DNA of 64,000 nucleotides from Minisyncoccota bacterium (lineage in GTDB: Bacteria > Patescibacteriota > Minisyncoccia > Phycocordibacterales > UBA9973): the NCBI GenBank assembly GCA_041659785.1, contig JBAZXO010000001.1, positions 19,795 through 83,794 of the forward strand, in the 5' to 3' direction. Positions within the stretch are counted from its first letter, which is position 1, and each line of letters begins with the position of its first letter. Under the pieces are notes generated by a model. It made no database searches. It was not told the origin of the DNA and saw only the letters and a program-made list of their open reading frames with translations. The position numbers and the translations under genes are program-made. Shown here piece by piece: positions 1-64,000 of the stretch.

Positions 1-141
1 CATGCTAGAACCAAAGCGAAAGAAATTTTTACTAATGCCTTACTTGGGCTCATTTATGCCGTAGCCGCTTTTCTTATTATTAGGACGATATTGTCAATCT
101 TAGGTTACAGTGGAAGCTGGATTGGCTTTAATCCTTTATAG
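1..141 (+). CDS. C-terminal fragment of a TrbC/VirB2-like (T4SS-type) pilin paralog; the CDS starts upstream of the window
   Basis: Frame 1 reads ...AKEIFTNALLGLIYAVAAFLIIRTILS...* with stop at 139-141. This matches the C-terminal EAKK-hydrophobic helix pattern of the downstream paralogs. Confidence 0.5.
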   Translation, partial: HARTKAKEIFTNALLGLIYAVAAFLIIRTILSILGYSGSWIGFNPL

Positions 142-143
142 CT

Positions 144-548
144 ATGATTATTCTTAATATAAGATATAATATAATTATGAAATTTATTAATAAAAATTTG
201 CATAGATTAGTTCTATTATTTTATGTTTTTCTTGTGCCTATTGTTTCTTTTGCACAAGGTCAAAATCCTCCTGCCAGCGCAGGGGGAAGAATTGAAAATC
301 CAATACCAAGGATAACTTCAATTCCTGTTCTTATTCATGATATTTTAGTAGGCGCAATTAAAATTGGCATACCTGTTATAGCGCTTGCTGTTGTTTATTC
401 TGGTTTTCTCTTTGTTTTTGCTAGAGGTAATTCAGAAAAGCTCGGAAAGGCCAAAGAAGCACTTATGTATACTTTGATCGGTGCGGCAATATTATTAGGG
501 TCATATGCTATAGCAAATTTGATAAATGCTACTGTGCAAGCACTATAA
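144..548 (+). CDS. TrbC/VirB2-like conjugative-pilin family small membrane protein (alternative start at 177, MKFINK)
   Basis: Sec-type signal peptide (..VSFAQG) followed by two hydrophobic helices separated by a short charged loop (..RGNSEKLGKAKEALMY..). This is the architecture of the T4SS pilin-like family; the gene starts 2 nt after the upstream stop. Confidence 0.6.
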   Translation: MIILNIRYNIIMKFINKNLHRLVLLFYVFLVPIVSFAQGQNPPASAGGRIENPIPRITSIPVLIHDILVGAIKIGIPVIALAVVYSGFLFVFARGNSEKLGKAKEALMYTLIGAAILLGSYAIANLINATVQAL

Positions 549-594
549 GTTTATAAAGTTGAAAGTTATAAAGTTCATAAAGTAAACAAATAAT

Positions 595-1401
595 ATGAAA
601 AAAAAATTACTAAAATCTGTTTATAAGTTTTTATCAATATTTTCTTTTCTAGCTCTAATCCCAATTCTTACTTTTGCTGCAGGACCTTCATGTCCAGCTA
701 GTGGTATAGGTAAATTAATTTGCCAAATACAAAATATTCTTAATTCGATCATACCTGTCCTCGTATCACTTGGTGTAGTTTATTTTATATGGGGGGTGGT
801 TCAATATGTTATCGCTGACGGAGAAGAAGCAAAAAAGAAAGGCAAGGACATAATGATTTATGGAGTCATAGGTTTCACTGTCATTGTGGGCTTGTGGGGA
901 TTTGTGAATATACTTGTTAATACCTTTGGCCTTAGTGGAACAGTCGCTCCATCTCTTTCACCGGTAGCTGGTACGAGTTCTACTTGTACCATGGGAACCA
1001 ATTTTCAAGGTGTTTTGGGTTATGTAACTTGTATTATAAATAATTCTGTAATTCCTCTTATCTTTGCTTTGGCTACCGTGATGTTTATTTGGGGTGCTGT
1101 TAACTTTTTTATAATCAATGCTGACGAAGAAGCAAAGAGAGCTCAGGGCAAGCAGTTCATGATTTGGGGGATTATTGCTCTTGCTGTGATGCTTTCTGTT
1201 TGGGGGCTTGTGGGTATACTTAGTAGTACTTTTGGAGTAAATAGTTCAATTCTACCTCAAGTAAGACCTCCAGGCTCTAGCTCTTCGACGAGTGGAGGTC
1301 CTACAGATACAGGTGGAGGAAATACAGGGGGTGGTAATTTTTGCTATGATGAATTTGGGCAAATCACATCTACTATACCTATAAATGGAACTTGCCCCTA
1401 A
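595..1401 (+). CDS. tandem double-domain TrbC/VirB2-like pilin protein (two pilin modules fused, G/S/T-rich C-terminal tail)
   Basis: Signal peptide, then two internal repeats: IPVLVSLGVVYFIWGVVQYVIADGEEAKKKGKDIMIYGVIGFTVIVGLWGFVNILVNTFG and IPLIFALATVMFIWGAVNFFIINADEEAKRAQGKQFMIWGIIALAVMLSVWGLVGILSSTFG. Confidence 0.6.
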   Translation: MKKKLLKSVYKFLSIFSFLALIPILTFAAGPSCPASGIGKLICQIQNILNSIIPVLVSLGVVYFIWGVVQYVIADGEEAKKKGKDIMIYGVIGFTVIVGLWGFVNILVNTFGLSGTVAPSLSPVAGTSSTCTMGTNFQGVLGYVTCIINNSVIPLIFALATVMFIWGAVNFFIINADEEAKRAQGKQFMIWGIIALAVMLSVWGLVGILSSTFGVNSSILPQVRPPGSSSSTSGGPTDTGGGNTGGGNFCYDEFGQITSTIPINGTCP

Positions 1402-1452
1402 AATTTGTAAGATGTATAATTAAAAGATATTATTAGTATTATAAGGTCGCGT

Positions 1453-1515
1453 TTCCGCCAAAGGCGGATAAAATTATTAGAAGATTATTATTAGCTTGCC
1501 CGTCCTTTGGCGGGG
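1453..1515. repeat. two GC-rich mini-palindromes (ccgccaaaggcgg at 1456-1468; cttgcccgtcctttggcgggg at 1494-1515) immediately upstream of ATG 1523
   Basis: Both are read directly. The second is near-identical to copies in grpE (33126-33147) and pepN (55987-56008). The first resembles 30787-30808. Confidence 0.7.
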
Positions 1516-1522
1516 AAAAAAT

Positions 1523-1912
1523 ATGAAAAAGAAATTAATTGTGTTGTCAGGTTTTGCTTTGAGTTTAGCTCCGGTTGCTGCATTCGCACAAGTTAGTGCT
1601 GTAAGTGGGAACAGTTGCCCTCCTGGTTTAGCAGTTACAGATTTGCCAAGTTTGTTGTGTAAAATTGGCTCACTTCTTAATGCTGTCGTTCCTGTTTTAA
1701 TTGCTTTGGGTGTAGTTTATTTCGTATGGGGAGTTATCACTTATGTTATATCAAGTGATGAGGAAGCAAAGAAAGCTGGTAGAGATAGAATAATCTACGG
1801 TATCATTGGCTTGGCTGTCATTATTGCTATGTGGGGACTTGTAGGTATTTTGACTAAAACATTCAACGTAAGTAACTCTGGTACAATTACTCTACCAACA
1901 TTGAATCAATAG
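1523..1912 (+). CDS. TrbC/VirB2-like pilin paralog (the ORF track starts at TTG 1496; ATG 1523 is the likely true start)
   Basis: MKKKLIVLSGFALSLAPVAAFA signal peptide. Conserved VPVLIALGVVYFVWGVITYVISSDEEAKKAGRDRIIYGIIGLAVIIAMWGLVGIL block. Confidence 0.6.
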   Translation: MKKKLIVLSGFALSLAPVAAFAQVSAVSGNSCPPGLAVTDLPSLLCKIGSLLNAVVPVLIALGVVYFVWGVITYVISSDEEAKKAGRDRIIYGIIGLAVIIAMWGLVGILTKTFNVSNSGTITLPTLNQ

Positions 1913-1929
1913 ACTGTTAATTTTTTAAA

Positions 1930-2253
1930 ATGGATTTATTTTCTACAAAAATAGCTTTTGCTGCTTCGACTACCTTTGATGGATTCATCGGGAATGTTGA
2001 TACGATGATTGTAAATCCTCTTATTGATCTTTTGTTTGCTTTAGCAGTTGTGTATTTTCTTTATGGTGTATTTGAATTTCTTTCAAATCAAGAAAATGAA
2101 GAGAAAAAAACGACTGGTAAGCAACACATGATCTGGGGTATCGTCGGTATTACTATTATGTTAGGAGTCTGGACTATCCTAGGTATTGTTCTAAAAACTC
2201 TCAACATACAAGGTATAGATCCAGAAAATAGTAAAGTTCAACTTACTCCTTAA
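1930..2253 (+). CDS. TrbC/VirB2-like pilin paralog (shorter N-terminus)
   Basis: IDLLFALAVVYFLYGVFEFLSNQENEEKKTTGKQHMIWGIVGITIMLGVWTILGIV block homologous to the neighbours. Confidence 0.55.
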   Translation: MDLFSTKIAFAASTTFDGFIGNVDTMIVNPLIDLLFALAVVYFLYGVFEFLSNQENEEKKTTGKQHMIWGIVGITIMLGVWTILGIVLKTLNIQGIDPENSKVQLTP

Positions 2254-2290
2254 GTTTTATTTTGTAGATAAAAATAAATAGAAATAAAAA

Positions 2291-2336
2291 AGGCGACCCT
2301 GATGGGGTCGCCTTGTGTTTGGTGTGAACCAAACAC
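2291..2336. terminator. bidirectional intrinsic terminator pair between the convergent pilin array (+) and the SPFH operon (-)
   Basis: aggcgaccc-tgat-ggggtcgcct hairpin plus gtgtttgg-tgtgaa-ccaaacac hairpin, flanked by A- and T-runs. Confidence 0.55.
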
Positions 2337-2347
2337 GATTCTGATGT

Positions 2348-2863
2348 TTATTGCCACCAACGGAAATAGATCTTTTCTCCTCCAAGAGGGTAGACGAGAT
2401 AATTTCCCGCTGGCATTTTCCACCACACTTCCTTCTTCGCCCCGATGAAAGGGCCAGTGTCGTCAAAGTAGATTTTCTTGTTTTTAGCAAAAACGTATCG
2501 TGCTGGCTGTGGTGAATCGTTTGGATTTTCACCACTAGTTGGACGAAGGTACGTTTTCATTGGGTCGATCCACGCTTCCAGCCCCTTCTCTTTTGTTGCA
2601 TAGCCTTCTCCTGAGGTTGGGTATTCGGGTGCCACTCTTGCTGGTAGCGGTGGTATTCTGGGCGTCGTGGTCGCCTTATAACTTTTGTAGGCATAAGAGA
2701 CAAAACACGATGTCATTCCCAGAAGTAGTGCTACTACCGCAAGCTTCGTAACGATTTCCATCCAGTTGATGGAAGGGATGTTAGGTCGTGAGGGTCGCCA
2801 TCCAGTTTTCACCATGATGGCGATTCCAACAATAACGATGAAAGCGATTATGCTTAATGTCAT
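2348..2863 (-). CDS. hypothetical two-TM membrane protein with a C-terminal W/Y-rich soluble domain (possible partner of the SPFH protein)
   Basis: ORF with two N-terminal hydrophobic helices. It overlaps the upstream gene by 4 nt (ATGA), which suggests an operon. Local GC is about 48% against about 33% for the flanks. Confidence 0.4.
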   Translation of the reverse strand: MTLSIIAFIVIVGIAIMVKTGWRPSRPNIPSINWMEIVTKLAVVALLLGMTSCFVSYAYKSYKATTTPRIPPLPARVAPEYPTSGEGYATKEKGLEAWIDPMKTYLRPTSGENPNDSPQPARYVFAKNKKIYFDDTGPFIGAKKEVWWKMPAGNYLVYPLGGEKIYFRWWQ

Positions 2864-3912
2864 TTATCACCTCCAGTTTTCAGGCCGAGCATTGTGTTGG
2901 GGTTACCCAAGACTAGGGTGCCCTGTACTTTGGCAAGTTCTTTCACTGCTTCCGTTTGGACGCGAGTATTTGCATCTGGTACGAGCTCAGTAATGTTGCC
3001 TTGTTCATCAGCTTTCGCGAGACCTGTTTTTACTAGACGTTTTCTTTCAGCCTCTGCAGCGAGTTCTGTTACTTTTGCAGCACCTTCTGCGGTGTGTACA
3101 GTTGCCTTAGCTTGCTGTTCTGCCTCTTTGACTGAGGTAACGGCTTTATTAAGCTCATGAGAGAATACAATCTGTTTAATGTATGCTTCACTAAGCTTAA
3201 TACCTCCACCTCCTTCTCTTTTCTCTATCTCTTTCCTGAATTCTGTCTCGAGCGTTGCATTGGTGGTGTTGAGGTTTCGTAAAGCTTTGGCTGGAGTTAC
3301 TTTGGAGAAGTCCTCACTACAGACTCGAATTGCTCGATCGCTCATGACTTGTCTGACTTTATCGGTTGTTCCGAAAACTCTTCGGAATACCATCATGTCT
3401 TCGATTTGCCAGCTTATGACCGGCACAACCTCAGCGACCATTGGGATGTTATAAGGATCCTTCTTCTCTTCATCAGAATCTGAAGAGTCTACCGGTCCGA
3501 ATTTAATTCGAATCGGAGGGAACATGCCGTCTGGCACTTTTTCCTTGTCGTCATTGCGAAAGATTTTTTCAGGGTCGGCGGGAAGCTCGTCCTGAAAGAG
3601 ATTCGCTGTTTCTTTATAAACTTTTGAAATTCCCGCCGGGGCAAAATATAGCCCTGGTTTTAAATTGCTTACGGGTTTACCAAAAATCTCGATCATGGCA
3701 ACTTCATCAGTTTTGATTGTGCCAAAACTGAATACTAGATAGGCCGTAACTAATGCTAACAGAACTGCTCCCGTATTGACACCGTATAGATTTATCCCAC
3801 TGAGCATCAGAACGACGCTAACGATGAATAAAGCAATTAAAAGAGAACCTATAAAGAATCTCATGGTATTTCCTTTCTTGCGCACGACGGCGCGAAAAGT
3901 GCTAAAGAGCAC
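2860..3912 (-). CDS. SPFH/band-7 (stomatin/prohibitin/HflK-like) membrane protein
   Basis: N-terminal TM helix. The C-terminal region (GIKLSEAYIKQIVFSHELNKAVTSVKEAEQQAKATVHTAEGAAKVTELAAEAERKR) is typical of the SPFH domain end. GC-rich relative to the genome. Confidence 0.55.
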   Translation of the reverse strand: MLFSTFRAVVRKKGNTMRFFIGSLLIALFIVSVVLMLSGINLYGVNTGAVLLALVTAYLVFSFGTIKTDEVAMIEIFGKPVSNLKPGLYFAPAGISKVYKETANLFQDELPADPEKIFRNDDKEKVPDGMFPPIRIKFGPVDSSDSDEEKKDPYNIPMVAEVVPVISWQIEDMMVFRRVFGTTDKVRQVMSDRAIRVCSEDFSKVTPAKALRNLNTTNATLETEFRKEIEKREGGGGIKLSEAYIKQIVFSHELNKAVTSVKEAEQQAKATVHTAEGAAKVTELAAEAERKRLVKTGLAKADEQGNITELVPDANTRVQTEAVKELAKVQGTLVLGNPNTMLGLKTGGDK

Positions 3913-4060
3913 ATTTGGTTGGTTTTATTCAATTTGCAAAGAATGGAGTAGAGACTTTTAACCATACGAATTGTATCATAGAATAACAAAAAAGTCAACC
4001 CCGAACCAAAGCACAGCTTGGTACGGGGCAGGCCCCTTATGCGTTTTTAAACAATAAAAA

Positions 4061-4087
4061 ATCCCCTTAAAAGGGGATTTTTTATTT
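4061..4087. terminator. intrinsic terminator downstream of the minus-strand surface-protein gene
   Basis: aatcccctt-aa-aaggggatt hairpin flanked by an A6 run and tttttatt. Confidence 0.6.
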
Positions 4088-4094
4088 ACTTACG

Positions 4095-4865
4095 TTATGC
4101 GTGCTTCATTGGTGACTCGTCGTAGTTTTTCTTTGCACCAAAAAGTTTTCTAACCAAGATAACCAATAGCAAAATGATTATCGCAAACAAGATCCATTGT
4201 ATTAGACCAGAAGGCATAAAGCTGTTTGATCCGAAGATAGCATTGGATGCGAGGTTGCTGTAGTTTGAATTTGCATTAGTAGTTGTCGAATTTGTTGTGT
4301 TGGTTGTGTTCTTGGAAGTAGAGGTATTGGTATTTTTATTCGTATTACTTTTTGTTGCAGAAGAATTAGAGGTATTACTGTTTCCATTGCTATTAACATT
4401 ACCATTAGTGTTGTTGTTTCCTGTATTTGTATTTGCAGTAGCAACGACATTTCTTATAGTAAAGTAGGAAGCGTTAGAATATCCTCCACCTGGAGCCTCG
4501 TTGAAAACATTAACATAGAATCCATTACCATTAGAAAAATCATTTCCGTTTAATTGAACTTGGACATGAGAATAATCTATGAAAGTTGTATAACGATTGG
4601 AACCATTTACTCTAACGACGGAAGTAGGGATAAAACCACTTCCAGTAATAGTAATAGTGTTAGAAGTAATGTTTTCGTTTATAGAACTTGGACTAATTGA
4701 ATTAATTACTGGTGTTGGATTTTCAACAGAACTAGGTGTATACGCAAGCGTAGCAGAAGCCGTAGCTGGTATAACTAGTAAGCTGAATGCCAATATAGAC
4801 AATATTTTCAAGCCGAAAACTATTGAATTGTTGTTTGTTTTATTCATATGGGGATAGTATAGCAC
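4095..4865 (-). CDS. secreted/anchored surface protein with a long N/T/S-rich low-complexity region, a possible IPT/TIG-like segment and a C-terminal TM anchor
   Basis: Signal peptide (..PATASATLA). ITITGSGFIPTSVVRVNGSN motif. About 90 aa of N/T/S repeats. C-terminal IQWILFAIIILLLVILVRKLFG. Confidence 0.45.
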   Translation of the reverse strand: MLYYPHMNKTNNNSIVFGLKILSILAFSLLVIPATASATLAYTPSSVENPTPVINSISPSSINENITSNTITITGSGFIPTSVVRVNGSNRYTTFIDYSHVQVQLNGNDFSNGNGFYVNVFNEAPGGGYSNASYFTIRNVVATANTNTGNNNTNGNVNSNGNSNTSNSSATKSNTNKNTNTSTSKNTTNTTNSTTTNANSNYSNLASNAIFGSNSFMPSGLIQWILFAIIILLLVILVRKLFGAKKNYDESPMKHA

Positions 4866-4898
4866 TTATCCATATAAATGTCAAGTACCCTTATTGTT

Positions 4899-4917
4899 GT
4901 GCTGGAGGAGGGACTCG
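4899..4917. repeat. 19-nt direct repeat of the 3' end (T-arm/acceptor) of the adjacent tRNA-Leu(TAG); the second copy is at 5022-5040
   Basis: gtgctggaggagggactcg occurs at 4899-4917 and again at 5022-5040, inside and at the 3' end of the tRNA. Confidence 0.8.
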
Positions 4918-5022
4918 GTCACAAGTCATTGCTTGCTAGCAATGCTCGCGACCCCGCCTCGGCACGTCTGCCTCCGGCTTTCGAGTCCAAAAAATATACT
5001 TCGTATATTTTTGTATTTTTTG

Positions 5023-5104
5023 TGCTGGAGGAGGGACTCGAACCCTCAAGCCTTGCGGCACTAGTTCCTAAGACTAGCGCGTATACCAATTCCGCCACTC
5101 CAGC
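5023..5104 (-). tRNA. tRNA-Leu (anticodon TAG), long variable arm
   Basis: Reverse complement GCTGGAGTGGCGGAATTGGTATACGCGCTAGTCTTAGGAACTAGTGCCGCAAGGCTTGAGGGTTCGAGTCCCTCCTCCAGCA. Anticodon loop CTTAGGA. T-loop GTTCGAGTC. Confidence 0.85.
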
Positions 5105-5206
5105 AAAAAACGTTTTGTGGTCAGGCATAATTTTCTGCTGAAAATTTGCACGACCCTGGCTCGCGCCGTCGCGCTCCGCCTCGCAAAAAGTACATTAGTA
5201 CTTTTG

Positions 5207-5279
5207 TGCGCCCAGGAGGGATCGAACCTCCGACCTTATCCTTAAGAGGGATCTGCTCTACCAGCTGAGCTATGGGCGC
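5207..5279 (-). tRNA. tRNA-Lys (anticodon CTT)
   Basis: Reverse complement GCGCCCATAGCTCAGCTGGTAGAGCAGATCCCTCTTAAGGATAAGGTCGGAGGTTCGATCCCTCCTGGGCGCA. Anticodon loop CUCUUAA. Confidence 0.8.
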
Positions 5280-5401
5280 ATATATATTTACACTACTTCA
5301 ACATACCTTCATTACTTAATCTAACGACCTACCAAAACAGCTATCGGCGCATGTATATAATCTACAAAACATCTATTTAATTTACAAAAAAGAACTATCT
5401 G

Positions 5402-5483
5402 TGCCCGGAGTGGGAGTCGAACCCACATCCCTTACGAGACACGATTTTAAGTCGTGCGCGTATACCAATTCCGCCATCCGGGC
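5402..5483 (-). tRNA. tRNA-Leu (anticodon TAA), long variable arm
   Basis: Reverse complement GCCCGGATGGCGGAATTGGTATACGCGCACGACTTAAAATCGTGTCTCGTAAGGGATGTGGGTTCGACTCCCACTCCGGGCA. Confidence 0.85.
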
Positions 5484-5514
5484 AATTTCTAAAATATTCT
5501 AACATATTTTAGTG

Positions 5515-5586
5515 AGGCCTGGGGCGGAATCGAACCGCCGTATATTCCTTTTGCAGAGGAATGCCTTACCACTTGGCTACCAGGCC
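5515..5586 (-). tRNA. tRNA-Cys (anticodon GCA)
   Basis: Reverse complement GGCCTGGTAGCCAAGTGGTAAGGCATTCCTCTGCAAAAGGAATATACGGCGGTTCGATTCCGCCCCAGGCCT. Confidence 0.85.
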
Positions 5587-5608
5587 AACTATTGAAAGCA
5601 AAAGCTTT

Positions 5609-5668
5609 CCACCTAACCCTCTCCTTATGAAGGAGAGGGTGGCATCTTTAATAAGATGACGGGTGAGG
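5609..5668. repeat. GC-rich palindromic element, family C copy (ccctctcc-ttatgaa-ggagaggg stem plus gggtgagg tail), downstream of rbfA; possible terminator
   Basis: ccacctaaccctctccttatgaaggagagggtgg ... gacgggtgagg. Same architecture as the copies at 22171-22225, 24626-24664 and 25063-25099. Confidence 0.7.
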
Positions 5669-5678
5669 TGTATTAATC

Positions 5679-6011
5679 CTAACCATTTCGCAGCAGTTCG
5701 TCAATTTTTTGACGATTTTTTTCTCCTTTATCTATTTCTATATCAATAAACGGAATTACTTTTATTGGCATATTCTTTTTTAAGAAATCACGCAACTCAG
5801 CTCTTTTACGTTTTGCGAATTCTAATGCGTCATGTTCTTTTGCGGTAGGTAAGACTGTTATAAATATGGTTGCACGTTTTAGGTCAAGGGAGGCATTGGC
5901 ATACGTGACGGTTATTAGAGAAGTTCTATTGTTCTCACGTCCTAGAAACTGAGCAGAGAGCTCTTTTATTTGATTTGATACTTTTTCAATTCTGTTGCTG
6001 TTTTCAGACAT
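5679..6011 (-). CDS. rbfA: ribosome-binding factor A
   Basis: 110 aa. The ..LITVTYANASLDLKRATIFITVL.. core resembles the RbfA KH-like motif. Sits immediately downstream of infB. Confidence 0.75.
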   Translation of the reverse strand: MSENSNRIEKVSNQIKELSAQFLGRENNRTSLITVTYANASLDLKRATIFITVLPTAKEHDALEFAKRKRAELRDFLKKNMPIKVIPFIDIEIDKGEKNRQKIDELLRNG

Positions 6012-6012
6012 A

Positions 6013-7530
6013 TTACTTTTGTATTATTGAGAATGATTCGAGTACATCTCCAGCGACGACTTCTATTTTTGATTCAATCATCATTCCGAATTCAGATCCT
6101 TCTTCGACGGTGCTTGTTTTTATTTTATTTTTTTCTAAGTTAATGATTTTTGCACGACCAATTTCAAATTCTCTGCGCATTATTCTGACTGTACTGTTTA
6201 AGTTAATTTGTCCAACGGTAACTTTACCTCCCACTATTTGGCGTTCTTTTGTGCGGCTAAAAGCTCGAATAATCTTTGCGCTCCCTGTTGTCTCCATGGT
6301 TTCAATCTTGGGCCTTCTTATTTCCATTTGTTCTTCCAGCCATTCTGTCATTTTATAAATGATTTCAAAGTATGAAATAGTTATTCCTCTTTTTTCTGCT
6401 ATTTCTAGCGCGCTTTTATCTGTCTTTACATTAAATCCGATGACGAGCGCGTCTGCACCAGAAGATACTCCTTTTATATCAGATTCAGAAATGGGTCCGA
6501 TGCCTTTTACCACGATTTTAAATTCAGCATTATCGTTCTGTATTTTAGTGATTTCTTTTTCAATAGCCTCGATAGAACCTGAAACATCTGCTTTTAATAT
6601 TATAGGTATAATTTTTTTTTCTCCCCCTTGAGAAGGGGGAGTGCCCAAAGGGCGAGGGGGTAATTTTTCTTTCCAATTTTTCACACATTTTTCAGCATCG
6701 CTCTTTTTTTGAAAAGTTTTAAATTGTGCTCCAACTCTAGGCATTTTGTCGAAGCCCACAACACGCACCGGGGAAGAGAATGTAGCTTCATCGATTGATT
6801 TCCCCAGGAAATTTTCGATTATTCGAGTAGAGCACATAGTGTCTTCTACAACGACTGTCATACCTTTTTTAATTGAGCCATTTTTAATGACCAAGGTAGC
6901 CATTATTCCACGCCTAGAATCTAAATTTACTTCAATAACAAAACCAGAAGCGTCAGCGCTACTGTCACCGGTTAGATTTTCCATATCAGCTAGAATTAGA
7001 ATGAGTGATAGTAAATCATCCACGCCTGTGCCGACTTTTGCTGAAATTTCTGCAAATGGAACCTTGCCACCATAATTTTCTAGATAAATTTCATTTTCTG
7101 CTAATTCCATTTTTGTCTTTTCGACATTAGCACCTGGTTTATCTATTTTATTTATCGCGACGATATAAGGAATTTTAGATTCTGTAATAGTTTTCCAAGC
7201 TTCAATCGTCTGAGGCTTTACTCCATCTTCGGCTGACACTACTAAGATTGCGATATCAGCTATTTCTGCACCGCGTTCTCGCATTTTCGAGAAAGCTTCA
7301 TGCCCAGGTGTATCTAAGAAAGTTATCTTTCTATTTTGTCCATTTTCATCTTTATGAATAACTTCATAAGCAGAGATTCTCTGAGTTATTCCACCAGTTT
7401 CATTTTCAGTAATGTTTGTTTTTCTAATGTAGTCTAATAACGTAGACTTTCCATGGTCGATATGACCCATGACAGCCACTACTGGCGGATGTGCTATTAT
7501 TTGATTTTCTTTTTGTTTGTTTTTATCCAT
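6013..7530 (-). CDS. infB: translation initiation factor IF-2 (short form lacking N-terminal domains)
   Basis: G-domain [33 protein letters not shown], followed by the C-terminal beta-barrel domains. Confidence 0.9.
6621..6660. repeat. GC-rich palindromic element (family B) inserted in-frame inside infB; it encodes ..[18 protein letters not shown]..
   Basis: ctcccccttgagaagggggag is a perfect 7-bp-arm palindrome, followed by gcccaaagggc and gaggggg. Local GC far exceeds the rest of the gene. The reading frame is uninterrupted. Confidence 0.75.
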
Positions 7531-7534
7531 AAAT

Positions 7535-8011
7535 TTATACCCTTGCTTTCTCCAGAGCTTCTTTTTCTTCAGCGCTTAATTCGTATTCGGATTTTCCATT
7601 TTTGATAGGTTTTGCAAATATGCTCATCCTCTCGCGAGAATATAAACTCGAAATCACTAAACCATTACCTTCTTCATTTAGCATTCCGATAGCGAAGCTC
7701 TGGTTGCTGCCTTGATCTGGAAATGGGTTGAAGCGTATCGTTTCAAGTCCTCTGACACTTTTTCTTAATTTAGAATTTATTGAAACAATATTTTTTTCAA
7801 TTTCTTCTTTTGATTTATTTAATTTATTTATTTCAGTTTCTAGGAGAGCGATAGTTTCCTCTAAATCTTTTGCTTTTTTACCAAGGAAAAATTTTTTTAA
7901 GCGTTTTTCGGTAACGATTATCCAAATAGCACATAAAAGATTGCCAAGAAAAGCAATTCCACTTAAAACAAAAAAAGCCAAGAAAAACATATTGTCGAGC
8001 TTTATATTCAT
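7535..8011 (-). CDS. DUF4446-like membrane-anchored coiled-coil protein
   Basis: N-terminal TM, coiled coil, C-terminal RFNPFPDQGSNQSFAIGMLNEEGNGLVISSLYSRERMSIFAKPI motif typical of the family (recalled from memory). Confidence 0.5.
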   Translation of the reverse strand: MNIKLDNMFFLAFFVLSGIAFLGNLLCAIWIIVTEKRLKKFFLGKKAKDLEETIALLETEINKLNKSKEEIEKNIVSINSKLRKSVRGLETIRFNPFPDQGSNQSFAIGMLNEEGNGLVISSLYSRERMSIFAKPIKNGKSEYELSAEEKEALEKARV

Positions 8012-8035
8012 ATCGTTTCAATATATACTATTTTT

Positions 8036-9334
8036 ATGCTCAAATCAAACTTGTCCCGCCGTGGCGGGGTAAAAGGATCAAATAAAATATATCTAGATTA
8101 TGCTGCGAGTGTAGAAGCGAATCCTAGTTCGATACATTCATTTGGCGTAGATGCAAAAATAAAACTTCAAAATGCGCGAAAAGAAGTAGCGAGTGTTTTA
8201 GGCTCTAGACCTGAAGAAATAATTTTTACGAGCGGTGGCACAGAAAGCAACAACCTTGCGATACAAGGAGTTGTTTGGTCAATTATTGAAATGCACACAT
8301 ATTCGCCTGTTGGCGAATTGCTCTGCTCGGCTCGTCAGCCCGCGCAAGGCATTTCAAAAACTACCAAACAACTCCTTCCACACATTATAACCACAAACAT
8401 AGAACATCCCTCAGTACTTGAGACTTTTAAATTATTAGAAAAAAGAAAACTCGCACAAATTTCTATAGTAGAAGTTGAAGCAAATGGGATAGTGGATCCA
8501 AAGAAAATAAAAAAAGAAATAAAGGAAAACACAATACTTGTTTCGGTTATGTATGCAAATAATGAAATAGGCACGATTCAGCCAATTCGTGAGATAGCAA
8601 AAGAGATTAGGCATTTTAAGAAAATAAAGGAAATCAATTTTTTCTCAGGTCCTCGGAAAAAATCCCCAGACCGTTCAAAAAAATTATTCCCTTCATTTTC
8701 TTTCCCGTTATTCCACACTGATGCAGTGCAAGCAGTTAATTATTTAGACCTTAATGTAGAAAGGCTCGGTGTGGATTTGCTTTCATTATCTGGCTCAAAA
8801 ATTGAGGGAGGAGGCAAAGTAGGAGTTCTTTATAAAAGAAAAATAGTTAAACTTGCAAATGTATATGGTGGAGGGGATCAAGAAATGGGATTACGTCCAG
8901 GGACAGAAAATTTATCAGAAATTTTGAAATTTTCTAGCGCATTAAAATTAGCGCAAGATATTAAAGAAAAAGAAAGTAAACGATTAACAAAACTTCGTGA
9001 TTATTTTTTTAGAGCCGTAGCGGGTAAGGCAATAATTAACGGTGATCTAAAAAATAGATTACCAAATAATGTGAATATAACGTTTCCAAAAATTCCAAGC
9101 GACCTTTTGGTTATTGAACTTTCTGCGAAAGGTATCATGGCATCTTCGAAAAGCGCTTGCAAAAGTTCCAGCTCAGAAGGTTCATATGTCATAAAAGCAA
9201 TACACCCAGAGATAGATAGAGAGATAGGCGGACTTCGTTTTTCGATGGGCAGAAAGACTACAAAGAAAGATATCGACTATACAATTAAAGTTTTATCTCA
9301 TATTTTGACAAAACTAAAAAAATGGTATGATTAG
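8036..9334 (+). CDS. cysteine desulfurase / class-V aminotransferase (IscS/NifS-like) with lineage-specific insertions
   Basis: IYLDYAAS N-terminus, ..TTNIEHPSVLE.., the PLP-lysine motif SLSGSKI, GLRPGTEN. A GC-rich mini-palindrome sits at codons 5-12 (8049-8069). Confidence 0.8.
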   Translation: MLKSNLSRRGGVKGSNKIYLDYAASVEANPSSIHSFGVDAKIKLQNARKEVASVLGSRPEEIIFTSGGTESNNLAIQGVVWSIIEMHTYSPVGELLCSARQPAQGISKTTKQLLPHIITTNIEHPSVLETFKLLEKRKLAQISIVEVEANGIVDPKKIKKEIKENTILVSVMYANNEIGTIQPIREIAKEIRHFKKIKEINFFSGPRKKSPDRSKKLFPSFSFPLFHTDAVQAVNYLDLNVERLGVDLLSLSGSKIEGGGKVGVLYKRKIVKLANVYGGGDQEMGLRPGTENLSEILKFSSALKLAQDIKEKESKRLTKLRDYFFRAVAGKAIINGDLKNRLPNNVNITFPKIPSDLLVIELSAKGIMASSKSACKSSSSEGSYVIKAIHPEIDREIGGLRFSMGRKTTKKDIDYTIKVLSHILTKLKKWYD

Positions 9335-9339
9335 GGTAT

Positions 9340-10122
9340 ATGGATATTAAAGATTTAAATAAATCACAACTTATTCTGCTCGCAGTATTGCTTTCCTTCA
9401 TCACTTCTATTGCGACAGGAATTACGACTGTTACGTTGATGCAACAAGCGCCTGTATCTTTTACTGCGCCAATAAATCGTGTCGTTCAGCAAACAATTGA
9501 GAAAATTCAGCAAGTAGAAGGCAAGACTACGGTGCAGACAGTAGTCGTCAAAGAAGAAGACTTAGTCGTAGATGCAATTGCGAAAAATAAATCTGCTGTA
9601 TTTTCTGTAACAAAAGAAACACAAGACGTAGACGGGAAAACTATTGAAGTTTCTGCAGGACGAGGGTTTGCAGTTTCTACTGATGGAGTAATCGTTGTAG
9701 ACGCCACACTTGTACCAGATAAAGGAGTTTATTATGTAAAAAATGAAAGTGGAAAATTTAAAGCAGACTTTATGTCAGCCGATAAGAATGGATTTTCTTT
9801 TCTTAAAGTAGGAGCCTCTTTGAACGGAACAGACAAGCCAGCCTTTACTGTGCCAACTTTTGGAGATTTAAGTAAAATGAAAATAGGACAACAGGTTTTA
9901 GTTATTGGTAATTCCGTATCTTCTTTTATCTTTGAAGGATTAAATTCAAATAAAAATATAGATGTAAATGTATCAAAATCAAATGTTGGAAGTCTTGTAT
10001 TAAATCTAGACGGTGAAGCCTTAGGCATTGCACTATCTCCAGATACCTCATCATTTGCCTCAATTGAAAGCATCACAAACGCACTTAAGGGTTCTGATGC
10101 GCCAGCTCCTAAAGCTCTCTAA
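9340..10122 (+). CDS. membrane-anchored trypsin-like (HtrA/S1C-like) domain protein with apparently degenerate catalytic residues
   Basis: N-terminal TM. GRGFAVSTDGVIVVDATLV, VIGNSVSS and SNVGSLVLNLDGEALGIAL align to the HtrA TNxHV / GNSGGP regions, but the Ser/His positions are replaced. Confidence 0.4.
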   Translation: MDIKDLNKSQLILLAVLLSFITSIATGITTVTLMQQAPVSFTAPINRVVQQTIEKIQQVEGKTTVQTVVVKEEDLVVDAIAKNKSAVFSVTKETQDVDGKTIEVSAGRGFAVSTDGVIVVDATLVPDKGVYYVKNESGKFKADFMSADKNGFSFLKVGASLNGTDKPAFTVPTFGDLSKMKIGQQVLVIGNSVSSFIFEGLNSNKNIDVNVSKSNVGSLVLNLDGEALGIALSPDTSSFASIESITNALKGSDAPAPKAL

Positions 10123-10166
10123 AATTACTTTTTACTTTATAACTTTAAGAACTTTTAACTTATTTT

Positions 10167-12869
10167 ATGCCACCATTAAATAAATTTACAACTAAAGCTA
10201 AAGATGCCATTAAAAAAGCCCACGAGCTGGCTATTGAACGTGGGGTAAACCATGTTTCTTCACTGCATTTACTCGCAGCTCTTTTGCTTGCTGAAGAATC
10301 AATGGTGAATTCTATTTTAGATAAATTGGAAATCGATACAATGTTATTGACTGATTCTGTTTTAGAATTAATTGAATTACCAGAATCCCACAGTACTATC
10401 TCACCGTCTTATCAGATTTATCTCAATCCTGATTTAGCTCAAATCATCGAACAATCAGCAAAGTTAGCAGAATATATGAAAGATGATTTCGTTTCAACGG
10501 AGCACCTTTTTATTGCAATCCTCGAAGTTACGAGTGAGGCACGTGAATTGTTGGCTAAATTTAGAATTCATAAAGATCAAGTTGTAAAAGTTTTAGAAGA
10601 ACTTCGTAGCCAAAATATTACTGAAAATTCTGAACCAAAGAAATTTAAATTACTAATAAAATACACTCGCAATTTAACTAAATTGGCGAAAGAAGATAAA
10701 TTAGATCCAGTCATTGGACGTGATAATGAAATAACTCGCATCATGCAGATACTCTCACGCCGAACGAAGAACAATCCTATTTTAATAGGAGAAGCAGGCA
10801 CAGGTAAGACAGCTGTGGTGGAAGGACTCGCTCAGATGATTGCTAAAGGAAATGTTCCAGAATCATTAAAAGAAAAAGATCTCGTTTCTCTTGATTTAGG
10901 CATGCTCGTAGCCGGTACAAAGTATCGTGGAGAATTTGAAGAAAGGTTAAAAGGTATTATGAAAGAGATTGAGCGATCAGATGGTAAAATAATTCTTTTC
11001 ATTGATGAGATTCATACTATCGTCGGTGCGGGTGGTGCAGAAGGTACGATGGATGCTTCAAATATGTTGAAGCCAGCGCTTTCTCGTGGAGAATTGCGTG
11101 CTATAGGTGCGACGACTCTTCGAGAATATCAAAAACATATTGAAAAAGATCCAGCCCTTGCTCGTCGTTTCCAGCCAGTTTATATAGATGAACCTAGTAT
11201 TGAGGATGCCTTTGCAATTTTACGCGGACTCAAGGAGAGGTATGAACTTTTCCATGGCGTAAGAATTACTGACGATGCGATAATCGCAGCTGTTAACCTT
11301 TCTTCTCGTTATATCACAAATAGATTTTTGCCGGATAAAGCTGTGGACTTGATAGACGAAGCTTCTTCGTCGTTGAAAATAATGCTTGAAAACAAGCCAC
11401 CAGTTTTGGAAGACGCTCATAGGAAAATAATGCGTTTAGAAATTGAGAAAGAAGCACTCAAGAAAGAGATAACTTTTGCAAGTGGAGAGAAAAAACAAGA
11501 TAAACAAAAAATACAAGAAGATAAAAATAGAATAAAAGAAATTGATAAAGAAATAGGAAATTTGACTGAAAAAACAAAAGAACTTGAATTAAAATGGCAG
11601 AATGAAAAAAATATTGTCCTTGAAATTAGAGGTATTAAGAAAGATATGGAAAGTATCAGGTTGGAGGCAGAAGAAGCAGAGATGAAAGCGGATCTTTCTC
11701 TGGCTGCAGAAATACGTTATGGAAAGTTACCAGCATTAAAGAAAGAACTCGATACAAAACTCGCACGATTAAAGAAGTTACAGAAATCGCGCAGAATTTT
11801 AAAAGAAGAAATTACTGCTGAGGATATAGCAGAAGTAGTGGCTCGTTGGACAGGCATACCTCTCAACAAAATGCTTGAAGAAGAAAGAGAGAAGCTCGAG
11901 AAAATGGAAGATGAGTTGAGTAAGAGAGTAGTCGGTCAAGACGCTGCTATAAAAAGAGTAGCAGATGTCGTTCGTCGTTCTCGTGCAGGCATTGGAGACC
12001 CCAATAGACCCATCGGTTCATTTATTTTCCTTGGTCCGACTGGAGTAGGAAAAACAGAGCTTACTAAAGCCTTGGGCCAATTTATGTTCAATGACGACAA
12101 TGCCATCATCCGTGTAGATATGTCTGAGTACACAGAAAGGCATTCAATGTCTAAGCTTATTGGTTCTCCTCCAGGATATGTCGGCTATGATGAAGCAGGT
12201 CAATTGACTGAAGCTGTGCGTCATCGCCCATACTCAGTAATACTTTTTGATGAGATTGAGAAAGCTCATCCAGAAGTTTTTAATATGCTTCTTCAGCTTA
12301 TTGACGAGGGACGTCTTACTGATGGTAAAGGAAGGGTAGTTAACTTTAAAAATACTATTATTATCTTGACCTCGAATATCGGTTCACAATTTGTAGAAAA
12401 AATGGAATCGATTGGCTTTTCTAACAATTCAGAGAGACAGGATTATGGAAACATGAAAGAAAAAGTTATGAATGCATTGAAGGATAATTTCCGCCCAGAA
12501 TTTTTGAATCGCCTAGATGAGATAATTGTTTTCGATGTCTTGTCAGAAGAGGCCTTAAAAGAGATAGTTAATTTGCGAATAAAGGTTGTCGTTAATCGTT
12601 TAGCAAGTAAAGGAATAAAATTTGAAATTGAAAATGAGGCGCTTTCTTTGCTAGCCAAGGAGGGCTATGATCCGCATTTCGGAGCAAGGCCACTTAATCG
12701 CCTAATCCAGAACAAGATTTTGAATTCAGTTGCTTCTTATATTATTTCGAACAAAGTTTCAAAAGGGGACACAGTTTATGTTTCTGCGAAAAACAATGAA
12801 CTTGTTATCGAAACCAAAAAAGCGAAAATCAAAAGCTCGATTAGAGTAAGAAATCGTTCTTCAGTTTAG
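10167..12869 (+). CDS. clpB: ATP-dependent chaperone ClpB (two AAA+ modules with a coiled-coil middle domain)
   Basis: Clp-N repeats; [15 protein letters not shown] Walker A; long coiled coil; second [18 protein letters not shown]; sensor-2. Confidence 0.9.
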
Positions 12870-12878
12870 ATTTTATGG

Positions 12879-12961
12879 TGCGTCGGGAAGGATTCGAACC
12901 TTCGTAGCCCGAAGGCGACAGATTTACAGTCTGTTGTAATTGACCACTCTACCACCGACGC
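12879..12961 (-). tRNA. tRNA-Tyr (anticodon GTA), long variable arm
   Basis: Reverse complement GCGTCGGTGGTAGAGTGGTCAATTACAACAGACTGTAAATCTGTCGCCTTCGGGCTACGAAGGTTCGAATCCTTCCCGACGCA. Confidence 0.8.
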
Positions 12962-13133
12962 ATATATTTACTTTTCAACGTATTAGAATCTTACATCAAT
13001 ACTATAGTTTTTCCTGCACACCCTATACCGATGCATGCATATAAAATAACATAAAATTATATTTTTTGCATTCTTTTTAAGAAGAGATTTATACTTCATA
13101 AAGATTTCACCTTAAAAGTGGTATCATAAATGT

Positions 13134-13802
13134 ATGAAGATATTAGTCGTTGAGGACAATACAAAATTGGCAGAAAATTTAAAACAAGGCCTGATGCAAG
13201 AAGGTTATGCTGTTGATGTGATCGAAGATGGCTTGGTCGCAGAACGACGTATACTATTTAACCGCGACGAATATGACCTTGTGGTTTTAGATAGAATGCT
13301 CCCTGGGAAAGATGGTATCTTGGTTTGTGATAGCTGGCGAGAAAATGGTGTTATTGTTCCGATATTAATGCTTACGGCTCTTTCTACTACCGACGACAAA
13401 GTTATTGGGCTTGATGCAGGAGCAGACGATTATTTAGCTAAACCATTTGCCTTCAAGGAATTACTTGCTCGTATACATGCACTTTTGAGGCGTCCTAAAC
13501 AATCTTCGCCCGTTGTGCTTACTTCTGGTAATATTAATATGAACACAACGAGCAGGACAGTAAATTACAAGAATAAACCAGTTTCCCTTACTTTAAAAGA
13601 ATTTATGGTGCTTGAGTATTTAATGCGCAATCTAAACAAGGTGATTACCAGAGATGAACTTTATTCGCATGCATGGGATTTTGCAGACTCATCATTTAGT
13701 AATACTGTCGATGTACACATAAAAAATCTAAGAAAAAAAATTCATGATAATGGAAAAATTATACAAACAATTAGAGGAGTTGGTTACAAAATGGAAGGTT
13801 AA
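13134..13802 (+). CDS. OmpR-family response regulator (REC + winged helix)
   Basis: MKILVVEDN..DLVVLDRMLPGKDG..AKPF, and a C-terminal trans_reg_C-like domain. Confidence 0.85.
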   Translation: MKILVVEDNTKLAENLKQGLMQEGYAVDVIEDGLVAERRILFNRDEYDLVVLDRMLPGKDGILVCDSWRENGVIVPILMLTALSTTDDKVIGLDAGADDYLAKPFAFKELLARIHALLRRPKQSSPVVLTSGNINMNTTSRTVNYKNKPVSLTLKEFMVLEYLMRNLNKVITRDELYSHAWDFADSSFSNTVDVHIKNLRKKIHDNGKIIQTIRGVGYKMEG

Positions 13803-14778
13803 TCGTAAGAACGATGAATTTTTTGTAGCGCGACTCAGGCTCACTTTATATTATTCTGTTACAGCAATAGTAATTTTGGGTAGTTCAAGTATTGTGCTTT
13901 ACAACACAATTCTTTCTAATTTTACCCAATCAATTTTGGATAATATTTTTCTGGACCCTAGGACTGCCAGATTAATCATAGACAGAGCCCAAGATATATT
14001 ATTAAATCGTTTTATCACAATAGATTTGATCATAATATTTTTTGTTATTATTTTAGGATTTTTGCTTACTTATAAGACGCTGGAACCAATTAAATTTAAT
14101 ATGCAAAAGCAAAAGAGATTTATTGCTGATGCTTCTCATGAATTGCGTACCCCTATCGCAGTAGTCATCTCTGGGCTTGAGGTTAATCTTAGTAATAAGA
14201 ACTTGGATATTGTAGGAGCTAAAAAAACATTAGAAAATACCCTAGAAGAAATGAGAGAATTTTCTAAACTTAGCAATAATTTACTTGATTTGTCTAAATA
14301 CGATACGCCAAGACAGACGGAATATAAAAATGTGCATATAGATGAGCTAGTGAAATCTATTGTGGAAAAAAATAAAAATTTAGCTAAGATAAAAAATATA
14401 AATATTGAAATAAAAATAGAAATACCTGTAATCGTACGAGGTAGTGAGATCGAATTGAGTCGTGTGTTTTTTAATATCTTGGATAATGCAATCAAACATA
14501 CAAATGACGGGGGAGCCATAACCGTGTCAGAGAAAATTGTTTTAGGTAAATATATTGTAACGATTGGTGATAATGGTGTAGGAATCAGAGAGGATATTTT
14601 AAACAAAATATTCGATCCATTTTTCAGGGGAAATGAAGCACGAAATACAGAAGGTGCAGGCCTCGGGCTCACTTTATCAAAAAAGATTGTTGAGAATCAC
14701 AAAGGAACAATTTCTATAAAAAGCCAAGTAAATAAAGGCACGAACGTTATAATCTCCTTGCCAGTCTCTTCACAGTAA
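13744..14778 (+). CDS. sensor histidine kinase (TM + HisKA + HATPase_c); start uncertain, it overlaps the regulator's 3' end
   Basis: H-box ADASHELRTPI; N/G-boxes NILDNAIKHT..GDNGVGI..GAGLGL. Confidence 0.8.
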   Translation: MIMEKLYKQLEELVTKWKVNRKNDEFFVARLRLTLYYSVTAIVILGSSSIVLYNTILSNFTQSILDNIFLDPRTARLIIDRAQDILLNRFITIDLIIIFFVIILGFLLTYKTLEPIKFNMQKQKRFIADASHELRTPIAVVISGLEVNLSNKNLDIVGAKKTLENTLEEMREFSKLSNNLLDLSKYDTPRQTEYKNVHIDELVKSIVEKNKNLAKIKNINIEIKIEIPVIVRGSEIELSRVFFNILDNAIKHTNDGGAITVSEKIVLGKYIVTIGDNGVGIREDILNKIFDPFFRGNEARNTEGAGLGLTLSKKIVENHKGTISIKSQVNKGTNVIISLPVSSQ

Positions 14779-14859
14779 CTTCATTTAATAAAGATAATAT
14801 AAATATACACTATAGTCGTAGTGTAGACGATTATTAATTTATTCATTTAACTTAAATAC

Positions 14860-15288
14860 ATGAAATACAAAAAACAAATAGCCACAGGTGCACTTGCAAT
14901 ATCATTATTAGTATCAGGTTCTAGCGTTTTTGCTGCGAGCCCTCAAGATCTAGGGATCAAAAATGTACACTCAACTTATCAAAAGCAAAACAAAAATAAT
15001 AAAAATTTAAAAAACAGAAAGATGGGTAAGAATAATATTGTTGGAACCATCGGAGCATTGACTGCTACAGGCTTTACGGTAGATGTAAGGAATATGAAAA
15101 CTAAAATCGCCTCTTCAGTAGATGTTAAAACAGATACTTCTACTATTTATAAGAAAGATGGAATTAGTGCTACATCACTCGATCTTGCCGTAGGACAAAA
15201 GGTAATTGTTGCTGGTACTTTAGATAAAACGATAAATATTTTAACAGCTAAAACAGTAAAGATAGTTACTAACAAGAAAAACTTGTAG
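14860..15288 (+). CDS. hypothetical secreted protein (signal peptide, K/N-rich)
   Basis: ORF with an ..SSVFAASPQ signal peptide; no recognisable domain. Confidence 0.35.
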   Translation: MKYKKQIATGALAISLLVSGSSVFAASPQDLGIKNVHSTYQKQNKNNKNLKNRKMGKNNIVGTIGALTATGFTVDVRNMKTKIASSVDVKTDTSTIYKKDGISATSLDLAVGQKVIVAGTLDKTINILTAKTVKIVTNKKNL

Positions 15289-15346
15289 TTTTTTAAAAAG
15301 AATGTTATTATAAAGAGAAGCTCATATATTTTTTGGGCTTTTTTTT

Positions 15347-17146
15347 ATGGAAATTAGAAATATAGCAATAATAGCTCACGTGGACCACGGCAAGACGACC
15401 TTGACTGATGCTTTAATGAAGCAAAATGGTGGATTGCAAGATGAGGGAGTATCAATGGATTCAAACGATCTTGAAAAAGAGCGTGGTATTACCATTTATT
15501 CTAAAAACACCTCGATTAATTATAAAGATACAAAGATAAACATTGTAGATACTCCTGGTCACGCAGACTTCGGTTCTGAGGTGGAACGTGTTTTGCGCGC
15601 AATTGATTCAGTTCTGTTGCTCGTGGATGCAGCTGAAGGCCCAATGCCACAGACTAGATTCGTTCTAAAGAAATCTCTAGAATTAGGATTGAAGCCAATC
15701 GTGGTTATAAACAAAATAGATAAACCAGCAGCTGATGCACACAGGGTGCATGAAGAAGTTTTAGATTTATTTTTCGAACTAGGCGCTAATGAAGAGCAAG
15801 CAAATTTCGAAACTATTTATGCAATAGGACGTGAAGGTAAAGCATTTAGACATTTAGATGATAAGTCTGAAGACCTTTCTCCTTTACTTGATTTAATATT
15901 AGAAAAAGTTGCACCAGCTTCTCTCGACGAAGAAGGAAAAATGTCTGCACAAGTTTTTAACCTAGGTTATGATAATTTCTTAGGAAGAATGGCTATCGCA
16001 CGTATTTATTCTGGAAAAATGTTATCTGGAAGTCAGGTATTCGTTAAAGGTGAAAATGGAACACGAAAAGGTAAAATCACAAAGCTTTTTTCTTTTGAAG
16101 GGATAAACAGAAAAGAGATAGAGTATGCAACTTCTGGTGACATAGTCTTACTATCTGGAATTCCAGATATTTATATTGGAGAAACATTATGTGAAGATGA
16201 GAGCATCACACCATTACCGCACATCGCTATCGATGAGCCAACCCTTTCCCTTAATTTTTTAGTTAACGATTCTCCTTTTGCTGGGAAAGAAGGTAAATTC
16301 CTTACCTCAAGACAAATTAAAGAAAGACTAGAAAAAGAATTAGAAATAAACGTTGGACTTAAGGTTGATTTTTCTCCGGACCAGGGCGACAAAATGGGTC
16401 CTTCCTTTTTTAAAGTATACGGCCGAGGTGAACTTCATATTGCAATCTTGCTTGAAAATATGCGCAGAGAAGGTTTCGAGATGCAAGTTTCTCAACCAGA
16501 AGTTATTATCAAAGAAGAAAATGGGGTAAAAACAGAGCCATATGAAGAGCTCGTGATTGATGTTCCGATGGAATCAAGCGGATCTGTAATAGAAAAAATT
16601 GGGAAAAGGCGTGGTCTCATGAGAGACATGGTAGAGAAAGAAGGTATAGCTAGAATTATTTTTGATATACCTACACGTGGTCTCTTGGGTTACCGTAGTG
16701 AATTTATTATAGACACAAAAGGAGAGGGAATAATGTCTTCTCGGGTTACTGGCTTCAGAGAATACGCTGGAGAAATCAAAAAAAGGGAGTACGGCTCTAT
16801 GGCTTCTATGGTATCTGGTAAGGCAGTAGCCTTTTCACTTGCAAATTTACAGGAACGTGGTATATTGTATGTAGATCACGGTACTGAGGTTTATGAAGGA
16901 ATGGTTGTCGGTAACGTTTTGAAAGGAGACGACATGTCTGTTAACCCCACAAAAGGTAAACAGCTCACAAACATGCGAGCTTCTGGTACAGACGAAGCTA
17001 TCACCCTTAACCCTGTTTTTACCTTGAGTATCGAACGTGGTCTTGAGGTTATGAATGGAGATGAATATTTAGAAATCACACCAAAATCTGTTCGACTTCG
17101 TAAAAAATATCTTACAGAGATTGACCGAATTAAAGCAAAGAGATAA
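15347..17146 (+). CDS. typA: translational GTPase TypA/BipA
   Basis: IAIIAHVDHGKTTLTDAL..DTPGHADF..NKIDK, then EF-G-like domains and the BipA C-terminal domain. Confidence 0.9.
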   Translation: MEIRNIAIIAHVDHGKTTLTDALMKQNGGLQDEGVSMDSNDLEKERGITIYSKNTSINYKDTKINIVDTPGHADFGSEVERVLRAIDSVLLLVDAAEGPMPQTRFVLKKSLELGLKPIVVINKIDKPAADAHRVHEEVLDLFFELGANEEQANFETIYAIGREGKAFRHLDDKSEDLSPLLDLILEKVAPASLDEEGKMSAQVFNLGYDNFLGRMAIARIYSGKMLSGSQVFVKGENGTRKGKITKLFSFEGINRKEIEYATSGDIVLLSGIPDIYIGETLCEDESITPLPHIAIDEPTLSLNFLVNDSPFAGKEGKFLTSRQIKERLEKELEINVGLKVDFSPDQGDKMGPSFFKVYGRGELHIAILLENMRREGFEMQVSQPEVIIKEENGVKTEPYEELVIDVPMESSGSVIEKIGKRRGLMRDMVEKEGIARIIFDIPTRGLLGYRSEFIIDTKGEGIMSSRVTGFREYAGEIKKREYGSMASMVSGKAVAFSLANLQERGILYVDHGTEVYEGMVVGNVLKGDDMSVNPTKGKQLTNMRASGTDEAITLNPVFTLSIERGLEVMNGDEYLEITPKSVRLRKKYLTEIDRIKAKR

Positions 17147-17167
17147 CCCACGCCACGGCGGGGCAAG
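17147..17167. repeat. family A mini-palindrome (reverse orientation) between the typA stop and the next start codon
   Basis: cccacgccacggcggggcaag, then aaaattt, then ATG at 17175. Confidence 0.7.
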
Positions 17168-17174
17168 AAAATTT

Positions 17175-18206
17175 ATGGCAACAATATCTTTTAAACCACA
17201 AAAAATAACTAAAAAAATAACCTCACATCTTCAAGATCGCGCTCTAGATGTAATCATGAATCGTTTCGGTTTGACAGCCGACGGTAAGAAGAAAACCCTT
17301 GAAGAAATTGGTAAAAAATACAACATTACACGAGAACGTGTTCGTCAGGTTGAAGAGGCAGCTCTTAGTCTTGTAAAAAAGTCCGATGCTTATAAAAACG
17401 AGCAAGCAATTTTTGATGAATTAAAACAAATAGTACATAACCTCGGATCTATCGTCGCTGAACACGAATTCTTACCTTATATTTCTAAAGATAAAAATAC
17501 TCAAAATCATATTAACTTTTTCTTAGTATTAGCTGATGTTTTCAAGAAGCATCGTGAAGATGATCATTTTCATACTCGTTACAGCGTAGATGATTCTATG
17601 GCTGATAAGGTTCATGAAACTCTTCGAAAACTTTATTCTAGTCTAAAAGATGAAGACCTCATTCCTGAGACTGAAATGATTAAAAAGTTTTTTGATCAAA
17701 TGAAAGATGTTGCTGAGGAATACAGAGATGCAGAAATGGCCAAGAGATGGCTCTCTATGTCTAAGACTATTGCAAAAAATGAACTAGGAGAATGGGGTAA
17801 AGCTTCTTCTCCCAATATTCGTACTCGTGGTGTTAAAGATTATGCTTTCCTCGTTATGAGACGTCATGGTTCTCCAATGCATTTCAAGGAAGTGGCAGAT
17901 TCTATTTCTAAAACTTTTGGTAAAAAAATACATTATGCAACATGCCACAATGAACTTATTAAAGACTCTCGTTTCGTCTTAGTGGGCCGTGGAATGTATG
18001 CTCTTGCTGAATGGGGTTATAAAGCAGGTATTGCTCGTGAGGTCATTCAAGATATACTAAAGAGGGAAGGAGCTCCATTATCTAAAGAGGATATTGTCAC
18101 GAAAGTAATGAAAGAAAGATATTTCAAGAAAAATACTATTTTAGTCAATCTTGCTAACTCAAAATATTTCAAGAAAAACTCAAAAGGGCTTTATACCCTA
18201 GCTTAA
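17175..18206 (+). CDS. DNA-binding protein with an N-terminal sigma-70 region-4-like HTH and a C-terminal HARE-HTH-like winged helix
   Basis: TLEEIGKKYNITRERVRQVEEAAL (sigma70_r4-like). ..MHFKEVADSI..DSRFVLVGRGMYALAEWGY resembles the HARE-HTH motif. The true start is probably ATG 17175 rather than 17121. Confidence 0.45.
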   Translation: MATISFKPQKITKKITSHLQDRALDVIMNRFGLTADGKKKTLEEIGKKYNITRERVRQVEEAALSLVKKSDAYKNEQAIFDELKQIVHNLGSIVAEHEFLPYISKDKNTQNHINFFLVLADVFKKHREDDHFHTRYSVDDSMADKVHETLRKLYSSLKDEDLIPETEMIKKFFDQMKDVAEEYRDAEMAKRWLSMSKTIAKNELGEWGKASSPNIRTRGVKDYAFLVMRRHGSPMHFKEVADSISKTFGKKIHYATCHNELIKDSRFVLVGRGMYALAEWGYKAGIAREVIQDILKREGAPLSKEDIVTKVMKERYFKKNTILVNLANSKYFKKNSKGLYTLA

Positions 18207-18221
18207 ACTTAACTCCCTAAA

Positions 18222-18279
18222 TCCCCCTTATCAGGGGGACTTCTAATACCACGTATTTTCTCTCCCCTGACAAGGGGAG
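18222..18279. repeat. two family B GC palindromes (tcccccttatcaggggga; ctcccctgacaaggggag) in the intergenic spacer
   Basis: Read directly; each has 6-7 bp GC arms. Confidence 0.7.
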
Positions 18280-18338
18280 GATCAGGGAGGGGTTGTGTTC
18301 TGCTTTGTTTATTTTGCTTTTTATACTAAAATAAGAGC

Positions 18339-19748
18339 ATGGCTGGTGCAGAAAAAAAATCAGGTGGATTCATAGATTCTATTGAAGAAGGAATAAAAGA
18401 ATATTGGCCTTGGATCTTGGTCATAGTTGTTGTCTATTTTATTTTTCACTTTGATTTTCAATATACTCTAATAAGAAATTTACTGCCTTTAATAGGTACG
18501 ATATTTTTGGGCTGGATAGCTTGGAAAATGTGGGTTCATTATGTACAACAAGATTTTATTTCTGGAATAGATTTTGTTTTGCTTGAGATAGTTCCTCCAC
18601 GTGAAGTGTTACGTAGCCCTAAAGCTATGGAACTTTTTTTTACTAATGCCCTTTATCATTGGAGTCAGAAAGGAGGTCGTGAGGAGTATTGGCAAGGAGC
18701 TGTGTGGTTTTGGTTCTCTTTAGAAATTGCATCTATTGATGGGCAAGTACATTTTTATATACGAACACCGACGCGTGTAAGGGGTCTAATAGAGACACAA
18801 ATATACGCACAATATCCACAAGCACAAGTGAAAGCTGTGGAAGATTATACCCTCGCAGTAGATAAAATTTCTCCTGAGGGTGAATGGAACGCTTGGGGTT
18901 GTGAGTTTGCCCTAAAAAGACCAGAAGCGTTTCCAATTAAGACATATGTGGACTTTGGTTTAGATAAAGATCCTAAAGAAGAATTTAAAGTTGACCCCAT
19001 TTCTCCTGTTATTGAGCTTTTTGGCTCACTTCAGAAAGGAGAACAAATGTGGATGCAGATTGTTGTTAGGCCTTCTAAAAAATCATATCATACTAAGGGT
19101 ACATGGTTTGGACATCATGATTGGGTACAAGAAGCCAAGAATGAATTTTTTGTATTCATGAAGGATTACATGACTATAAAGGGTGAAGGTCATACACTTG
19201 GTAAAGATGCAAGAATTGAAATTCGTTCTCAGCCACACTTAGATACAACAATTAAAGCAATGAATGCAAAAATTACTAAGATTGGCTTTGATACTGGAAT
19301 TCGAGTTTGTTATGTGGCAAAAAAAGAAGTATATGATATGAGTAATAGAAGAAATATTCGTCTTATCTTTCGTCAATATGCAAATCCGGAAAATAATGAA
19401 CTTGAACGCGTAAATTCTACTCAAGCAGATGCTTTCAATACTTCTTTTTTCCCGCTTTCTAACGAAAAAGTTATGATATTAGCTGATAGAATGGTTCACG
19501 AATTTCGTGAACGAGGTTTCTTTCATCTTCCTATGAGGCATAATCTTTTTAATAATCATACGATTACAGGATTTACTTCTTTAGTCGTTAAACAATTTTG
19601 GCTTCCATATTTTCACCCCCCAACATTTGTTTTAAATGTAGAGGAGCTTGCTACATTGTGGCATTTCCCTGGTCAGATATTGAAAGTTCCTACGCTTGAA
19701 CGTATTGAGTCTAAGGAAGCTTCTCCTCCTACAAACTTGCCTATATAA
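18339..19748 (+). CDS. hypothetical membrane protein (two N-terminal TM helices, large W/Y-rich soluble domain)
   Basis: 469-aa ORF; no domain recognised. Confidence 0.4.
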   Translation: MAGAEKKSGGFIDSIEEGIKEYWPWILVIVVVYFIFHFDFQYTLIRNLLPLIGTIFLGWIAWKMWVHYVQQDFISGIDFVLLEIVPPREVLRSPKAMELFFTNALYHWSQKGGREEYWQGAVWFWFSLEIASIDGQVHFYIRTPTRVRGLIETQIYAQYPQAQVKAVEDYTLAVDKISPEGEWNAWGCEFALKRPEAFPIKTYVDFGLDKDPKEEFKVDPISPVIELFGSLQKGEQMWMQIVVRPSKKSYHTKGTWFGHHDWVQEAKNEFFVFMKDYMTIKGEGHTLGKDARIEIRSQPHLDTTIKAMNAKITKIGFDTGIRVCYVAKKEVYDMSNRRNIRLIFRQYANPENNELERVNSTQADAFNTSFFPLSNEKVMILADRMVHEFRERGFFHLPMRHNLFNNHTITGFTSLVVKQFWLPYFHPPTFVLNVEELATLWHFPGQILKVPTLERIESKEASPPTNLPI

Positions 19749-19754
19749 TTTCTT

Positions 19755-20687
19755 ATGGAAAATATCTTAAATGAATCTGAAAAAGAACCCGAGCGTTCAA
19801 TGCTTAAGTTTAATAATAAAAATGTTTGCTTTTTAATTGGTGCAATTATCTTTTTAATTTTTTTATATTTTTTCTTTTTAAGCGCACCAAGAAATTTTCA
19901 ATCTCCCACTACAGTGAGAATAGATGCAGGCATGAGTTTACGTGGGGCATCTCTTAGACTAAAAAATGAACATATCATACGCTCTAGAGTGGCATTTGAA
20001 TCTTTTGTAATAATTCTAGGGGGAGAGAAGCACATAGTATCTGCTGATTATTTATTTGATAAAAAGTTACCGGTTTGGGAAGTTGCTTTCCGTATTGTAG
20101 GAGGTTTGCATCATACGGCACCAGTATCAGTGACGATTCCTGAAGGTTTTGATGTAAATCAAATAGCAGATGTTTTTGATGTAAAACTAAAGAATTTTGA
20201 TAAAGTTCAGTTTTTGTTATCAGCAAAAGATATGGAGGGTTACCTTTTCCCCGATACTTATTTTTTCTTGATTGATGCTAATGAGAAGAATGTATTGAAA
20301 TCAATGAATGATAATTTTGAGAAGAAAATTGCTCCCCTTAATAAAGATATCGTTTCTTCTGGGAAAAGTGAAAAAGACATTATAGTAATGGCATCAATTA
20401 TTGAAAGAGAGTCAAAAGGAGACATAGACAGAGCAATTATTTCTGGAATTTTATGGAAGAGAATTAAAATTGGTATGCCACTTCAGGTGGATGCCGCTCC
20501 AGAAACTTATCAAACAAAAGGTTTACCCAAGAGCCCCATTAGTAATCCTGGCCTTTTGGCAATTACAGCAGCATTGTATCCACAAAGCTCAACATACCTT
20601 TATTATCTTCATGATAAAAATGGAGGTATCCATTATGCAAAGACCTTCGCTGAGCATGTGCAAAATAAATTAAAATATTTAAAATAA
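19755..20687 (+). CDS. mltG: endolytic murein transglycosylase MltG/YceG
   Basis: MASIIERESKGDIDRAIISGILWKRIKIGMPLQVDAA..YQTKGLPKSPISNPG matches the YceG signature. Confidence 0.8.
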   Translation: MENILNESEKEPERSMLKFNNKNVCFLIGAIIFLIFLYFFFLSAPRNFQSPTTVRIDAGMSLRGASLRLKNEHIIRSRVAFESFVIILGGEKHIVSADYLFDKKLPVWEVAFRIVGGLHHTAPVSVTIPEGFDVNQIADVFDVKLKNFDKVQFLLSAKDMEGYLFPDTYFFLIDANEKNVLKSMNDNFEKKIAPLNKDIVSSGKSEKDIIVMASIIERESKGDIDRAIISGILWKRIKIGMPLQVDAAPETYQTKGLPKSPISNPGLLAITAALYPQSSTYLYYLHDKNGGIHYAKTFAEHVQNKLKYLK

Positions 20688-20688
20688 A

Positions 20689-21216
20689 ATGAGAAAACAT
20701 AATTTTGCTTTTATTGATATAGAAACTACGGGACTCAATTTGCTCAAACATGAGATTATTGAGATTGGTTGTGTTTTAACAACTTCAACACTTGAAGTTA
20801 TAGAAGAGTTTGAGTTAAAAATAAAACCAGAACATATAGAAGATGCAGATCCTGTCGCCTTAAAAGTAAATCATTATAATTCTGATGATTGGGAGAAAGC
20901 TTATGATTTAGAAGAAGCCATGAATATATTTTCTTCAAAAGTGACAGATTGTATTATGGTTGGGCACAATGTTGCTTTTGATGCAGGATTTCTAGAACAC
21001 ACTTTAAATAAAATGCAGATAACGAACACTATGCATTATCATAAATTGGACACTATATCTATCGCTTGGGCCAAGCTCCATAATGATCCAAACCTAGAAC
21101 ACTTTTCTTTACGTGAATTATGTATGCGTTTTGATATAAAAAACGAACGAGCACACAGTGCTTTGCCAGATGCACGTGCAACCTTTGAGCTTTACAAAAA
21201 GCTGATGAATCTGTAA
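20689..21216 (+). CDS. DEDDh 3'-5' exonuclease (DnaQ/epsilon-like)
   Basis: FAFIDIETTGL (Exo I), VGHNVAFDAGFL (Exo II), HSALPDARATFELY (Exo III). Confidence 0.8.
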   Translation: MRKHNFAFIDIETTGLNLLKHEIIEIGCVLTTSTLEVIEEFELKIKPEHIEDADPVALKVNHYNSDDWEKAYDLEEAMNIFSSKVTDCIMVGHNVAFDAGFLEHTLNKMQITNTMHYHKLDTISIAWAKLHNDPNLEHFSLRELCMRFDIKNERAHSALPDARATFELYKKLMNL

Positions 21217-21225
21217 GTTTAAATT

Positions 21226-22470
21226 ATGAAGAAGAAAGTTGTTTTTGTCGGTATATCAGGAGGCGTAGATAGCGCTGTTTCAGCCGCAATGCTTAAAAAG
21301 CAGGGTTTTGACGTGGTGGGAGTTTTTATTAAAACTTGGCATCCAGATTTTCTAGAGTGTAATGAAGAAGATGAGCGTCGTGATGCTATGCGTGTGGCAG
21401 CTTTTTTAGATATTCCTTTTCTTACTTTTGATTTTGAAGATGTTTATAAAAAAGAAGTAGCTGACTATATGATAAGTGAATATAAGCTGGGGCGAACACC
21501 AAATCCAGATGTGATGTGCAACAAGGAAGTGAAGTTCGGCGCATTTCTTAAAAAAGCTCTTTCAATGGGTGCAGACTTTGTGGCGACTGGACATTATGCG
21601 GAGAATGGCGAGGTAAAAGTTGATTTTTTGAGTGGTGACGTTGCGAAGCAGGATATTCCTGAAAAAAAACAATTTTTACATCGCCAGCAAGACAAAACAA
21701 ATCATGCTTTTCTCAACCTGCCTGCTAAAGCAACGTCGGTATTCGAAAAACATAATTTGTTTTGTCTTAAAAAAGGTGTAGATTCATCCAAAGATCAAAG
21801 TTATTTTTTATGGACACTTAGACAAGAACAATTGAAGAAAATTTTATTTCCAATAGGGCATCTCAAAAAGACAGAAGTAAGAAAACTTGCTAAGAAATTT
21901 AGTCTTCCTGTAGCAGAGAAAAAGGATAGTCAAGGTATATGTTTTTTAGGAGCAGTAGATTTGAAAGATTTTTTGAAGCACTATATTAAAGTAAAAAAAG
22001 GAAAAGTTGAGAATGAAAAAGGGGAAGTAATTGGGCATCATGATGGGGCAGTTTTTTATACTTTAGGGGAAAGGCATGGTTTTACAATCACACAAAAAAC
22101 ACCGAAAGATGGTGCATATTACATAGTGGGTAAAGATATAAATAAAAATATTTTATATGTGTCACAAAATCCTCTCCCCAACCCCTCTCCATTAGTAACT
22201 AATGGAGAGGGGCGAAGGGGTGAGGCAATTAAAATTATTAATACAAATTGGATTTCAGAAGTTCCAGAAATTCACCCCGCCGATGGCGGGGCAAGTAAAA
22301 ACTATACTGCGCAGATTCGTTACCATAGTGAATTTTTGCCTTGCAAAATTAAAGTTCTTTCTAAGAATAAAGCTGAAATAATTTTTACAAAAACAATCTT
22401 GGTTGCTTCTGGCCAATCCATCGTGGTCTACGATGGTGATATTTGCTTGGGTGGTGGAGTAGTTGTATAA
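21226..22470 (+). CDS. mnmA: tRNA-specific 2-thiouridylase MnmA, carrying lineage-specific in-frame insertions
   Basis: VFVGISGGVDSAVSAAML PP-loop; ..ATGHYA..; KDQSYFLW. 414 aa against a typical ~360. Confidence 0.85.
   Translation: MKKKVVFVGISGGVDSAVSAAMLKKQGFDVVGVFIKTWHPDFLECNEEDERRDAMRVAAFLDIPFLTFDFEDVYKKEVADYMISEYKLGRTPNPDVMCNKEVKFGAFLKKALSMGADFVATGHYAENGEVKVDFLSGDVAKQDIPEKKQFLHRQQDKTNHAFLNLPAKATSVFEKHNLFCLKKGVDSSKDQSYFLWTLRQEQLKKILFPIGHLKKTEVRKLAKKFSLPVAEKKDSQGICFLGAVDLKDFLKHYIKVKKGKVENEKGEVIGHHDGAVFYTLGERHGFTITQKTPKDGAYYIVGKDINKNILYVSQNPLPNPSPLVTNGEGRRGEAIKIINTNWISEVPEIHPADGGASKNYTAQIRYHSEFLPCKIKVLSKNKAEIIFTKTILVASGQSIVVYDGDICLGGGVVV
22171..22295. repeat. two different GC palindromic elements inserted in-frame in mnmA: family C at 22171-22225 and family A at 22275-22295
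   Basis: cccctctccattagt-a-actaatggagagggg is a perfect 15-bp inverted repeat, followed by gaaggggtgagg. Then ccccgccgatggcggggcaag. They encode NPSPLVTNGEGRRGEA and HPADGGASK. Confidence 0.8.
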
Positions 22471-22948
22471 TTATCAAATGCAACAATTTTTAACACAAAA
22501 TAGTGAACTTATTCTAAGATTATCAGTGGCAGTAGTTCTGGGTATGATTATTGGTGCCGAACGTATTTTTGTTCACAAAGAGGCTGGAATGAAGACCCAT
22601 GCACTAGTTGCGATGGGCTCAGCTGTTTTTGTATTAGTATCTGAATCAATGGCAATTAAATATATGAACTATCCAGGCTTTAACCCCACAATGATGGCTT
22701 CTCAAATCATTGTTGGTATTGGATTTTTGGGAGCAGGGTCAATTATGCTTCAAGGTTTCCACACAAGAGGCCTAACGACAGCTAGTGGTCTCTGGGTGAC
22801 AGCTGGCATCGGCATGGCATCTGGTTTTGGGCTTTACTCTTTGGCTATTGTTTCTACTCTTCTTATACTTATTGTTTTTCTTTCAATGAATATTATTGAA
22901 AAACCTATTAGAAAAATTTCTGGTGAAATAGACAATGGAATCAAATGA
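22463..22948 (+). CDS. MgtC/SapB-family membrane protein
   Basis: LRLSVAVVLGMIIGAERIFVHKEAGMKTHALVAMGSAVFVLVSE is the MgtC signature. Start possibly at 22478. Confidence 0.75.
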   Translation: MYNYQMQQFLTQNSELILRLSVAVVLGMIIGAERIFVHKEAGMKTHALVAMGSAVFVLVSESMAIKYMNYPGFNPTMMASQIIVGIGFLGAGSIMLQGFHTRGLTTASGLWVTAGIGMASGFGLYSLAIVSTLLILIVFLSMNIIEKPIRKISGEIDNGIK

Positions 22949-24596
22949 AATTAGATCAAAATTTCTAAAATTTTTTGAAAATCGAGGACATAAAATAATT
23001 CCTTCTTCTTCGTTGATACCCAATGACCCTTCAGTGCTTTTCACAACAGCTGGAATGCAGCAGTTTAAACCTTATTATACCAATCCACAAAATGCTGATA
23101 AAGATTTTGGTAATAGAAATATTACAACAGCTCAGAAATGTATTCGTACCGGTGACATAGAAGAAGTCGGTGATGCTACGCATCTGACTTTTTTTGAAAT
23201 GCTTGGGAACTTTTCTTTTGGTGGCTATGGTAGACGTGAGGCTATTACTTATGCATATGATTTTATTGTTAAAGAATTAGGTTTGGAAATTTCTTATGTA
23301 ACTGTTTATAAAGGTGAGGGGATAGTTCCCAAGGATGATGAATCGCGCGCTGTTTGGGAAGAGTTAGGAGTGAAGGATATTCGTTTAGATGGTCATGATG
23401 TTTTTTGGGGGCCGACAGGAGACTCTGGGCCATGCGGACCAACAACAGAGATTTATTGCAAAAATGCAGATGGGGTTGATGTAGAAATTTGGAATATTGT
23501 TTTTAATGAATATTTTTGTGACAATTCTCGTGAAAAATTAGATAAAGGACAAGCTAATCTAAAAAAATTAGATGTTTTAGGCATAGATACAGGTATGGGG
23601 TTAGAACGCTTGCTTGCAACTGTTCAGAAAAGGAAAAATGTTTACGAAACAGATGTTTTTAATAATGAACAAACAAAAGAAGAAAGAATAGTTGCAGATC
23701 ATATAAAAGCGTCCCTTTTCATGATTTCAGATGGAGTAGTTCCATCAAATACTGGAGCTGGATATGTATTACGAAGATTAATAAGACGAGCAGTTAGATT
23801 TTCTAAACAGCCTCTGTCACAAGAAATAGAAAAAATAAAAAAAATTTACGAAGGAGTTTATGTTCTTGATGATAAGGGAGAAATAGAAAATGAAGAAAAA
23901 AAGTTTAGACATACGCTTGAGCATGGATTAAAAGAATTTGAAAAGGGGATAGATCCATTCGTTTTGGCTACTACTTATGGTTTTCCAATAGAACTTACTC
24001 TTGAGTTAGCAAAAGAAAAAGGACAGACGATTGACCTAGAAGAATTTCATAAAAAGATGGCAGAACATCAGAAATTATCGCAGACTTCATCCGCCGGTAT
24101 GTTTAAGGGTGGGCTTGCAAATCATAATGAAAAAACAATCAGACTTCACACTGCACACCATTTATTGCTTGCTGGACTTCAGGCAGTTGTAGATAAAAAT
24201 ATAAAACAACGAGGAAGTAACATCACCGAAGAGCGTTTACGTATGGATTTCTTGTGTGATCATAAATTAACTGATGAAGAAAAACAAAAAGTGGAAATCT
24301 GGGTCAATGAAAAAATTTCTGAAGGTTTAAATGTTGTTCGCAAAGAGATGCCCTTGGTTGAGGCAGAAAAGCTCGGCGCAGAAATGGAATTTGGTGCTAA
24401 ATATCCAGATATCGTATCTTTATATTTTATAGAAGAACCCGCCAAGGACGGGTCAGGTAAAAATGTTAATGTAATATCTAAAGAATTTTGTGGTGGACCA
24501 CATGTAAATAACACTAAAGAATTGGGTAAATTTAAAATTCAAAAAGAAGAAGCTGTAGCTGCTGGCATTAGACGCATCAAGGCAGTACTGGAATAA
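22935..24596 (+). CDS. alaS: alanyl-tRNA synthetase, compact form (catalytic + editing HxxxH/CxxxH motifs; no long C-terminal extension)
   Basis: FTTAGMQQFKPYY, HLTFFEMLGNFSFGGY, GPCGPTTEIY, editing-site HTAHHLL and CGGPHV. Only 553 aa. Confidence 0.8.
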   Translation: MESNEIRSKFLKFFENRGHKIIPSSSLIPNDPSVLFTTAGMQQFKPYYTNPQNADKDFGNRNITTAQKCIRTGDIEEVGDATHLTFFEMLGNFSFGGYGRREAITYAYDFIVKELGLEISYVTVYKGEGIVPKDDESRAVWEELGVKDIRLDGHDVFWGPTGDSGPCGPTTEIYCKNADGVDVEIWNIVFNEYFCDNSREKLDKGQANLKKLDVLGIDTGMGLERLLATVQKRKNVYETDVFNNEQTKEERIVADHIKASLFMISDGVVPSNTGAGYVLRRLIRRAVRFSKQPLSQEIEKIKKIYEGVYVLDDKGEIENEEKKFRHTLEHGLKEFEKGIDPFVLATTYGFPIELTLELAKEKGQTIDLEEFHKKMAEHQKLSQTSSAGMFKGGLANHNEKTIRLHTAHHLLLAGLQAVVDKNIKQRGSNITEERLRMDFLCDHKLTDEEKQKVEIWVNEKISEGLNVVRKEMPLVEAEKLGAEMEFGAKYPDIVSLYFIEEPAKDGSGKNVNVISKEFCGGPHVNNTKELGKFKIQKEEAVAAGIRRIKAVLE

Positions 24597-24625
24597 ATTT
24601 GGAAGATAAATTATTAAATTAAAAA

Positions 24626-25099
24626 CCTCACCCCTGCCCCCTCTCCAGAATACTGGCGAGGGGTAAATGCAACATACTAAGTGTGCTATATTTTAAGTAA
24701 TGGTTATATTAAAAACAATAATTAAAGCAAGATATTTAAGGAAAGAAGAAACTAAAACAGAACAAATACTTTGGGAGAAACTTAGAAATAATAATCTTGG
24801 TATGAAATGGAGAAGACAGCATCCTTTGGATATGTTTATCCTTGATTTTTACGCACCTAAAATAAAACTCGCGATAGAATTAGACGGTTCTATTCATAAT
24901 ATAAAAGAAAATAAAGAATATGATAAAGATAGAACAGATTATTTGAAATCTAAAGATATACAAGTTCTGAGATTTTGGAATTCTGAAGTAGAAAAAGATT
25001 TAGAAAACGTTTTAAATAAAATAAAAGAAAAAACAAAAGAACTTTTATAAGTTTGTATTTTTCCCCTCTCTGGTACTCCGGAGAGGGGAAGGGGTGAGG
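24626..25099. mobile_element. candidate miniature cassette: a DUF559 gene bracketed by inverted copies of the family C GC palindromic element, with 10-bp terminal inverted repeats CCTCACCCCT / AGGGGTGAGG
   Basis: Left element 24626-24664 (cctcacccctgccccctctcc..gcgaggggt). Right element 25063-25099 (cccctctctggtactccggagaggggaaggggtgagg). The two ends are exact reverse complements. Confidence 0.5.
24700..25050 (+). CDS. DUF559 (Vsr-like PD-(D/E)xK endonuclease-fold) domain protein
   Basis: ARYLRKEETKTEQILWEKLRNNNLGMKWRRQHPLDMFILDFYAPKIKLAIELDGSIH..VLRFWNSEV matches the DUF559 consensus. Confidence 0.7.
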   Translation: MVILKTIIKARYLRKEETKTEQILWEKLRNNNLGMKWRRQHPLDMFILDFYAPKIKLAIELDGSIHNIKENKEYDKDRTDYLKSKDIQVLRFWNSEVEKDLENVLNKIKEKTKELL

Positions 25100-25145
25100 A
25101 GTATTTGGCTCAAATAGTTATCCCCATTTCACTTTCCAAAACTTC

Positions 25146-25161
25146 TGGGGGGGGGTTATAA
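25146..25161. promoter_or_regulatory. G9 homopolymer abutting a TATAAT -10 box upstream of a surface-protein gene (candidate slipped-strand phase-variation site)
   Basis: ctggggggggg ttataat at 25146-25161; ATG at 25197. Confidence 0.5.
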
Positions 25162-25196
25162 TTAAAAGAGTAATTTATTAATTTAATTTTTTACAT

Positions 25197-26282
25197 ATGA
25201 ATAAAAAAATATTAAGTGTTTTAGTTTTTTCTTTGTTCGTTTTAGGTGCCACAAAAGCTTTCGCTTCTTTAACCTTCAGCTCAGCTGCTATTACAGGAGA
25301 TGCTGCTTCTACGATAGATGTAGGTGCAGGGAATGCTTTGTCATTACAGACTACGAACAACGGAGCGATAACCACAGGAACAGGTTTAGTTACATTAGGA
25401 GGAAGTTTAAATGCTGCAGGTATTATTACTTTACCCATGACTACAAGTTCAACGACTGGTGTCATCTATAAAGGAGCAACACCTTTTATTCATAATTTTA
25501 ATTTTGGAAATAATGGAACAGTTACAACTGATGGTAAAAATACCTTCGTTGGAATAAATGCTGGTAATTTTACAATGGGGAGTACTGCGACATTAACATA
25601 TGAAAGCAGTAGTAATGTTGGTATAGGTCAAGATGTCTTAACAATTAATACTAAGGGATATGGTAATACTGCAACAGGTTGGTCTGATTTAAAACTTAAC
25701 ACTACTGGTAGTTGGAACACTGCATATGGGGTAACGGCACTTTATAATAATACAACGGGTAGTAATAATGTAGCAATTGGTGGAGAGGCATTAGGTTTTA
25801 ACACCATAGGTGGAGAAAACACTGCAGTTGGTGTTTATGCTCTTGATTTCAATACTACAGGAAGTCTTAATACCGCTAATGGTATGTACTCTCTTAGCTC
25901 TAATAGCACTGGTTCTCGCAACGTTGCATTGGGATACGCCGCGGGAGCGTACGAATTAGGGTCTAGTTCATTTTACGTAGATGCTTATGACCGAGCAAAC
26001 ACTGCAGGGGATAAAGCAGGGGCTTTGCTATACGGAACATTTAATGCGACGCCAAGTCTTCAGACTTTAACTATCAATGGAAAGATTACTGCAAGTAATG
26101 CTATGAATAAAGGCACAGTAGCTCTCTCTGCTGGCACAGCCACAGTCACAGTTGTCTCTGGTGCTGTCTGCGTAGTTAGCGAAACGACAACTGCTACAAA
26201 TGGAGTTAAGGGTGCAGTCGTCGGCACAACGCTTACAATCACGGGTACTGGTACAGATACTATTGCTTATATTTGTTTGTAA
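25197..26282 (+). CDS. secreted G/T/N-rich repeat surface protein (paralog A)
   Basis: Signal peptide MNKKILSVLVFSLFVLGATKAFA. Degenerate NTxxG..AL repeats. The N-terminal 55 aa and the promoter are duplicated at 36875. Confidence 0.5.
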   Translation: MNKKILSVLVFSLFVLGATKAFASLTFSSAAITGDAASTIDVGAGNALSLQTTNNGAITTGTGLVTLGGSLNAAGIITLPMTTSSTTGVIYKGATPFIHNFNFGNNGTVTTDGKNTFVGINAGNFTMGSTATLTYESSSNVGIGQDVLTINTKGYGNTATGWSDLKLNTTGSWNTAYGVTALYNNTTGSNNVAIGGEALGFNTIGGENTAVGVYALDFNTTGSLNTANGMYSLSSNSTGSRNVALGYAAGAYELGSSSFYVDAYDRANTAGDKAGALLYGTFNATPSLQTLTINGKITASNAMNKGTVALSAGTATVTVVSGAVCVVSETTTATNGVKGAVVGTTLTITGTGTDTIAYICL

Positions 26283-26330
26283 ATTTTTCCTTCAATTTAT
26301 TTGCGTTCATGTTTATGTTATAATTAATGC

Positions 26331-27530
26331 ATGGGTATTTTTTCTGGACACAAAAAAGAGAATGAATTGATATTAGTTTTTAATATTGGCTCGTCTTCTG
26401 TGGGCGGAGCACTTTTTGAAACACAAAGCTCCGGTATCCCTAAGATAATCTTATCTGTTCGTGAACCGATACAGCTCGAGAAGACTATAGATGTAGATCA
26501 TTTTTTACTGTTAACGATAAAATCTTTAGAAATTGTTTCTAAAAAAATTTTTAAGAAGGGGCTAGGTGCTCCAGAGCAAGTATTCTGTGTTCTTTCTTCG
26601 GCTTGGTATGCTTCACAAACAAGGATAATTAATTTTAAAAAAAATACCCCTTTTGTTTTTACTGAAAAATTAGCTGATGAGTTAGTAAAAAAAGAAATAA
26701 AAATATTTGAAGAAGAACATTTGTTGAAATATAACACCGTTGACAATAGGGTCCGCACTATCGAACTTAAAAATATCAAAACGATGTTGAATGGTTATGA
26801 GACATCCAAGCCATTAAACCAAAAGACAAAAGAATTAGAAATGACTATTTTTGTATCTATCAGTGGAGAACAAATATTAAAAAAAATAGAAGATACGATA
26901 GGGAAATATTTTCATTTCAAACAAATAAAGTTCTCTTCTTTCGTATTGTCTTTTTTTACAGTGGTACGAGACATGTTCGTAAAACAAGAGAATTTCCTTT
27001 TATTAGATATTGGAGGGGAAGTAACAGATATATCTATGATAAAGAAGAATACTCTACGAAATTCAATATCTTTTCCTCTTGGTCGTAATTTCTTAATACG
27101 AGGAGTTGCAGAAGATCTAGATTGTACTTTAGATGAAGCTTATTCCTTCATTTCTCTTTTTAAAGATGGGCACGCAGAAGAATCTATTGCAAAAAAACTT
27201 TCATTAATCCTAAATAAATTAAGAGCACAATGGCTAAAAGAGTTTCAGGATTCTTTAGCAAATTTATCAAATGATATTTCTATACCCTCGACTATTTATA
27301 TAGCTATCGACAAAGACTTGGTGGACTTTTTTACTGAAACAATTAAAACTGAACAGTTTAGTCAGTACACATTAACAGAATCAAAATTCGAAGTTATCTT
27401 TTTAAGCACTGAGTTGCTTCATGGTACTGCAGTATTTAAAGAAGATGTAATACGCGAGCAGTTTCTGATTATTGACTCTATTTATATTAATCGTTTTCTT
27501 TCTAATCCCGCTATAGCGGAGCGAGCATAA
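26331..27530 (+). CDS. actin-fold ATPase of the FtsA/PilM family
   Basis: LVFNIGSSSVGGALFE (phosphate-1-like) and LLDIGGEVTDISMI (phosphate-2-like). Confidence 0.45.
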   Translation: MGIFSGHKKENELILVFNIGSSSVGGALFETQSSGIPKIILSVREPIQLEKTIDVDHFLLLTIKSLEIVSKKIFKKGLGAPEQVFCVLSSAWYASQTRIINFKKNTPFVFTEKLADELVKKEIKIFEEEHLLKYNTVDNRVRTIELKNIKTMLNGYETSKPLNQKTKELEMTIFVSISGEQILKKIEDTIGKYFHFKQIKFSSFVLSFFTVVRDMFVKQENFLLLDIGGEVTDISMIKKNTLRNSISFPLGRNFLIRGVAEDLDCTLDEAYSFISLFKDGHAEESIAKKLSLILNKLRAQWLKEFQDSLANLSNDISIPSTIYIAIDKDLVDFFTETIKTEQFSQYTLTESKFEVIFLSTELLHGTAVFKEDVIREQFLIIDSIYINRFLSNPAIAERA

Positions 27531-27531
27531 T

Positions 27532-28782
27532 ATGGCAAAACACTTATTAGAAGACATGGTGAGGGTAAAAAATATCAAAAAAACTCCCATCAAAATAGAA
27601 CCCCCAAAGATAGAGCCTTTTAAAAATGAGCGTATACCTGAGATAGAAGTAAAATATTCTAAAAATAAATCCAGATACATGCTTTGGTTCGTAGCATTAA
27701 TTTCTGTCGTATTTTGTTTTTTTGCCATTTCTTTTTTATTTGCAAAAGCAGAAATCTCGGTAAATCTAAAAACAAAAGATGTTGTTTTAAATGAAAACTT
27801 ATCTGCTCTTATAAATTCTAATACAGACGTATTGCCTTTCGAGCTCACTCATCTTTCAGGTGATACATCGAAGACAATCGTTTTGGAAGAGAGGGATTTA
27901 AAAGAAAATGCTAAAGGCAAGATTGTTGTTTATAATAAATTTAGTTCTAGTCCTCAAACTCTCGCTATTGATACACGCTTAGAAGGATCCAATAATAAAA
28001 TTTATAAAACAAAAACAAAGGTAATCATTCCAGGAATGAGTAAAGCTGGAATTCCGGGTCAAATTGGCGTGGACATATATGCCTTAGAACAAGGAGCAGC
28101 GTATAATAGTGCTCCACTTGATTTTAAGATAGCAGCCTTTAAGGGAACGAGTAAATATGCAAAATTTTATGGCAGATCAGTGGGGGATATTACAGGTGGT
28201 ATTGTTGGTAAATCTCGCCAAATTAGTGATTTACAAAAAACTCAAACAACAGATGAGCTCAAGCCAATTTTACAAGACAAGCTTTACAATAAAATTGCGA
28301 GTCAGATTCCAGGATTTTTGTTATATAAGGATGCTATGTTTTTAAATGTTGAAGATATTACCACTGGGGCCGTAGCTCCCGATGGTTCAGCTGTTCTAAC
28401 TTTAAAAGGCACTCTTTACGGTATCATTTTTAATGAAAAAAAATTAACTGATAAAATAGCTAAAGACAATATTGAAAAATATGATAATAGTGAAGTTTAT
28501 ATACCAAACATTAAGAGTTTAAACTTTTCTCTTTCCGACAAAGGAAATATCGTATTTGATAGTGTAAAAAATATAAATTTCACTTTGTCGGGCCCTACGA
28601 AGATTGTCTGGAAACTTGATATAAATAAATTTACTACAGATTTACTTGGTAAACCTAAAAAAGACTTTAATCAACTTCTTTCAGAATATCCCAGTATTAG
28701 TTCTGCTCTTGTGAAGTTGAGCCCACCCTGGATACAATCTATTCCCAATAAAGCTAAAGATATAAAAATAACAGTAAATTAG
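27532..28782 (+). CDS. hypothetical bitopic membrane protein (cytoplasmic K/P-rich N-terminus, one TM, large extracytoplasmic domain)
   Basis: ORF directly downstream of the PilM/FtsA-like gene (1-nt gap); no domain recognised. Confidence 0.35.
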   Translation: MAKHLLEDMVRVKNIKKTPIKIEPPKIEPFKNERIPEIEVKYSKNKSRYMLWFVALISVVFCFFAISFLFAKAEISVNLKTKDVVLNENLSALINSNTDVLPFELTHLSGDTSKTIVLEERDLKENAKGKIVVYNKFSSSPQTLAIDTRLEGSNNKIYKTKTKVIIPGMSKAGIPGQIGVDIYALEQGAAYNSAPLDFKIAAFKGTSKYAKFYGRSVGDITGGIVGKSRQISDLQKTQTTDELKPILQDKLYNKIASQIPGFLLYKDAMFLNVEDITTGAVAPDGSAVLTLKGTLYGIIFNEKKLTDKIAKDNIEKYDNSEVYIPNIKSLNFSLSDKGNIVFDSVKNINFTLSGPTKIVWKLDINKFTTDLLGKPKKDFNQLLSEYPSISSALVKLSPPWIQSIPNKAKDIKITVN

Positions 28783-28793
28783 ATAATGTTTAT

Positions 28794-28822
28794 TTGACTT
28801 AATTTACTAATTTTACTATAAT
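28794..28822 (+). promoter_or_regulatory. consensus sigma-70-type promoter (TTGACT-17 nt-TATAAT) for the infA-rpmJ-rpsM-rpsK-rpsD-rpoA-rplQ cluster
   Basis: ttgact (28794-28799), 17-nt spacer, tataat (28817-28822). ATG at 28836 implies a very short leader. Confidence 0.6.
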
Positions 28823-28835
28823 ATACAATATATTC

Positions 28836-29069
28836 ATGAGTGACCTAAGAAAAGAAAAAATAGTAACAGCGAGGGGAGTTGTCACTGAGGCACTACCTTC
28901 TACTTTATTTAGAGTCAAAATGGAAGATAAGGAAGACGAAGGAAAAGAAATTCTTGCATACTTGGGAGGAAAAATGCGGATGCACAGAATTAAAGTTTTG
29001 ATAGGTGATTCAGTCGAAATAGTGCTCGATCCTTATGGCGGAAAGGGAAGAATCGTTAAAAGGTTGTAA
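28836..29069 (+). CDS. infA: translation initiation factor IF-1
   Basis: S1-like 77-aa protein ..ALPSTLFRVKMEDKEDEGKEILAYLGGKMRMHRIKVLIGDSVEIVLDPYGGKGRIVKRL. Confidence 0.9.
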   Translation: MSDLRKEKIVTARGVVTEALPSTLFRVKMEDKEDEGKEILAYLGGKMRMHRIKVLIGDSVEIVLDPYGGKGRIVKRL

Positions 29070-29180
29070 TTTTTTTAATAATAGTGTATTATACTAATTA
29101 CGGTTTTTAAAAAGTTAGAGCATTGAAAAATAAGGGTCTTTTCCTTGTTTTTCTCTTGTTTTGTTTTGAAAAAAATTTTT

Positions 29181-29291
29181 ATGAAAATAAAATCAGCAGT
29201 AAAAAAAATTTGTGATAATTGTAAAATGGTTAAAAGAGCCAGGCATTTAAGAATAATTTGTACTAACCCTAAACACAAACAAAAACAATAA
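29181..29291 (+). CDS. rpmJ: 50S ribosomal protein L36 (not in the supplied ORF track)
   Basis: Translation [36 protein letters not shown] with the CxxC..C..H zinc ribbon. Confidence 0.9.
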
Positions 29292-29294
29292 TTT

Positions 29295-29675
29295 ATGAGA
29301 ATTTTAGGAATTACAGTACCAAATGAAAAAAGACTCGAAATTGGCTTAACCTGCCTATATGGTATTGGTGTTTCATCTGCTCGTAAAATTCTAAAGCAAG
29401 TTAATATTGACTATGGTAAAAAAGCTAAAGATTTAACCCTGGACGAAGAAAATAGCATCCGTGCTATTGTCGAGAAAATATCAATTGAAGGAAACCTAAA
29501 AAGGGAAGTGGCTGCAAATATAAAGAGATTGAAAGATATAAAAAGTTACCGAGGTGTTCGCCACATGAAGAGATTACCAGTTCGCGGACAACGCACTAAA
29601 ACAAATTCCCGAACAGTTCGAGGCAACGTCAGAAAGACAATGGCTTCAGGTAAGAGAAAAGAAAGTAAAACATAG
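29295..29675 (+). CDS. rpsM: 30S ribosomal protein S13
   Basis: MRILGITVPNEKRLEIGLTCLYGIGVSSARKIL.. Confidence 0.9.
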   Translation: MRILGITVPNEKRLEIGLTCLYGIGVSSARKILKQVNIDYGKKAKDLTLDEENSIRAIVEKISIEGNLKREVAANIKRLKDIKSYRGVRHMKRLPVRGQRTKTNSRTVRGNVRKTMASGKRKESKT

Positions 29676-29693
29676 TATTAAATAAAATTTTAA

Positions 29694-30128
29694 ATGCCAA
29701 AGACAAAAACAACAACAGAAGAAGAAATAAAGCCTGAAGGAGAAGAAGTAAAAAAAGCTCCATCAAAAACAGCAAAGAAGAAAGTTAATTCTGGTGTTTT
29801 GCATGTTGAGGCCACCTTCAACAATACGAAAGTTCTTTTTTCAGATAAATTAGGCAATACATTATTTTGGTCAAGTGCTGGAAGCTTAGGCTTCAGAGGA
29901 GCAAAGAAGGGAACTCCCTTCGCAGCTTCCAAGGTTGGAGATATTATCGGTGGTAAGGCAGAAATCCTTGGAGTAAAGGATGCTGATGTTGTTATCTTGG
30001 GGGTTGGATCCGGACGTGAACCAGCAGTGAGAGCATTTATGGCTCATGGTATAGAGATCACTTCTATTCTAGACGCTACACCAGTACCTCACAATGGACC
30101 AAAAGCTAAGAAGCCCAGAAGAGTATAA
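29694..30128 (+). CDS. rpsK: 30S ribosomal protein S11
   Basis: GVLHVEATFNNTKVLFSDKLGNTLFWSSAGSLGFRGAKKGTPFAA. Confidence 0.9.
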   Translation: MPKTKTTTEEEIKPEGEEVKKAPSKTAKKKVNSGVLHVEATFNNTKVLFSDKLGNTLFWSSAGSLGFRGAKKGTPFAASKVGDIIGGKAEILGVKDADVVILGVGSGREPAVRAFMAHGIEITSILDATPVPHNGPKAKKPRRV

Positions 30129-30153
30129 GAGAGTTTAATTTTTAAAAAGATTT

Positions 30154-30756
30154 ATGATATCAAAACCAAAATTTAAAATTTGTAGAAGACTTGGTCCAGG
30201 AGTTTATGACAAATGTCAGACTGCTAAATTTTCTGCGTCTTCTACTAAAACTTTACCAGGAGGTAAACGACCCAAGGCTCCCACTGAATATGGAGTACAG
30301 CTTATCGAAAAGCAAAAAATTCGTTTTTCATATGGAATCTCAGAACGTCAGCTTTCTAATTATGTTAAAAAAGTTTCTGCCGTTAAGGGTGCTGGAACAG
30401 CAGAGAAGCTTTATGAAGGACTTGAATCTCGCCTCGATAATGTAATTTACAGAATGGGACTCGGAGCATCACGCCGTGCCACTAGACAAATGGTTTCCCA
30501 TGGACATTTCATTGTAAATAATCATAGAGTTACCATTCCGTCATATGAAGTAAAAGTTGGAGATGTAATAAAGATTCGTGAGGGAAGTAAGGTTAAGAAA
30601 ATTTTTGCAAACCTTGCAGACAGACTAAAAGATTATACCGCACCCACTTGGGTTAGTTTTGATATAAATAGTATGGAGGGACGTATTTTAGCTAAACCTA
30701 AAAATATCGAAACCTTCCTTGATATTAATGCCGTCCTTGAGTTCTATAGTCGTTAA
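30154..30756 (+). CDS. rpsD: 30S ribosomal protein S4
   Basis: N-terminal CRRLG.., S4 domain ..RLDNVIYRMGLGASRRATRQMVSHGHFIVNNHRV. Confidence 0.9.
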   Translation: MISKPKFKICRRLGPGVYDKCQTAKFSASSTKTLPGGKRPKAPTEYGVQLIEKQKIRFSYGISERQLSNYVKKVSAVKGAGTAEKLYEGLESRLDNVIYRMGLGASRRATRQMVSHGHFIVNNHRVTIPSYEVKVGDVIKIREGSKVKKIFANLADRLKDYTAPTWVSFDINSMEGRILAKPKNIETFLDINAVLEFYSR

Positions 30757-30786
30757 ATTTTTTAAATATTATTAGAGTTTAATTAA

Positions 30787-30808
30787 CTTTTCCCGCCAGG
30801 GGCGGATA
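30787..30808. repeat. GC mini-palindrome (tcccgcc-aggg-gcgga, then taaata) 13 nt upstream of the rpoA ATG
   Basis: cttttcccgccaggggcggata resembles 1453-1470 (tttccgccaaaggcggata). Confidence 0.65.
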
Positions 30809-30820
30809 AATATAAAAATT

Positions 30821-31792
30821 ATGCCTGAATATAAAATAATTATGCCTTCAAAGCCTCGTGTTGTCCTAGAAGAAGGTAATAAAGGAGTATTTGAAATAGA
30901 TGGTTTATATCCTGGATACGGCCATACATTAGGTAATAGCTTAAGAAGGATAATCCTTTCTTCTCTTCCTGGCGCCAGTGTTACTTCTGTGAAGATTGAT
31001 GGTGTTAGTCATGAATTTCAGACAATGGATGGAATCAAAGAAGATGTCATTGTGATGATTTTGAACTTAAAGAAGACTCGTTTCAAAATGCTTTCTGATG
31101 AGCCTCAGACAGTAACACTATCTATAAAAGGACCTAAAGAAGTTTTAGCTTCTGACATTAAAACTGGCGGACAAGTAGAAATATTAAATCCTGATCTACA
31201 CATCGTGGAAGTTACTGGTAAAGTAAATTTAAATATAGAAATGAAAATTGAAAAAGGCTTAGGCTTTATTTCAAAAGAAACTTTCCAAAAAGAAAAAGTT
31301 GATGTCGGTACTATTGCCGTAGATGCTATATTCTCTCCTATTCGTAGAGTTGCTTATGAAGTTGAAAACATGCGTGTCGGCGACAAGACGAACCACAATC
31401 GTCTAAGAATCTCCATCGAGACAGATGGAACCTTGACTCCTCGTGAAGCCCTATCTCGTTCTATTGAGATTATGATAAATCAATTGAAAGCCATTATTGA
31501 TTTCAAGGAGCCTGAGGAAGAAGTAAAAGTCAGTAAGAAGGCTTCAAAAGAAGAAGAAGCTGAAGGAGAAGATAAAAAAGGTGATTTTGCTGATGTTCTA
31601 AAGACTCGTACAGACAGTCTCGACCTTTCTACCAGAACATTAAATGCTCTTACTTCTGCAAATATCCGAACTCTCGGTGGTCTCGCTCGAAAGAAAAGAG
31701 AAGATTTACTTGAGATCGAAGGTATTGGAGAAAAAGGTATTACCGAGATTAAAAAGGTTTTAAACAAATTTGGCCTTAATTTAAAAGAATAA
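30821..31792 (+). CDS. rpoA: DNA-directed RNA polymerase alpha subunit
   Basis: N-terminal dimerisation domain and a C-terminal alpha-CTD HhH (..LNALTSANIRTLGGL..). Confidence 0.9.
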   Translation: MPEYKIIMPSKPRVVLEEGNKGVFEIDGLYPGYGHTLGNSLRRIILSSLPGASVTSVKIDGVSHEFQTMDGIKEDVIVMILNLKKTRFKMLSDEPQTVTLSIKGPKEVLASDIKTGGQVEILNPDLHIVEVTGKVNLNIEMKIEKGLGFISKETFQKEKVDVGTIAVDAIFSPIRRVAYEVENMRVGDKTNHNRLRISIETDGTLTPREALSRSIEIMINQLKAIIDFKEPEEEVKVSKKASKEEEAEGEDKKGDFADVLKTRTDSLDLSTRTLNALTSANIRTLGGLARKKREDLLEIEGIGEKGITEIKKVLNKFGLNLKE

Positions 31793-31817
31793 CTACGAGC
31801 TTAACGCCACTAATTAT

Positions 31818-32174
31818 ATGAGACATGGAAATAATGTAAGAAAATTTGGGAGAGATAAAACACAAAAGAGAGCGCTTTTGAATTCTTTAGCACTCAATTT
31901 AATCGTACGTGAAAAAATAAAAACGACTGAACCTAAAGCAAAAGAACTTCGACCATTTATCGAGAAGCTTGTAACTCGTGCCAAGGGAGGAAGTTTAGCA
32001 ACACGCAGACTCATCATCGCGAAGCTTTCAAACCGCAGTGCTGAAGTTAAAAAGCTTTTTGATGTAATTGCACCAAGATATACAGATAAAAAAGGTGGGT
32101 ATACGAGAGTATTAAAATTAGGAGCCCGAAAATCAGATGGTGCCAAGATGGCGATTATAGAGTTTGTAAAATAA
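31818..32174 (+). CDS. rplQ: 50S ribosomal protein L17
   Basis: MRHGNNVRKFGRDKTQKRALLNSLALNLIVREKIKTTEPKAKELRPFIEKLVT.. Confidence 0.9.
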   Translation: MRHGNNVRKFGRDKTQKRALLNSLALNLIVREKIKTTEPKAKELRPFIEKLVTRAKGGSLATRRLIIAKLSNRSAEVKKLFDVIAPRYTDKKGGYTRVLKLGARKSDGAKMAIIEFVK

Positions 32175-32208
32175 AGTTTTCTTGTGTTATTGATAAAAAT
32201 AAATTAGT

Positions 32209-32586
32209 ATGAAAAATGTAATGAAAAAAACAGACAATAGAGAAATAAAGACCATAGATGCATCAGGTAGAACACTTGGCAGAGTAGCTAGTGAAGTGGC
32301 GATGTCTTTGATGGGTAAGACCAAGGCGACTTTCGAACGCAATGTTTATTCTGGTTTTCCCGTAAAAGTAATTAATGCAAGTAAGCTACGCATTACACCA
32401 AAGAAATTAGATGAAATTTATCATACTAGATATTCAGGTATTCCAGGTGGACTACGTATTTTAAAAGGTAGTTATACTGCTTCCAATCAGGGGTTAAAGG
32501 AATTAATCAAGCTCGCAACATTTCAAATGCTTCCAGGAAATAAATTACGCCGAATTATGATGAAACATTTAACAATTGTAGATTAA
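32209..32586 (+). CDS. rplM: 50S ribosomal protein L13
   Basis: IDASGRTLGRVASEVAMSLMGK.. Confidence 0.85.
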   Translation: MKNVMKKTDNREIKTIDASGRTLGRVASEVAMSLMGKTKATFERNVYSGFPVKVINASKLRITPKKLDEIYHTRYSGIPGGLRILKGSYTASNQGLKELIKLATFQMLPGNKLRRIMMKHLTIVD

Positions 32587-32625
32587 TAATACTTGCCCCG
32601 CCATGGCGGAGTGAAGATAAAGAAA

Positions 32626-33051
32626 ATGACAACAGAAACAAAAGGAAAATACATCGAAGCCATCGGAAGAAGAAAAACTTCTACTGCTAGAGTACGTATC
32701 ACCGAAGGCTCAAAAGCTCATTTTACTGTAAATGGTATTGATGCTAAGGATTATTTTAAGACAGAAGAAGAGCGACGTTTGATATTAGATCCTATAATCA
32801 AAGGTATACCAACGGGTGGAGCTAAGTCTGATGTTAAGTGGGTTGTAGATGTTCATGTATCAGGTGGTGGAACTCATTCTCAATCAGAAGCTATTCGTCA
32901 TGGTCTTGCACGAGCTCTTACTGAATCAGATGTAACCTTACGTGGAGGTTTGAAAACATTAGGCTTCTTAAAGCGTGATCCTAGAGCAAAAGAACGCAGA
33001 AAATTCGGTCTCAAGAAAGCTCGCAAAGCTCCTCAGTGGTCCAAACGTTAA
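32626..33051 (+). CDS. rpsI: 30S ribosomal protein S9 (the ORF track's alternative start 32593 would translate the upstream palindrome)
   Basis: ..GGGTHSQSEAIRHGLARAL..LKRDPRAKERRKFGLKKARKAPQWSKR. The family A palindrome cttgccccgccatggcgg lies at 32592-32609. Confidence 0.85.
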   Translation: MTTETKGKYIEAIGRRKTSTARVRITEGSKAHFTVNGIDAKDYFKTEEERRLILDPIIKGIPTGGAKSDVKWVVDVHVSGGGTHSQSEAIRHGLARALTESDVTLRGGLKTLGFLKRDPRAKERRKFGLKKARKAPQWSKR

Positions 33052-33101
33052 TTCTAAAATACCCCTTTCTTATAGGGGTATTTTTATGTTAAGATAAATA
33101 T

Positions 33102-33740
33102 ATGGTAGATAAAGAAGAAAAGAAACTTGCCCCGTCCAAAGGCGGGGATAATGAAATTCCTACAGAGGGAGATACTTCCGAGGTTCTTGAATTTGAGTTC
33201 AACGAAGACGGGGAAGAAGATTTAAAGAAAACTCTAAAGAAATTTAGAGCGGACATAAAAGAACTCAAGAAAGAAAACTACGAGCTTAACGCCACAAGTA
33301 TTGAGTATCTTACTGGCTGGCAGAAAGAGCGAGCAGAATTCGCAAATTATAGAAAACAAGAAGATGAAAGAAAAGCAATCTTTTCCGAAGCGATGCGTGA
33401 GAGAATACTTACTCGTTTTTTGACCGTCTCTGATAGCTTCAACATGGCTTTCGCAAACAAAGAGGCTTGGGAAAAAGTCGATGATAATTGGCGTAAAGGT
33501 GTGGAATATATTTATGCTCAGATGAATGGAATATTTGAAGAATATGGAGTGAAACCCGTAGGTGAAGTAGGTGAGAGTTTTGACCCCAATATTCATCAAT
33601 CTGTCGATGTTGTAGAAACAGACAAAAAAGAACTAGAACACAAGGTGGCAACTGTGATACAAAAAGGCTATAAATTAGGCGAGCGCGTCATGCGTCCAGC
33701 TAGGGTAAATGTGTACGAGTTCAAAGAAAAAGTAGTATAA
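33102..33740 (+). CDS. grpE: nucleotide exchange factor GrpE (the N-terminal tail contains an in-frame family A palindrome)
   Basis: C-terminal ..KVATVIQKGYKLGERVMRPARVNV..; the element at 33126-33147 encodes KKLAPSKGGDNE. Confidence 0.85.
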   Translation: MVDKEEKKLAPSKGGDNEIPTEGDTSEVLEFEFNEDGEEDLKKTLKKFRADIKELKKENYELNATSIEYLTGWQKERAEFANYRKQEDERKAIFSEAMRERILTRFLTVSDSFNMAFANKEAWEKVDDNWRKGVEYIYAQMNGIFEEYGVKPVGEVGESFDPNIHQSVDVVETDKKELEHKVATVIQKGYKLGERVMRPARVNVYEFKEKVV

Positions 33741-33749
33741 TAAGATAAA

Positions 33750-33818
33750 CCCCCACACCTATTTCAAGTGCACATCAAATATATACTAAGCTTAATATTT
33801 TAAAAATAGGTGTGGGGG
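33750..33818. repeat. perfect 15-bp inverted repeat (cccccacacctattt / aaataggtgtggggg) with a 39-nt AT-rich loop downstream of grpE
   Basis: Read directly. Candidate terminator or small structured RNA. Confidence 0.6.
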
Positions 33819-33853
33819 TAAAGGTCGTTTGTTGGTTATAATATCTTATTTTT

Positions 33854-34159
33854 ATGGTATTTATTTACACAACTTGCGCGGATTCTATTGAGGCACAACT
33901 TTTAGGTAAATTAATTATCGAAAAAAAGCTCGGTGTCTCTATAGACTATTGGCCAATAGACTCTATCTATAATTGGGAGGGTAATATAAAAGAAGTGTCA
34001 CAAATGATGCTAATGATTACTACTCTTGAATCTAAGCTCGAAGAAGTGAATGATTTAGTTTCTAAACATCACAGCTACTCCACACCAATAATTGCTGGTG
34101 TCGATGTTCGTAGAATTAACAGAGCTTATAAAGAGTGGATGACCAAAAATATTACCTAA
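33854..34159 (+). CDS. cutA: CutA1-like divalent-cation tolerance protein
   Basis: About 100 aa. ..IDSIYNWEGNIKEVSQMMLMITTLE..HSYSTPIIAGVDV resembles the CutA1 family. Confidence 0.55.
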   Translation: MVFIYTTCADSIEAQLLGKLIIEKKLGVSIDYWPIDSIYNWEGNIKEVSQMMLMITTLESKLEEVNDLVSKHHSYSTPIIAGVDVRRINRAYKEWMTKNIT

Positions 34160-34236
34160 ATGCATATTTACGCCATGGCGTATATATAAAATATTTCTTA
34201 AACTATCATATATGATATATTAAGAAATTAAATGTT

Positions 34237-34770
34237 TTATTTTCCGAAAGTTTTAAATAAAACTTTCTTACTCTCTTCGTCTATAAATTCGGTGACAATG
34301 ATCATCATTTCTGTAGTTAGTCCTAAATCTTTTTTAATATTCGTAAATAAATGTTCGTATGGGAAAGGGGAGATCCATGCAGAATTTTTTAAACATATGA
34401 AGCCCGCTTTTTTTAAAAGGTAGCGCAAGCTCTCGCGTTCAGATTTTCTATCTTCAGGAAGATCTAGGAGAATAATTCTCCATAAACCATCCCAAGAAGT
34501 ATTTACCAGAGTCGTATCATTGTCTAACTTTAAGCTATTCATTTTCTTTCTTCCTTCTTTTGTCAGCCTAGCATATTCGTTTTGTGGGGATGGTATTTGC
34601 TCTATGAGTCCAGCTTCCTTTAAGCCCTTTAAAGAGCGTGTAAGGGCATATTTGTCCGCCTGAGAGCAGTCCTTTTGGTTTATCCTTTCTGTTAGTTCTG
34701 ATAGTGAAATAGCTGATTTTTCCCCTAAAATCTTGAGTATTTTCTTGGAATATTTTGATTTGCTTGACAT
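34237..34770 (-). CDS. PaaX-family-like winged-helix transcriptional regulator, divergently transcribed from dnaK
   Basis: N-terminal wHTH (..SLSELTERINQ..ALTRSLKGLKEAGLIEQ). C-terminal DGLWRIILLDLPE..RESLRYLLKKAGFICLKNSAWISP resembles the PaaX C-terminal domain. Confidence 0.4.
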   Translation of the reverse strand: MSSKSKYSKKILKILGEKSAISLSELTERINQKDCSQADKYALTRSLKGLKEAGLIEQIPSPQNEYARLTKEGRKKMNSLKLDNDTTLVNTSWDGLWRIILLDLPEDRKSERESLRYLLKKAGFICLKNSAWISPFPYEHLFTNIKKDLGLTTEMMIIVTEFIDEESKKVLFKTFGK

Positions 34771-34857
34771 AGATATATACTATCATATATACTACTTTTA
34801 TACAAATAATTAGTGGTCGCGAAATATAAGTTAAATTATAAAATAATCATATAACAT

Positions 34858-36750
34858 ATGAGTAAAATAATAGGTATAGATTTGGGTACAACAAATTCGG
34901 CTGTCGCTATCATTGAAGGAGGCGCACCAAAGATTATTGAAAATGTCGAAGGAAACAGAACGACACCTTCTGTGGTTGCCACAGCAAAAAATGGTGACCG
35001 CATCGTCGGCTTACTTGCTAAGAGGCAAGCAGTTACAAATCCAGAAAATACAATTGCTGAAATCAAGCGCTTCATGGGGCATCGTTTTGATGATCCAGAA
35101 GTTCAGAAAGATCATCAGACTGCAGCATTTAAAATTGAAGCCGGAGATGGTGGTGGAGTAAAAGTAAAAATGACAGATAAGTTTTACCGACCAGAAGAAA
35201 TTTCTGCGATGATCTTACAGAAAATTAAAGCAGATGTGGAAGCAAAGTTGGGTGAAAAGATTACTGAAGCTGTCATCACTGTGCCAGCATATTTCAACGA
35301 TGCTCAAAGAAAGGCTACCAAGGATGCAGGAGCTATCGCAGGACTTGATGTGAAGCGTATCATCAATGAACCTACAGCTGCAGCACTTGCTTATGGTTTC
35401 GATAAAAAGAAAAATGAAAAAGTTGTCGTCTACGATTTCGGTGGAGGAACTTTCGATGTGTCCGTCCTTGAAATAGGTGATGATGTCATAGAAGTAAAAT
35501 CAACCGATGGAGACAGTCACATGGGTGGAGGTGATATTGATAGAAAAATAATTGCATGGATTGCTGACGAATATAAAAAGGAATCAGGTATTGATGTAAC
35601 GAAAGATCCACTTGCACACCAGAGACTAAAAGAAGCAGCAGAAAAAGCTAAACATGAACTTTCTACAACAATAGAAACTGAAATAAATATCCCATTTATA
35701 ACTTCCGATGCATCTGGACCAAAACACTTACTCTTGAAGATGACTCGTGCCATGCTCGAATCTCTTGCGAAAGAATACATTGATCGCTCTATCGAAATCA
35801 CGAAGAGAGCCCTCGCTGCTTCTCCATTTAAAATGAATGAGATAAATGAAATCATCATGGTGGGTGGTCAGACCAGAATGCCAGCTATCGTCTCTGCTGT
35901 TAAAAATCTCTTCGGCAAAGAGCCAAATATGTCTATAAATCCTGACGAAGTCGTAGCCCTCGGTGCTGCAGTGCAGGCTGGAGTCCTAGCCGGTGATGTG
36001 CGAGACGTGCTTCTTCTTGATGTTATACCTCTATCTTTAGGTATTGAGACATTGGGTGGAGTGTCTACAAAGTTAATTGAAAGAAATACAACTATTCCAT
36101 CTTCTAAATCTCAAGTATTCTCTACCGCTGCTGACAATCAGACTTCTGTAGAAATACATATCGTTCAAGGTGAACGTCCAATGGCTTCCGACAACAAATC
36201 TCTCGGACGATTTATCTTGGACGGAGTTCCACCAGCACCTCGTGGCATGCCACAAATCGAAGTCGCTTTCGACGTCGATGCGAACGGAATCTTGAATGTC
36301 ACCGCGAAGGATAAAGCTTCAGGAAAGAGCCAATCAATAAAAATTGAAGCAAGTTCTGGACTTAAAGACGAAGATATTAAAAAGATGCAAGCCGATGCTG
36401 AGCTTCATGCCGAAGAAGATAAAAAGAAGAAAGAAAATGCAGAAGTGAAAAATACTGCAGAGATGATTATCTACACTGCAGAGAAAGCATTGAAAGATAA
36501 TGAAGCAAAAATTCCTGCAGAATTAAAGGATGAAGTAAATGCTAAAATTACTGCACTCCGTGGAGTAAAAGATGGCACTGATGGTGAAGCGATAAAGAAA
36601 GCTACTGAAGAACTTTCAACAGAGATGTCTAAAATCGGTGAAGCTGTATCTAAGGCCGGCGCCGAGACTCCGGGAGCAAGTGCTCCAGAAGAGCAACCCG
36701 CAGAAGTAAAAGAAAAGACAGAAGGTGAAGAAGAAACACCAAAAGCGTAA
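34858..36750 (+). CDS. dnaK: molecular chaperone DnaK (Hsp70)
   Basis: [23 protein letters not shown], and the full Hsp70 architecture with an acidic C-terminal tail. Confidence 0.95.
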
Positions 36751-36782
36751 TTGTTCAACACTCGGTGTTAAACATTCAAAAA

Positions 36783-36809
36783 CCGCTAGGTAAGACCTAG
36801 CGGTTTTTG
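36783..36809 (+). terminator. intrinsic terminator downstream of dnaK
   Basis: ccgctagg-taaga-cctagcgg hairpin followed by ttttt. Confidence 0.65.
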
Positions 36810-36874
36810 TTGCTTTTGTCTACGGGGAGGGGTTATAATTAAAAGGTTAATTTATCAGTTTAATTTTTTAATGT

Positions 36875-37861
36875 ATGAATAAAAAAATATTAAGTTTGTT
36901 TGTTTTATTGGTATTGGTTTCGGGGGCAACTAAAACTTTTGCATCTTTAACATTTAGCTCTGCTGCCATTACAGGAGACACAGCTTCTACGATAGACGTA
37001 GGTGCAGGAAATGCGTTATCGTTACAGACTACAAATAATGGGAATATTATTACAGGAAGTGGAAATTTTGGAGTTGGTATTGGTATACCTACACAAAAAC
37101 TTGATGTTGTCGGTTTTGTTAATACTGATCTTGGTTATAAACAAGCAGGAAATACAATTCTTTTTACCAAAACTTCTAATCATTCTACTGCTGTGGGTGC
37201 TTCTTCTGCAGCTTCATGGATGGCTACTACGCCTCTTGATTATTCTGCAACTGCTGTAGGCTATGGCGCTCTTGCAACAACTCCTGTAGATGTTGGAGGT
37301 TTAGCATGGGATAATTCTGCTTTCGGAGTTAATTCTCTTGCAAGTACTACAACAGGTGGATATAACGTTGCAGTTGGTGGTTATTCTCTTTTTTCTAACA
37401 CTACAGGTTGGTTTAACACTACAATAGGTGATTCATCTCTTGGTTCAACCACTACAGGATGGGGTAATAGTGCTAATGGGAATGGGGCTCTTTTATCTAA
37501 CACCACAGGCTCATACAATACAGCACTCGGCATGAGTGCTCTTTATTATAATTCAGTGGGTTCCAATAATATTGCCTTGGGGCATAATGCTGGTAGTTAC
37601 GAAACAGGTTCAAATTCTTTTTATGTAGACAATCAAGATCGTTTAAATACTGCAGGAGATAAAGCGAATGCTATTCTTTATGGAATAATGGCACCAGCGG
37701 CAGTTAATCAGACATTGCATATCAATGCAGTAGTGATGCCAATCCAGGCTACGACAGCTGCTGCACCAGCTTATGTAAAGGGAGGAATGTATTTTGATAC
37801 AACTTTAAATAAGTTAAGAGTAGGGGGAGCGACTGGTTGGGAAACAGTTACTTCATCATAA
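36875..37861 (+). CDS. secreted G/T/N-rich repeat surface protein (paralog B of 25197)
   Basis: Upstream region plus the first ~55 aa are about 80% identical at nucleotide level to 25120-25370; the remainder is divergent. The -10 TATAAT lies at 36834-36839, preceded by GGGGAGGGG. Confidence 0.5.
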   Translation: MNKKILSLFVLLVLVSGATKTFASLTFSSAAITGDTASTIDVGAGNALSLQTTNNGNIITGSGNFGVGIGIPTQKLDVVGFVNTDLGYKQAGNTILFTKTSNHSTAVGASSAASWMATTPLDYSATAVGYGALATTPVDVGGLAWDNSAFGVNSLASTTTGGYNVAVGGYSLFSNTTGWFNTTIGDSSLGSTTTGWGNSANGNGALLSNTTGSYNTALGMSALYYNSVGSNNIALGHNAGSYETGSNSFYVDNQDRLNTAGDKANAILYGIMAPAAVNQTLHINAVVMPIQATTAAAPAYVKGGMYFDTTLNKLRVGGATGWETVTSS

Positions 37862-37930
37862 AAAGTAATTTATAAAAAGCCCCCATTGGGGGCTTTTGGT
37901 TTTAGAAGATAAATTGTATAATAGTATTAT

Positions 37931-40072
37931 ATGGACTTGCCAGAAATACCTATAAATAAAGATGTTACCTATCTGGGTCTTACTACTTTTCGTGACAAAA
38001 ATCAGCTCTTCGGCATAAAGCGCAAGGACAGACGCCAGCATGTTTATATTCTCGGAAAGTCAGGTACGGGTAAATCTGTGCTCATGTTCAACATGATTAT
38101 TCAGAACATCCAGAATGGCGAAGGTGTCTGCGTAGTTGACCCGCACGGAGAGCTCGTAGAAGGAGTCTTGTCGGCTATTCCACCGGAACGTATTAAAGAT
38201 GTAGTTTATTTCAACCCTGCTGATGCCGATCACCATATTGGTTTCAACGTTTTAGAATTAATTGATCCTCAATACAAACATCTCGTGGCTTCAGGGCTCA
38301 TGGGTATTTTCACTAAAATTTGGGCGAATGCATGGAGTGCCCGAATGGAATATATTTTAAACAATTGTATTTTAGCTTTGCTCGATACTCCAGGTACGAC
38401 ACTGCTCGGCATTCCTAGAATGCTCGTCGATAAAGATTATCGCCAGAAAATAATTGCGAATTTAAAAGACCCAGTTATTAAGGCTTTCTGGATTCACGAG
38501 TATGAAGCTTGGCAAGATAAATTTAGAAATGAAGCGATCGCTCCGATTCAAAACAAAGTCGGGCAATTTCTCTCTACATCCATCATCCGCAATGTCGTCG
38601 GTCAATCTTTAAGTACTATAAATATTTTCGACATCATGAATGATGGGAAGATTTTCCTCGTAAACGTTTCGAAAGGGCGCATCGGTGAAGATAACTCTGG
38701 CCTCCTAGGAGGAATGATCATTACCAAAATTCAGCTCGCTGCGATGGAGCGTGTTCGTATTCCGGAAGATCATCGTAAAGACTTTTACCTATATGTCGAC
38801 GAATTCCAGAATTTCGTGACGGACGCTTTTGCAGGTATTTTGTCTGAGGCTAGAAAATACAGATTGAACCTTACTGTTGCCCACCAATACACTGCCCAGC
38901 TCGTCGTGGACAAGAGTTCTGCCGTGCGAGATGCTGTCTTTGGAAACGTGGGTACGATGATTGTCTTTCGTGTTGGCTCTGATGATGCAGACTTCTTGGA
39001 AAAAGAATTTGATCCAGAATTTACTCCTTCGGACATTGTTAATTTGCCGAATTATAAAATTTATTTGAAATTAATGATAGATGGAGTTACGTCTAGACCT
39101 TTTTCTGCGAAGACACTTCCACCTATGGTTAAGTCCGGTGATAAAAAAGTAGAAGAAGCAGTTATCAAATCTTCTCGTGAACTTTATTGTAGACCCAAGG
39201 AATTAGTAGAAAGAGAAATTAATGACTGGAGCGGAATGTCACTTGGGAATTATAGTGAATCAGGAGGGGGAGCGGGTATGGAGAAATTCCCAGTTATCTG
39301 TTCACTTTGTAAACTAGAAAAGACTGTACCTTTCAAGCCAGAGCCAGGCAGAGCTGTTTATTGTAAGGAATGTATTGCAAAAATAAAATCCGGAGAGGTA
39401 AAGGTAGAGAAAAAAGGACAAGATCAAATAAATTACGATGAATCTAAATTTTTTAAACCGTTAGCTGATTTAGGTATAGAATTTCAACCAAAGAATGTAA
39501 AAGTTGAAGAAGAAAACAGATATCCTGAGAGAGTAGAGAAACATACTTCAGCACCAACAAAACCTTCTTCTGTGCCAAAACCATATATTTCTGCAAATAA
39601 ACCCTCCTCTTCGGCGGGCAGGCCAGGAATTATGGGGGCAATTAAAAAAGTTTTTGTTCCCACTCCAAAGGTAAACCAAAATAAAGCTGAGGCTCCTAAA
39701 AAAATAGATAATTCAGCACTTAGGGAAGTTTTAAATAAAACTTTACATAGTGAACAGGCGAGCCCGGTGATTCCAACTCCAGCACCAGTCAAGACTCCTG
39801 TGCCAGAGCCTGTTTCTCTTGATTCCTTAAAAGATAAAATAAAAGAAGAAGATAAAAAACTTGCCCGTCCATCTGGTGGAAATTTTTCATCATACAATGA
39901 TCGTTCTGCTGGCGCAGATGAGATGAATAAATTGAAAAATTTGATTTCAGAAAAAATTGAAACTAAAAAAGAAGAAGTAGCTCCAGCTCCAGCTCCAACA
40001 CCAATTCCGATACCTCAAAAACCAGCAACAAAAGAAGTACCTGAAGATGTTTTAAGAAAAGTTTTAGAATAA
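37931..40072 (+). CDS. VirD4/TraD/TraG-family type IV coupling-protein-like P-loop ATPase with a C-terminal CxxC..CxxC zinc ribbon and a P/K/A-rich low-complexity tail
   Basis: Walker A YILGKSGTGKS, VVDPHGE, Walker B FYLYVDEFQNF, ARKYRLNLTVAHQYTAQL and FGNVGTMIVFRVG (TraG-D_C-like). CSLCKLEK...CKECI ribbon. Confidence 0.6.
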   Translation: MDLPEIPINKDVTYLGLTTFRDKNQLFGIKRKDRRQHVYILGKSGTGKSVLMFNMIIQNIQNGEGVCVVDPHGELVEGVLSAIPPERIKDVVYFNPADADHHIGFNVLELIDPQYKHLVASGLMGIFTKIWANAWSARMEYILNNCILALLDTPGTTLLGIPRMLVDKDYRQKIIANLKDPVIKAFWIHEYEAWQDKFRNEAIAPIQNKVGQFLSTSIIRNVVGQSLSTINIFDIMNDGKIFLVNVSKGRIGEDNSGLLGGMIITKIQLAAMERVRIPEDHRKDFYLYVDEFQNFVTDAFAGILSEARKYRLNLTVAHQYTAQLVVDKSSAVRDAVFGNVGTMIVFRVGSDDADFLEKEFDPEFTPSDIVNLPNYKIYLKLMIDGVTSRPFSAKTLPPMVKSGDKKVEEAVIKSSRELYCRPKELVEREINDWSGMSLGNYSESGGGAGMEKFPVICSLCKLEKTVPFKPEPGRAVYCKECIAKIKSGEVKVEKKGQDQINYDESKFFKPLADLGIEFQPKNVKVEEENRYPERVEKHTSAPTKPSSVPKPYISANKPSSSAGRPGIMGAIKKVFVPTPKVNQNKAEAPKKIDNSALREVLNKTLHSEQASPVIPTPAPVKTPVPEPVSLDSLKDKIKEEDKKLARPSGGNFSSYNDRSAGADEMNKLKNLISEKIETKKEEVAPAPAPTPIPIPQKPATKEVPEDVLRKVLE

Positions 40073-40075
40073 TAT

Positions 40076-41539
40076 ATGGCAAAGTCTAATAGAGTACAGA
40101 TAATAAAATATGCTCCGCCACCACCAGAATTACCAGTCTTCGGAAAGGTAAAGCCAGAAGATGTGTCTTTTATTGGGCGGACAAATTATGTAGCTTCTCT
40201 AGAAGAAAAGAAGTTTGTTTTCGGCATCAAGAGAGTAGACCGCCGAAGACATCTTTATATTATCGGAAAGTCCGGAGTCGGTAAGACGAAATTGCTCGAG
40301 CTTTTTATACGTCAAGATGTTTCTTATAATCATGGATTGTGTTTGATCGATCCACACGGAGACGTCATAGATTCCATGCTTGATTATATTCCTAAAGATC
40401 GTATCGAAGATGTTTGCATTATAGATCCTTCTGATATTGATTTTCCGGCTTCTTTCAACCCACTAGCGAACGTGGACCCAATGTTTAAGTTTCAGCTCAC
40501 TCAAGGCCTCATTGAAGTTTTCCAGAAACAATTCGGAGCAAATTGGACGCCTCGTCTAGAACACGTTTTTCGTTTTACTTGTTTAGCACTCCTAGATTAT
40601 CCTCATGCCACGATGCGTGGAATGATTTCAATGCTTACTGACAGAAATTACAGACAGAAAGTCGTGGAATACATTACAGACGACATGGTGAAGAGATTCT
40701 TCGCTATTGAGTTCGCAGACTGGTCTGAGAAATTCGATACAGACGCTATCATTCCACTTGTAAACAAACTCGGTCAATTCCTCTCAGACCCACTTCTCCG
40801 AAATATTTTCGGACAGAAGCAAAACAAAATAGATATCACTAAATTAATGAATGAAGGGAAAATAATCCTTATCAATCTTTCTAAAGGGCGCCTTGGTGAA
40901 GAAAATTCTTCTTTTCTTGGTTCTATATTTTTAACAAAAATAAAACAAGCTGGTATGGAGCGTGCTGCTATTCCTGAACAAGATCGTAACGACTTTTATC
41001 TCTATGTGGATGAGTTCCAAAACGTCGTGACACAGACCTTCGAAAATATTTTATCAGAAGCTAGAAAATATGGCTTGAATTTAACAATTGCCCATCAGTA
41101 TGTGGGACAGATTTTACCTAAAGTGCATCAGGCCGTGCTCGGAAATGTCGGAAGTGTAATTTGTTTCCGTGTCGGCGGTGAAGATGCTGTAAAACTAAAG
41201 CCAGAATTCGCACCCGTTTTCGACGTAAAGGATATGATCAACCTTGCTGTAGCAGAATTTTATATAAAAATGACGATTGATGGGGAGTCTTATGACCCAT
41301 TTTCTGCAGAGACTCTACGTGTATTACCACCAACTCATCCTTCATACAGGCAAGAGATTATAGACGCATCTCGCAGAAAATATTCGATACCCAAGGATGA
41401 TGCAGCGACGCTTATAGCTGAAGAAGAAGCTACAATTATTCGAAGTGTAGAAGAAAAAGCGATAATTGAAGGTAAGACAAAAAGAAAAGATAGAGAAGAT
41501 AATTCAGAAACTTCCCAAGAAGGGGAGCCTATGATATAG
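40076..41539 (+). CDS. second VirD4/TraD-family coupling-protein-like ATPase (shorter tandem paralog)
   Basis: YIIGKSGVGKT, LIDPHGD, FYLYVDEFQNV, ARKYGLNLTIAHQYVGQI. Roughly 40% identical to the upstream paralog. Confidence 0.6.
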   Translation: MAKSNRVQIIKYAPPPPELPVFGKVKPEDVSFIGRTNYVASLEEKKFVFGIKRVDRRRHLYIIGKSGVGKTKLLELFIRQDVSYNHGLCLIDPHGDVIDSMLDYIPKDRIEDVCIIDPSDIDFPASFNPLANVDPMFKFQLTQGLIEVFQKQFGANWTPRLEHVFRFTCLALLDYPHATMRGMISMLTDRNYRQKVVEYITDDMVKRFFAIEFADWSEKFDTDAIIPLVNKLGQFLSDPLLRNIFGQKQNKIDITKLMNEGKIILINLSKGRLGEENSSFLGSIFLTKIKQAGMERAAIPEQDRNDFYLYVDEFQNVVTQTFENILSEARKYGLNLTIAHQYVGQILPKVHQAVLGNVGSVICFRVGGEDAVKLKPEFAPVFDVKDMINLAVAEFYIKMTIDGESYDPFSAETLRVLPPTHPSYRQEIIDASRRKYSIPKDDAATLIAEEEATIIRSVEEKAIIEGKTKRKDREDNSETSQEGEPMI

Positions 41540-41554
41540 TTTTCAAACGTAATT

Positions 41555-42424
41555 ATGTCAAAAGATTATTATGAAATTTTAGGCGTTAATAAAGGTGCGT
41601 CAAAGGACGAAATTAAAAAGGCTTTTTATAAGTTGGCGCACAAATATCATCCTGATAAAAAGGGTGGGAATGAAGAGCAGTTTAAAAAGGTAAACGAAGC
41701 CTATCAAGTTCTCTCTGATGATGCGAAACGCGCAAAATATGATCAATATGGCTCAGGCTTTGAGAGTGCGGGAGCGGGAGGGTATGGAGGAGGTCAGGGC
41801 TTTGGAGGGTTTGATTTCAATGGAGGTTTTCAAGGAAGTGGTGCCGATTTTGATTTCGGAAACCTAAATGACATATTTAGTGATTTTTTTGGTGGCGGGG
41901 GTGGAATGGGTGGAGGTAGACCTCAGTCTCGTCGTGGACGCGATATTTCTACTGAGATACAGATTTCTCTCACTGACTCTATGTTGGGTTTAAATAAAAA
42001 GATTTTACTCACAAAGATGTCGACTTGTCTTACTTGTAATGGTTCTGGCGCGAAGGCTGGATCAAAGATGGAAACCTGTAAGCATTGTAATGGCCAAGGT
42101 AAAATTCACGAACAAAAGAGAACAATCTTTGGGAACATTGGGAGCACAAGAGCTTGTGAAGTTTGTTTCGGTACAGGAGAAGTTCCAAAAGAAAAATGCG
42201 AAACATGTAAAGGTAAAGGTGTACTCCGTCGTGAAGAAGAAGTCTCAATCAATATTCCTGTCGGCATACGTGATGGGCAGACATTAAAAATGTCAGGTTA
42301 TGGAGAAGCAGTTTCGAGAGGTACTACAGGAGATCTCCTCATACAAATAAAAGTAAAAATACCTAATAAAATTTCTAAAAAAGCCCGTGAGCTTTTAGAA
42401 GAGCTTAAAAAAGAAGGAATTTAG
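41555..42424 (+). CDS. dnaJ: chaperone DnaJ, short form (J domain, G/F region, four CxxCxGxG zinc-finger repeats, truncated C-terminal domain)
   Basis: [13 protein letters not shown] domain; G/F-rich linker; [32 protein letters not shown]. Confidence 0.85.
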
Positions 42425-42429
42425 TGTTT

Positions 42430-42450
42430 CCCGGACACCAGGTGTCCGGG
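42430..42450. repeat. perfect palindrome cccggacacc-a-ggtgtccggg, followed by tggggaaaaattt and ATG 42464
   Basis: Read directly. Same layout (GC hairpin, then G-run, A-run, ATG) as 1494-1522. Confidence 0.7.
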
Positions 42451-42463
42451 TGGGGAAAAATTT

Positions 42464-43054
42464 ATGATTCCAGAAAATATAATTTATATTACGATTCTTA
42501 TAAGCCTACTCGGATACTTTTTTTATTTAAAGGATATGCTTTTTGGGCAGACTAGACCTAATTTAGTCTCCTGGTTTATTTGGATGCTGGCTCCATTTAT
42601 TGGAGTTTTCTTTCAGTTAAAAGCTGGGGCAGGACTTTCGGTGTTACCTATATTTATGGCAGGGTTTGGCCCTCTTGTGGTAATAATCGTTTCCTTTTGG
42701 AAAAAAAATGCTTATTTTAAAATTAATAACTTAGATATAGTTTGTGGAATATTTGCGTTGCTAGCTTTAGTACTTTATGTACTCACTCACAATTTAGGTA
42801 TATCTATTCTTTTTGCGATTTTGAGTGATGGTTTAGCAGCAATACCAACAATTATAAAATCTTGGAAGTTTCCAGAGACCGAAACAGTGTCGGTTTATTT
42901 ACCGGGTGTTATAAATAATGTTTTAGCCTTGTTTATAATTAAAGATTGGAGTTTTACTATTTATAGTTTTAGTCTTTATTTGGTTATAGTAAATGTAATT
43001 ATAATTTTTATCTTATATCGTAAAAAGATTTTTAGAACACAGACTATTTCTTAA
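42464..43054 (+). CDS. hypothetical polytopic membrane protein (about 6 TM)
   Basis: Hydrophobic 196-aa ORF; no domain recognised. Confidence 0.4.
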   Translation: MIPENIIYITILISLLGYFFYLKDMLFGQTRPNLVSWFIWMLAPFIGVFFQLKAGAGLSVLPIFMAGFGPLVVIIVSFWKKNAYFKINNLDIVCGIFALLALVLYVLTHNLGISILFAILSDGLAAIPTIIKSWKFPETETVSVYLPGVINNVLALFIIKDWSFTIYSFSLYLVIVNVIIIFILYRKKIFRTQTIS

Positions 43055-43934
43055 ATCTCTTTTGAAATTTATTTGCGATGATAGTGTAGGCTAGTTGCGC
43101 TGCTCCATATTCAGTGAGTACAGAATCAGGTATGGGGGAGACTTCTACGATGTCTGCGCCAATTAGCTCGGATTTCTTTATAGCTTTTTCAATAAGATCT
43201 ATTCCATACCACCACTCGAGTCCTCCTTGGACAGACGTACCAGTACCTGGCATATGTGCAGGGTCGAAACCATCTACGTCTATAGTGATATAAAGATATT
43301 TTGTTTTTATTGCTTTTAGGATTTCAGCTACGGTCGGAATTTTTTTATTTCCCCATTCGAAAACAGTAACTTTATTTTTTTTATTACTGAAATATTCGTA
43401 TTCATCTTTTGAATAAGTTCTTATCCCGACTTGTACGAGGGGGTAGCCGAGGGAGCTCGCATGGCGCATAACAGTAGAGTGTGCGAGAGGTGAAGGGTTA
43501 TCACTATAATCACTATCATCTTTCCTTAAATCACAATGCGCATCTATTTGCATAATTGTGACATCCTTGGGATTATATTTTTTAGCTAAAGCTTGGAATA
43601 CACCAATAGAGACAGAGTGTTCACCACCTAAAAGGAAAATAAATTTATTCTTTTCTACGAGTTTCTGAGCATTACTTCTTATCTTCTCTAATGTTTGAGT
43701 GGGGGATAGATTTTCCAAGTTGTCGAGATATAAATGTGAGATTTTTACAAAATCCCGTACTTCTACCTTAAATTTTCTATCAAAAAATTCAATTTGAGAA
43801 TCCAAGCATTCGATTACCTTTTCTGGACCGTAGACAGTTCCCTTGTGTGATGAAGCTGTTTTTTCATATCCTGCAGACATTAATACTACATCTGCTTTAT
43901 CTAAATTTTTCTCATTTATTATTGTTTTTACCAT
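43044..43934 (-). CDS. arginase/agmatinase/formiminoglutamase-family ureohydrolase
   Basis: LGGEHSVSIG, DAHCDL, ITIDVDGFDPAHMPGTGT metal-binding motifs. Confidence 0.75.
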   Translation of the reverse strand: MVKTIINEKNLDKADVVLMSAGYEKTASSHKGTVYGPEKVIECLDSQIEFFDRKFKVEVRDFVKISHLYLDNLENLSPTQTLEKIRSNAQKLVEKNKFIFLLGGEHSVSIGVFQALAKKYNPKDVTIMQIDAHCDLRKDDSDYSDNPSPLAHSTVMRHASSLGYPLVQVGIRTYSKDEYEYFSNKKNKVTVFEWGNKKIPTVAEILKAIKTKYLYITIDVDGFDPAHMPGTGTSVQGGLEWWYGIDLIEKAIKKSELIGADIVEVSPIPDSVLTEYGAAQLAYTIIANKFQKRFKK

Positions 43935-43972
43935 ATATATTTAACCTAACATTCTATACTTATAATGCAAAT

Positions 43973-45409
43973 TTAAATCTTAGAAATCTTTTGCCCCATG
44001 TTTGTATCCTTAACTTCATAACCCAGAGAATTTATTTTTTCTCGAAGCTCATCGGACTTTTTAAAATCTTTATCCTTGCGAGCTTGTTCGCGTTCTTCGG
44101 CTAGCTTTTTTACTTCTTCAGGAATTACGTCTTCCTTTAAGTGTTCGAAGCCTAACCCTAACACTTTATCGAAGTCTAAAATTGTAGCTTTCTTGTCGGC
44201 GTCTGACATGTTTTCATCTTTAAAAACATCCCACAATAATGCTAAAGCCCTAGGGGTGTCTAGGTCGTCTTCTATGTATTCTTTAAACTTATTTTGGTAT
44301 TCCTTATGTACATGGCCCACTTGCCCCGTCCTTGGCGGGGACTCATTTGCCCCCGCCTCAGGCGGGACAAGAAGCCCTAAATAAAGGCCATAAAGGCGTT
44401 TTAAGGCTGTTTCAGCGCCCTCGAGTGCTTCCCATACAAAGTTGACTTTAGTACGATAGCTAGCCATTAAAAGCCAAAAACGATAGGTTATAGGGTTTAT
44501 GTTTTTTTCAATTAAACTTTCCAATCTTAAAAAATTATTTGCTGATTTAGACATTTTCTCGTTACCTGTATCAACAAATTCACTATGCATCCAGAATTTA
44601 ACAAAAGGCTTTTTACCAGTAGCGCATTCTGATTGAGCTATTTCATTTGTGTGATGTGTAGGTATAAGATCAATGCCCCCTGTGTGAATATCAAATTGTT
44701 CACCAAGAAATTTTAGACCCATAGCAGAACATTCAATGTGCCATCCCGGAAAACCAATTCCGAAAGGGGATTCAAAACCAATTTTATTATCAGTCTTCCA
44801 CAATGCGAAATCTTCAGGATTTATTTTTTCAGAATTTTCTGTTACCCTAGCTCCTTCTTTGTTCCAGTCCCTTTTACCACTCCAAAGTGCTCCATAGTCA
44901 GGCATTTTAGAAACATTGAAATATATTCCATCACTTGTTTTATATGTGTATCCTTTTTCTGTTAGTTTTTGGATTAATTCAATGTCTTCTTTAACATAAT
45001 CGCTTGCAAAATATAAACCTGAAGGCATTTCGATATTAAGGGCTTGTAAATCTTTTTTAAAACTTTCAGTATAAAATTCTGCAAGCTCACGCATGTTTTT
45101 TAGCGTTAATTCTTTTCCTTCTCGCAAAAGTCCCTTGGTCATTTTATCTTCACCAGAATCAGCATCACTTGAAAGATGCCCGATGTCAGTGATGTTCATG
45201 ACTTGCTTTACTATAAATCCTTCATATTGAAGAGTGCGATGTACCAAGTCGGCAAAAAAGAAAGAACGCAAATTACCTATATGGGTATAGTTATAAACTG
45301 TTGGGCCACAGGTATACATTCGTACCTCCTTCGGATCTATGGGGGTAAAAATGTCTTTTTCTTTAGTTAGAGTGTTGTAAAATTTTAAAGCCATTTTATT
45401 TAAATTCAC
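43973..45409 (-). CDS. cysS: cysteinyl-tRNA synthetase carrying an in-frame double GC-palindrome insertion
   Basis: MYTCGPTVYNYTHIGNLR (HIGH), KMSKS, zinc-binding Cys/His residues. The insertion encodes ..VPPEAGANESPPRTGQVGH. Confidence 0.9.
   Translation of the reverse strand: MNLNKMALKFYNTLTKEKDIFTPIDPKEVRMYTCGPTVYNYTHIGNLRSFFFADLVHRTLQYEGFIVKQVMNITDIGHLSSDADSGEDKMTKGLLREGKELTLKNMRELAEFYTESFKKDLQALNIEMPSGLYFASDYVKEDIELIQKLTEKGYTYKTSDGIYFNVSKMPDYGALWSGKRDWNKEGARVTENSEKINPEDFALWKTDNKIGFESPFGIGFPGWHIECSAMGLKFLGEQFDIHTGGIDLIPTHHTNEIAQSECATGKKPFVKFWMHSEFVDTGNEKMSKSANNFLRLESLIEKNINPITYRFWLLMASYRTKVNFVWEALEGAETALKRLYGLYLGLLVPPEAGANESPPRTGQVGHVHKEYQNKFKEYIEDDLDTPRALALLWDVFKDENMSDADKKATILDFDKVLGLGFEHLKEDVIPEEVKKLAEEREQARKDKDFKKSDELREKINSLGYEVKDTNMGQKISKI
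44320..44371. repeat. composite of two adjacent family A palindromes inside cysS
   Basis: cttgccccgtccttggcgggg + actcatttg + cccccgcctcaggcgggacaag. The outer ends cttgcccc.../...gggacaag are themselves inverted. Confidence 0.75.
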
Positions 45410-46403
45410 TCTGGTATATATCAGTAAGGGTGTAGAGCAAAGAGACTGTTAGGGGACCAATTAAAATACCGACAGGGCCAAGTAGAGCGATACCTCCTAA
45501 TACAGAAAAGAGAATCAAGAATGGAGGGATGTTTATTTTATGTCCCACGATATACGGATTTAATAGATTGTCACCCATTCCTACGATAAGTATTGCCCAT
45601 GTAAGGAGACCTACAGCGAAACCCGTGTGTCCAGTAGCAAAAAGGAAAATAACTGCAGGTACGGATACGACGGCTGTGCCAAGTGGCGGCACGATAGAAG
45701 CAAGACCTGCAATCACTGCCCAGATGGCAGGATTTGGAACATGAAAGATAGTAAGACCGATGCCCATAAGTGTACCTTGAATTAAAGCAATTAAAAGATA
45801 ACCCTTTATCACACCATTTATCGTTTGGCTAAATCTATTGATTATTTTTTCGTCAGCAGTTTTTGAGAGAGGGCTCAATTGAAGAATAGTTTCTCTCCAT
45901 TTTTCTCCATCTTTTAAGAAATAGAAAATAGTTAAAAGTAATAATATGAATGAGAACAGTGTGGTGACAGTACTACTAAATATGTCTGCGATATTGTTTG
46001 TCAAAAAAGAAATGAGGATAGAAACCTTTTCATTTATGTCGAAAGATACACCATTTGGTAATATTTGAGTGATTTTATTTCCGATAGAGTCAATAAAAGG
46101 GATAGCATTTCCACTGCTAACGACAGAATGATAAAGATTTTGAGATTGATTGAAAACGATAGATCCAATCCCTAAAAGGGGGATACACAATACAATAATA
46201 AAGAAAAATAAAGTTAAAAATGAAGCAAACCAATTTGGCAGGCCTTTTTTATTGAGCCATGTATATACCGGGTAGAGTATTACAGAGATAGAAATCCCGA
46301 GCACGAGTACAATCCAAAAAGGACGAAAAATCAAAAAAGCGAAGATAAAAGTGGCAAATAAGAGCCCAAAGAAAAAGTACTTTTCTATAATTTTTGGTTG
46401 CAT
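45396..46403 (-). CDS. AI-2E family (PerM/YhhT, UPF0118) transporter; start taken at ATG 46403 rather than the longer ORF
   Basis: Eight TM helices. ..FYFLKDGEKWRE.. and the C-terminal ..LLGPVGILIGPLTVSLL motif. Confidence 0.7.
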   Translation of the reverse strand: MQPKIIEKYFFFGLLFATFIFAFLIFRPFWIVLVLGISISVILYPVYTWLNKKGLPNWFASFLTLFFFIIVLCIPLLGIGSIVFNQSQNLYHSVVSSGNAIPFIDSIGNKITQILPNGVSFDINEKVSILISFLTNNIADIFSSTVTTLFSFILLLLTIFYFLKDGEKWRETILQLSPLSKTADEKIINRFSQTINGVIKGYLLIALIQGTLMGIGLTIFHVPNPAIWAVIAGLASIVPPLGTAVVSVPAVIFLFATGHTGFAVGLLTWAILIVGMGDNLLNPYIVGHKINIPPFLILFSVLGGIALLGPVGILIGPLTVSLLYTLTDIYQSEFK

Positions 46404-46417
46404 CTGTATATTATAGC

Positions 46418-46495
46418 TTGCCCGCACACTTACATGCAAGATATTGAGTACAATGCGCAAGGCGCGTCTTACAAGTAAGTGTGCGGACTTGCCTT
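46418..46495 (+). promoter_or_regulatory. inverted repeat (cttgcccgcacacttac ... gtaagtgtgcggacttgcc) in the rplU leader; candidate ribosomal-protein leader structure
   Basis: Arms of about 17 bp enclose about 35 nt. A TATAAT-like hexamer lies at 46509-46514, just upstream of the ATG. Confidence 0.4.
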
Positions 46496-46515
46496 TTTGT
46501 GAAATATCGTATAAT

Positions 46516-46842
46516 ATGAAACTTATGGAATTCGCAGTTATAACAACAGGTGGTAAGCAATATAAAGTCTCTGAAGGAGGCCTTGTTTCTATCGAAAAAA
46601 TAAAGGGAGAGTACAAGAAAGGGGACAAGTTGTCTTTCGATAAAGTCATGCTTGTAGATGATGGTAAAGATACCACTATCGGTACGCCTTATATTAAGGG
46701 TGCGAAAGTTGATGCTGAAATCGTAGAAATCGGCCGTTCTCGAAAAGTTATGGTTATAAAATATAAACAAAAGTCTCGTTATTTAAAGAGAAACGGTCAT
46801 CGTCAGCCATTCTTTAAAGTAAAGATTACCTCAATAAAATAA
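46516..46842 (+). CDS. rplU: 50S ribosomal protein L21
   Basis: MKLMEFAVITTGGKQYKVSEGGLVSIEKI...; the ORF track's longer N-terminus is unlikely. Confidence 0.85.
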   Translation: MKLMEFAVITTGGKQYKVSEGGLVSIEKIKGEYKKGDKLSFDKVMLVDDGKDTTIGTPYIKGAKVDAEIVEIGRSRKVMVIKYKQKSRYLKRNGHRQPFFKVKITSIK

Positions 46843-46846
46843 AAAA

Positions 46847-46871
46847 ACGAAGGACAGACCTTCGTTTTTTT
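46847..46871. terminator. bidirectional intrinsic terminator between rplU (+) and recR (-)
   Basis: A7, then cgaagg-acaga-ccttcg, then T8. Confidence 0.7.
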
Positions 46872-47478
46872 ATTGTCTATTTTTTAGGGCGTTTTTGAGT
46901 GTGTCGTTGTCAGAATATTCTAGTTCTGTGCCAGTAGAGAGGCCTTTGCCTAGAGAGGATATTTTTATATTATTTTTTTCAGCTATGTCTTTAATTTGTT
47001 CGCGGACATATTGATCAGTGTGGTCACCCTGGGGGCTTATTGAAAATGCTAAAATTATTTCTTTTATATCATTACTGGATGAAATTTTCTTTTTTAATTC
47101 TTCAATGCGAACGCGGCTCTTGGTAGTTTTCTCGACGATAGGCACGAGTCCACCTAGGATAAAATATTTTCCATGATAGATGCCACTTTTCCTAATGCTT
47201 TCAAAATCAGAATCTTTTTCTACGATCATGAGGGTGGACGGGTCAGTATTTACCCCAGAACAAATCTCACAAATCTTCTCATCCTTTTTCAATATGAAAA
47301 ATCTAAAGCATTCTTTACATTGAGCCACATCCTTTTTTAATTCTAAAATAAATTTAGATAAATTTTCACTATAAGCAGGATTTCGAGACATTAAGAAATA
47401 AACAAAGCGCCTTGCTTGGCGTTCACCAATACCAGGGAATTCTTTAAAAACTTCAGTTAATTTTTCTATGATGTCCAT
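46870..47478 (-). CDS. recR: recombination protein RecR
   Basis: HhH N-terminus, CxxC...CxxC zinc finger, Toprim domain. Confidence 0.85.
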   Translation of the reverse strand: MDIIEKLTEVFKEFPGIGERQARRFVYFLMSRNPAYSENLSKFILELKKDVAQCKECFRFFILKKDEKICEICSGVNTDPSTLMIVEKDSDFESIRKSGIYHGKYFILGGLVPIVEKTTKSRVRIEELKKKISSSNDIKEIILAFSISPQGDHTDQYVREQIKDIAEKNNIKISSLGKGLSTGTELEYSDNDTLKNALKNRQ

Positions 47479-47495
47479 GTTTGGTTATTATATAC

Positions 47496-47545
47496 CCCCT
47501 CCGCCTTTGGCACCTCCCCCTTATTAAGGGGGAGGAAGGGTGGGG
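47496..47545. repeat. perfect 23-nt palindrome cctcccccttattaagggggagg (family B), flanked by ccgcctttgg and an aagggtgggggtga tail, between recR and dnaB
   Basis: Read directly. Confidence 0.75.
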
Positions 47546-47550
47546 GTGAC

Positions 47551-48945
47551 TTAGAACTCATCTAAGTCACCACTAATCTTCGAAGGGGCAAATTCACTCA
47601 AGCTGCTCTTTTCGAGGTTTAAGAAGGTTGTAGTTTTTTCATCGAAGTAGAGGTCTACTTTTCCAGTTGGTCCATTTCTATGTTTCTCGATTAATATTTC
47701 TGCAATGTTTGTCTTTTCGGATTCATCTTTTCCTTTATCTTCTCGGTGAATAAACATCACGACGTCCGCGTCTTGTTCGATAGATCCTGAATCTCGAAGG
47801 TCGGAGAGTCTAGGTTTGCCACCACGAGACTCCACAGCACGAGAGAGCTGAGAAAGCGCAAGGACGGGGACATCTAATTCTTTTGCTAAAGACTTAAGAG
47901 ATCTAGAAATTTCTGTGACTTGGTTTACCATTGAGTCATAATTTTTCGAAGTAGTCATGAGCTGTAAGTAGTCGACGACGATAAGATCAAGCCCTTTTTC
48001 AGCCTTTAGTCTGCGAGAGAGAGCTTTCATTTTAACGATTGAGTTTCCAGGTTGATCGTCGATAAAGATTTGAGCTTTTGCGAGTTTGTCCAATGAATCT
48101 CGAAGTTGTGAAAATTCATGGTCTGATGATAAGCGTCCGGTACGTAAGTTCCATGCATTCACGCGTGACTCAGCAGAGAGCATTCTGTCTACGAGTTGCT
48201 GTGAAGACATTTCTAGAGAAAATATTAATATGGATTTCTCATGAAGTACTCCAGACATGCGGGCGATGTCTAGGGCGAGAGTAGTCTTACCCATACTTGG
48301 CCTTGCCGCTAAGATAATTAAGTCGGACTTTTGCAGACCAGAGAGCATCGTGTCTAATTCTTTGAAGCCAGTAGCGAGTCCGCGAAGCATGCCTTTCGTC
48401 TCGTGTAATTTTTCTAGACGTTCATAGGCTTCAGGCAGAGCATCTTTCAAGTTTACGTATTTTTGATTTTTAGGACTGGAGACCACACTAAAAATTTTCT
48501 TTTCTGCCATGTCTAAAATATCGTCCATGTGATCATCACCTTCTTCGAAAGCGAGTTCTGAGACATAGTCCGCTGCTTCGATCAAACTTCTGAGGACATA
48601 TTTTTTCTGTACTATATCTGCATAGTGTTTTATGTTTGTGGAAGAGGGGACGACGTTTACAATCTCCGCCAAATATTGATTCCCACCGACAGCTTCGAGG
48701 AGCTTCTGTTCACTTAATTTTGTAGAGAGTGAAAGCATATCTATCGGTTCATTCTTTACGGAGAGGTCAAGCATCGCTTGGAAAATTTTCTTGTGTTTTT
48801 CTACATAGAAAGAGTCTGAAGTTATCATGTCTTCAACTTCATGCATTGCATCTTTACGAAGCATGATAGAACCTAGGACAGCTTGTTCGGAGGGAATACT
48901 TTGTGGAGGGATACGTAAATTACTATTTTTTATAACTTTTACCAT
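47551..48945 (-). CDS. dnaB: replicative DNA helicase DnaB
   Basis: N-terminal DnaB domain; Walker A ARPSMGKTTLALD; H2-H4 motifs; no intein. Confidence 0.9.
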   Translation of the reverse strand: MVKVIKNSNLRIPPQSIPSEQAVLGSIMLRKDAMHEVEDMITSDSFYVEKHKKIFQAMLDLSVKNEPIDMLSLSTKLSEQKLLEAVGGNQYLAEIVNVVPSSTNIKHYADIVQKKYVLRSLIEAADYVSELAFEEGDDHMDDILDMAEKKIFSVVSSPKNQKYVNLKDALPEAYERLEKLHETKGMLRGLATGFKELDTMLSGLQKSDLIILAARPSMGKTTLALDIARMSGVLHEKSILIFSLEMSSQQLVDRMLSAESRVNAWNLRTGRLSSDHEFSQLRDSLDKLAKAQIFIDDQPGNSIVKMKALSRRLKAEKGLDLIVVDYLQLMTTSKNYDSMVNQVTEISRSLKSLAKELDVPVLALSQLSRAVESRGGKPRLSDLRDSGSIEQDADVVMFIHREDKGKDESEKTNIAEILIEKHRNGPTGKVDLYFDEKTTTFLNLEKSSLSEFAPSKISGDLDEF

Positions 48946-49036
48946 GAAGCCATTCTAGCACGGCAGAATAATTGTCAAAGTCGAAAAGTGGGCAAAGATG
49001 TTACTAAAATGTGGACAATTATGATAATATATAAAT

Positions 49037-49987
49037 ATGTCTAAAAAAGTCTTTTTGTCGGGTGTTCAGCCATCTGGAAAACCCCATATTGGTAATTATT
49101 TTGGAGCAATGAAGCAGTTTGTCGATTTGCAAAATGAGCATGAAGGTTATGTTTTTATTGCAGATTATCATGCTATGCATTCGTTGCGGAATCCAAAGGA
49201 GATGAATGAAAATATAAAAAGCGTTTTGCTTGATTATTTAGCTATTGGACTCGATCCTGAAAAAGTAACATTTTTTAAACAAAGTGATATTTCTGAACAC
49301 ACTGAACTCGCTTGGATTTTCGATACTATTACAACTATGCCATTTTTAATGCGAGCTCACGCTTTCAAAGATGCGCAAGCAAAAAATAAAGAAATTGATG
49401 TGGGTACTTTCAATTATCCAGTATTAATGGCTGCGGATATTTTGATGTATGGTCCAGACATGGTGCCAGTAGGAGCCGATCAAAAACAACACGTAGAAAT
49501 TGCTCGTGACATAGCAGAAAAATTTAACAATGTTTATGGAGATACCTTCAAGCTTCCTGAGCCAATGATATTGAAAGATGTCGCAATTGTGCCAGGTACT
49601 GATGGACGAAAGATGAGTAAGAGCTACAACAACACTATTCCACTCTTTGCAGAATATGAAGAAATAAAAAAGTGTGTGATGAGTATTGTCACAGACTCTA
49701 GTGGGGAGCTTCCAGTGAATGTATATGCTATCCACAAGCTTGTCCGTCCTGAAAGTGAATTAAAGAAAATTTATGAAGAGAAGGCTGGTAAGTACAAAGA
49801 GCTTAAAGAAATTTTAATAGAAGATTTAGAGAAATTTATCGCACCACTCCGCGAAAAAAGAAAAGAATTTGAAAAAGATATTCCTAAAGCACTTGCAATC
49901 CTAAAAGCTGGTGGTGAAAAAGCAAAAAAAGTCGCCTCCACAAAGATGGAAGAAGTCCGTGAAAAGGTTGGAGTAAACGTTTACTAA
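49037..49987 (+). CDS. trpS: tryptophanyl-tRNA synthetase
   Basis: GVQPSGKPHIGNYFGA (HIGH-like), KMSKS, 316 aa. Confidence 0.9.
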   Translation: MSKKVFLSGVQPSGKPHIGNYFGAMKQFVDLQNEHEGYVFIADYHAMHSLRNPKEMNENIKSVLLDYLAIGLDPEKVTFFKQSDISEHTELAWIFDTITTMPFLMRAHAFKDAQAKNKEIDVGTFNYPVLMAADILMYGPDMVPVGADQKQHVEIARDIAEKFNNVYGDTFKLPEPMILKDVAIVPGTDGRKMSKSYNNTIPLFAEYEEIKKCVMSIVTDSSGELPVNVYAIHKLVRPESELKKIYEEKAGKYKELKEILIEDLEKFIAPLREKRKEFEKDIPKALAILKAGGEKAKKVASTKMEEVREKVGVNVY

Positions 49988-50111
49988 GGCTTGTTTTTTC
50001 TTGAATATATGACATAATAATGTATTCCTAGATGGAATGATTTTTGCCCTTCGTCAACTAAATATTAACTGATCCGGCAGCCCCGGAAACACATAAAAAA
50101 GGAGAAGTCCT

Positions 50112-50300
50112 ATGAATCAGCAACCTTGGCAAACCTGTAAAGTTTTAATAGTGCCCTCTGGAATGGCCTTATTTGATCTTCCTTTGTGTATCATTGAGCC
50201 TTTCGGTCACGAAGAACTTAATGATAAAGGACCCCCTATTCTTATTAAAGAAAGTTGTGATGGGTTGTGGCATTATTATCCACCCCCAAATTTCGTTTAA
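50112..50300 (+). CDS. small hypothetical protein (62 aa) in a GC-richer islet, preceded by an SD and a conserved leader motif
   Basis: aaggag, 7 nt, ATG. The upstream tccggcagccccggaaacac motif is repeated before the next ORF. Confidence 0.4.
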   Translation: MNQQPWQTCKVLIVPSGMALFDLPLCIIEPFGHEELNDKGPPILIKESCDGLWHYYPPPNFV

Positions 50301-50345
50301 TAAAACTGCTCCGGCAGTCCCCGGACACAAGAAAGAAGGTGTGTC

Positions 50346-50693
50346 ATGAAGGTAAATCCAAAGAAAAGACAAAAAAATATATTGGATTTTTGGTGGTGGA
50401 TAAGCATGTGGTTAAATACGGCAGATTGTGTACCCAACATGGGTGAGCTAACTGTACCCTCTCGTATTTTTTATCTCCCATGCGGATGCATGAGGAGGTA
50501 CAGGAGCGATCCAAGCTTCCGCCTTTTCTACCAGAATGGGCAATGGGTACATTATTGCCCTCACAATAATGAGATTCCCAACAAGGGTCGCGGAACTCCA
50601 ATGATTCCACCAGAGAAGGCTCCTCAAGCAGAGATCAGGAATCCCTATCCTCGTATCCTTGATCATCTCGATCTTCCCATCGATGACATCTAA
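50346..50693 (+). CDS. small hypothetical Cys/His-containing protein (115 aa)
   Basis: gaaggtg SD, then ATG. Upstream motif tccggcagtccccggacacaag. Cys residues in CVP, CGC and HYCPH contexts. Confidence 0.4.
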   Translation: MKVNPKKRQKNILDFWWWISMWLNTADCVPNMGELTVPSRIFYLPCGCMRRYRSDPSFRLFYQNGQWVHYCPHNNEIPNKGRGTPMIPPEKAPQAEIRNPYPRILDHLDLPIDDI

Positions 50694-50695
50694 AC

Positions 50696-51088
50696 GTGTT
50701 CGGCGTTTTCCGAATAATGGGAAGAGAGCCCAGCAACTCTCACGAACAAGAGGTTCCAATGCAAGAGAAACCTTTTACTCCTTTAACCCCAGTTGAATCC
50801 GAGAATTGGCTCAAAGAACATGCCGGTTCATGGAGGAGATTCCTGACAGTACCGCGAGGATTCGTTTTCTCGTGTTGTGGAGAGGTAAAGGGGGTTGGCA
50901 ACAACCACGAAGAGGACATCATCAAAGCCAAAGATGGATGGGTTCACAAAACTTCCAAATGTCGGGAAATTATCCTAATGGGATATCCGGCAGTGATGGA
51001 CAAAGAGTCCAATTTCCGTCGTTGGCAGATTGAAGAAGTAAGAAAAAAAATTCGTCGAGAAGAAAGGCGCCCTTATTTTGGCGGATAA
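50696..51088 (+). CDS. small hypothetical protein (130 aa), basic C-terminus; the start could be GTG 50696 or ATG 50717
   Basis: Directly follows the previous stop and is followed by a strong terminator; about 47% GC. Confidence 0.35.
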   Translation: MFGVFRIMGREPSNSHEQEVPMQEKPFTPLTPVESENWLKEHAGSWRRFLTVPRGFVFSCCGEVKGVGNNHEEDIIKAKDGWVHKTSKCREIILMGYPAVMDKESNFRRWQIEEVRKKIRREERRPYFGG

Positions 51089-51108
51089 CCTTCTAGAAAT
51101 TGATCACA

Positions 51109-51143
51109 AGCGGACGTTCCCAGGAACGCCCGCTTATTTTTTT
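51109..51143 (+). terminator. strong rho-independent terminator closing the three-ORF islet
   Basis: aagcggacgttcc-cagg-aacgcccgctt hairpin, then a T7 run. Confidence 0.75.
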
Positions 51144-51186
51144 CTCTATTTTTATTTTTTGTTTTATGTTAAAATATTTCAGTACT

Positions 51187-51252
51187 TGTCCCGTTAGAAA
51201 TTCAACGGACATGTCATAATAAATGGGTTTATTAGTTTAAATTTCTAATGGG
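51187..51252 (+). promoter_or_regulatory. structured leader: cccgttagaaatt (51190-51202) pairs with aatttctaatggg (51240-51252) right up to the aspS ATG; a competing local hairpin is gtcccgtt/aacggac
   Basis: Read directly. The same cccgttagaa / ttctaacggg-ATG arrangement occurs before murG (63558-63672). Confidence 0.55.
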
Positions 51253-52593
51253 ATGAAAAATCGTATTTATATTAAGGACTTGAAGGACAATGTCGGCAAG
51301 GAAATCATCATAGCTGGATGGGTAGACGTCAGGCGTGATCAGGGTAAAATGGTATTTTTTGATATGCGAGACATGACGGGTAGGGTTCAGTGTGTTGTAT
51401 TACCTAGCCATATAGAAGCTATTGAAAAAGCAAAAGAAGTAAGGCTCGAATGGGTTCTCAAAATGACAGGAGTAGTAAACAAACGCCCAGAGAAAAATAT
51501 TAAACAAGGTGTATTAAATGGCGACATTGAACTCGAAGTTTTAAATATAGAAATTCTAGGAGAAGCTGCACCACTTCCTTTTGATATGTCTTTAGATGGA
51601 TACAATCTGGACTTGGTCACAGAGTTAGATAATCGCGCGCTCGTTTTACGTCATCCGAAAGTTCAAGCAGTTTTCAAGGTTCAAGAAACGATTATAGATT
51701 CTTTTAGAGAATTTATGAAACAAAATTTATTTTTTGAATTTCAAGCTCCATCCATTACGCCCGCAGTGGCCGAAGGTGGAAGTGAAGTTTTCCAAATTGA
51801 TTATTTTGATAAAAAGGCATATTTGACTCAATCTCCTCAGCTTTACAAGCAAATCGTGATGACTGCTTTTGAGAGAGTTTTTTCTGTTAATAAAATTTTC
51901 CGCGCTGAACCAAGCGCTACTACGAGACATTTGACGGAAGTTGTCTCTCTAGATGCCGAGATGGCATTTATCGATGGATGGGAAGATGTTCGCGATATGG
52001 CAGAAGGAACTGTGAGGTTTATTTTAGAAAAAGTAAAAGAGAAAAATTCTGAACACTTAAAACTCTTAAAAGCAGAACTTCCAGTGATGATAGAAAAGAC
52101 ACCGACACTTTCTTTAGTGGAGGCACAACAAAAAATATTTGAGAACTTTAATCGTGATGTAAGGGGAGAAAAAGACCTAAATGCACAAGATGAGAGGGAA
52201 ATCTGTGAAATTATAAAAAAAGAAACAGGTTCTGATTTTGTTTTCGTTTACGGTTATCCAACAATGAAAAAGCCTTTTTATGTTTATCCAAATCCAGAAA
52301 ATCCAGAATTCAACGAAGGAGTGGACTTACTCTGTCGTGGACTAGAATGGCTCTCTGGTGGACGCAGAATAAATAAATATGATCAGCTGATGGAACATGT
52401 GAAGTTATGGAAGATGGATCCAAATAAAATTAAAATGTTTTTAGAAGCATTTAAATACGGTGTTCCACCTGAAGGTGGTTTTGCTTTTGGATCTGAGCGT
52501 ATTACTATGCAGCTTTTAGGACTTAAAAACGTTCGCGAAGCTTCAATGTTCCCCAGAGACATGGAGAGAATAGATGAAAGATTTTCAATTTAA
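51253..52593 (+). CDS. aspS: class IIb aspartyl-tRNA synthetase (archaeal/eukaryal-type; possibly non-discriminating)
   Basis: N-terminal OB fold; motif-2 FRAEPSATTRHLTEVVSLDAEMAF; QSPQLYKQ; motif-3 GFAFGSERITMQLLGL..FPRD; 446 aa. Confidence 0.75.
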   Translation: MKNRIYIKDLKDNVGKEIIIAGWVDVRRDQGKMVFFDMRDMTGRVQCVVLPSHIEAIEKAKEVRLEWVLKMTGVVNKRPEKNIKQGVLNGDIELEVLNIEILGEAAPLPFDMSLDGYNLDLVTELDNRALVLRHPKVQAVFKVQETIIDSFREFMKQNLFFEFQAPSITPAVAEGGSEVFQIDYFDKKAYLTQSPQLYKQIVMTAFERVFSVNKIFRAEPSATTRHLTEVVSLDAEMAFIDGWEDVRDMAEGTVRFILEKVKEKNSEHLKLLKAELPVMIEKTPTLSLVEAQQKIFENFNRDVRGEKDLNAQDEREICEIIKKETGSDFVFVYGYPTMKKPFYVYPNPENPEFNEGVDLLCRGLEWLSGGRRINKYDQLMEHVKLWKMDPNKIKMFLEAFKYGVPPEGGFAFGSERITMQLLGLKNVREASMFPRDMERIDERFSI

Positions 52594-52923
52594 ATGAACT
52601 ATATAATTAGGGGTATCGTTGTGCACGGAGATGGATATGGTAAAAAGATTGGTTTTCCAACGACGAATTTAGAAGTAAAAGATCAAGTAATTCCTAAGTC
52701 TGGAGTGTACGCAGGCGAGGCCATTTTAGAGGATAAGAAATATCGAGCTGGGATTGTAATAGGACCAGGAGATAAAGTTGAAGCTCATTTGATAGGTTAT
52801 GCTGGGGATGCATATGGAAAATCTGTAACTCTAGAGATTGAAAAATTTATTAGAGAATTCAAAAAGTTTGAAACAGAAGAGGAGTTAATATTACAAATTA
52901 AAAAAGATATAGATTTATGTTAA
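52594..52923 (+). CDS. stand-alone riboflavin kinase (flavokinase) domain protein
   Basis: GIVVHGDGYGKKIGFPTTNLE matches the RFK signature G.V..G.g.Gr.lGfPTaN. Confidence 0.65.
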   Translation: MNYIIRGIVVHGDGYGKKIGFPTTNLEVKDQVIPKSGVYAGEAILEDKKYRAGIVIGPGDKVEAHLIGYAGDAYGKSVTLEIEKFIREFKKFETEEELILQIKKDIDLC

Positions 52924-53837
52924 AAAATTATTCAGGACCAATGTTTATTATTATCGCAGCGTTACTCTGGGCCTTCGATGGGCTTATACGCCAGCATTTG
53001 TACACACTTCCACCAATTACCATAATTTTCTTTGAGCATTTGATTGGTTTGATTGTTTTGTCTCCATTTGTTTTTAAATATGTTTTAAGTACAAAGCTTA
53101 CCAAGAGAGATTGGTGGCTCGCTATACTCATAGCTATCTTGAGTGGGCTTTTCGGGACATTATGGTTTACAACGGCGCTTGGCAAGGTTCATTTTATTTC
53201 TATATCAGTAGTATTTCTCTTACAAAAACTTCAGCCAATATTTGCCATAACTACTGCCAGAATATTTTTGAAAGAAAAGTTCGACAAGAGATATATCAAA
53301 TGGGCGCTCCTCGCAATACTCTCAGCATATTTCGTAACTTTTCCAAATGGTGTAGTAAATTTAAAAACAGGTGAGGGGACTATCGTGGCAGCATTGTATG
53401 CTCTCGGTGCAGCATTTGCTTGGGGATCTTCGACTACATTTTCTAAAATGCTTCTAGGGAAAGTAGATTTTAAAGTCGGTACTTTTTATAGATTCTTGTT
53501 TACCGTAATCATCGCTTTACCTCTTTTACTTTTATTCGGGGGCTCTGTCGGAGCAGGTGTAGCAATGCCCTCCATGTCTCAATTTGGCTTCTTGTTACTT
53601 ATTGCTGTTTCTACTGGTATGCTGGCGCTTCTTATTTATTACAAAGGTCTTTCAAAAACACCCGTACATATCTCAACCATCTTGGAGCTCACATTTCCTT
53701 TCGTAGCTATTTTGTTAGACTTCATTGTAAACCATACAATACTTTCGACTTCTCAATGGATAGCTGCCTTAGTTCTCGTATTTAGTATTTACAAGATTGC
53801 ACAGTTACGAGAAGACCAAAATAATTTAGTAGATTAA
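52917..53837 (+). CDS. EamA/DMT-family transporter (10 TM)
   Basis: Two internally repeated 5-TM halves, and hydrophobicity. Confidence 0.65.
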   Translation: MLKNYSGPMFIIIAALLWAFDGLIRQHLYTLPPITIIFFEHLIGLIVLSPFVFKYVLSTKLTKRDWWLAILIAILSGLFGTLWFTTALGKVHFISISVVFLLQKLQPIFAITTARIFLKEKFDKRYIKWALLAILSAYFVTFPNGVVNLKTGEGTIVAALYALGAAFAWGSSTTFSKMLLGKVDFKVGTFYRFLFTVIIALPLLLLFGGSVGAGVAMPSMSQFGFLLLIAVSTGMLALLIYYKGLSKTPVHISTILELTFPFVAILLDFIVNHTILSTSQWIAALVLVFSIYKIAQLREDQNNLVD

Positions 53838-53839
53838 TT

Positions 53840-54169
53840 ATGTCAGATTTATTAAAGAAAAAATGTGTACCATGCGAAGGAGGAATGATGCCTTTAAGTC
53901 GTGCTGATATGCAAGATTACTTAGATGAAGTTTCTGGATGGACCTTGGACGGTGATGCTAAAAAAATTTTTAAAGAATTTAAATTTCAGGACTTTATTGG
54001 AGCAATAAATTTTGTAGAGCGCGTGGCTGATGTGGCAGAAATGGAAGAACACCATCCAGATATACAAATACACTACAATAAAGTATTACTTGAGCTCACT
54101 ACCCATGCGATAGGTGGTCTTTCTGAGAATGACTTTATCCTCGCAGCTAAAATCGACGCACATAATTAA
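53840..54169 (+). CDS. pterin-4a-carbinolamine dehydratase (PCD/DCoH)
   Basis: ..CVPCEGG..GW.. and EEHHPDIQIHYNKVLLELTTHAIGGLSENDFILAAKID. Confidence 0.75.
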   Translation: MSDLLKKKCVPCEGGMMPLSRADMQDYLDEVSGWTLDGDAKKIFKEFKFQDFIGAINFVERVADVAEMEEHHPDIQIHYNKVLLELTTHAIGGLSENDFILAAKIDAHN

Positions 54170-54253
54170 AATAAAAATGGCGAGCCGTATAACGACCCAC
54201 CATTTTTTTTGCGCTTACTAGACGCGATGTTAGTAACCGTACTCTAGGTATCT

Positions 54254-54574
54254 TTAGTGTTCGTAAGGAATCCCAATAACAAACCATGCTACTCCCTCAG
54301 ATAAAAATTGGAGTTGGCATTTTGTTCGGTCTTCCTCATCAAACCATGAAGAATTACATTGCTGGATTTGGTTGATGTTGGTGAAAATCCATAATTCTTC
54401 ATAATCAGCTAGCCATTGAATATATTCTTCGAAGCGAGAGAAAACTTCATTTCCAAGTATTTCTCTTAAATCATTGAATATCTGCATGTTGACAATTTCT
54501 CCCGTTTTTTTCCACATACTTAGTGTTTGTTCTTTTGTGAGTTCCATCGAACTTCTCCCATTTTTAAAAAACAA
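54254..54574 (-). CDS. hypothetical protein
   Basis: ORF only. Confidence 0.3.
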   Translation of the reverse strand: MFFKNGRSSMELTKEQTLSMWKKTGEIVNMQIFNDLREILGNEVFSRFEEYIQWLADYEELWIFTNINQIQQCNSSWFDEEDRTKCQLQFLSEGVAWFVIGIPYEH

Positions 54575-54660
54575 TTAAACACTACATTAAAATGGTAAGT
54601 GTATTACCATAGCGTTTCAAAGGTAGAACGCAAAACCTTTATTTATCCCACAGATGTATT

Positions 54661-54861
54661 TTAGTGTCCATCGACTGGCCAATCACCATACGGTCCCAGT
54701 TTTTTATTTTCTTTTATTAGAGCCCTTCTTGATATTTCGTCCATGATAATTTTTTGAATGATTGCTCTCCAATAGTGTTCCCAACCATTAATTAGTTTAA
54801 AAAGTTCTGCAACTTTTTCTTTCGTTAGACACACATCATTATTTTTTGGATTTAGCATCAT
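54661..54861 (-). CDS. hypothetical small protein
   Basis: ORF only. Confidence 0.25.
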   Translation of the reverse strand: MMLNPKNNDVCLTKEKVAELFKLINGWEHYWRAIIQKIIMDEISRRALIKENKKLGPYGDWPVDGH

Positions 54862-54990
54862 GGACTCCTTTTTTAAAGAACAATTTTACTCTGATGACGA
54901 GTAGTCATGTGTTGTGGGGGACAACACAAAACCCCTTCCAGCTTAGGAAGGGGTTAGTTTCAAAAAATAATTTTCAAAATAATTATCGAC

Positions 54991-55317
54991 TCAAAGTAAC
55001 CCTTTCCTAAGTTGGGAAGAGCTATGGTGCTTTGATAATTTATTTAAGATTAAACGATATCCGCCGATTGGACCTTTTAGCCATTTTGCTATACGAGCAA
55101 TCGTAGTAGAAGATAATCCAGTTTTCTCAATAATTGCATTATATTGCACATCTTTGGAAAGAAGTGTTGCCGCTTCTAGCCTGTTAGAAAGTTCCTTGAT
55201 TTCTTTTTCAGTCATAATATCACGAAGAAATCGTTTAGTTTCATCGATGTTTTCTAGGATCAAAAATGCTTGAATTAGTCTTTTGTTTTCATTTGTACCC
55301 CAATCAATTTCTTTCAT
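54991..55317 (-). CDS. TrpR-family (YerC/YecD-like) DNA-binding protein
   Basis: ..EIKELSNRLEAATLLSKDVQYNAIIEKTGLSSTTIARIAKWLKGPIGGY resembles Trp_repressor-family YerC. Confidence 0.55.
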   Translation of the reverse strand: MKEIDWGTNENKRLIQAFLILENIDETKRFLRDIMTEKEIKELSNRLEAATLLSKDVQYNAIIEKTGLSSTTIARIAKWLKGPIGGYRLILNKLSKHHSSSQLRKGLL

Positions 55318-55344
55318 ATATCAACTTTAGCAAAGTAAAGTTCT

Positions 55345-57867
55345 TTAGTCAAGTAAAGTGGAAAGGAAACTGTGGATAACTTTTTTATCTCTTTTGAGCC
55401 AAGCGATATTGCCCTCTAGTCGTTCAATAATTTGTTCAATTGCGCGCTTGGCACCTGGGGCTTCGTGGTTGGCGAAGAATTTCTTGAAATTTTTTAGATG
55501 TTTTTCCTCGCTACTGCCAGAAATTGCTTTTACGGCTCTACCCAATGTGAGCCCTCCTTCACCATATCGTGATACAAGAGTCTTCCAATTCTTTTGAATA
55601 AAATTCCACCATATATCACGGCCATGTGGGTTAGCTCCGACACCTGAAAGAATGCCCACAGTGTCTTGGATGCGGACATTTTTAGACAATGCAAATTCAC
55701 AAGCCATTTTTAGAATCTTTGGATTAGAAAAATCTCCCAGGGCATTGCCTATGCGATTTTTCTCTTCATGCAGTGTTTCTTTTTTGTATTGTTTTATTAA
55801 TATGTTGTATTCTTTTATTCCACCATGAGTGGCTACTATCGAATATACAGCACCACGGATATCTGGAGATACTTGGTGGTTTTTTTGTATTTGTGAGAAT
55901 TTCTTTCTAGCTTCAGAAATTATTTTCTTGTCTCCAGAGACACCAGCGCGAGAAAGTGCAAGTGAACGAAGAAGTGTGTCTGCATGGGTTTCATTTTCCC
56001 CGCCTTTGGACGGGGCAAGCTTTTTATCCCAGCCGAGACGCAGAGCAACAGGGGAGAATAAATCTAATACAAGTTTATCCAAATTTTCTTTTGCGGGAGT
56101 TTTTGCTATAATCTGTCCTAGTCTAGAGAGGCCTGAAGCAATTTCAACCCAGACGGTATAATTATCTTCATTTTTAAAAGCCTTTAAAAATTCTAATGCA
56201 TCTGTGGTAGGTATTGTACCAGCTTCCGCTAAAGCGAAAAGATCTCGAACGATACCAAGCCTATCTCGAGGGGAGAGTAATTTTTTAGATACTGGTTCTA
56301 TGAGTTTTTCTAAAAGCTCTTTACTATATGCTGTTCTATAAAATCCTGTTTCACAAAAATTAATTTTTAGGTAGGCTTCGCTTGAAACTACTTTTATTGG
56401 CACCTGCCAAATAGTTTTATCTTTTGCTAGAGCTTTAGACTTTGGACTTGCAAAAAACCTTTCTTGAGTTAAGGAAAGTTTATTTTTTACCATACTTGCT
56501 TTGATAACAGGGTAGCCTGGTTTAGATGTCCAATTATGCATCATTTTGGCGACTGATTTTTTAGAAACTTTTTCAAAAGCTCTCCAGAGGTCTAGTGTCT
56601 CTGTATTTTTATAGCTGTGTTTTTTTAAATAATAACGAAGTCCATCACGAAAATCTTTTTCTCCTAGGTAGTCTGCGAGCATTCGGATTATCGATGCTCC
56701 TTTTGAATAAGATACTTCGTCGAATATTTCTCCTATCTCATCTGGATGATGAACTTCCACTTCTATTGGGTGAGTACTCTTGAGTGCGTCGAGCCGCAGA
56801 GCTACACCAAGATCGCTCGTAGAGAATTGTGTCCAAATATCCCATTTTGGGAAAAGTTTATCTACTGCTAGATATTCTATATATGAAGCAAAACCTTCGT
56901 TCAGCCATAAATGTGTCCACCATTCCATCGTTACTAAATTACCGAACCATTGATGCGCTAGTTCATGTGCTACGACGAGTGCTACCCATTGTTTATTTGA
57001 TGAAGAAGAATAATTTTCATCTACCAAGAGTGCACTTTCTCTATAAGTTACGGCACCCCAATTCTCCATTGCACCTGAGGCAAAGTCTGGAATAGCTATC
57101 ATGTCTAGTCCTGGTAATGGGTAAACAATATCAAAATATTTTTCATAAAATTCGAGAGTTTTAACTGCGCATTCGAGAGCAAATTTTGCTTGATGTTTTT
57201 TACCAGGAGTTGTATACACCCGAACTTGTACACCTCTTTTTGTTTTAGATTCTAGGTATTCAAAATCACCAATAATGAATGCTAAAAGGTAAGTGGACAT
57301 TTTAGGCGTAGGGGAAAATTTAACAATTTCATATTGAGCTTCATGTTCCAATACAGATATGGGCAATGTGTTAGAAATAGCAGTTTTTCCTTTTGGAATG
57401 ACGAGAGACACATGGAAAACTGCTTTGTGTGCAGGCTCGTCGAAGCAGGGGAAAGCACGTCGTGCGTCCGTAGCTTCGAATTGTGTTGTCGCCATATGAT
57501 GCGTCTTACCATTTACTTGATATTGACTGCGATAAAAACCACGCATTTTATCATTTAATATTCCCTTAAAAACAAGGTTTAACCTTGTTTTTCTTACAGT
57601 GATTAATTGGGGAAATAAAAAAGTAGCTGTTTCTTGTTTTTTATTGTAAGTAATTTTTGCAAAAATTTTCTCTCCTCCCATCAATACATCTGCCGTATCT
57701 ATCTCAATTTCCTTTGAGTGTAGAGTTAGTGTTTTTGTATTTTTTAAAATTAAGAGATTTATTGTTTCAACACCACTAAAAGTAAAGTTCTCTAAATCTG
57801 GTTTCAGTTGGATATCATATTTTATGGGAGTAACATTTTTTGAAAGACGAACCTCTTTTTTTATCAT
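55345..57867 (-). CDS. pepN: M1-family aminopeptidase N carrying an in-frame family A palindrome
   Basis: GAMENWG; HELAHQWFGNLVTMEWWTHLWLNEGFASY (HExxH...E). The insertion encodes KKLAPSKGGENE. Confidence 0.9.
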   Translation of the reverse strand: MIKKEVRLSKNVTPIKYDIQLKPDLENFTFSGVETINLLILKNTKTLTLHSKEIEIDTADVLMGGEKIFAKITYNKKQETATFLFPQLITVRKTRLNLVFKGILNDKMRGFYRSQYQVNGKTHHMATTQFEATDARRAFPCFDEPAHKAVFHVSLVIPKGKTAISNTLPISVLEHEAQYEIVKFSPTPKMSTYLLAFIIGDFEYLESKTKRGVQVRVYTTPGKKHQAKFALECAVKTLEFYEKYFDIVYPLPGLDMIAIPDFASGAMENWGAVTYRESALLVDENYSSSSNKQWVALVVAHELAHQWFGNLVTMEWWTHLWLNEGFASYIEYLAVDKLFPKWDIWTQFSTSDLGVALRLDALKSTHPIEVEVHHPDEIGEIFDEVSYSKGASIIRMLADYLGEKDFRDGLRYYLKKHSYKNTETLDLWRAFEKVSKKSVAKMMHNWTSKPGYPVIKASMVKNKLSLTQERFFASPKSKALAKDKTIWQVPIKVVSSEAYLKINFCETGFYRTAYSKELLEKLIEPVSKKLLSPRDRLGIVRDLFALAEAGTIPTTDALEFLKAFKNEDNYTVWVEIASGLSRLGQIIAKTPAKENLDKLVLDLFSPVALRLGWDKKLAPSKGGENETHADTLLRSLALSRAGVSGDKKIISEARKKFSQIQKNHQVSPDIRGAVYSIVATHGGIKEYNILIKQYKKETLHEEKNRIGNALGDFSNPKILKMACEFALSKNVRIQDTVGILSGVGANPHGRDIWWNFIQKNWKTLVSRYGEGGLTLGRAVKAISGSSEEKHLKNFKKFFANHEAPGAKRAIEQIIERLEGNIAWLKRDKKVIHSFLSTLLD
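55987..56008. repeat. family A palindrome (reverse orientation) inside pepN, near-identical (with flanks, about 33 nt) to the grpE copy
   Basis: Reverse complement aagcttgccccgtccaaaggcggggaaaatgaa, against grpE aaacttgccccgtccaaaggcggggataatgaa. Confidence 0.8.
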
Positions 57868-57886
57868 TTTAATTAATTAAATTTTA

Positions 57887-59107
57887 TTAAACTACTTCTA
57901 CAGGTTCAATGTCTATATGCTCTTTTGGTTTTATATGTTTGTAAGTATTAAATATAAAAATGAAAGTAATAAATAAAATTATTCCCGCTAGTAGAAAAGG
58001 AAAATTATTGCCAATAACATAAACAGTACCTCCTATAATTGGCCCTAGAATCATAGAGAGAGACATCAATGAAGATAGAATACCCATCATTTCGCCTTGC
58101 TCTTTTTTATCTGAGAATCCAATTATTTGGCTATTCATAATAACTCTGAGTGTAGATTGACCAAAGGCAGTGATAATTAATCCAAATAGGAAAGCAAGCT
58201 TAAATGGTATAGCCATTATAAAATAACCCAGAGCAAAAGGAATTAACATCCAGATCATCAAATATGATTCTTTGAAATAATGTAGCCAGACTTTTCGGAT
58301 CATAAAAGCTTGGTTGAATGAAATGATTATCCCAACCAATGCCATGACGAATCCAGAGGCTACTACTGTCCAAGAGAATACCTTCGCGATATATAAAGCA
58401 AAGATTGATTGATTGAGTGATATTGCTATGCCGAAGAATAACCAAGCGAGATAAAGTGGTAGAATATTTTTATTTTTATAAGCTTTGATTATTGGAGAAA
58501 AAGGGTTTAAAGAAATTTTATTTGGGTTTCTGTCATGATGCGTCTCTGGTAAAAAGTAAAAAGCTAATATTGTATTTATCGTAGCCATAACTCCAACAAC
58601 AATGAAAGGCAATTTCATGCTAACACTCGATAGAACTCCTCCGACTAGGGGGCCGATGATGAAAGCTATACCAAAGATTGCACCGATTAATCCTAGATTT
58701 TTTGTTCGTTCTTTTTGATCCTTCGCTATGTCTATAAGATAATTTTGAGCAGTTGAAATATTTCCTGCAGCTGAACCGTCTATTATTCTTCCTAAAAATA
58801 GACCGAAAAGTGTTTTTGAAAAAGTAAAAATTAACCAACCAACAGCTGATGATGCCAAACTTAAGAGCAATACTGGCCTTCTACCTTTTCGGTCAGAAAT
58901 TGCTCCGAGTATTGGTGCACTAAAAAAAGCGCAAAGAGAAAAAACAGCAAAAAGCAGAGTCACTACAATATCTGGAACATTGAATGATTCTACGTAATAC
59001 GGAAGAATAGGCACGATAAGCCCTATCCCTAGTACATCTAAAAATACAGTAGAGAGTATTATGATTTTGGGTGAGAATTTAAACTTATTTTGGATTTTTT
59101 CTTGCAT
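57887..59107 (-). CDS. MFS transporter
   Basis: 12 TM; GAISDRKGRRPVLL signature loop. Confidence 0.8.
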   Translation of the reverse strand: MQEKIQNKFKFSPKIIILSTVFLDVLGIGLIVPILPYYVESFNVPDIVVTLLFAVFSLCAFFSAPILGAISDRKGRRPVLLLSLASSAVGWLIFTFSKTLFGLFLGRIIDGSAAGNISTAQNYLIDIAKDQKERTKNLGLIGAIFGIAFIIGPLVGGVLSSVSMKLPFIVVGVMATINTILAFYFLPETHHDRNPNKISLNPFSPIIKAYKNKNILPLYLAWLFFGIAISLNQSIFALYIAKVFSWTVVASGFVMALVGIIISFNQAFMIRKVWLHYFKESYLMIWMLIPFALGYFIMAIPFKLAFLFGLIITAFGQSTLRVIMNSQIIGFSDKKEQGEMMGILSSLMSLSMILGPIIGGTVYVIGNNFPFLLAGIILFITFIFIFNTYKHIKPKEHIDIEPVEVV

Positions 59108-59149
59108 CTATTCAATCTATCATAAAATATCAAAAAGGTATATAATCCA

Positions 59150-59938
59150 ATGATGGAAAGAGATATTTTCCAAATAAAGACTGCTAGTTTCGAAGGGCCC
59201 TTTGGGCTACTTCTTAGTTTAGTGGAAAAAAGAAAGCTTTTTATAAATGATGTATCTCTCGCTCAGGTTACAGAGGATTATTTAGCATACATAAATAAAT
59301 TAGGCGGGCTACCTCCAGCTGAAATTTCTAGCTTTATCCTAGTAGCCTCTACATTACTTCTCATTAAATCGAAATCATTACTACCCAACCTAGACCTTAC
59401 AAATGAAGAAGAAGGAGATATTCGTAATCTGGAAGAAAGGTTACGTCTATATGAGATGTTTACAAAATTATCTGTAAATATTAAAAGTAATTTTGGAAAG
59501 AAAATAATCTTTGCACCTTTGGAGCGTAAGGGTAGTGTTTTAGTATTTTTGCCAGACGATCAGATTACAAAAGAATCCATGATGACTTTTGCGCAGAATG
59601 TCCTCGGAGCGATGCCGAAAAAAGTATTTTTACCTAAAGTAGAGGTGAAAGTCGTCATCAGTATCGAGGAAATGATAGACAAGTTAACTGAGAGGATAAA
59701 AAATTCACTCAAAATAAATTTTAAAGATTTTCATGGACAAGGTGGTACGACCGCCACACGCGAAGAAAAGATAGTTGTAATTGTGGGATTTCTTGCTATG
59801 CTAGAGCTTGTCAGACAAGGAATGATTGATGCTACGCAGGAGGCTGATTCTGCTGATATTTTTATTGAAAAGACTGAAATTCTAGACGTCGGACATCAAG
59901 ATTCCCAGATGTCCGACGTCTCAGAGATTATAAATTAA
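59150..59938 (+). CDS. scpA: segregation and condensation protein A
   Basis: ..FEGPFGLLLSLVEKRKLFINDVSLAQVTEDYLAYI.. Confidence 0.8.
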   Translation: MMERDIFQIKTASFEGPFGLLLSLVEKRKLFINDVSLAQVTEDYLAYINKLGGLPPAEISSFILVASTLLLIKSKSLLPNLDLTNEEEGDIRNLEERLRLYEMFTKLSVNIKSNFGKKIIFAPLERKGSVLVFLPDDQITKESMMTFAQNVLGAMPKKVFLPKVEVKVVISIEEMIDKLTERIKNSLKINFKDFHGQGGTTATREEKIVVIVGFLAMLELVRQGMIDATQEADSADIFIEKTEILDVGHQDSQMSDVSEIIN

Positions 59939-59944
59939 AAAATT

Positions 59945-60502
59945 ATGAATTTAGAAAATAAAATTGAAGCGATACTTTTCTTTAAAGGTGAACCAGTTTC
60001 TTTCAAAAAATTGGAAGATGTTTTAAAAGTTTCAAAAGATGAAATAGTAGAAGCAGTTTCAAGTTTGAAAAATAATCTTGCAAATAGGGGAGTAGTGCTA
60101 CTCCAAAATAATAACGAGCTTACACTCGGCACTGCCCCAGAATTAAGTAAACTCATTGAAGATTTACAAAAAGAAGAATTAAATAAAGACCTCTCAAAAG
60201 CAGCCCTCGAGACACTATCTATCGTACTTTATAAAAATGGTGTGAGCCGTGCAGAGATTGATTATATTCGTGGAGTTAACTCCAGCTTTACCTTGAGAGC
60301 CTTATCTATCCGCGGACTCGTAGAAAAGACTGTGGACCCCAAGGACAATAGACGTTTTATCTATAAACCAAGTTTTGACATGATGTCTTATCTAGGAATA
60401 TCTTCGATAGAAGAATTGCCAGAATATAATGAAATAAATAATTCTATTCAAGTCGCAGCACAGAATCTAGTAGATGAAAATAAAGAGACAGAAGAAAATT
60501 AA
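59945..60502 (+). CDS. scpB: segregation and condensation protein B
   Basis: IEAILFFKGEPVSFKKL..; winged-helix pair ..VSRAEIDYIRGVNSSFTLRALSIRGLVEK. Confidence 0.8.
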   Translation: MNLENKIEAILFFKGEPVSFKKLEDVLKVSKDEIVEAVSSLKNNLANRGVVLLQNNNELTLGTAPELSKLIEDLQKEELNKDLSKAALETLSIVLYKNGVSRAEIDYIRGVNSSFTLRALSIRGLVEKTVDPKDNRRFIYKPSFDMMSYLGISSIEELPEYNEINNSIQVAAQNLVDENKETEEN

Positions 60503-61344
60503 ATACAATCTGGATTTATGCCGAGCACGTAGTCGTTGATTAAATCTTCGCCAGATACATTTTCATCTCCTAGAAAATTATTTATATCTTTTTCTACAAT
60601 TAAATCTTTATATTGTTCAGTAAAAGTTTTTGCAAGTGGCAAATAAGACCAGTGCCATTTTTCTTCATTGTAACCTTTTGGTCGTGCTGTACCCCTTAGG
60701 GTGTAAGGCTGGCAAAATCCGTATGATGGAGCATTTTTATTTAACCACTCATACACATCTTTACCTTTTGGAGTTTTGAAATATTCTGGAGTTGAGTCAT
60801 TTATATCTATATCTCCGCCCCAATGGTGCCTAGACGTTCCAGGCACAGCGCTGTATTCTAATATTTTCTTAAATCTTTCTAACTCGTCGGGAGTATTTTT
60901 AAATAAACTTTTTCCATCAACAAATGTAACTCCAGACCATTTGTTGTTCCAAATGTCTTTTTGATATTCAAAATTTCTAGTTGCTGAAGCTATTTTTAAA
61001 TTTATTTTATCTTTATTTGCGGCTTCTGCCATCTTGATAAAAGCAGAGAGGGCTTCTTTCCTTAAATACATATCACTCAGAGGAACAGTGGAGTATTGTT
61101 TAGGAATTAAGACGAAATCTGCTCTTTGTGTTTGATCAAACTTACCCATTAAGTAATCCTTTTCTTTCTGTATGCCGAGTTCTTTTATCCTTTTAAGTAT
61201 CAAATCTTTTTGTAGTAATCCCTGTGAGCTTGCGTCATAATAAATCGTCTCTTCGAAGTTCAAGATAAATGATGCTATTATTAATATTAATGCAAAAAAG
61301 ATTACGAATATAGGGAATTTATATTTAGAGATTGTCCTATTCAT
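60499..61344 (-). CDS. membrane-anchored D-Ala-D-Ala carboxypeptidase (VanY / peptidase M15B-like)
   Basis: SATRNFEYQ, GTSRHHWGGDIDIND metal-binding motifs; N-terminal TM. Confidence 0.65.
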   Translation of the reverse strand: MNRTISKYKFPIFVIFFALILIIASFILNFEETIYYDASSQGLLQKDLILKRIKELGIQKEKDYLMGKFDQTQRADFVLIPKQYSTVPLSDMYLRKEALSAFIKMAEAANKDKINLKIASATRNFEYQKDIWNNKWSGVTFVDGKSLFKNTPDELERFKKILEYSAVPGTSRHHWGGDIDINDSTPEYFKTPKGKDVYEWLNKNAPSYGFCQPYTLRGTARPKGYNEEKWHWSYLPLAKTFTEQYKDLIVEKDINNFLGDENVSGEDLINDYVLGINPDCI

Positions 61345-61403
61345 ATATAAATAATAACATTTTGGGGTGTTTTAATCAAAAAAATTAAGTGCTATAATCT
61401 AGT

Positions 61404-62456
61404 ATGCTTTTAAATTTAGTTAAAATTTCTATACCGACAGCATTTGCCTTTTTTTTGGCTCTTTTGCTCACTCCAGTCGCTACACATTTCTTTTATAAAT
61501 ATAAAATGTGGAAAAAATACTCCAGAAATGAAGATAAAATTACTGAATTTAAAAAGATTCATAATGAACAAGAAGAATTAAGGACTCCGCGCGTGGGAGG
61601 GATAATAGTTTGGTTTTCAATTCTTTTAACGACTTTAATTTTTTATTTAGTTGCAATATTGTTTCCTTCTATCAACACAGAAAAAATAAATTTTTTAAGT
61701 CATAACCAAACTTTGATTCCATTACTGACTCTTCTCCTTGGTTCACTTATTGGGCTCTCGGATGACCTTATTCAAATTTATGGTACCGGTAAAATTGCAC
61801 GCGATGATAAATCTTGGCGTAAGTGGAAAGCATTGCTAGTTACTCTGGTCGCTTTTTTGATTGGTCTTTGGTTTTTCTATAAATTAGGAATGACCGGAAT
61901 TCATATTCCGTTTGGAGGAGAAATCTATGTAGGGATTTTTATTATCCCTATTTTCATGATAGTGGCCTTGGCGACATTTTCTGGGGGAGTAATAGATGGC
62001 ATTGATGGTCTTTCTGGGGGAGTTCTCGCTTCAATATTTGCAGCATATTCTGTCATAGCTCTTGCAAATAATCAGATAGACATAGCTACTTTTTGTGGAG
62101 TTACGACTGGTGCAATTCTTGCTTTTCTCTGGTTCAATATTCCGCCTGCTAGATTTTATATGGGAGAGACTGGCATCATGGGCCTTACTATTATGCTCGC
62201 GACGATTGCTTTCTTAACGGATTCTGTTTTTATTCTGCCAATCGTTGCATTTCCACTCGTCATTTCTTCAGGTTCAGTTATTTTACAACTTCTTTCTAAA
62301 AAGTTTAGAAATGGTAAAAGATTGTTTAAGCTCGCACCTATACATCATCACTTCGAAGCCATAGGTTGGTCATCTTATAAAGTCACGATGCGTTACTGGG
62401 TTCTTTCAATTATCTTTGCAATTATTGGTATTATTTTAGCAATCATTAGTCGGTAA
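61404..62456 (+). CDS. mraY: phospho-N-acetylmuramoyl-pentapeptide transferase
   Basis: ..GLSDDLIQI.., PARFYMGETGIMGL, APIHHHFE. Confidence 0.85.
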   Translation: MLLNLVKISIPTAFAFFLALLLTPVATHFFYKYKMWKKYSRNEDKITEFKKIHNEQEELRTPRVGGIIVWFSILLTTLIFYLVAILFPSINTEKINFLSHNQTLIPLLTLLLGSLIGLSDDLIQIYGTGKIARDDKSWRKWKALLVTLVAFLIGLWFFYKLGMTGIHIPFGGEIYVGIFIIPIFMIVALATFSGGVIDGIDGLSGGVLASIFAAYSVIALANNQIDIATFCGVTTGAILAFLWFNIPPARFYMGETGIMGLTIMLATIAFLTDSVFILPIVAFPLVISSGSVILQLLSKKFRNGKRLFKLAPIHHHFEAIGWSSYKVTMRYWVLSIIFAIIGIILAIISR

Positions 62457-62457
62457 T

Positions 62458-63555
62458 ATGAAGGAAAAAAAAGTAGATAGATTTTTTCTAATAATTGTAC
62501 TTATATTACTTTTTTTTGGTGTTGCTATGTTTGTCTCAGCATCACTTGGGGTCTTGGCGAAGAATCCAGCCATTTTTTATCAAGTGATTTTTAGCCAGTT
62601 AGTCCTCGGCCTCGGCCTCGGCCTCGTTGGTATGTATTTTTGTTTTAAAATTGATTACAAACTTTTACGTAATTATTCCTTTTTAATTTTTGTGGGTTCG
62701 ATACTTTTGACTGCGGCAGTTTTCATACCATTTTTAGGATGGAGTCATGGGGGAGCGGAGAGATGGATACAAATAGGGAGATTCAATTTTCAGCCGGTAG
62801 AATTTTTAAAATTTGGTTTTGTTATTTATTTTGCAGCATGGCTGTCTTGGACAAGAAATAAAGTGCAAGATTTTAGATTTAAAATTTTGCCATTTATGGT
62901 GATGATTGTGGTCATCGCTGTTGTCTTACTCAAACAGCCAGACACAAAAAGTTTTATTTTAATTACAGTCACTGGTGTATCGATGCTTTTTTTATCGAGT
63001 GTTCCTGTTAAATATATTCTAGGCACACTATTGGGAGTGATAATATTACTCGGAACTCTCGTATTTGTTACTCCTTATTTACAACAACGTGTGAAAACTT
63101 TTATTAATCCGAGCGGGGATGCACAAGGCTCTTCTTATCAAATTCAGCAATCACTCATCGCTCTCGGATCTGGCGGAATGTTTGGTAGAGGTTTCGGCCA
63201 AAGTGTACAGAAATTTAGTTATTTGCCAGAACCACAAGGCGACTCTATTTTCGCTGTTTTAGGTGAAGAATTAGGTTTTATCGGTTCAACATTAACGATA
63301 TTTCTTTATATTCTTTTTATCTTACGCGGGTTTCGTATTGCTAGTCGTTCACCGGATTCTTTTAGTGGACTTTTGGTATATGGAATTGTTATACTTATTA
63401 CAGCACAGTCTTTTATGCACATTGCTTCTGTTACTGGAGTCTTTCCGTTGACCGGAGTTCCGCTTGTTTTTATGAGTCAGGGAGGTACTTCACTTATGGT
63501 GTATCTTATGGCAATAGGTATTGTGCTTAATATATCGAGATTTCAGCGGATATGA
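62458..63555 (+). CDS. ftsW: SEDS-family peptidoglycan glycosyltransferase FtsW/RodA
   Basis: ..GGAERWIQIGRFNFQPVEFLKFG.., 10 TM; gene order mraY-ftsW-murG. Confidence 0.8.
   Translation: MKEKKVDRFFLIIVLILLFFGVAMFVSASLGVLAKNPAIFYQVIFSQLVLGLGLGLVGMYFCFKIDYKLLRNYSFLIFVGSILLTAAVFIPFLGWSHGGAERWIQIGRFNFQPVEFLKFGFVIYFAAWLSWTRNKVQDFRFKILPFMVMIVVIAVVLLKQPDTKSFILITVTGVSMLFLSSVPVKYILGTLLGVIILLGTLVFVTPYLQQRVKTFINPSGDAQGSSYQIQQSLIALGSGGMFGRGFGQSVQKFSYLPEPQGDSIFAVLGEELGFIGSTLTIFLYILFILRGFRIASRSPDSFSGLLVYGIVILITAQSFMHIASVTGVFPLTGVPLVFMSQGGTSLMVYLMAIGIVLNISRFQRI
62604..62626. repeat. hexanucleotide SSR (cctcgg) x about 3.8 inside ftsW (encodes GLGLGLG)
   Basis: gtcctcggcctcggcctcggcctcg read directly. Confidence 0.8.
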
Positions 63556-63557
63556 AT

Positions 63558-63672
63558 CCCGTTAGAAGCCGCGGTCGCAAAATTACATTTTTATATAATA
63601 TAAATATGCAAAAAATAAATTATAAAATAATTTTAAGTAGTAACGGTCTGACCGCGACCTGCTTCTAACGGG
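63558..63672 (+). promoter_or_regulatory. long-range inverted repeat between ftsW and murG: cccgttagaagc-cgcggtcgc ... gaccgcg-acct-gcttctaacggg, with its 3' arm abutting the murG ATG
   Basis: Perfect 12-bp outer and 7-bp inner arms around a 70-nt AT-rich loop. Outer arm identical to the aspS leader (51190/51240). Confidence 0.6.
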
Positions 63673-64000
63673 ATGAAAATAGTCTTTACAGGTGGTGGAA
63701 CAGGGGGGCATTTTTATCCAATCATAGCTGTCGCCCAAAAAGTTAATCAAATAATAGATCATGAGCACATAATAGGAGCGCAACTCTATTATCTTTCTGA
63801 TAGTCCTTATGATAAAGAATTGCTCGTAGAAAATGGGCTTTTGTATGAGGAGATAGGCGCTGGGAAAATGCGCACACATTTTTCTGTAAATAGTTTTTTC
63901 TTAAATTTTTTAGATATCTTTAAAATTTTTTTTGGTACGATAAATGCAATTTACAAATTGTTTTCAATTTATCCAGATGTTGTTTTTGGTAAAGGAGGCT
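63673..64000 (+). CDS. murG: MurG (N-terminal part; the gene continues past the window end; not in the ORF track)
   Basis: MKIVFTGGGTGGHFYPIIAVAQKV.. is the MurG G-loop N-terminus. Confidence 0.8.
   Translation, partial: MKIVFTGGGTGGHFYPIIAVAQKVNQIIDHEHIIGAQLYYLSDSPYDKELLVENGLLYEEIGAGKMRTHFSVNSFFLNFLDIFKIFFGTINAIYKLFSIYPDVVFGKGG

Follow-up and report, generated by a model that had tools for sequence, protein, structure and literature searches.

The first 2,314 nucleotides of a 64-kb stretch of DNA (hereinafter, the window) from the genome of an ultra-small bacterium of the Paceibacterota (CPR) probably represent, with a rough probability of 0.6, the distal portion of a chromosomal operon that is deeply conserved among Paceibacteria ('Nomurabacteria'-type CPR) and encodes six VirB2/TrbC-type modules of a heteromeric structure assembled by a type IV secretion system (T4SS).

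The pilin array itself, as delineated by ORF calling, occupies positions 1-2253 and comprises one partial gene, of which only the C-terminal portion is included, and four further, complete genes on the same strand, for a total of five genes and six modules, two of which are joined in one gene; the tandem arrangement of paralogs proposed in the initial annotation is thus borne out. The 3' end of the position-1 pilin gene (p0; 1..141, forward strand, as are all genes of the array, frame 1), cut by the window edge, comprises 46 codons (46 aa) and the stop at 139-141, and encompasses the loop and the second hydrophobic helix. This fragment shares 76% identity with the C-terminus of its ortholog from a related locus (L001, 9135-9572), a 145-aa protein in which a signal peptide, two helices and a pair of Cys residues are recognizable. 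The next gene, p1 (position 2; 177..548), encodes a 123-aa protein with a signal peptide and two hydrophobic helices but without Cys. It is followed by p2 (595..1401; 268 aa), a fused double pilin whose modules take positions 3 and 4; by p3 (position 5; 1523..1912; 129 aa), the candidate major subunit, which is already annotated as 'pilin' in GenBank (MFA5931774.1); and by p4 (position 6; 1930..2253; 107 aa), which lacks a canonical signal peptide. The array ends at a bidirectional hairpin resembling an intrinsic terminator (2290..2314) that is shared with a convergent gene (2348-2863). As alternative starts, ATG 144 for p1 was set aside in favor of 177, and TTG 1496 for p3 is unlikely compared with 1523, judging by ortholog lengths and signal-peptide shape; in particular, the p1 orthologs are 123 aa long, which makes a start at ATG 144 less likely. 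The spacers between the genes are, in order, 35 (or 2), 46, 121 and 17 nt, which corrects the initially claimed range of 2-100 nt.

The affiliation of these genes with the TrbC/VirB2 superfamily comes from profile searches. Each of the four complete genes exceeds the gathering score of Pfam family PF18895 (T4SS_pilin; 26.6 bits), namely, p1 at 28.2, p2 at 66.2 (in two stretches), p3 at 40.2 and p4 at 32.2 bits, and p1 additionally matches PF04956 (TrbC/VirB2) at 29.2 bits, above the gathering score of 27.9 bits. The 145-aa ortholog of the truncated first gene reaches 21.9 bits with each of PF04956 and PF18895 (E ~2e-4), below threshold. The NCBIfam model NF045849 ('Mbov_0395 family pilin-like conjugal transfer protein'; cut-off 40) recognizes p2 at 41.8 bits, summed over the two modules, and scores p3 and p4 under the cut-off, at 31.5 and 33.8 bits (E 1e-7 to 2e-8), with no match for p1. 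A module HMM scan of the 64-kb window detected these six modules and none besides. The published definition of an array calls for at least 2 PF18895/PF04956 genes, in tandem or with at most 1 non-pilin gene between them, and for low mutual identity (PMC12102498); here, five such genes are consecutive, and the pairwise identities among their six modules range from 15 to 50%. We conclude that this row of five genes consists of real pilin-like paralogs of the TrbC/VirB2 superfamily, which confirms the original assignment.

The strongest constraint on the function of the array is its conservation across relatives. The six-module array occupies the same place, after gyrA, a methyltransferase gene and SBP_bac_1, in 42 of the 42 related loci examined, and the gene order is identical in 37 species-level genomes as well as in metagenome contigs. 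In 21 genomes with six modules, the nearest relative of every module in another genome is the module at the same array position (126/126), with same-position identity of 53-68% vs 17-51% between positions. The between-position identity is equal within and between genomes and, therefore, there is no gene conversion or concerted evolution. The array pilins are about as conserved as ordinary neighboring genes, and silent or truncated cassettes are missing, with the exception of one degraded copy in one locus (L002). The six modules are thus shown to be ancient, non-exchanging, position-specific paralogs in a fixed order. Such positional orthology in the absence of concerted evolution argues against a battery for paralog-based antigenic variation and in favor of heteromeric assembly; of the two possibilities raised by the initial annotation, the heteropolymeric one fits the new data best.

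Each of the six modules contains a pair of hydrophobic helices with a short charged loop in between, a predicted helical hairpin. The other components of the module that was initially described as common to all have a patchier distribution. Among the complete genes, canonical signal peptides with predicted cleavage are found only in p1 (SFA/QG), p2 module N (TFA/AG) and p3 (AFA/QV), and a leader is also present in the p0 ortholog, but not in p4 or in p2 module C, which is internal by construction; several unfused pilins of relatives likewise have no leader. The N-terminus of p4 (MDLFSTKIAFAAS) lacks both the n-region and the h-region, p4 contains two hydrophobic segments only (26-44 and 70-88), compared with segments 8-26, 63-81 and 95-113 in p1, and the p4 orthologs (104-111 aa) lack the leader as well. 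An EEAKK-type loop is readily recognized in p2N, p2C, p3 and p4, whereas its weaker versions are found in p1 and in the 1-141 fragment. Across the modules, non-hydrophobic positions are conserved, in particular, a P before helix 1 and W/YG within it, a D/E-E-x-K-K/R-x-G-K/R consensus in the loop, and GxxG and W-G in helix 2, which speaks against generic two-TM topology as the source of the shared motifs. All six Cys residues of p2 and both Cys of p3 fall in predicted outside segments, as read from the sequences. A tblastn search of 72,556 plasmids with p3 produced no match, and therefore no link to known conjugative plasmids.

The double-pilin gene p2 is a true two-module fusion that is conserved in evolution: among the 755 homologs found, the best 120 listed all contain 2-3 modules (120/120). 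The protein consists of a signal peptide (aa 1-28), module N (aa 29-115), an exposed linker (aa 111-136), module C (aa 128-218) and a tail (aa 219-268) rich in Pro, Ser and Gly that varies between lineages rather than between paralogs (allelic divergence), with three Cys pairs (33/43, 131/147 and 249/267). An AlphaFold2 model of moderate confidence (pLDDT 70) contains helices 4-26, 38-73, 77-110, 137-174 and 179-212. Comparison of this model with the PDB using Foldseek yielded only unspecific helical matches (best E 0.74), and the p2-family profile matched no PDB sequence even at E 10. Two loci from distant relatives (L037 and L040) encode the two modules separately. Conversely, fused pilins of 3, 5, 6, 7, 8 and ~16 modules exist in relatives and elsewhere, including a 7-module fusion at the same syntenic site (L164) and one protein that is apparently archaeal, so that such multi-module 'poly-pilins' are shown to be widespread. 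An apparent double module at position 1 (L022) is an artefact, a run of N bridging two genes.

Within the array, p3 is set apart by its upstream region and by its pattern of conservation. A putative sigma-70-type promoter for p3-p4 (TTGCCC-17-TATAAT, 1392..1420, forward strand; 10/12 match to the consensus) overlaps the last codons of p2. Among 61 orthologous p3 leaders, 58 contain a TAnAAT box at most 60 nt upstream, 34 an extended -10 and 24 a TTG -35. The conserved 5' leader itself (1421..1522, forward strand) includes copies of ATTATTAG at 1429-1436, 1473-1480 and 1487-1494, TTATAAGGTCG at 1439-1449, and a putative G-rich ribosome-binding site (1511-1515). The GC palindromes that had been noticed in front of this gene could be placed at 1454-1468 and 1499-1515; they form hairpins that are also predicted to pair with each other and are lineage-variable inserts within the conserved leader. 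A search of Rfam with the leader gave nothing at gathering or at E <= 1, only sub-threshold matches over the terminator. In metagenomes, wherever the leader motif is preceded by TATAAT, a p3 ortholog always comes next; 55 of the 83 leader-pattern matches adjoin no pilin ORF and seem to have arisen by chance or from repeats in DNA of no relation to the array. The p3 protein combines a signal peptide, an exposed hypervariable segment bounded by Cys32 and Cys46, two very conserved helices and a DEEAKKAGR loop; the core, the loop and even the signal peptide are ~85% conserved, and the variation of the exposed segment is allelic, that is, between lineages and not between paralogs. Because the conserved promoter and leader are specific to p3, and given this conservation pattern, p3 is likely to be the major subunit of the set.

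The secretion machinery is not encoded next to the array. No sizeable ORF of the 64-kb window matches the VirB4, VirB6, VirB3 or VirB8 families, nor do the annotated genes up to 10 kb away from the array in three related loci (L001, L002 and L164) include any of these; therefore, the connection to a T4SS comes from homology and the literature only. According to the literature, VirB4 is present in most Patescibacteria, the copy in Paceibacteria being usually located near dnaA. A 469-aa membrane protein encoded at 18339-19748 was considered as a VirB4-N/TrsD-like T4SS part, but this idea found no support, with no Pfam, NCBIfam or PDB match and with the precomputed PF26449 as the sole domain.

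The two 'coupling ATPases' with which the array had been associated, adjacent genes on the forward strand (37931..40072, 713 aa, with a CxxC-x17-CxxC zinc ribbon, and 40076..41539, 487 aa), are VirD4/TraD-like P-loop proteins, in agreement with the original description. The 713-aa protein and its partner score, respectively, 42.3 and 24.7 bits with TrwB_AAD_bind (cut-off 20.5), 29 and 22.2 bits with T4SS-DNA_transf (cut-off 20.1), and 24.4 and 22.4 bits with TraG-D_C (cut-off 22). Their scores with the NCBIfam TraD/CD1115 models (43-50 bits), however, are far below the equivalog cut-offs of 250-650, and a scan for hydrophobic segments found none, and hence no membrane anchor, in either protein. 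The pair is flanked by dnaK, a gene for a secreted repeat protein and dnaJ, lies 36 kb from the pilins, and shows no genetic linkage to a T4SS or relaxase. Published surveys list 5,713 VirD4-like homologs in Patescibacteria, of which only 148 are near virB4, and the VirD4-like homolog of Southlakia is not essential. The functional tie between these ATPases and the array thus appears weak.

These observations are compatible with the following scenario. The pilins would insert in the cytoplasmic membrane with the ends outside and the Lys-rich loop inside, as the hydrophobic segments and positive loops suggest, and signal peptidase would remove the leader from those proteins that have SFA, TFA or AFA sites. 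The pilins would then be extracted and stacked by a VirB4-driven type IV secretion apparatus, with its genes at another place in the genome, giving rise to a heteromeric filament or a conduit that spans the cell wall towards the host cell. In such an assembly, p3 would be the abundant, surface-exposed major subunit, with its Cys-bounded N-terminal loop diverging fastest, and p0, p1, p2 and p4 would be specialized minor subunits involved in priming or located at the base or tip; the p2 fusion would set a 1:1 pair of neighbors, and its variable, Cys-containing tail may touch the partner cell. A more far-reaching version, possible but already on the doubtful side, is that the array supplies the components of a hetero-oligomeric tube of fixed composition, with a defined place for each of the six ancient paralogs, rather than a homopolymer plus spare variants. 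Fusions would then record neighbors, the p3 leader, with its ATTATTAG repeats and AGGTCGC, would be a dedicated regulatory element, and the whole would amount to a new architectural class within the VirB2-type assemblies. A caveat to the model is that several modules are leaderless, unlike the classical VirB2, TrbC and TraA.

The same features could be read as those of a membrane ring or short channel of fixed stoichiometry, instead of an extended pilus: the hairpins would stand side by side and form a hetero-oligomeric tube, embedded in the membrane or positioned immediately above it, that belongs to the T4SS translocon. Such a ring would fit the covalent concatenation of 2 to ~16 hairpins in single polypeptides, the constant number and order of modules and the missing leaders, and T4SSs of monoderms are normally pilus-free, with no T4SS pilus visualized in any Patescibacterium to date. 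The c-subunits of the A/V-type ATPase rotor offer a parallel, being two-helix hairpins that are encoded either singly or in covalent chains of 2 to over 10 units; these multiplied fusions, however, form ion-binding rotor rings, are not secretion parts and show no homology to the array. Homology of the array points to pilus-forming families instead, the exposed segments are hypervariable and Cys-bounded as would be expected of a surface structure, the intermodule linkers of 25-30 residues would fit neighboring places in a helical filament equally well, and the array size is not constant, ranging in relatives from 6-8 modules up to ~14 (L164). On balance, we consider the ring unlikely.

Less probable still is the view of the array as a set of interchangeable paralogs, with differential expression or recombination serving to change antigens, evade phages or shift host range. 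This idea has been put forward for Patescibacteria and for the VirB2 paralogs of Bartonella and Anaplasma, and the high divergence of the paralogs (15-50% identity), the internal promoter, which could permit differential expression, and the differences in copy number between lineages are all in line with it. It clashes, nevertheless, with the strict positional orthology, with the lack of excess similarity among paralogs of the same genome, with conservation that resembles that of ordinary neighboring genes, and with the near absence of silent or truncated cassettes. Moreover, either-or use is incompatible with the fusion of two paralogs in one protein, and the fastest-evolving parts, one p3 loop and the p2 tail, differ between lineages rather than between paralogs. 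The least probable option is that these are generic small two-helix membrane proteins without a role in secretion, whose pilin matches reflect composition only. Short hydrophobic hairpins do yield weak, composition-prone HMM scores, p1 and p4 exceed the threshold by only 2-6 bits, and there is no T4SS machinery nearby; against this stand the conserved non-hydrophobic positions in helices and loop, the matches to three independent curated models (PF18895, PF04956 and NF045849), and the location of homologous arrays within a T4SS cluster in Saccharimonadia. The heteromeric T4SS-assembled structure thus remains our preferred reading.

Pilin arrays in Patescibacteria and the variation hypothesis are already in print (2023-2025), so the novelty of the locus was initially overrated. 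There are 441 known VirB2-like arrays of 2-11 genes each in Patescibacteria, with a mean paralog identity of 25% and a maximum of 54% (Quinonero-Coronel et al. 2025, PMC12102498), and in Southlakia epibionticum ML1 the array, which lies inside a T4SS cluster, is essential (Wang et al. 2023, PMC10633639). The present array resembles these in its tandem same-strand PF18895/PF04956 genes, low paralog identity, chromosomal location and lack of a relaxase, and its six modules parallel the six pilins of Southlakia. In contrast to the published arrays, it is not in or beside a virB4 cluster but is tied to gyrA, the methyltransferase gene and SBP_bac_1, and two of its modules are fused. Fusions, positional orthology and the p3 leader go unmentioned in the published work on Patescibacteria arrays, which favors the variation hypothesis; for the lineage analyzed here, that hypothesis finds no support in our data.

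Among better-known systems, VirB2 of the Ti plasmid, TrbC of RP4, TraA of F and the archaeal CedA1/TedC (PDB 8dfu, 8dft) share with the array the small propilin with a leader (predicted, in the array, for some of the members), two hydrophobic helices, a short basic loop and Pfam membership. The classical conjugative pilins, however, are encoded by a single gene adjoining virB3/virB4 and form a homopolymer with lipid, whereas here there are six fixed paralogs, some of them leaderless, one fused pair, exposed Cys pairs, no adjacent machinery and a monoderm host. The Mycoplasma ICE that encodes Mbov_0395 (NF045849) and the present host both belong to wall-poor or monoderm lineages with a VirB4 of the MPF-FATA type, but the Mycoplasma protein comes from a single gene adjoining VirB4 in the ICE, whereas p2 passes NF045849 only as the sum of two modules; we found no paper linking Mbov_0395 to Patescibacteria pilins. 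By functional analogy only, an operon of fixed order that encodes one abundant subunit along with several conserved minor ones unable to replace each other is reminiscent of type II secretion pseudopili and type IV pili, whose subunits, with a class III leader, a single N-terminal helix and a globular head, have no sequence or fold relation to the array.

CPR/Patescibacteria, which make up a substantial fraction of bacterial diversity, lead a life attached to other cells, and the T4SS with its pilin array is among the few systems for which essentiality in this lifestyle has been demonstrated. The locus opens no new topic, but the fixed, position-specific and partly fused paralogs of Paceibacteria favor a heteromeric structure over a variation battery, and p3, which has a conserved promoter and leader of its own as well as an exposed loop that is hypervariable, can be named as a candidate major subunit. 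Such constraints should be useful for structural modelling, interpretation of cryo-EM data and the choice of genetic targets.

As a minor observation, the 46-nt spacer between p1 and p2 contains three ATAAAGT repeats (553..583, forward strand), and this repeat is also located directly upstream of pilin start codons in three related loci (L028, L036 and L086).

The 5' edge of the window carries a row of pilin-like genes on the plus strand, comprising a 3' fragment of a first gene (1-141), p1 (123 aa, 177-548), p2 (268 aa, 595-1401), p3 (129 aa, 1523-1912) and p4 (107 aa, 1930-2253), and ending at a bidirectional terminator-like hairpin (2290-2314). All four complete proteins exceed the Pfam gathering threshold for PF18895 (T4SS_pilin), with two separate stretches in p2, and p1 also passes the threshold for PF04956 (TrbC/VirB2). 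A module-derived HMM detects exactly six modules, and no others, across the 64-kb window, and the paralogs share 15-50% identity, the first module of p2 (p2N) and p3 being the closest pair (50%). Given these thresholds, the six-module count and the paralog identities, the row is real and far from chance. The tandem array and the VirB2/TrbC affiliation proposed in the initial annotation are thereby borne out. The first gene is indeed present at the window edge, but only as a fragment of 46 codons, and the signal peptide that had been ascribed to every module is missing from p4 and the second p2 module (p2C).

p3 and GenBank entry MFA5931774.1 ("MAG: pilin [Candidatus Paceibacterota bacterium]"), which lies on a 318-kb contig, share 100% identity, and the best homologs of p2, several of which already carry the name pilin, come from Paceibacterota and "Candidatus Nomurabacteria" MAGs. 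The remaining genes of the window are housekeeping genes (IF-2, ClpB, DnaK/DnaJ/GrpE, tRNA synthetases, DnaB, FtsW and others), and the window derives from a CPR/Patescibacteria chromosome. The NCBIfam model for the "Mbov_0395 family pilin-like conjugal transfer protein" of Mycoplasma ICEs also matches p2 (41.8 bits with two modules summed, vs a cut-off of 40) and, below this cut-off, p3 and p4 (E 1e-7 to 2e-8), in accord with the published MPF-FATA ancestry of Patescibacterial VirB4. This link, which the literature does not discuss, would soften the published view that monoderm T4SSs are devoid of VirB2 homologs.

Arrays of this kind, together with their interpretation as a source of variation, are already in print. 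Within its T4SS cluster, Southlakia epibionticum encodes a succession of predicted pilins found to be essential (Wang et al. 2023, PMC10633639). When 3,035 genomes of Patescibacteria were searched for PF04956 and PF18895, 441 VirB2 arrays of 2-11 genes each emerged in 383 assemblies, with a mean identity of 25% and a maximum of 54%; drawing a parallel to Bartonella and Anaplasma, the authors explicitly suggested antigenic or host-range variation (Quinonero-Coronel et al. 2025, PMC12102498). A 2025 review describes the six Southlakia pilins as "structurally conserved but sequence-divergent", calls this remarkable and speculates on a pilus conduit. The present locus is a further member of the published kind, and some of its details appear to be undescribed in the searchable literature, namely the positional orthology of the pilins, the fused and multi-module pilins, the p3 promoter and leader, and the invariant gyrA-methyltransferase-SBP context. 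Fused pilins, gyrA/SBP synteny and the leader element go unmentioned in all three publications.

The locus was compared with 42 related loci: the closest homologs on long contigs (L001-L003), 37 loci from a scan of one genome per species (L004-L040), and L164 and L165. In 42/42, gyrA is followed by a methyltransferase gene, an SBP_bac_1 gene and then directly the array, an order that holds even in distant loci with GyrA 56-69% identical. Nearly all of L001-L040 share the architecture pilin, pilin, (optional extra pilin), double pilin, pilin, pilin, with six or seven modules. The methyltransferase gene is small; in L001, the stretch ahead of the array, corresponding to DNA upstream of the window, is 4818-9130. 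The SBP_bac_1 (solute-binding protein) gene ends between a few and about 60 nt before the first pilin, and its product may be a functional partner of the pilins or simply co-transcribed. In L002 (9566-9983), the position-2 pilin appears degraded, with the C-terminal part alone in frame, and is intact in L003, another contig of that sample.

In 21 six-module genomes, mean module identity is 53-68% at the same position vs 17-51% between positions, the latter being equal within one genome and across genomes, and the nearest neighbor in another genome occupies the same position for 126/126 modules. Measured against L001, a close relative, pilin identity is 67-84%, slightly below IF-2/ClpB (89-94%) and above the adjacent 256-aa surface protein orf256 (64%); for the 171-aa protein orf171, no match is detectable in L001. 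By these comparisons, the paralogs pre-date speciation, keep their order without homogenizing, and evolve under ordinary purifying selection. Such paralogs are the opposite of an interchangeable variation battery and fit the pattern expected of distinct subunits in one assembly. Paralog-based antigenic variation, as raised in the initial annotation, is thus wrong or at least unsupported.

The variation that does occur in the array is probably allelic rather than paralog-based. Conservation among p3 orthologs is about 85% in the helices, in the loop and even in the signal peptide, vs only 46% for residues 23-46 (cleavage site to second Cys), where almost all differences between close relatives fall; p3 thus seems to carry a disulfide-bounded, fast-evolving surface loop. 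The p3 signal peptide (1523-1588; MKKKLIVLSGF...AFAQ) has a majority frequency of 0.85, about equal to that of the transmembrane helices. Such conservation is atypical of a leader peptide and may reflect an additional function or an mRNA constraint.

A promoter and 5' leader (1392-1522; p2-p3 spacers of L001-L038 and L041-L118; GC 29-43%) are specific to p3 and occur in many Paceibacteria contigs. A sigma-70 match (10/12, TTGCCC-17-TATAAT, 1392-1420) overlaps the end of p2, and the spacer motifs, ATTATTAG, ATTAT[TA]AGGTCGC and again ATTATTAG, are conserved in 31/41 loci, with 1-3 copies of ATTATTAG per leader. In a metagenome scan with the leader pattern, a TATAAT box before the pattern always announces a p3 ortholog as the next gene, and matches without such a box are unrelated. 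Across 61 p3-type leaders, a TAnAAT box lies within 60 nt upstream in 58, an extended -10 occurs in 34 and a TTG -35 in 24. The leader, which could act as a DNA operator or as an RNA element, matches no Rfam family. The GC palindromes noted originally before the third gene (1454-1468 and 1499-1515) lie instead within this leader. They can base-pair with one another (-29.3 kcal/mol, z = -2.3) beside a putative ribosome-binding site; since such hairpins fall into three or more unrelated sequence types and many relatives lack them, they are variable inserts. Together, these features suggest that p3 is the major subunit, expressed separately and probably highly.

The two modules originally recognized in p2 are confirmed by its best 120 homologs, all of which are multi-module (two modules in 110, three in 10). 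In the distant relatives L037 and L040, the counterparts of p2N and p2C are separate neighboring genes, so the fusion is derived. The predicted topology is self-consistent: signal peptide, outside segment, helix, Lys-rich loop inside, helix, an outside linker of ~26 residues, helix, loop inside, helix and outside tail, with all six Cys arranged as three pairs in the predicted outside parts. The C-terminal tail (window 1249-1398; L001 10700-11050), whose length is highly variable (0-122 residues), takes the form of a Cys/Pro/Gly-rich module with recurring CP motifs in some relatives and may mediate contact or adhesion.

The window-module profile matches 25,172 clusters among 1.84 billion representative proteins (E <= 1e-3), and the top matches include proteins of two to eight modules as well as a 16-module protein (17 T4SS_pilin stretches according to Pfam). 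Assembly artefacts can be ruled out because the internal modules have diverged. Single "poly-pilins" with 5, 6, 7, 8 and 16-17 VirB2-like hairpin modules (P0302, P0272, P0278, P0256, P0280) were not found described in the searchable literature. The seven-module P0278 (L164 10001-11821) sits exactly at the syntenic position of p2 in a different Paceibacteria contig, and the 16-module P0302 (L166 10001-15328) lies among archaeal-type genes (ribosomal L39e, Cas4).

The most likely mechanism, with a probability of roughly 0.6, is that the VirB2-type subunits form a heteromeric filament or conduit, with p3 as the major subunit, that would be assembled by a T4SS encoded elsewhere. VirB4, VirB3, VirB6 and VirB8 families are undetectable in the window and within 10 kb of the array in annotated relatives; in Paceibacteria, virB4 is reported mostly close to dnaA. 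The main rival, a ring or short channel of fixed stoichiometry, we consider unlikely. By the usual logic of gene fusion, fused modules would be physical neighbors in a fixed ratio; that the natural fusions provide the neighbor map of a defined hetero-oligomeric tube is a tentative proposition, somewhat doubtful as it stands.

The ATPases at 37931-41539, to which the array had been tied, are indeed members of the VirD4/TraD/TrwB superfamily according to Pfam, but they lack a membrane anchor, score far under the NCBIfam equivalog cut-offs and lie between dnaK and dnaJ, so that the tie is weak and a connection to the pilins unproven. In the literature, VirD4-like genes number about two per Patescibacterial genome, are rarely near virB4 and are not essential in Southlakia. 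The chaperone operon (33102-42424) is interrupted by unrelated genes and runs in the order grpE, a PaaX-like gene (minus strand), dnaK, a secreted repeat protein, the anchorless ATPase pair, one member of which has a CxxC-x17-CxxC zinc ribbon, and dnaJ. The Gly/Asn/Thr-rich ("NTTG") repeat protein directly 5' of the pair (36875-37861) has a secreted paralog (25197-26282) with which it shares 49% identity overall and nearly all of the first 57 residues; the paralog's gene precedes an FtsA/PilM-like gene (26331-27530) and one for a single-pass membrane protein (27532-28782). A 469-aa membrane protein (18339-19748) is highly conserved across Paceibacteria, with 4,462 homologs (identity of 66-84% for the non-identical matches listed); it has only the precomputed domain PF26449, no match in local Pfam, NCBIfam or PDB searches and no Walker motif.

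Convergent to the array (minus strand, 2348-4865) are genes for the fast-evolving 171-aa membrane protein, a Band_7/SPFH protein, which also adjoins the array in L004 and L164, and the 256-aa surface protein, with "choice-of-anchor Z" repeats and a C-terminal anchor. Three copies of ATAAAGT fill the p1-p2 spacer (553-583); the motif also lies just 5' of pilin start codons in L028, L036 and L086, and occurs 30 times in the window vs 20 expected.

What the first reader, a model, noticed from the sequence alone, without database searches (positions are those of the whole stretch)
1494..1525. GC hairpins placed immediately before start codons at six sites: a possible translation-initiation or regulatory role
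At six places a GC palindrome is followed within 4-20 nt by an A-rich tract and the ATG: 1494-1515 then ATG 1523; 17147-17167 then ATG 17175; 30790-30806 then ATG 30821; 32592-32609 then ATG 32626; 42430-42450 then ATG 42464. In addition 8049-8069 and 33126-33147 sit just inside the 5' ends of the desulfurase gene and grpE. None of these genes has an obvious SD. The hairpins are followed by A-runs, not U-runs, so they are not terminators for the upstream gene on this strand. Either the element prefers insertion at AT-rich gene starts, or it has been co-opted, for example as a standby site or structure-dependent initiation signal.
Basis: inference. Interest (0 to 1): 0.55.

Follow-up and report, generated by a model that had tools for sequence, protein, structure and literature searches.

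The report
Tiny mobile GC hairpins, not start signals
The GC hairpins in front of start codons are copies of a 21-base palindromic repeat that has been inserted all over this ultra-small bacterial genome, including in frame inside essential genes, so their closeness to start codons is a side effect of very short gene spacers and not a translation signal.

Summary
The hairpins are real and lie at the stated coordinates. They show no special placement before start codons. Twelve copies, plus one degenerate copy, form one oriented repeat family of about 21 nt: CTTG followed by an imperfect 7-bp GC stem, often with a bulged T, and a variable loop. None is expected by chance. The 42430 hairpin is a different 21-nt palindrome.

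Seven of the 12 copies lie in frame inside genes (iscS-like, mnmA, alaS, grpE, cysS twice, M1 peptidase). Every site that could be compared with orthologous loci of other Nomurabacteria is empty in some or all relatives. Clean +21 nt insertions occur in mnmA (0 of 49 orthologs carry it), alaS and grpE. The rplM-rpsI copy split the old rpsI start codon. Within spacers the hairpins show no bias toward the ATG. Only 4 of 66 genes have a Shine-Dalgarno-like core, so the missing SD and the A-rich leaders are genome-wide.

Related genomes carry divergent RAYT-like Y1 transposase genes. Each one inspected is flanked by inverted 17-23 nt palindromes, and the same palindromes also occur inside genes elsewhere. 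The best reading is a REP-like mini-palindrome that inserts into AT-rich DNA. Mobilisation by a RAYT is inferred: no RAYT lies in the window and none was found flanked by this family. The behaviour resembles REP/RAYT elements and Rickettsia palindromic elements. I found no description of it in Patescibacteria.

The parts
1494..1515 (+). Family copy GCTTGCCCGTCCTTTGGCGGGG in the spacer between two T4SS-pilin-like genes, 7 nt before ATG 1523.
   Evidence: Absent from the orthologous pilin spacer of L205.
1447..1468 (.). Weaker related hairpin TTTCCGCCAAAGGCGGATAAA in the same 121-nt spacer.
   Evidence: Absent from L205. Same type as the rpsD-rpoA hairpins of other species.
8049..8070 (+). Family copy ACTTGTCCCGCCGTGGCGGGGT inside the class-V aminotransferase (IscS/NifS-like) gene, codons 5-12.
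   Evidence: ATG 8036 and its upstream sequence are conserved in L202 and L204, which lack the hairpin. The difference is net +2 aa, so it is not a clean indel.
17147..17167 (-). Family copy (minus strand CTTGCCCCGCCGTGGCGTGGG) filling 21 of the 28 nt between the typA stop and the ATG of a sigma-70-region-4/HARE-HTH gene. It abuts the stop codon.
   Evidence: The spacer is 6 nt in L204 and 11 nt in L205 with no hairpin, and L203 has none. L202 has a different, longer hairpin plus TAAG at the same point.
22275..22295 (-). Family copy (minus strand CTTGCCCCGCCATCGGCGGGG) in frame in mnmA. It adds the 7 aa HPADGGA.
   Evidence: Precise +21 nt, absent from 49 of 49 orthologs including the closest relative L002.
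24436..24456 (-). Family copy ACCCGCCAAGGACGGGTCAGG in frame in alaS. The 21 nt are inserted within a GAT codon.
   Evidence: Absent in L002 and about 50 others. An identical 21-mer sits at the same site in L054, and CCCCGCCAAGGACGGGGCAAG in L058. The insert is 21/21 identical to L054 while the flanks are 77% identical.
30790..30806 (.). Short hairpin CCCGCCAGGGGCGGA in the rpsD-rpoA spacer, 14 nt before ATG 30821.
   Evidence: Shared with L002. Across 81 species, 53 have no hairpin, 18 have one near the rpsD stop and 10 have one near the ATG. Spacers with a hairpin have median 65 nt against 48 nt without.
32592..32611 (+). Family copy CTTGCCCCGCCATGGCGGAG inserted into the ancestral rpsI start codon, in the 4-nt rplM-rpsI spacer. 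It creates an in-frame GTG at 32611.
   Evidence: L002 reads TAATATGGAT. The window reads TAATA|CTTGCCCCGCCATGGCGGAG|TGAAG. The spacer is 1-12 nt in most of about 70 orthologs.
33126..33147 (+). Family copy CTTGCCCCGTCCAAAGGCGGGG in frame in grpE, encoding LAPSKGG at codons 9-15.
   Evidence: +7 aa relative to L002 and others. L050 has a related element at the same place.
39860..39879 (+). Possible degenerate copy CTTGCCCGTCCATCTGGTGG inside ORF 37931-40072.
   Evidence: (D19). Not compared with orthologs.
44320..44371 (.). Inverted doublet of two family copies, CTTGCCCCGTCCTTGGCGGGG-ACTCA-TTTGCCCCCGCCTCAGGCGGGACAAG, in frame in cysS at codons 347-363. REPIN-like.
   Evidence: It folds as one 52-nt hairpin at -48.8 kcal/mol, z = -5.85. 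Its status as an insertion was not established: the alignment to a distant solved CysRS was uninformative.
55998..56019 (-). Family copy (minus strand CTTGCCCCGTCCAAAGGCGGGG, identical to the grpE copy at 33126-33147) in frame in the M1 aminopeptidase, encoding LAPSKGG at residues 617-623.
   Evidence: Among 120 homologs it is present only here, with a decayed copy (CTTGCCCACCATGGCGGGG, LAHHGG) in the closest relative. In the AlphaFold model, residues 617-623 are exactly a pLDDT<50 loop between two confident helices.
42430..42450 (.). Different 21-nt perfect palindrome CCCGGACACCAGGTGTCCGGG in the dnaJ-downstream spacer. It is not a member of the CTTG family.
   Evidence: The orthologous spacer is 3 nt in L034 and 6 nt in L031 against 39 nt here.

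Best explanation
The hairpins are copies of a REP-like miniature palindromic insertion element of a Candidatus Nomurabacteria (Paceibacterota, Patescibacteria) genome. The unit is about 21 nt. It consists of an asymmetric CTTG, an imperfect 7-bp GC-rich stem that often carries a bulged T in the CTTG-side arm, and a free 2-4 nt loop.

Shown:
- Copies have been inserted as discrete 20-22 nt blocks, without an obvious target duplication, into AT-rich DNA.
- They persist where they do little harm. One such place is the very short spacers between co-directional genes, where any insert necessarily ends up within a few to about 15 nt of both the stop and the next start codon.
- The other is inside genes, when the length is a multiple of three. 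There the stop-free GC-rich palindrome is read through as a 7-aa Pro/Gly/Ala/Ser-rich segment; the one case that was modelled, the M1 aminopeptidase, places it in a low-confidence inter-helix loop.

Inferred:
- The copies are mobilised in trans as single-stranded DNA hairpins by a RAYT-type (IS200/IS605-like, HUH/Y1) transposase. Such a gene is common in this clade and is always flanked by its own 17-23 nt palindromes.
- Any effect on translation or mRNA stability of the neighbouring genes is incidental.
For: One oriented family, non-random. The CTTG and the T-bulge always sit on the same arm. Among 51 non-redundant low-GC copies the loops vary and the stems are conserved, and 35 are exactly 21 nt.

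Precise insertions against empty orthologous sites:
- mnmA, +21 nt, 0 of 49 orthologs carry it.
- alaS, +21 nt within a GAT codon.
- grpE, +7 aa.
- M1 peptidase, +7 aa among 120 homologs.
- rplM-rpsI, where the copy split the start codon.
- typA-sigma, pilin and dnaJ spacers.
- rpsD-rpoA, where 53 of 81 species have no hairpin and spacers with a hairpin are 17 nt longer.

Distribution in the window: 7 of 12 copies are in CDS, all in frame. Density is about 8-fold higher in the 7.8% of the window that is non-coding (binomial P = 0.0014).

No bias toward the ATG inside spacers. Both orientations occur relative to the mRNA. Genes without an SD and with AT-rich leaders are the genome norm.

The same family lies inside long ORFs of other low-GC contigs, with recurrent frames DPAxGGAS, SPPxAGQA and LAPPxAG.

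Clade-wide pattern: 24% of 105 lineage-specific 5-14 aa inserts in 23 ortholog families carry a GC hairpin of at least 6 bp, against 4.8% of controls.

RAYT-like genes: PF01797, with the best NCBIfam hit being REP-associated tyrosine transposase, and 3357 homologs, many of them named Nomurabacteria or Paceibacterota. All loci inspected are flanked on both sides by short palindromes, in most cases visibly inverted copies. The same palindromes occur dispersed elsewhere, including in CDS (L019 mnmA, L043 672-aa ORF).

The cysS doublet folds as one REPIN-like hairpin. The peptidase insert maps to a low-confidence inter-helix loop.
Against: No RAYT gene is in the 64-kb window (tblastn), and none of the 11 RAYT-like loci inspected is flanked by the CTTG-CCCCGCC family. 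The transposase link for this particular family therefore rests on analogy.

The RAYT-like proteins score below NCBIfam's cutoff (30-69 bits against 80).

Copies are almost all singlets, whereas the REPIN model holds that doublets are the replicative unit and singlets are dead remnants (PMC3116915).

There is no strand bias relative to the replication direction implied by the GC skew: about 6 copies against 5-7. An IS608-like lagging-strand mechanism might be expected to produce one.

The identical 21-mer at the same alaS site in three non-sister species needs either strong target specificity, recombination between species, or selection on the sequence.

Hairpins at the rpsD 3' end recur in 18 species with different stems. 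That could mean some intergenic copies are maintained for an RNA-level function.

The closest available relative is only 82.5% identical in DNA, so the timing of the insertions is coarse. Gene calls were simple ORF calls.
Confidence: 0.72

Rival explanations
1. First reader's reading. The hairpins have been co-opted as standby sites or structure-dependent translation-initiation signals for genes that lack a Shine-Dalgarno sequence.
For: Five hairpins do lie 7-16 nt upstream of an ATG with an unpaired A-rich stretch between them. The genome almost lacks SD motifs, so some other initiation cue must exist.
Against: About 60 other genes without an SD have no hairpin. The same genes in most relatives have none, and often have only 1-12 nt of spacer. 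The position inside the spacer is unconstrained and often abuts the stop codon. Both orientations occur. Seven of the 12 copies are inside genes. One copy destroyed the ancestral rpsI ATG.
Confidence: 0.05
2. The intergenic copies, whatever their origin, act at the RNA level between cistrons. They would serve as 3' stabilisers, processing sites or attenuators that set the relative expression of neighbouring genes, as REPs do in the E. coli malE-malF operon (recalled from memory, not checked here). This is a secondary exaptation and does not exclude the insertion-element origin.
For: Three copies sit 0-5 nt after the upstream stop codon. A hairpin recurs just after the rpsD stop in 18 of 81 species with different stem sequences but a retained hairpin. 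The alaS insert is better conserved than its flanks.
Against: Presence is patchy, with 53 of 81 species lacking any hairpin. Offsets from the stop vary from 3 to 20 nt. Orientation relative to the mRNA is mixed. Intragenic copies cannot have this role. No Rfam family matches. No expression data exist.
Confidence: 0.15
3. The repeats are not transposed by an enzyme. They spread by recombination or gene conversion between genomes, or by templated repair at breaks, possibly aided by natural competence. They might also serve a host DNA-level function such as a DNA-uptake sequence or a protein-binding site.
For: The identical 21-mer sits at the same alaS codon in non-sister species. The family occurs in many unrelated low-GC contigs. 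No cognate transposase was found for this family. A competence gene (PF03772) was seen in one related locus (L206).
Against: Uptake sequences accumulate by point substitution and are short non-palindromic words. Here the events are clean 21-nt indels of a hairpin with a variable loop. The density is modest at about 0.2 per kb. Recombination alone does not explain new sites in unrelated genes. RAYT-like genes with cognate flanking palindromes are abundant in the clade.
Confidence: 0.08

Closest known systems
REP / REPIN elements and their RAYT (REP-associated tyrosine transposase) genes of Enterobacteria and Pseudomonas (PMC3116915, PMC5581495)
   Same: A short imperfect palindrome with a conserved asymmetric tetranucleotide next to it. 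Many dispersed copies. Enrichment in non-coding DNA. One inverted doublet that folds as a single hairpin. In the same clade, single-copy Y1 transposase genes flanked on both sides by palindromes that also occur dispersed.
   Different: The unit is only about 21 nt. The flank is CTTG, not GTAG (the GTAG motif is from memory). Copies are almost all singlets, and singlets are seen as fresh precise insertions. More than half of the copies lie in frame inside essential genes. No cognate RAYT was found for this family. The clade's RAYT-like proteins fall below the NCBIfam cutoff.
Rickettsia palindromic elements (RPE; from memory: Ogata et al. 2000)
   Same: Palindromic repeats that insert in frame into protein-coding genes of a small AT-rich genome and are translated as extra peptide segments tolerated at the protein surface.
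   Different: RPEs are about 100-150 bp and are restricted to Rickettsia. These elements are 21 nt, GC-rich, in another phylum, and show no sequence relationship. Longer RPE-like recurrent inserts do exist in the M1 peptidase of other Nomurabacteria.
GC clusters of yeast mitochondrial genomes (from memory)
   Same: GC-rich palindromic mini-elements scattered in a very AT-rich compact genome. They are optional between strains, are found near gene ends and occasionally in frame in a coding gene (var1), and their mechanism is unknown.
   Different: They occur in an organelle of a eukaryote, are 30-60 bp long, have reported target duplications, and have no associated Y1 transposase.
IS200/IS605-family (IS608) subterminal hairpins (from memory)
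   Same: An imperfect DNA hairpin with an extrahelical T plus a nearby tetranucleotide is what a Y1 HUH transposase recognises on single-stranded DNA. Insertion occurs without target duplication.
   Different: Those are the ends of a 1-2 kb element carrying tnpA or tnpB and insert 3' of a fixed tetranucleotide with a strand bias. Here the whole element is one hairpin, with no fixed target and no strand bias.
Rho-independent terminators
   Same: A GC-rich stem-loop located after a stop codon.
   Different: No U-run follows. Both orientations occur. Copies lie inside genes. The window has separate canonical terminators with T-runs.

Membership tests
REP / REPIN-RAYT system | Short (about 20-40 nt) imperfect palindrome repeated many times in one genome | tested here: met
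   12-13 copies in 64 kb against 0 expected. Stems of 5-7 bp with a bulge.
REP / REPIN-RAYT system | Conserved asymmetric tetranucleotide adjoining the palindrome (GTAG in classical REPs) | tested here: inconclusive
   A conserved CTTG (CYTG) sits on one side, always on the arm with the T-bulge. The feature is analogous, but the sequence is different.
REP / REPIN-RAYT system | Extragenic location | tested here: not met
   Seven of 12 copies are inside ORFs in frame. Density is nevertheless about 8-fold higher in non-coding DNA.
REP / REPIN-RAYT system | Copies mostly arranged as inverted doublets (REPINs), the replicative unit (PMC3116915) | tested here: not met
   There is one doublet (cysS 44320-44371). 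All other copies are singlets, and singlets appear as precise 21-nt insertions.
REP / REPIN-RAYT system | A single-copy RAYT gene in the same genome flanked by the same repeats (PMC5581495) | not testable with these tools
   Only 64 kb of this genome is available, and its contigs could not be fetched. There is no RAYT in the window. In relatives, RAYT-like genes are flanked by other palindrome families.
RAYT protein family (for the clade's Y1 transposases) | Matches the Y1_Tnp / REP-associated tyrosine transposase profiles above the curated cutoff | tested here: inconclusive
   Pfam PF01797 scores 46.7 bits against a cutoff of 23, so it is met. NCBIfam NF047646 is the only hit, but at 30-69 bits against a cutoff of 80.
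Rickettsia palindromic elements | Palindromic repeat of about 100-150 bp inserted in frame in ORFs | tested here: not met
   In-frame insertion is met. Size is 21 nt, so the size criterion is not met. Sequence relatedness was not tested.
Intrinsic terminator | GC stem-loop immediately followed by a U-run on the transcribed strand | tested here: not met
   The hairpins are followed by A-rich or mixed sequence. Canonical terminators occur elsewhere in the window.
Translation-initiation element (standby site / leader structure) | Conserved presence and spacing relative to the start codon of the same gene in relatives | tested here: not met
   The hairpin is absent or differently placed in most orthologous spacers. 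Spacing within spacers is unconstrained.
DNA uptake sequence | Short non-palindromic word at about 1 per kb that accumulates by point substitution in both coding and non-coding DNA | tested here: not met
   The copies arise as clean 21-nt indels. They are palindromic with a variable loop. Density is about 0.2 per kb.
Known RNA families (Rfam 15) | Match at the gathering threshold | tested here: not met
   Only five tRNAs were found in the window.

The most novel reading that the evidence does not exclude
Patescibacteria of the Nomurabacteria group harbour a previously undescribed class of ultra-short (17-23 nt) REP-like hairpin elements. These are mobilised as singlets by a divergent RAYT-like HUH transposase lineage. 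They routinely insert in frame into essential genes (aminoacyl-tRNA synthetases, GrpE, DnaK, MnmA, ribosomal proteins), which makes them a steady source of small protein insertions in the smallest bacterial genomes. Because the insertions sit in conserved coding sequence, the filled and empty junctions are known to the nucleotide. That makes the still unresolved mechanism of REP dissemination directly testable.
Probability: 0.4. Interest if true: 0.75.

Novelty: new variant of a known kind. Interest (0 to 1): 0.6.

Why it matters
For the finding as given: it removes a tempting but unsupported idea, that hairpins replace the Shine-Dalgarno sequence in a genome without SD motifs. It also shows how a compact genome with 1-40 nt spacers makes any inserted repeat look 'placed' at a start codon.

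Beyond that, REP-type elements are by definition extragenic, and their mode of spread is still unknown. Here a REP-like family is caught as clean 21-nt insertions in conserved genes, with orthologous empty sites in dozens of species and a widespread RAYT-like gene with cognate flanking palindromes in the same clade.

If the link holds, it extends REP/RAYT biology to Patescibacteria. It would explain part of the many short lineage-specific insertions in their proteins. It also offers nucleotide-resolution junctions (no target duplication, hairpin plus CAAG as the inserted unit) for testing the mechanism.

It also matters for annotation. Start codons can be displaced, as for rpsI, and TTG or GTG codons inside the element can be miscalled as starts (ORFs 1496 and 32593).

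Tried and rejected
- Terminators: rejected. No U-run follows, the orientation is mixed, copies lie inside genes, and separate canonical terminators exist.
- Known RNA families: none overlap.
- tRNA-derived origin: only the T-arm of tRNA-Cys resembles a GC hairpin, and it is unrelated.
- Folding energy of single hairpins against shuffles is only modestly significant (z -0.3 to -3.4). Significance comes from family recurrence, not from energy.
- CTTG flank enrichment over all 395 GC hairpins of 81 loci: not enriched. The flank is specific to this family and is not a general property of GC hairpins.
- Fetching the window's own genome: the grpE and peptidase products are not on record for context look-up, and the genome is not among the GTDB representatives.
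- Metagenome scan with the motif: most hits in GC-rich contigs are ordinary stable hairpins, terminators or other repeats. Only the 28 contigs with GC of 0.47 or less were informative.
- RAYT near the motif in L108 and L120 (GC 57-58%): the gene is not flanked by the motif, so no link.
- Last look-ups for RAYT homologs close to L003's: these are flanked by TTACAAGGGTAACCCTTGTAA, not by the CTTG-CCCCGCC family.
- cysS doublet as an insertion: the alignment to a solved CysRS is too distant to decide.
- Literature: no paper on REP/RAYT, RPE-like or GC-hairpin insertions in Patescibacteria, CPR or Nomurabacteria.
Full report
**What is there**

The window is a 36.5% GC, 92% coding stretch of a Candidatus Nomurabacteria / Paceibacterota genome. 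This assignment rests on T4SS-pilin-like genes typical of Patescibacteria and on the names of the closest protein and DNA relatives.

When the copies are put in one orientation they form a single family. The consensus is CTTG-CCCCG(T)CC-loop-GGCGGGG, usually 21-22 nt.
- The CTTG lies on one side only.
- In many copies a T is bulged in the arm next to the CTTG.
- The stem is conserved and the 2-4 nt loop is free. In 51 non-redundant low-GC copies the loops are nearly all different, and 35 copies are exactly 21 nt.

Members lie at 1494, 8049, 32592, 33126 and 44320 on the plus strand, and at 17147, 22275, 24436 and 55998 on the minus strand. The partner of an inverted doublet lies at 44346. Weaker relatives lie at 1447 and 30790, and a possible degenerate copy at 39860. 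The strict motif occurs 4 times against 0.00 in 100 shuffles. The hairpin at 42430 is a different 21-nt perfect palindrome.

**Half of the copies are inside genes**

Seven of the 12 copies lie within ORFs with clear Pfam identities, and all are in frame:
- the class-V aminotransferase, codons 5-12;
- mnmA, encoding HPADGGA;
- alaS, encoding EPAKDGS;
- grpE, encoding LAPSKGG;
- cysS, with two copies at codons 347-363;
- the M1 aminopeptidase, encoding LAPSKGG from the same 22-mer as in grpE.

A GC-rich palindrome has no stop codon in any frame outside its loop. A copy of length 3n can therefore be read through in either orientation.

**They are insertions**

I fetched 80 orthologous loci around rpoA, four around the typA-sigma junction, and the closest relative's peptidase locus.
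- **mnmA:** the copy is a clean +21 nt that none of 49 orthologs has.
- **alaS:** 21 nt sit inside a GAT codon. They are missing from about 50 orthologs, including the closest relative. The identical 21-mer is at the same codon in L054. In L058 the insert is CCCCGCCAAGGACGGGGCAAG, the exact reverse complement of the window copy at 44320. The insert is 21/21 identical to L054, while the flanks are 77% identical.
- **grpE:** the copy is +7 aa relative to L002.
- **M1 peptidase:** the insert is unique among 120 homologs apart from a decayed copy in the closest relative. In an AlphaFold model it is exactly the pLDDT<50 stretch 617-623, between two confident helices.
- **rplM-rpsI spacer:** this is 1-12 nt in most of about 70 species. 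The closest relative reads TAATATGGAT and the window reads TAATA|CTTGCCCCGCCATGGCGGAG|TGAAG. The element therefore landed inside the old rpsI start codon and left an in-frame GTG.
- **typA-sigma spacer:** it is 6 and 11 nt and empty in two relatives. It is empty in a third, and holds a different, longer hairpin at the same point in a fourth.
- **Pilin spacer:** the copy in L205 lacks both hairpins.
- **dnaJ-downstream spacer:** it is 3-6 nt elsewhere against 39 nt here.
- **rpsD-rpoA spacer:** 53 of 81 species have no GC hairpin, 18 have one near the stop and 10 have one near the ATG. Spacers with a hairpin have a median of 65 nt against 48 nt without (P = 3e-7).

In the 21 kb shared with L002 (82.5% nucleotide identity) the window has five or six copies and L002 has one.

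**Why they look placed at start codons**

The median spacer between co-directional genes is 31 nt. A 21-nt insert in such a spacer must end within a few to about 15 nt of both the stop and the start. The relative positions inside the spacers are 0.0, 0.26, 0.28, 0.45, 0.70 and 0.93. Three copies sit 0-5 nt after the stop codon.

Only 4 of 66 genes have an SD-like core, and the 12 nt before starts average 80% AT. So 'no SD, A-rich' is not special to these genes. The elements occur in both orientations relative to the mRNA.

The window has ordinary terminators with T-runs elsewhere, and no Rfam family overlaps the hairpins. The copies are about 8 times denser in non-coding DNA (5 copies in 4988 nt against 7 in about 59,000 nt; P = 0.0014). 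That is what selection against most coding insertions would produce.

**A clade-wide habit**

The same family lies inside ORFs of other Nomurabacteria. It also lies inside ORFs in about 19 of 28 low-GC metagenome contigs that carry the motif, with recurring frames DPAxGGAS, SPPxAGQA and LAPPxAG.

Across 23 ortholog families in the 80 loci, 24% of 105 lineage-specific 5-14 aa insertions carry a GC hairpin of at least 6 bp, against 4.8% of control segments. The M1 peptidase alignment shows dozens of short G/P/R/S/A-rich lineage-specific inserts. At one hotspot it also shows longer recurrent ones.

**Likely mechanism (inferred)**

One of the fetched loci happened to carry a Y1_Tnp gene (PF01797, E = 4e-12). 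Homologs are in L003 and L036 and in 3357 database proteins, many of them named Nomurabacteria, Paceibacterota or Minisyncoccia, and one annotated by JGI as RayT. NCBIfam's only hit is 'REP-associated tyrosine transposase', but below its cutoff.

Every locus inspected (L003, L036, L205, L206-L213) has the gene flanked on both sides by short palindromes of 17-23 nt, in most cases visibly inverted copies:
- ACAAGGGTWACCCTTGT
- GTTAGGTCTTGCCTAAC
- GTCAAGGACSGTCCTTGAC
- ACGGAGGCGTTGCCTCCGT
- doublets of CATAGGAGTTTCCTATG

Two RAYT-like proteins that are 80% identical keep the same flanking palindrome. These palindromes also occur dispersed in other genomes, including inside mnmA of L019 and a 672-aa ORF of L043. 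This is the REP-RAYT architecture (PMC5581495, PMC3116915). The cysS doublet in the window folds as one 52-nt hairpin (-48.8 kcal/mol, z = -5.85), like a REPIN.

From this I infer that the CTTG family is mobilised in trans as a single-stranded DNA hairpin by such an enzyme.

This step is not shown.
- No RAYT lies in the window.
- None was found flanked by this family.
- Copies are singlets rather than doublets.
- There is no strand bias relative to the GC skew.

**Comparison with known systems and verdict**

The family works like REPs in several respects: a short imperfect palindrome with an asymmetric flank, many copies, and RAYT-like genes in the clade. It works like Rickettsia palindromic elements in being inserted in frame and translated. 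It fails two defining REP features, extragenic location and the doublet as the unit. It is five times shorter than an RPE. The cognate-RAYT criterion could not be tested. I therefore file it as a new variant of a known kind, not as a member.

I found no paper describing REP/RAYT or RPE-like elements in Patescibacteria. That is absence from the searchable library, not proof of novelty.

The 'initiation signal' reading is not supported. The 'inserting element' alternative is supported, with the correction that gene starts are not the target.

**Limits**

- Gene models are simple ORF calls.
- Only 64 kb of the genome was available.
- The nearest relative is a different species.
- Part of the 21-nt length mode comes from the search pattern.
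- There are no expression data, so an incidental or secondarily acquired RNA-level effect of individual intergenic copies remains possible.

Noticed in passing
L011, L018, L037, L045, L052, L053, L060 (partial in L054): rplM-rpsI spacer; not present in the window: A conserved element of about 75 nt lies between rplM and rpsI in several other Nomurabacteria. It consists of a hairpin (ACTTGTCCCGT...ACGGGR) whose loop (GTACTAAATTTT) is complementary to the stretch just before the rpsI ATG. This gives a pseudoknot-like arrangement that could occlude the start, making it a candidate ribosomal-protein leader.
   Followed up: no
window 5617-5639, 22184-22210, 24638-24663, 25063-25088; also 6621-6641, 18223-18279, 47513-47535: A second set of GC palindromes: CCCCTCTCC-loop-GGAGAGGGG, often followed by GAAGGGGTGAGG, and a related CTCCCCC...GGGGGAG. 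The copy at 22184 lies in frame inside mnmA, at a spot that is hypervariable in length among orthologs.
   Followed up: partly
L205:707-1330(-), L003:4414-5076(+), L036:826-1344(-), L206-L213: RAYT-like Y1 transposase genes (about 210 aa). Each is flanked on both sides by short 17-23 nt palindromes, in most cases visibly inverted copies. There are 3357 homologs at E<=1e-10, many from Nomurabacteria or Paceibacterota. Proteins that are 80% identical keep the same flanking palindrome.
   Followed up: yes
M1 aminopeptidase homologs P0002-P0120, alignment columns about 690-860: An insertion hotspot carries longer recurrent peptides shared by non-identical sets of species: FTQKHFLSRLSQAVEPRMS, SFLAQLFIKQSISQSFGSELLGYPPAQG and INFLRGLASDGEPISG. 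These look like larger RPE-like elements. The DNA of the one in L001 is partly palindromic.
   Followed up: partly
window, all 66 ORF starts: The genome is almost free of Shine-Dalgarno motifs (4 of 66 genes), and positions -12 to -1 average 80% AT. Many neighbouring genes are separated by fewer than 40 nt.
   Followed up: partly
window 24436-24456 versus L054 and L058: The 21-nt alaS insert is 21/21 identical in the window and L054, while the surrounding coding sequence is 77% identical. The three carriers are not each other's closest relatives by RpoA. This suggests a targeted site, exchange between species, or selection on the hairpin.
   Followed up: partly
window 25147-25380 and 36824-37058: Two paralogous genes (25197-26282 and 36875-37861) share a conserved upstream block, GGGG(G/A)GGGGTTATAATTAAAAG..., that contains a TATAAT-like box (repeats D2 and D14).
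   Followed up: no
window 1496 and 32593 (TTG), 32611 (GTG): The TTG inside the element's CTTG is in frame with the downstream gene at two sites. ORF callers would therefore extend those genes into the repeat. At rpsI the insertion created an in-frame GTG where the ancestral ATG was.
   Followed up: partly
L203 (ENA contig_58118): typA, mnmA and alaS are each split into two or three ORFs in this contig. This suggests a frameshift-rich assembly rather than real pseudogenes.
   Followed up: no
window 595-2253: A cluster of three T4SS-pilin-like (PF18895) genes. The spacer before the second gene holds two hairpin insertions.
   Followed up: no
metagenome loci with GC 0.62-0.68 (for example L091, L092, L121, L124, L148, L150, L152, L162, L196, L197): More than 20 GC-rich contigs share a conserved context around CTTGCCCCGCCTCCGGCGGGGCGG, preceded by ...GCCTCGCTAGxGGCAGCGT... 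This looks like one conserved non-coding element of an unrelated high-GC group. It was not identified.
   Followed up: no

Follow-up and report, generated by a model that had tools for sequence, protein, structure and literature searches.

A dispersed two-hairpin repeat, probably selfish DNA, is translated within the interdomain linker of IF-2 in a Nomurabacteria genome

We analysed a 64-kb stretch of DNA (hereafter the window) from a Paceibacterota/Nomurabacteria genome, in which infB occupies positions 6013–7530 of the reverse strand. Its ORF encodes IF-2 in a short form (505 aa). The product matches at 100% a protein named IF-2 (NCBI, JGI) of Candidatus Paceibacterota and aligns over its full length with E. 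coli IF2 6o7k (residues 15–504, E 6e-94). The alignment recovered the IF-2 domain order, namely the G2 GTPase, the G3 barrel, C1 and C2, with concordant secondary structure in the AlphaFold2 model. A GC palindrome lies inside this gene, exactly at 6621–6660 of the forward strand (ctcccccttgagaagggggagtgcccaaagggcgaggggg); a preliminary description had noted it as translated, and we confirmed that it is in frame within the intact ORF, the sense strand running from TTA CCC CCT to GGG GGA GAA as residues 290–304.

The repeat unit, designated B1, is an element of about 40 nt with two hairpins and is larger than the 21-nt palindrome alone. A complete type-1 element spans 6620–6661 on the reverse strand (sense A CCCCCTC GCCCTTTGGGC A CTCCCCCTTCTCAAGGGGGAG A) and codes for 14 residues, 291–304. 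Along that strand, an invariant 5′ box, CCCCCTC in the sense orientation, occupies 6654–6660 and is followed by a small hairpin (GCCC-TTT-GGGC, 6643–6653) and by the main hairpin, which has a 9-bp stem and a 3-nt loop (CTCCCCCTT / AAGGGGGAG, 6621–6641). The element agrees with the consensus of 30 copies, ACCCCCTCGCCCTTCGGGCACTCCCCCTT-NGC-AGGGGGAGA, including the invariant A at both sides, and as RNA in its context it folds at -22 kcal/mol (z -2.3). Its GC content is 70%, compared with 33–42% in the window and a GC3 of 28%, and it uses the rare codons CCC, CGC, GGC and GGG. The pattern CCCCCTT-N2-10-AAGGGGG had two occurrences in the window, whereas 100 shuffles gave an expectation of 0.00, so the match in infB did not arise by chance. 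An intrinsic terminator was rejected because no T run lies 3′ of the hairpin on either transcribed strand: A9 follows it on the sense strand, and T9 precedes it on the forward strand.

In the AlphaFold2 model, a helix (276–289) and a strand (306–314) enclose a coil at 289–303 with a pLDDT below 50, the only such stretch within residues 190–400, and the alignment with E. coli IF2 is gapped at the position of the element. The Pfam domains GTP_EFTU, EF-G_D2 and IF-2 flank it on either side in orthologues. According to the model, the residues encoded by the element are predicted to fill the sole disordered stretch that connects linker helix H8 to domain C1, in agreement with the interdomain position given in the preliminary description.

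Two copies of B1, and about a dozen GC palindromes when all families are taken together, were found in the window. The second B1 copy (47494–47548, forward strand) fills the dnaB–recR spacer and represents a type 2, which has the same two hairpins and, in addition, a right arm, GGTGGGGG, completing an outer stem. It is identical to the infB copy at 36/42 positions, its DNA fold reaches -20 kcal/mol (z -4.3), and type-2 relatives were found at four other loci. We also considered the infB copy as a 3′-truncated form of this 55-nt copy, which was rejected on the ground that metagenome copies show the type-1 element to be complete. The preliminary description had assigned the intergenic palindromes at 47496–47545 and 18222–18279 to the same type as that in infB; the former is a true homologue, whereas the latter belongs to a related but distinct family. 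That family is represented at 18211–18294 (forward strand, z -3.1), where the hairpins TCCCCCTTATCAGGGGGA and CTCCCCTGACAAGGGGAG form an intergenic inverted doublet with outer arms that close it in a REPIN-like manner; the infB element's 5′ module has no counterpart in it, although the stems of both hairpins are similar. The doublet architecture recurs at L032 (~14975–15050) and L020 (~15447–15525).

Three further genes of the window contain palindromes in frame. In mnmA, a full family-A nested palindrome (PLPNPSPLVTNGEGRRGEA; 22171–22225, forward strand) is absent from the ~80%-identical MnmA of L167, and a 21-nt hairpin, CACCCCGCCGATGGCGGGGCA, translated as HPADGGA (22273–22293, forward strand), corresponds to a clean 7-residue gap relative to the same protein. 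In cysS, two GC hairpins (VPPEAGANESPPRTGQ) lie at 44324–44366 of the reverse strand. In the class-V aminotransferase gene, a GC-rich repeat (ELLCSARQPAQG; 8315–8349, forward strand) forms cassette 1 of the three hypervariable cassettes of that gene and has intergenic relatives at L030 (11565) and L059 (3433). Between rbfA and tRNA-Cys, a family-A hairpin was located at 5609–5669 of the reverse strand, and six relatives carry A-type or B-type hairpins at this position. Matches to CGCCCTTTGGGC in L004 and L046 were discarded as family members, as they turned out to be tRNA variable arms.

The linker was compared among 120 IF-2 orthologues of 76–93% identity, of which about 18–20 carry the B1 peptide at the same place and in the same orientation and frame. 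As a possible counter-outcome, the preliminary description had named a conserved linker around an element absent elsewhere; we found instead that the linker is hypervariable across these orthologues and that the element recurs elsewhere. The nearest IF-2 relatives, at 97% core identity, are devoid of it, as in the comparison of P0001 (with B1) and P0002 (without); P0004 (with) and P0011 (without) are 99% identical, and P0010 and P0020, at 96% identity, carry different palindrome families. At least eight unrelated GC-palindrome families occupy the linker in other species; for four of these (A, B, C and a PARNA-encoding family), BLAST detected copies outside the infB linker, and look-alike doublets of family E were seen elsewhere. 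GC hairpins reach 1.57 per kb in the linker versus 0.29 in the rest of infB.

The alleles with and without B1 differ by more than the element. A tract of about 88–110 nt around it is swapped: one comparison showed divergence at nt ~815–925, beyond which more than 300 nt are free of mismatches, and the other at nt ~827–915 against a background of 12.5%. Such a swapped tract suggests that linker alleles recombined, not that the element was cleanly inserted, and, judging from these sequence comparisons, the element most likely arrived in this lineage through exchange of a linker allele of ~90–110 nt. All infB copies of B1 are alike in orientation, frame and TTA|CCCCC junction, which fits one ancient insertion followed by recombination and does not constitute evidence for recent transposition.

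A scan of metagenomes yielded at least 43 unique copies of B1 with a pattern that required perfect boxes, and the sample is accordingly biased toward intact copies. About 27 of these 43 sampled copies lie within ORFs of at least 860 nt, among the matches listed. Hosts confirmed by Pfam, again among the matches listed, comprise MetRS, PheT, Dus, GatB, a LepA-like GTPase, CCA-adding/poly(A) polymerase, KsgA, MnmA, Fmt and a T9SS-tail protein, all with B1 in frame, and PolA and UvrD were assigned by visual inspection; in GatB, LepA and Fmt, the copies fall between Pfam domains. The same listed matches show that all five stop-free frames of B1 are used and that it occurs in both orientations, approximately 15 in the sense and 17 in the antisense direction relative to transcription, with the readings PPRPSGTPP.QGGE, TPSP.GHSPLAGGE, NPLALRALPLSRGR, SP..GGVAEGRGG and LPL.KGEVPKAEGV. 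The contigs range from 29 to 54% GC and belong to Patescibacteria, with one Bacteroidota-type contig, and unrelated genes share one 40-nt consensus with invariant boxes, of which CCCCCTC was fixed by the search pattern, so that its invariance is not independent evidence. Together with the pattern enrichment in the window, these copies support the preliminary description's proposal of a dispersed palindrome family with intergenic members.

The small hairpin lies in a region free of any constraint from the search pattern. Across 30 copies, 95% of cells were paired, 15 cells had changed on both sides, and none of 500 shuffles reached the observed score (0/500); pair 2 alone is represented as CG15/GC6/UA6, and controls in which the pairing was slid gave 9–48% paired. 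These compensatory changes, together with the use of five frames and both orientations, indicate that the conserved entity is a nucleic-acid hairpin and not a peptide. The B1 copies are singlets, not inverted doublets. We looked around them for a target-site duplication or a specific target and found none, apart from the invariant A on each side and a preference for TTA or AGA upstream; terminal inverted repeats were absent from type 1, and type 2 has the outer stem. A MITE was rejected on these grounds, type 1 having neither terminal inverted repeats nor a target-site duplication. A phage origin was also dismissed, the 22-nt hairpin pattern being present in just 8 of 2.9 million viral contigs, and BLAST of the B1 consensus against plasmids and phages returned nothing convincing. 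Rfam reported only tRNAs in the window at gathering score and only miRNA-like, chance-level matches for the intergenic copy at E<=10; B1 matches no described RNA family. The literature searched contained no prior description of B1-like repeats in CPR/Patescibacteria, although an earlier report may still exist.

Collectively, the occurrence of one repeat both between genes and inside essential genes, in frame in the hinge of IF-2, has the appearance of selfish DNA surviving within proteins. We therefore consider it probable that 6620–6661 is a full copy of a ~40-nt GC-rich two-hairpin dispersed repeat that behaves as selfish DNA of the REP/RPE kind. Under this proposal, B1 copies would spread as single-strand hairpins mobilised in trans, and selection would retain only those stop-free, in-frame copies that land in loops or linkers. 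Linker alleles carrying B1 could then pass between lineages via homologous recombination over the strongly conserved flanks, and the insert in IF-2 would serve as a mere flexible Pro/Gly spacer with no dedicated role.

It is conceivable, but unlikely, that the hairpin instead has a cis-acting function in infB or its mRNA, whether by pausing translation where two domains meet, by directing RNase processing or stabilisation, or by serving as an internal ribosome-binding site. E. coli infB uses internal in-frame starts, which offers a precedent, and here GGGGGAG precedes by 8 nt an in-frame ATT that could give a separate C1–C2 fragment. The hairpin is moreover perfect and agrees with the consensus in spite of mutational pressure toward AT, the small hairpin covaries, a double change in L014 and L042 (CTCCTCCT/AGGAGGAG) keeps the pairing, and many intragenic copies, those of GatB, LepA, Fmt and IF-2 included, sit at domain boundaries. 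A regulatory role in infB is nonetheless hard to reconcile with closest relatives that manage without the hairpin, with a site that holds any of at least eight unrelated palindrome families or none, and with the decayed stems of the copies in P0004 and P0005; copies elsewhere also lie in either orientation, and Rfam offered no family match.

Equally improbable, in our assessment, is that the palindromes are not mobile and are made or copied locally by errors of replication or repair, such as hairpin-creating template switching or ectopic gene conversion among short tracts of high GC. The replacement of a tract in infB, rather than an insertion, accords with such an origin, as does a 75-nt in-frame insertion in the aminotransferase gene of L081/L082, which has inverted ends, ACTTTCTTTTTT and AAAAAAAGAATGT, and terminates in CCCGCT, the reverse complement of the left flank AGCGGG. 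Template switching, however, would not yield the same sequence at independent sites, and the 40-nt consensus shared across unrelated genes and contigs of differing GC content implies that a pre-existing element was copied, not invented locally.

A protein-level explanation, in which the segment is an ancestral IF-2 motif whose Pro-rich 14-residue linker was selected as a peptide and whose intergenic look-alikes are incidental, appears very unlikely and is largely refuted. The recurrence of the peptide in the same frame in those 18–20 or so orthologues would suit it, and mitochondrial IF2 reportedly carries a functional insertion at this junction, the mitochondrial IF2 alignments ending at residue 287/288. 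Against it, genes for unrelated proteins read this DNA in four further frames, the motif is distributed patchily among near-identical proteins, its codons are rare with conserved third positions, and the segment is predicted to be disordered; furthermore, IF1 is encoded in the window (28836–29069), so no replacement role of the mitochondrial type is needed. An assembly or sequencing artefact, in the form of a chimeric join at a GC-rich hairpin, might be suspected in a metagenome-assembled genome but is scarcely credible, given that the reading frame is intact and that the element occupies the same infB position in independent assemblies of different projects (L004, L036, L039, L071, L152, P0023, P0042 and others).

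If B1 is selfish DNA spreading in trans, as we favour, it would depend on an enzyme encoded elsewhere. A search with YafM as query (an approximate sequence), followed by Pfam and NCBIfam, revealed RAYT-like Y1 transposase genes in eight Nomurabacteria infB loci; seven of these are orthologues, and six of the seven lie 7–10 kb downstream of infB. They score 42 bits for PF01797 (cut-off 23) and 63 bits for NF047646, which is below its cut-off of 80, and they appear single and syntenic in sister genomes. An IS608 TnpA query, likewise an approximate sequence, gave no matches; the window as a whole (64 kb) yielded no transposase, and no flanking of the RAYT-like genes by B1 was seen. On the basis of these sequence matches, the RAYT-like HUH Y1 transposase of sister genomes is the leading candidate for the mobiliser of B1.

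We tentatively extend this proposal, and hold the extension to be possible rather than probable: B1 and its sister families may form a class of hairpin-defined mobile elements of 20–60 nt adapted to coding sequence as stop-free, Pro/Gly/Ser-rich spacers. This class would be shared by Patescibacteria and at least one Bacteroidota-type contig, would recurrently reshape linkers in essential genes of translation, with the G3–C1 junction of IF-2 as a hot spot of recombining alleles, and might owe its mobility to domesticated RAYT-like Y1 transposases or to small DUF559 nucleases embedded among the elements. A DUF559 protein is encoded at 24700–25050. It could then represent an undescribed general engine of linker evolution in streamlined genomes.

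To our knowledge, selfish palindromes residing within genes have until now been regarded as peculiar to Rickettsia. In Patescibacteria, an element of far smaller size appears to behave likewise, inside some of the most conserved genes, including those for IF-2, aminoacyl-tRNA synthetases, GatB, LepA and MnmA. If general, the phenomenon would account for many of the odd Pro/Gly-rich 'insertions' of CPR proteins and would counsel caution against reading such segments as lineage-specific functional motifs. It would also supply natural markers of recombination between uncultured lineages and, as a 40-nt hairpin with a candidate Y1 transposase, a tractable system for how mobile DNA colonises coding sequence without killing the gene.

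The closest known analogues of B1 are Rickettsia palindromic elements (RPEs), REP/REPIN elements and the GC clusters of yeast mitochondria. RPEs (Ogata et al. 2000) measure ~100–150 bp, each family being described as coding a conserved peptide (PMC10969869). As presented there, they resemble B1 in being palindromic repeats of a small, AT-rich, host-dependent bacterial genome, present between genes and in frame in many unrelated housekeeping genes (PMC10969869). Also by that account, RPEs are translated at fold-compatible sites, as is B1 in the low-pLDDT joint of IF-2 and between the Pfam domains of GatB, LepA and Fmt. By description, B1 differs in its ~40-nt length, its five peptide readings and its lineage, namely Patescibacteria and one Bacteroidota-type contig, and the sequences of the two would not be expected to be similar.

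REP/REPIN elements are mobilised by RAYT transposases; REPs are extragenic by definition and flank their RAYT (PMC3116915). They share with B1 the format of short (20–40 nt) imperfect palindromes conserved as hairpins, often clustered or arranged as inverted doublets (PMC3116915). The family at 18211–18294 is such an inverted doublet, and RAYT-like Y1 genes exist in sister genomes. Most sampled B1 copies, that of infB included, are instead intragenic, and B1 occurs as singlets, with no RAYT in the window and none flanked by B1. Classical REPs carry a 5′ GTAG box, in place of which B1 has ACCCCCTCG.

The GC clusters of yeast mitochondrial DNA are likewise GC-rich hairpins of ~30–50 nt in a very AT-rich genome, with substitutions concentrated in loops and presence/absence polymorphisms, and a target duplication of AG is reported for the mobile cluster GC42 (PMC4478555). 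Unlike B1, they are organellar and mostly intergenic. Some are nevertheless found within coding sequence (var1), and they gave rise to the 'byps', which the ribosome skips by translational bypass; for B1, which is stop-free and preserves the frame, read-through is the simplest interpretation.

Cyanobacterial small dispersed repeats (SDRs), reportedly described by Elhai et al. in 2008, a study that PMC3116915 cites, are said to be mobile elements of 21–27 nt with a shared secondary structure, compensatory mutations and nested insertions. They parallel B1 as very small mobile repeats whose structure is backed by compensatory mutations, but they belong to a different phylum and differ in sequence, and we know of no systematic in-frame residence of SDRs in essential genes. 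Finally, in mitochondrial IF2, a structured insertion of 37 residues is said to substitute for IF1 (work attributed to Gaur, 2008, and Kummer, 2018, PDB 6gaw). The segment studied here differs in being 14 residues long, predicted to be disordered and repeat-derived, in a genome that encodes IF1. Both, however, occupy the same junction between the β-barrel domain G3/V and domain C1/VI-1, a correspondence that indicates that this junction tolerates extra sequence.

The infB copy of B1, a GC-rich two-hairpin repeat of about 40 nt within the family-B palindromes, occupies + strand positions 6621–6660 (ctcccccttgagaagggggagtgcccaaagggcgaggggg). It lies in an intact 505-aa ORF (6013–7530, − strand) that is identical to a protein named IF-2 of Candidatus Paceibacterota (NCBI and JGI) and whose residues 15–504 align to E. 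coli IF2 (6o7k, E 6e-94). On the infB sense strand the element (CCCCCTCGCCCTTTGGGCACTCCCCCTTCTCAAGGGGGAG) encodes a 14-residue peptide, residues 291–304, confirming the preliminary description, in which the palindrome was held to be translated within infB. The segment is foreign by composition: its GC content is 70%, versus 33–42% across the 2-kb blocks of the window, the GC3 of the window genes is 28%, and it employs the rare codons CCC (13% of Pro), CGC, GGC and GGG. The window holds two matches to the core pattern CCCCCTT-N2-10-AAGGGGG, where 0.00 would be expected.

The infB copy consists of a 5′ box (CCCCCTC), a small hairpin (GCCC-TTT-GGGC), an AC spacer and a main hairpin (CTCCCCCTT-CTC-AAGGGGGAG), with a fold energy of −22 kcal/mol. 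A second copy, of type 2, fills the dnaB–recR spacer (47494–47548), is identical to the infB copy at 36/42 positions and carries an additional right arm (GGTGGGGG), which closes a nested palindrome by pairing with the 5′ box (fold z −4.3). The intergenic palindrome originally cited at 47496–47545 is this homologous copy. The one cited at 18222–18279 has stems that look alike, but 18211–18294 is an inverted hairpin doublet with its own outer arms and thus belongs to a different, REPIN-like family.

The inter-domain placement first ascribed to the element is likewise borne out by an AlphaFold2 model, built from a 44-sequence alignment and used for its local pattern alone (mean pLDDT 68). The model comprises a helix at 276–289, a coil at 289–303 with pLDDT below 50 and a strand at 306–314; since the coil matches the insert residues, the insert is predicted to coincide with the sole disordered joint between the G3–C1 linker helix and domain C1. 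At the insert there is a gap in the HMMER alignment to E. coli IF2, and alignments to mitochondrial IF2 end at residue 287/288. Mitochondrial IF2 bears, at this same G3–C1 junction, a 37-residue insertion substituting for IF1; an IF1 gene is present in the window (28836–29069), so an IF1-replacing role is unneeded for the insert described here.

Alignment of 120 IF-2 orthologues (76–93% identity) revealed near-invariant flanks around a hypervariable linker. The 14-residue peptide recurs patchily, in approximately 18–20 of the 120, and when nearest neighbours were found by core identity with the linker excluded, they were often unlike in linker type: P0001 and P0002 (97% core identity) and P0004 and P0011 (99%) each pair an element with none, P0010 and P0020 (96%) carry two different families, and P0056 and P0104 (94%) have different linker types. 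In their DNA, the window and the metagenome contigs L081 and L082 are set apart by a divergent infB tract at nt ~827–915, against a background mismatch of 12.5% and with length unchanged; between P0004 and P0011 the tract spans nt ~815–925 and also covers helix-coding sequence that lies upstream of the element and has itself diverged, whereas beyond the tract more than 300 nt match without exception. These tracts bear the signature of homologous exchange of linker alleles rather than of clean insertion. Such recombination would explain why all infB copies of B1 share one orientation, one frame and one TTA|CCCCC junction. The stems have decayed in P0004 and P0005 (AAAGAGGAG), and thus the hairpin is not kept everywhere.

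In 82 infB loci, drawn from 80 species-representative genomes and from L081 and L082, the linker, a stretch of ~115 nt, contains at least eight unrelated GC-rich palindrome families, B1 among them. The others include family A (ACCTCACCC..CCCTCTCC..GGAGAGGG), doublets of family C (TTGGGAGCCGAGCTCCCAA) and family E (CTTGGAGGCCTTGCCTC), and a CCTGCCCGCAATGCTT..GCAGGCGGG family encoding PARNASSIADAGG. Perfect GC hairpins of at least 6 bp reach 1.57/kb in the linker versus 0.29/kb in the remainder of infB. Outside the linker, BLAST detects copies of four families (A, B, C and the PARNA-encoding one), for example at L041:7290, L069:4463 (within an aminotransferase) and L030:9218, along with many family-A copies; for family E, look-alike doublets were found elsewhere. 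Separately, the spacer downstream of rbfA (window 5609–5669; L007 11913, L023 11867, L042 3307, L076 3901, L045 11857, L070 7692) always holds a GC hairpin, of A-type CCCTCTCC or B-type CTCCCCCTT depending on the species, which suggests that the spacer is a further hot spot or else that something is required at this position, for instance a terminator or processing site.

A metagenome scan with CCCCCTC-N9-10-CAC-N0-1-TCCCCCTT matched at least 120 loci and, among the matches listed, yielded at least 43 unique true B1 elements, establishing that the element is present elsewhere. Type 1, represented in full by the infB copy, is A-CCCCCTCG-[small hairpin]-CAC-TCCCCCTT-loop-AGGGGGAG-A without the right arm; type 2, as at 47494, has it. 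The small hairpin, which fell in the part of the pattern left unconstrained, shows compensatory variants (GCCC/GGGC, GGCC/GGCC, GTCC/GGAC, GTCT/AGAC), with 95% of cells paired, 15 cells altered on both sides, a level that 0 of 500 shuffles attain; slid controls were 9–48% paired. Among the matches listed, the majority of copies lie within long ORFs of unrelated housekeeping genes. Pfam-confirmed hosts are MetRS, PheT, Dus, GatB, a LepA-like GTPase, CCA-adding/poly(A) polymerase (two copies), KsgA, MnmA, Fmt and a protein with a type-IX secretion tail, the last implying a Bacteroidota-type contig; PolA and UvrD were assigned by eye. The GatB, LepA and Fmt copies fall between Pfam domains, as does the infB copy. 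B1 is translated in all five stop-free frames and about equally often in both orientations, giving the readings PPRPSGTPP.QGGE, TPSP.GHSPLAGGE, NPLALRALPLSRGR, SP..GGVAEGRGG and LPL.KGEVPKAEGV; from these readings of the same DNA, what B1 conserves is a nucleic-acid hairpin rather than a peptide.

Two functional explanations of the infB element, as a regulatory mRNA hairpin or as a functional peptide, are disfavoured: the closest relatives lack it, the linker site has many alternative occupants, decayed copies exist, and the same DNA serves in multiple frames. Most likely, IF-2 tolerates the segment as a passenger that provides a flexible spacer.

The scan gave two further observations. In L153, two type-2 copies occur in one CCA-adding/poly(A) polymerase gene (~6217–6245 and ~6949–6977) behind the same left flank of ~45 nt (tctagtttcaagtgtagRcgMagta...), so the repeated unit there is longer than B1. 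A distinct, highly conserved ~95-nt element of three stacked hairpins (AGAGAGGGGGCGAAGCCCCCTCTCTTACYTACACTCCCCCTTCCCTTANTAAGGGAAGGGGGTCAGGGGGATAGGTTGCTAAA) was also recovered on contigs of ~47–54% GC (L094, L107, L114, L116, L119, L125, L129, L131, L142, L146, L149, L163 and others, and also L166, L179, L183, L187 and L193).

Other window genes also carry palindromic or variable segments in frame. mnmA (21226–22470) hosts a full family-A element (22171–22225) and a 21-nt hairpin (22273–22293); the ~80% identical MnmA of the close relative L167 lacks both and has B1 at a third site. At this third hypervariable site, between ATGHYA and KGVDSSKDQSYFL, the window protein is longer by ~47 residues, encoded by ordinary AT-rich sequence, where L167 has the 13-residue B1 element. 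cysS contains two hairpins (44324–44366). The class-V aminotransferase beside infB (8036–9334) shows three hypervariable in-frame cassettes relative to L081 (1165–2496) and L082 (1119–2465), the proteins being 84% identical; the third is a 75-nt insertion in L081/L082 absent from the window (empty site 9024|9025). The ends of this insertion are inverted (ACTTTCTTTTTT/AAAAAAAGAATGT), and it terminates in the hexamer CCCGCT, reverse-complementary to AGCGGG on its left flank. Elsewhere, a (CCTCGG)x4 microsatellite (62604–62626) lies within ORF 62458–63555, and three small ORFs (144–548, 1496–1912, 1930–2253) match TrbC/VirB2 and type-IV secretion pilin families (PF04956, PF18895).

No transposase was found in the 64-kb window; the counterpart of the position at which relatives carry a RAYT-like gene falls just beyond it. 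This gene, found by tblastn and then Pfam and NCBIfam, encodes a 208-aa HUH Y1 protein with NHFHLLI and YIHxNPVK motifs (PF01797, 42 bits, cut-off 23), whose best NCBIfam model, 'REP-associated tyrosine transposase', scores 63 bits, below the cut-off of 80. Orthologues occur in seven Nomurabacteria infB loci (L053 20229–20852, L031 20005–20628, L072 18830–19453, L032 17974–18597, L011 19956–20579, L039 12323–12880, L074 21061–21516), six of them 7–10 kb downstream of infB (~7.7 kb in L039); a more distant one (L062 12237–12887) has inverted GTGAGGCAAGACCTCACACAAGGG repeats on both sides. B1 was not found flanking these genes, and thus the Y1 protein, by which B1 may have been spread, is a lead as candidate mobiliser rather than a finding. 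A second lead is a 116-aa DUF559 nuclease (Vsr-like/PD-(D/E)XK endonuclease; 24700–25050) encoded between two halves of a family-A element, ACCTCACCCC...CGAGGGG (24625–24663) and CCCCTCTC...GGGGTGAGG (25063–25099), which looks as if the gene had been inserted into, or carried by, the repeat; GC palindromes also adjoin DUF559 genes in L099 and L160. A G9 homopolymer (25147–25155) lies in the spacer preceding the gene at 25197.

In the literature searched, such elements are not described for Patescibacteria. Rickettsia palindromic elements are palindromic repeats found in frame in many essential genes (PMC10969869), and B1 matches this behaviour, although it is shorter by a factor of three to four and lacks a fixed peptide. 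B1 is like REP sequences and REPINs in its size, in the logic of its hairpins and possibly in its partner enzyme, whereas the extragenic location that defines them does not hold for it (PMC3116915); it is also similar to the mobile GC clusters of yeast mitochondria (PMC4478555).
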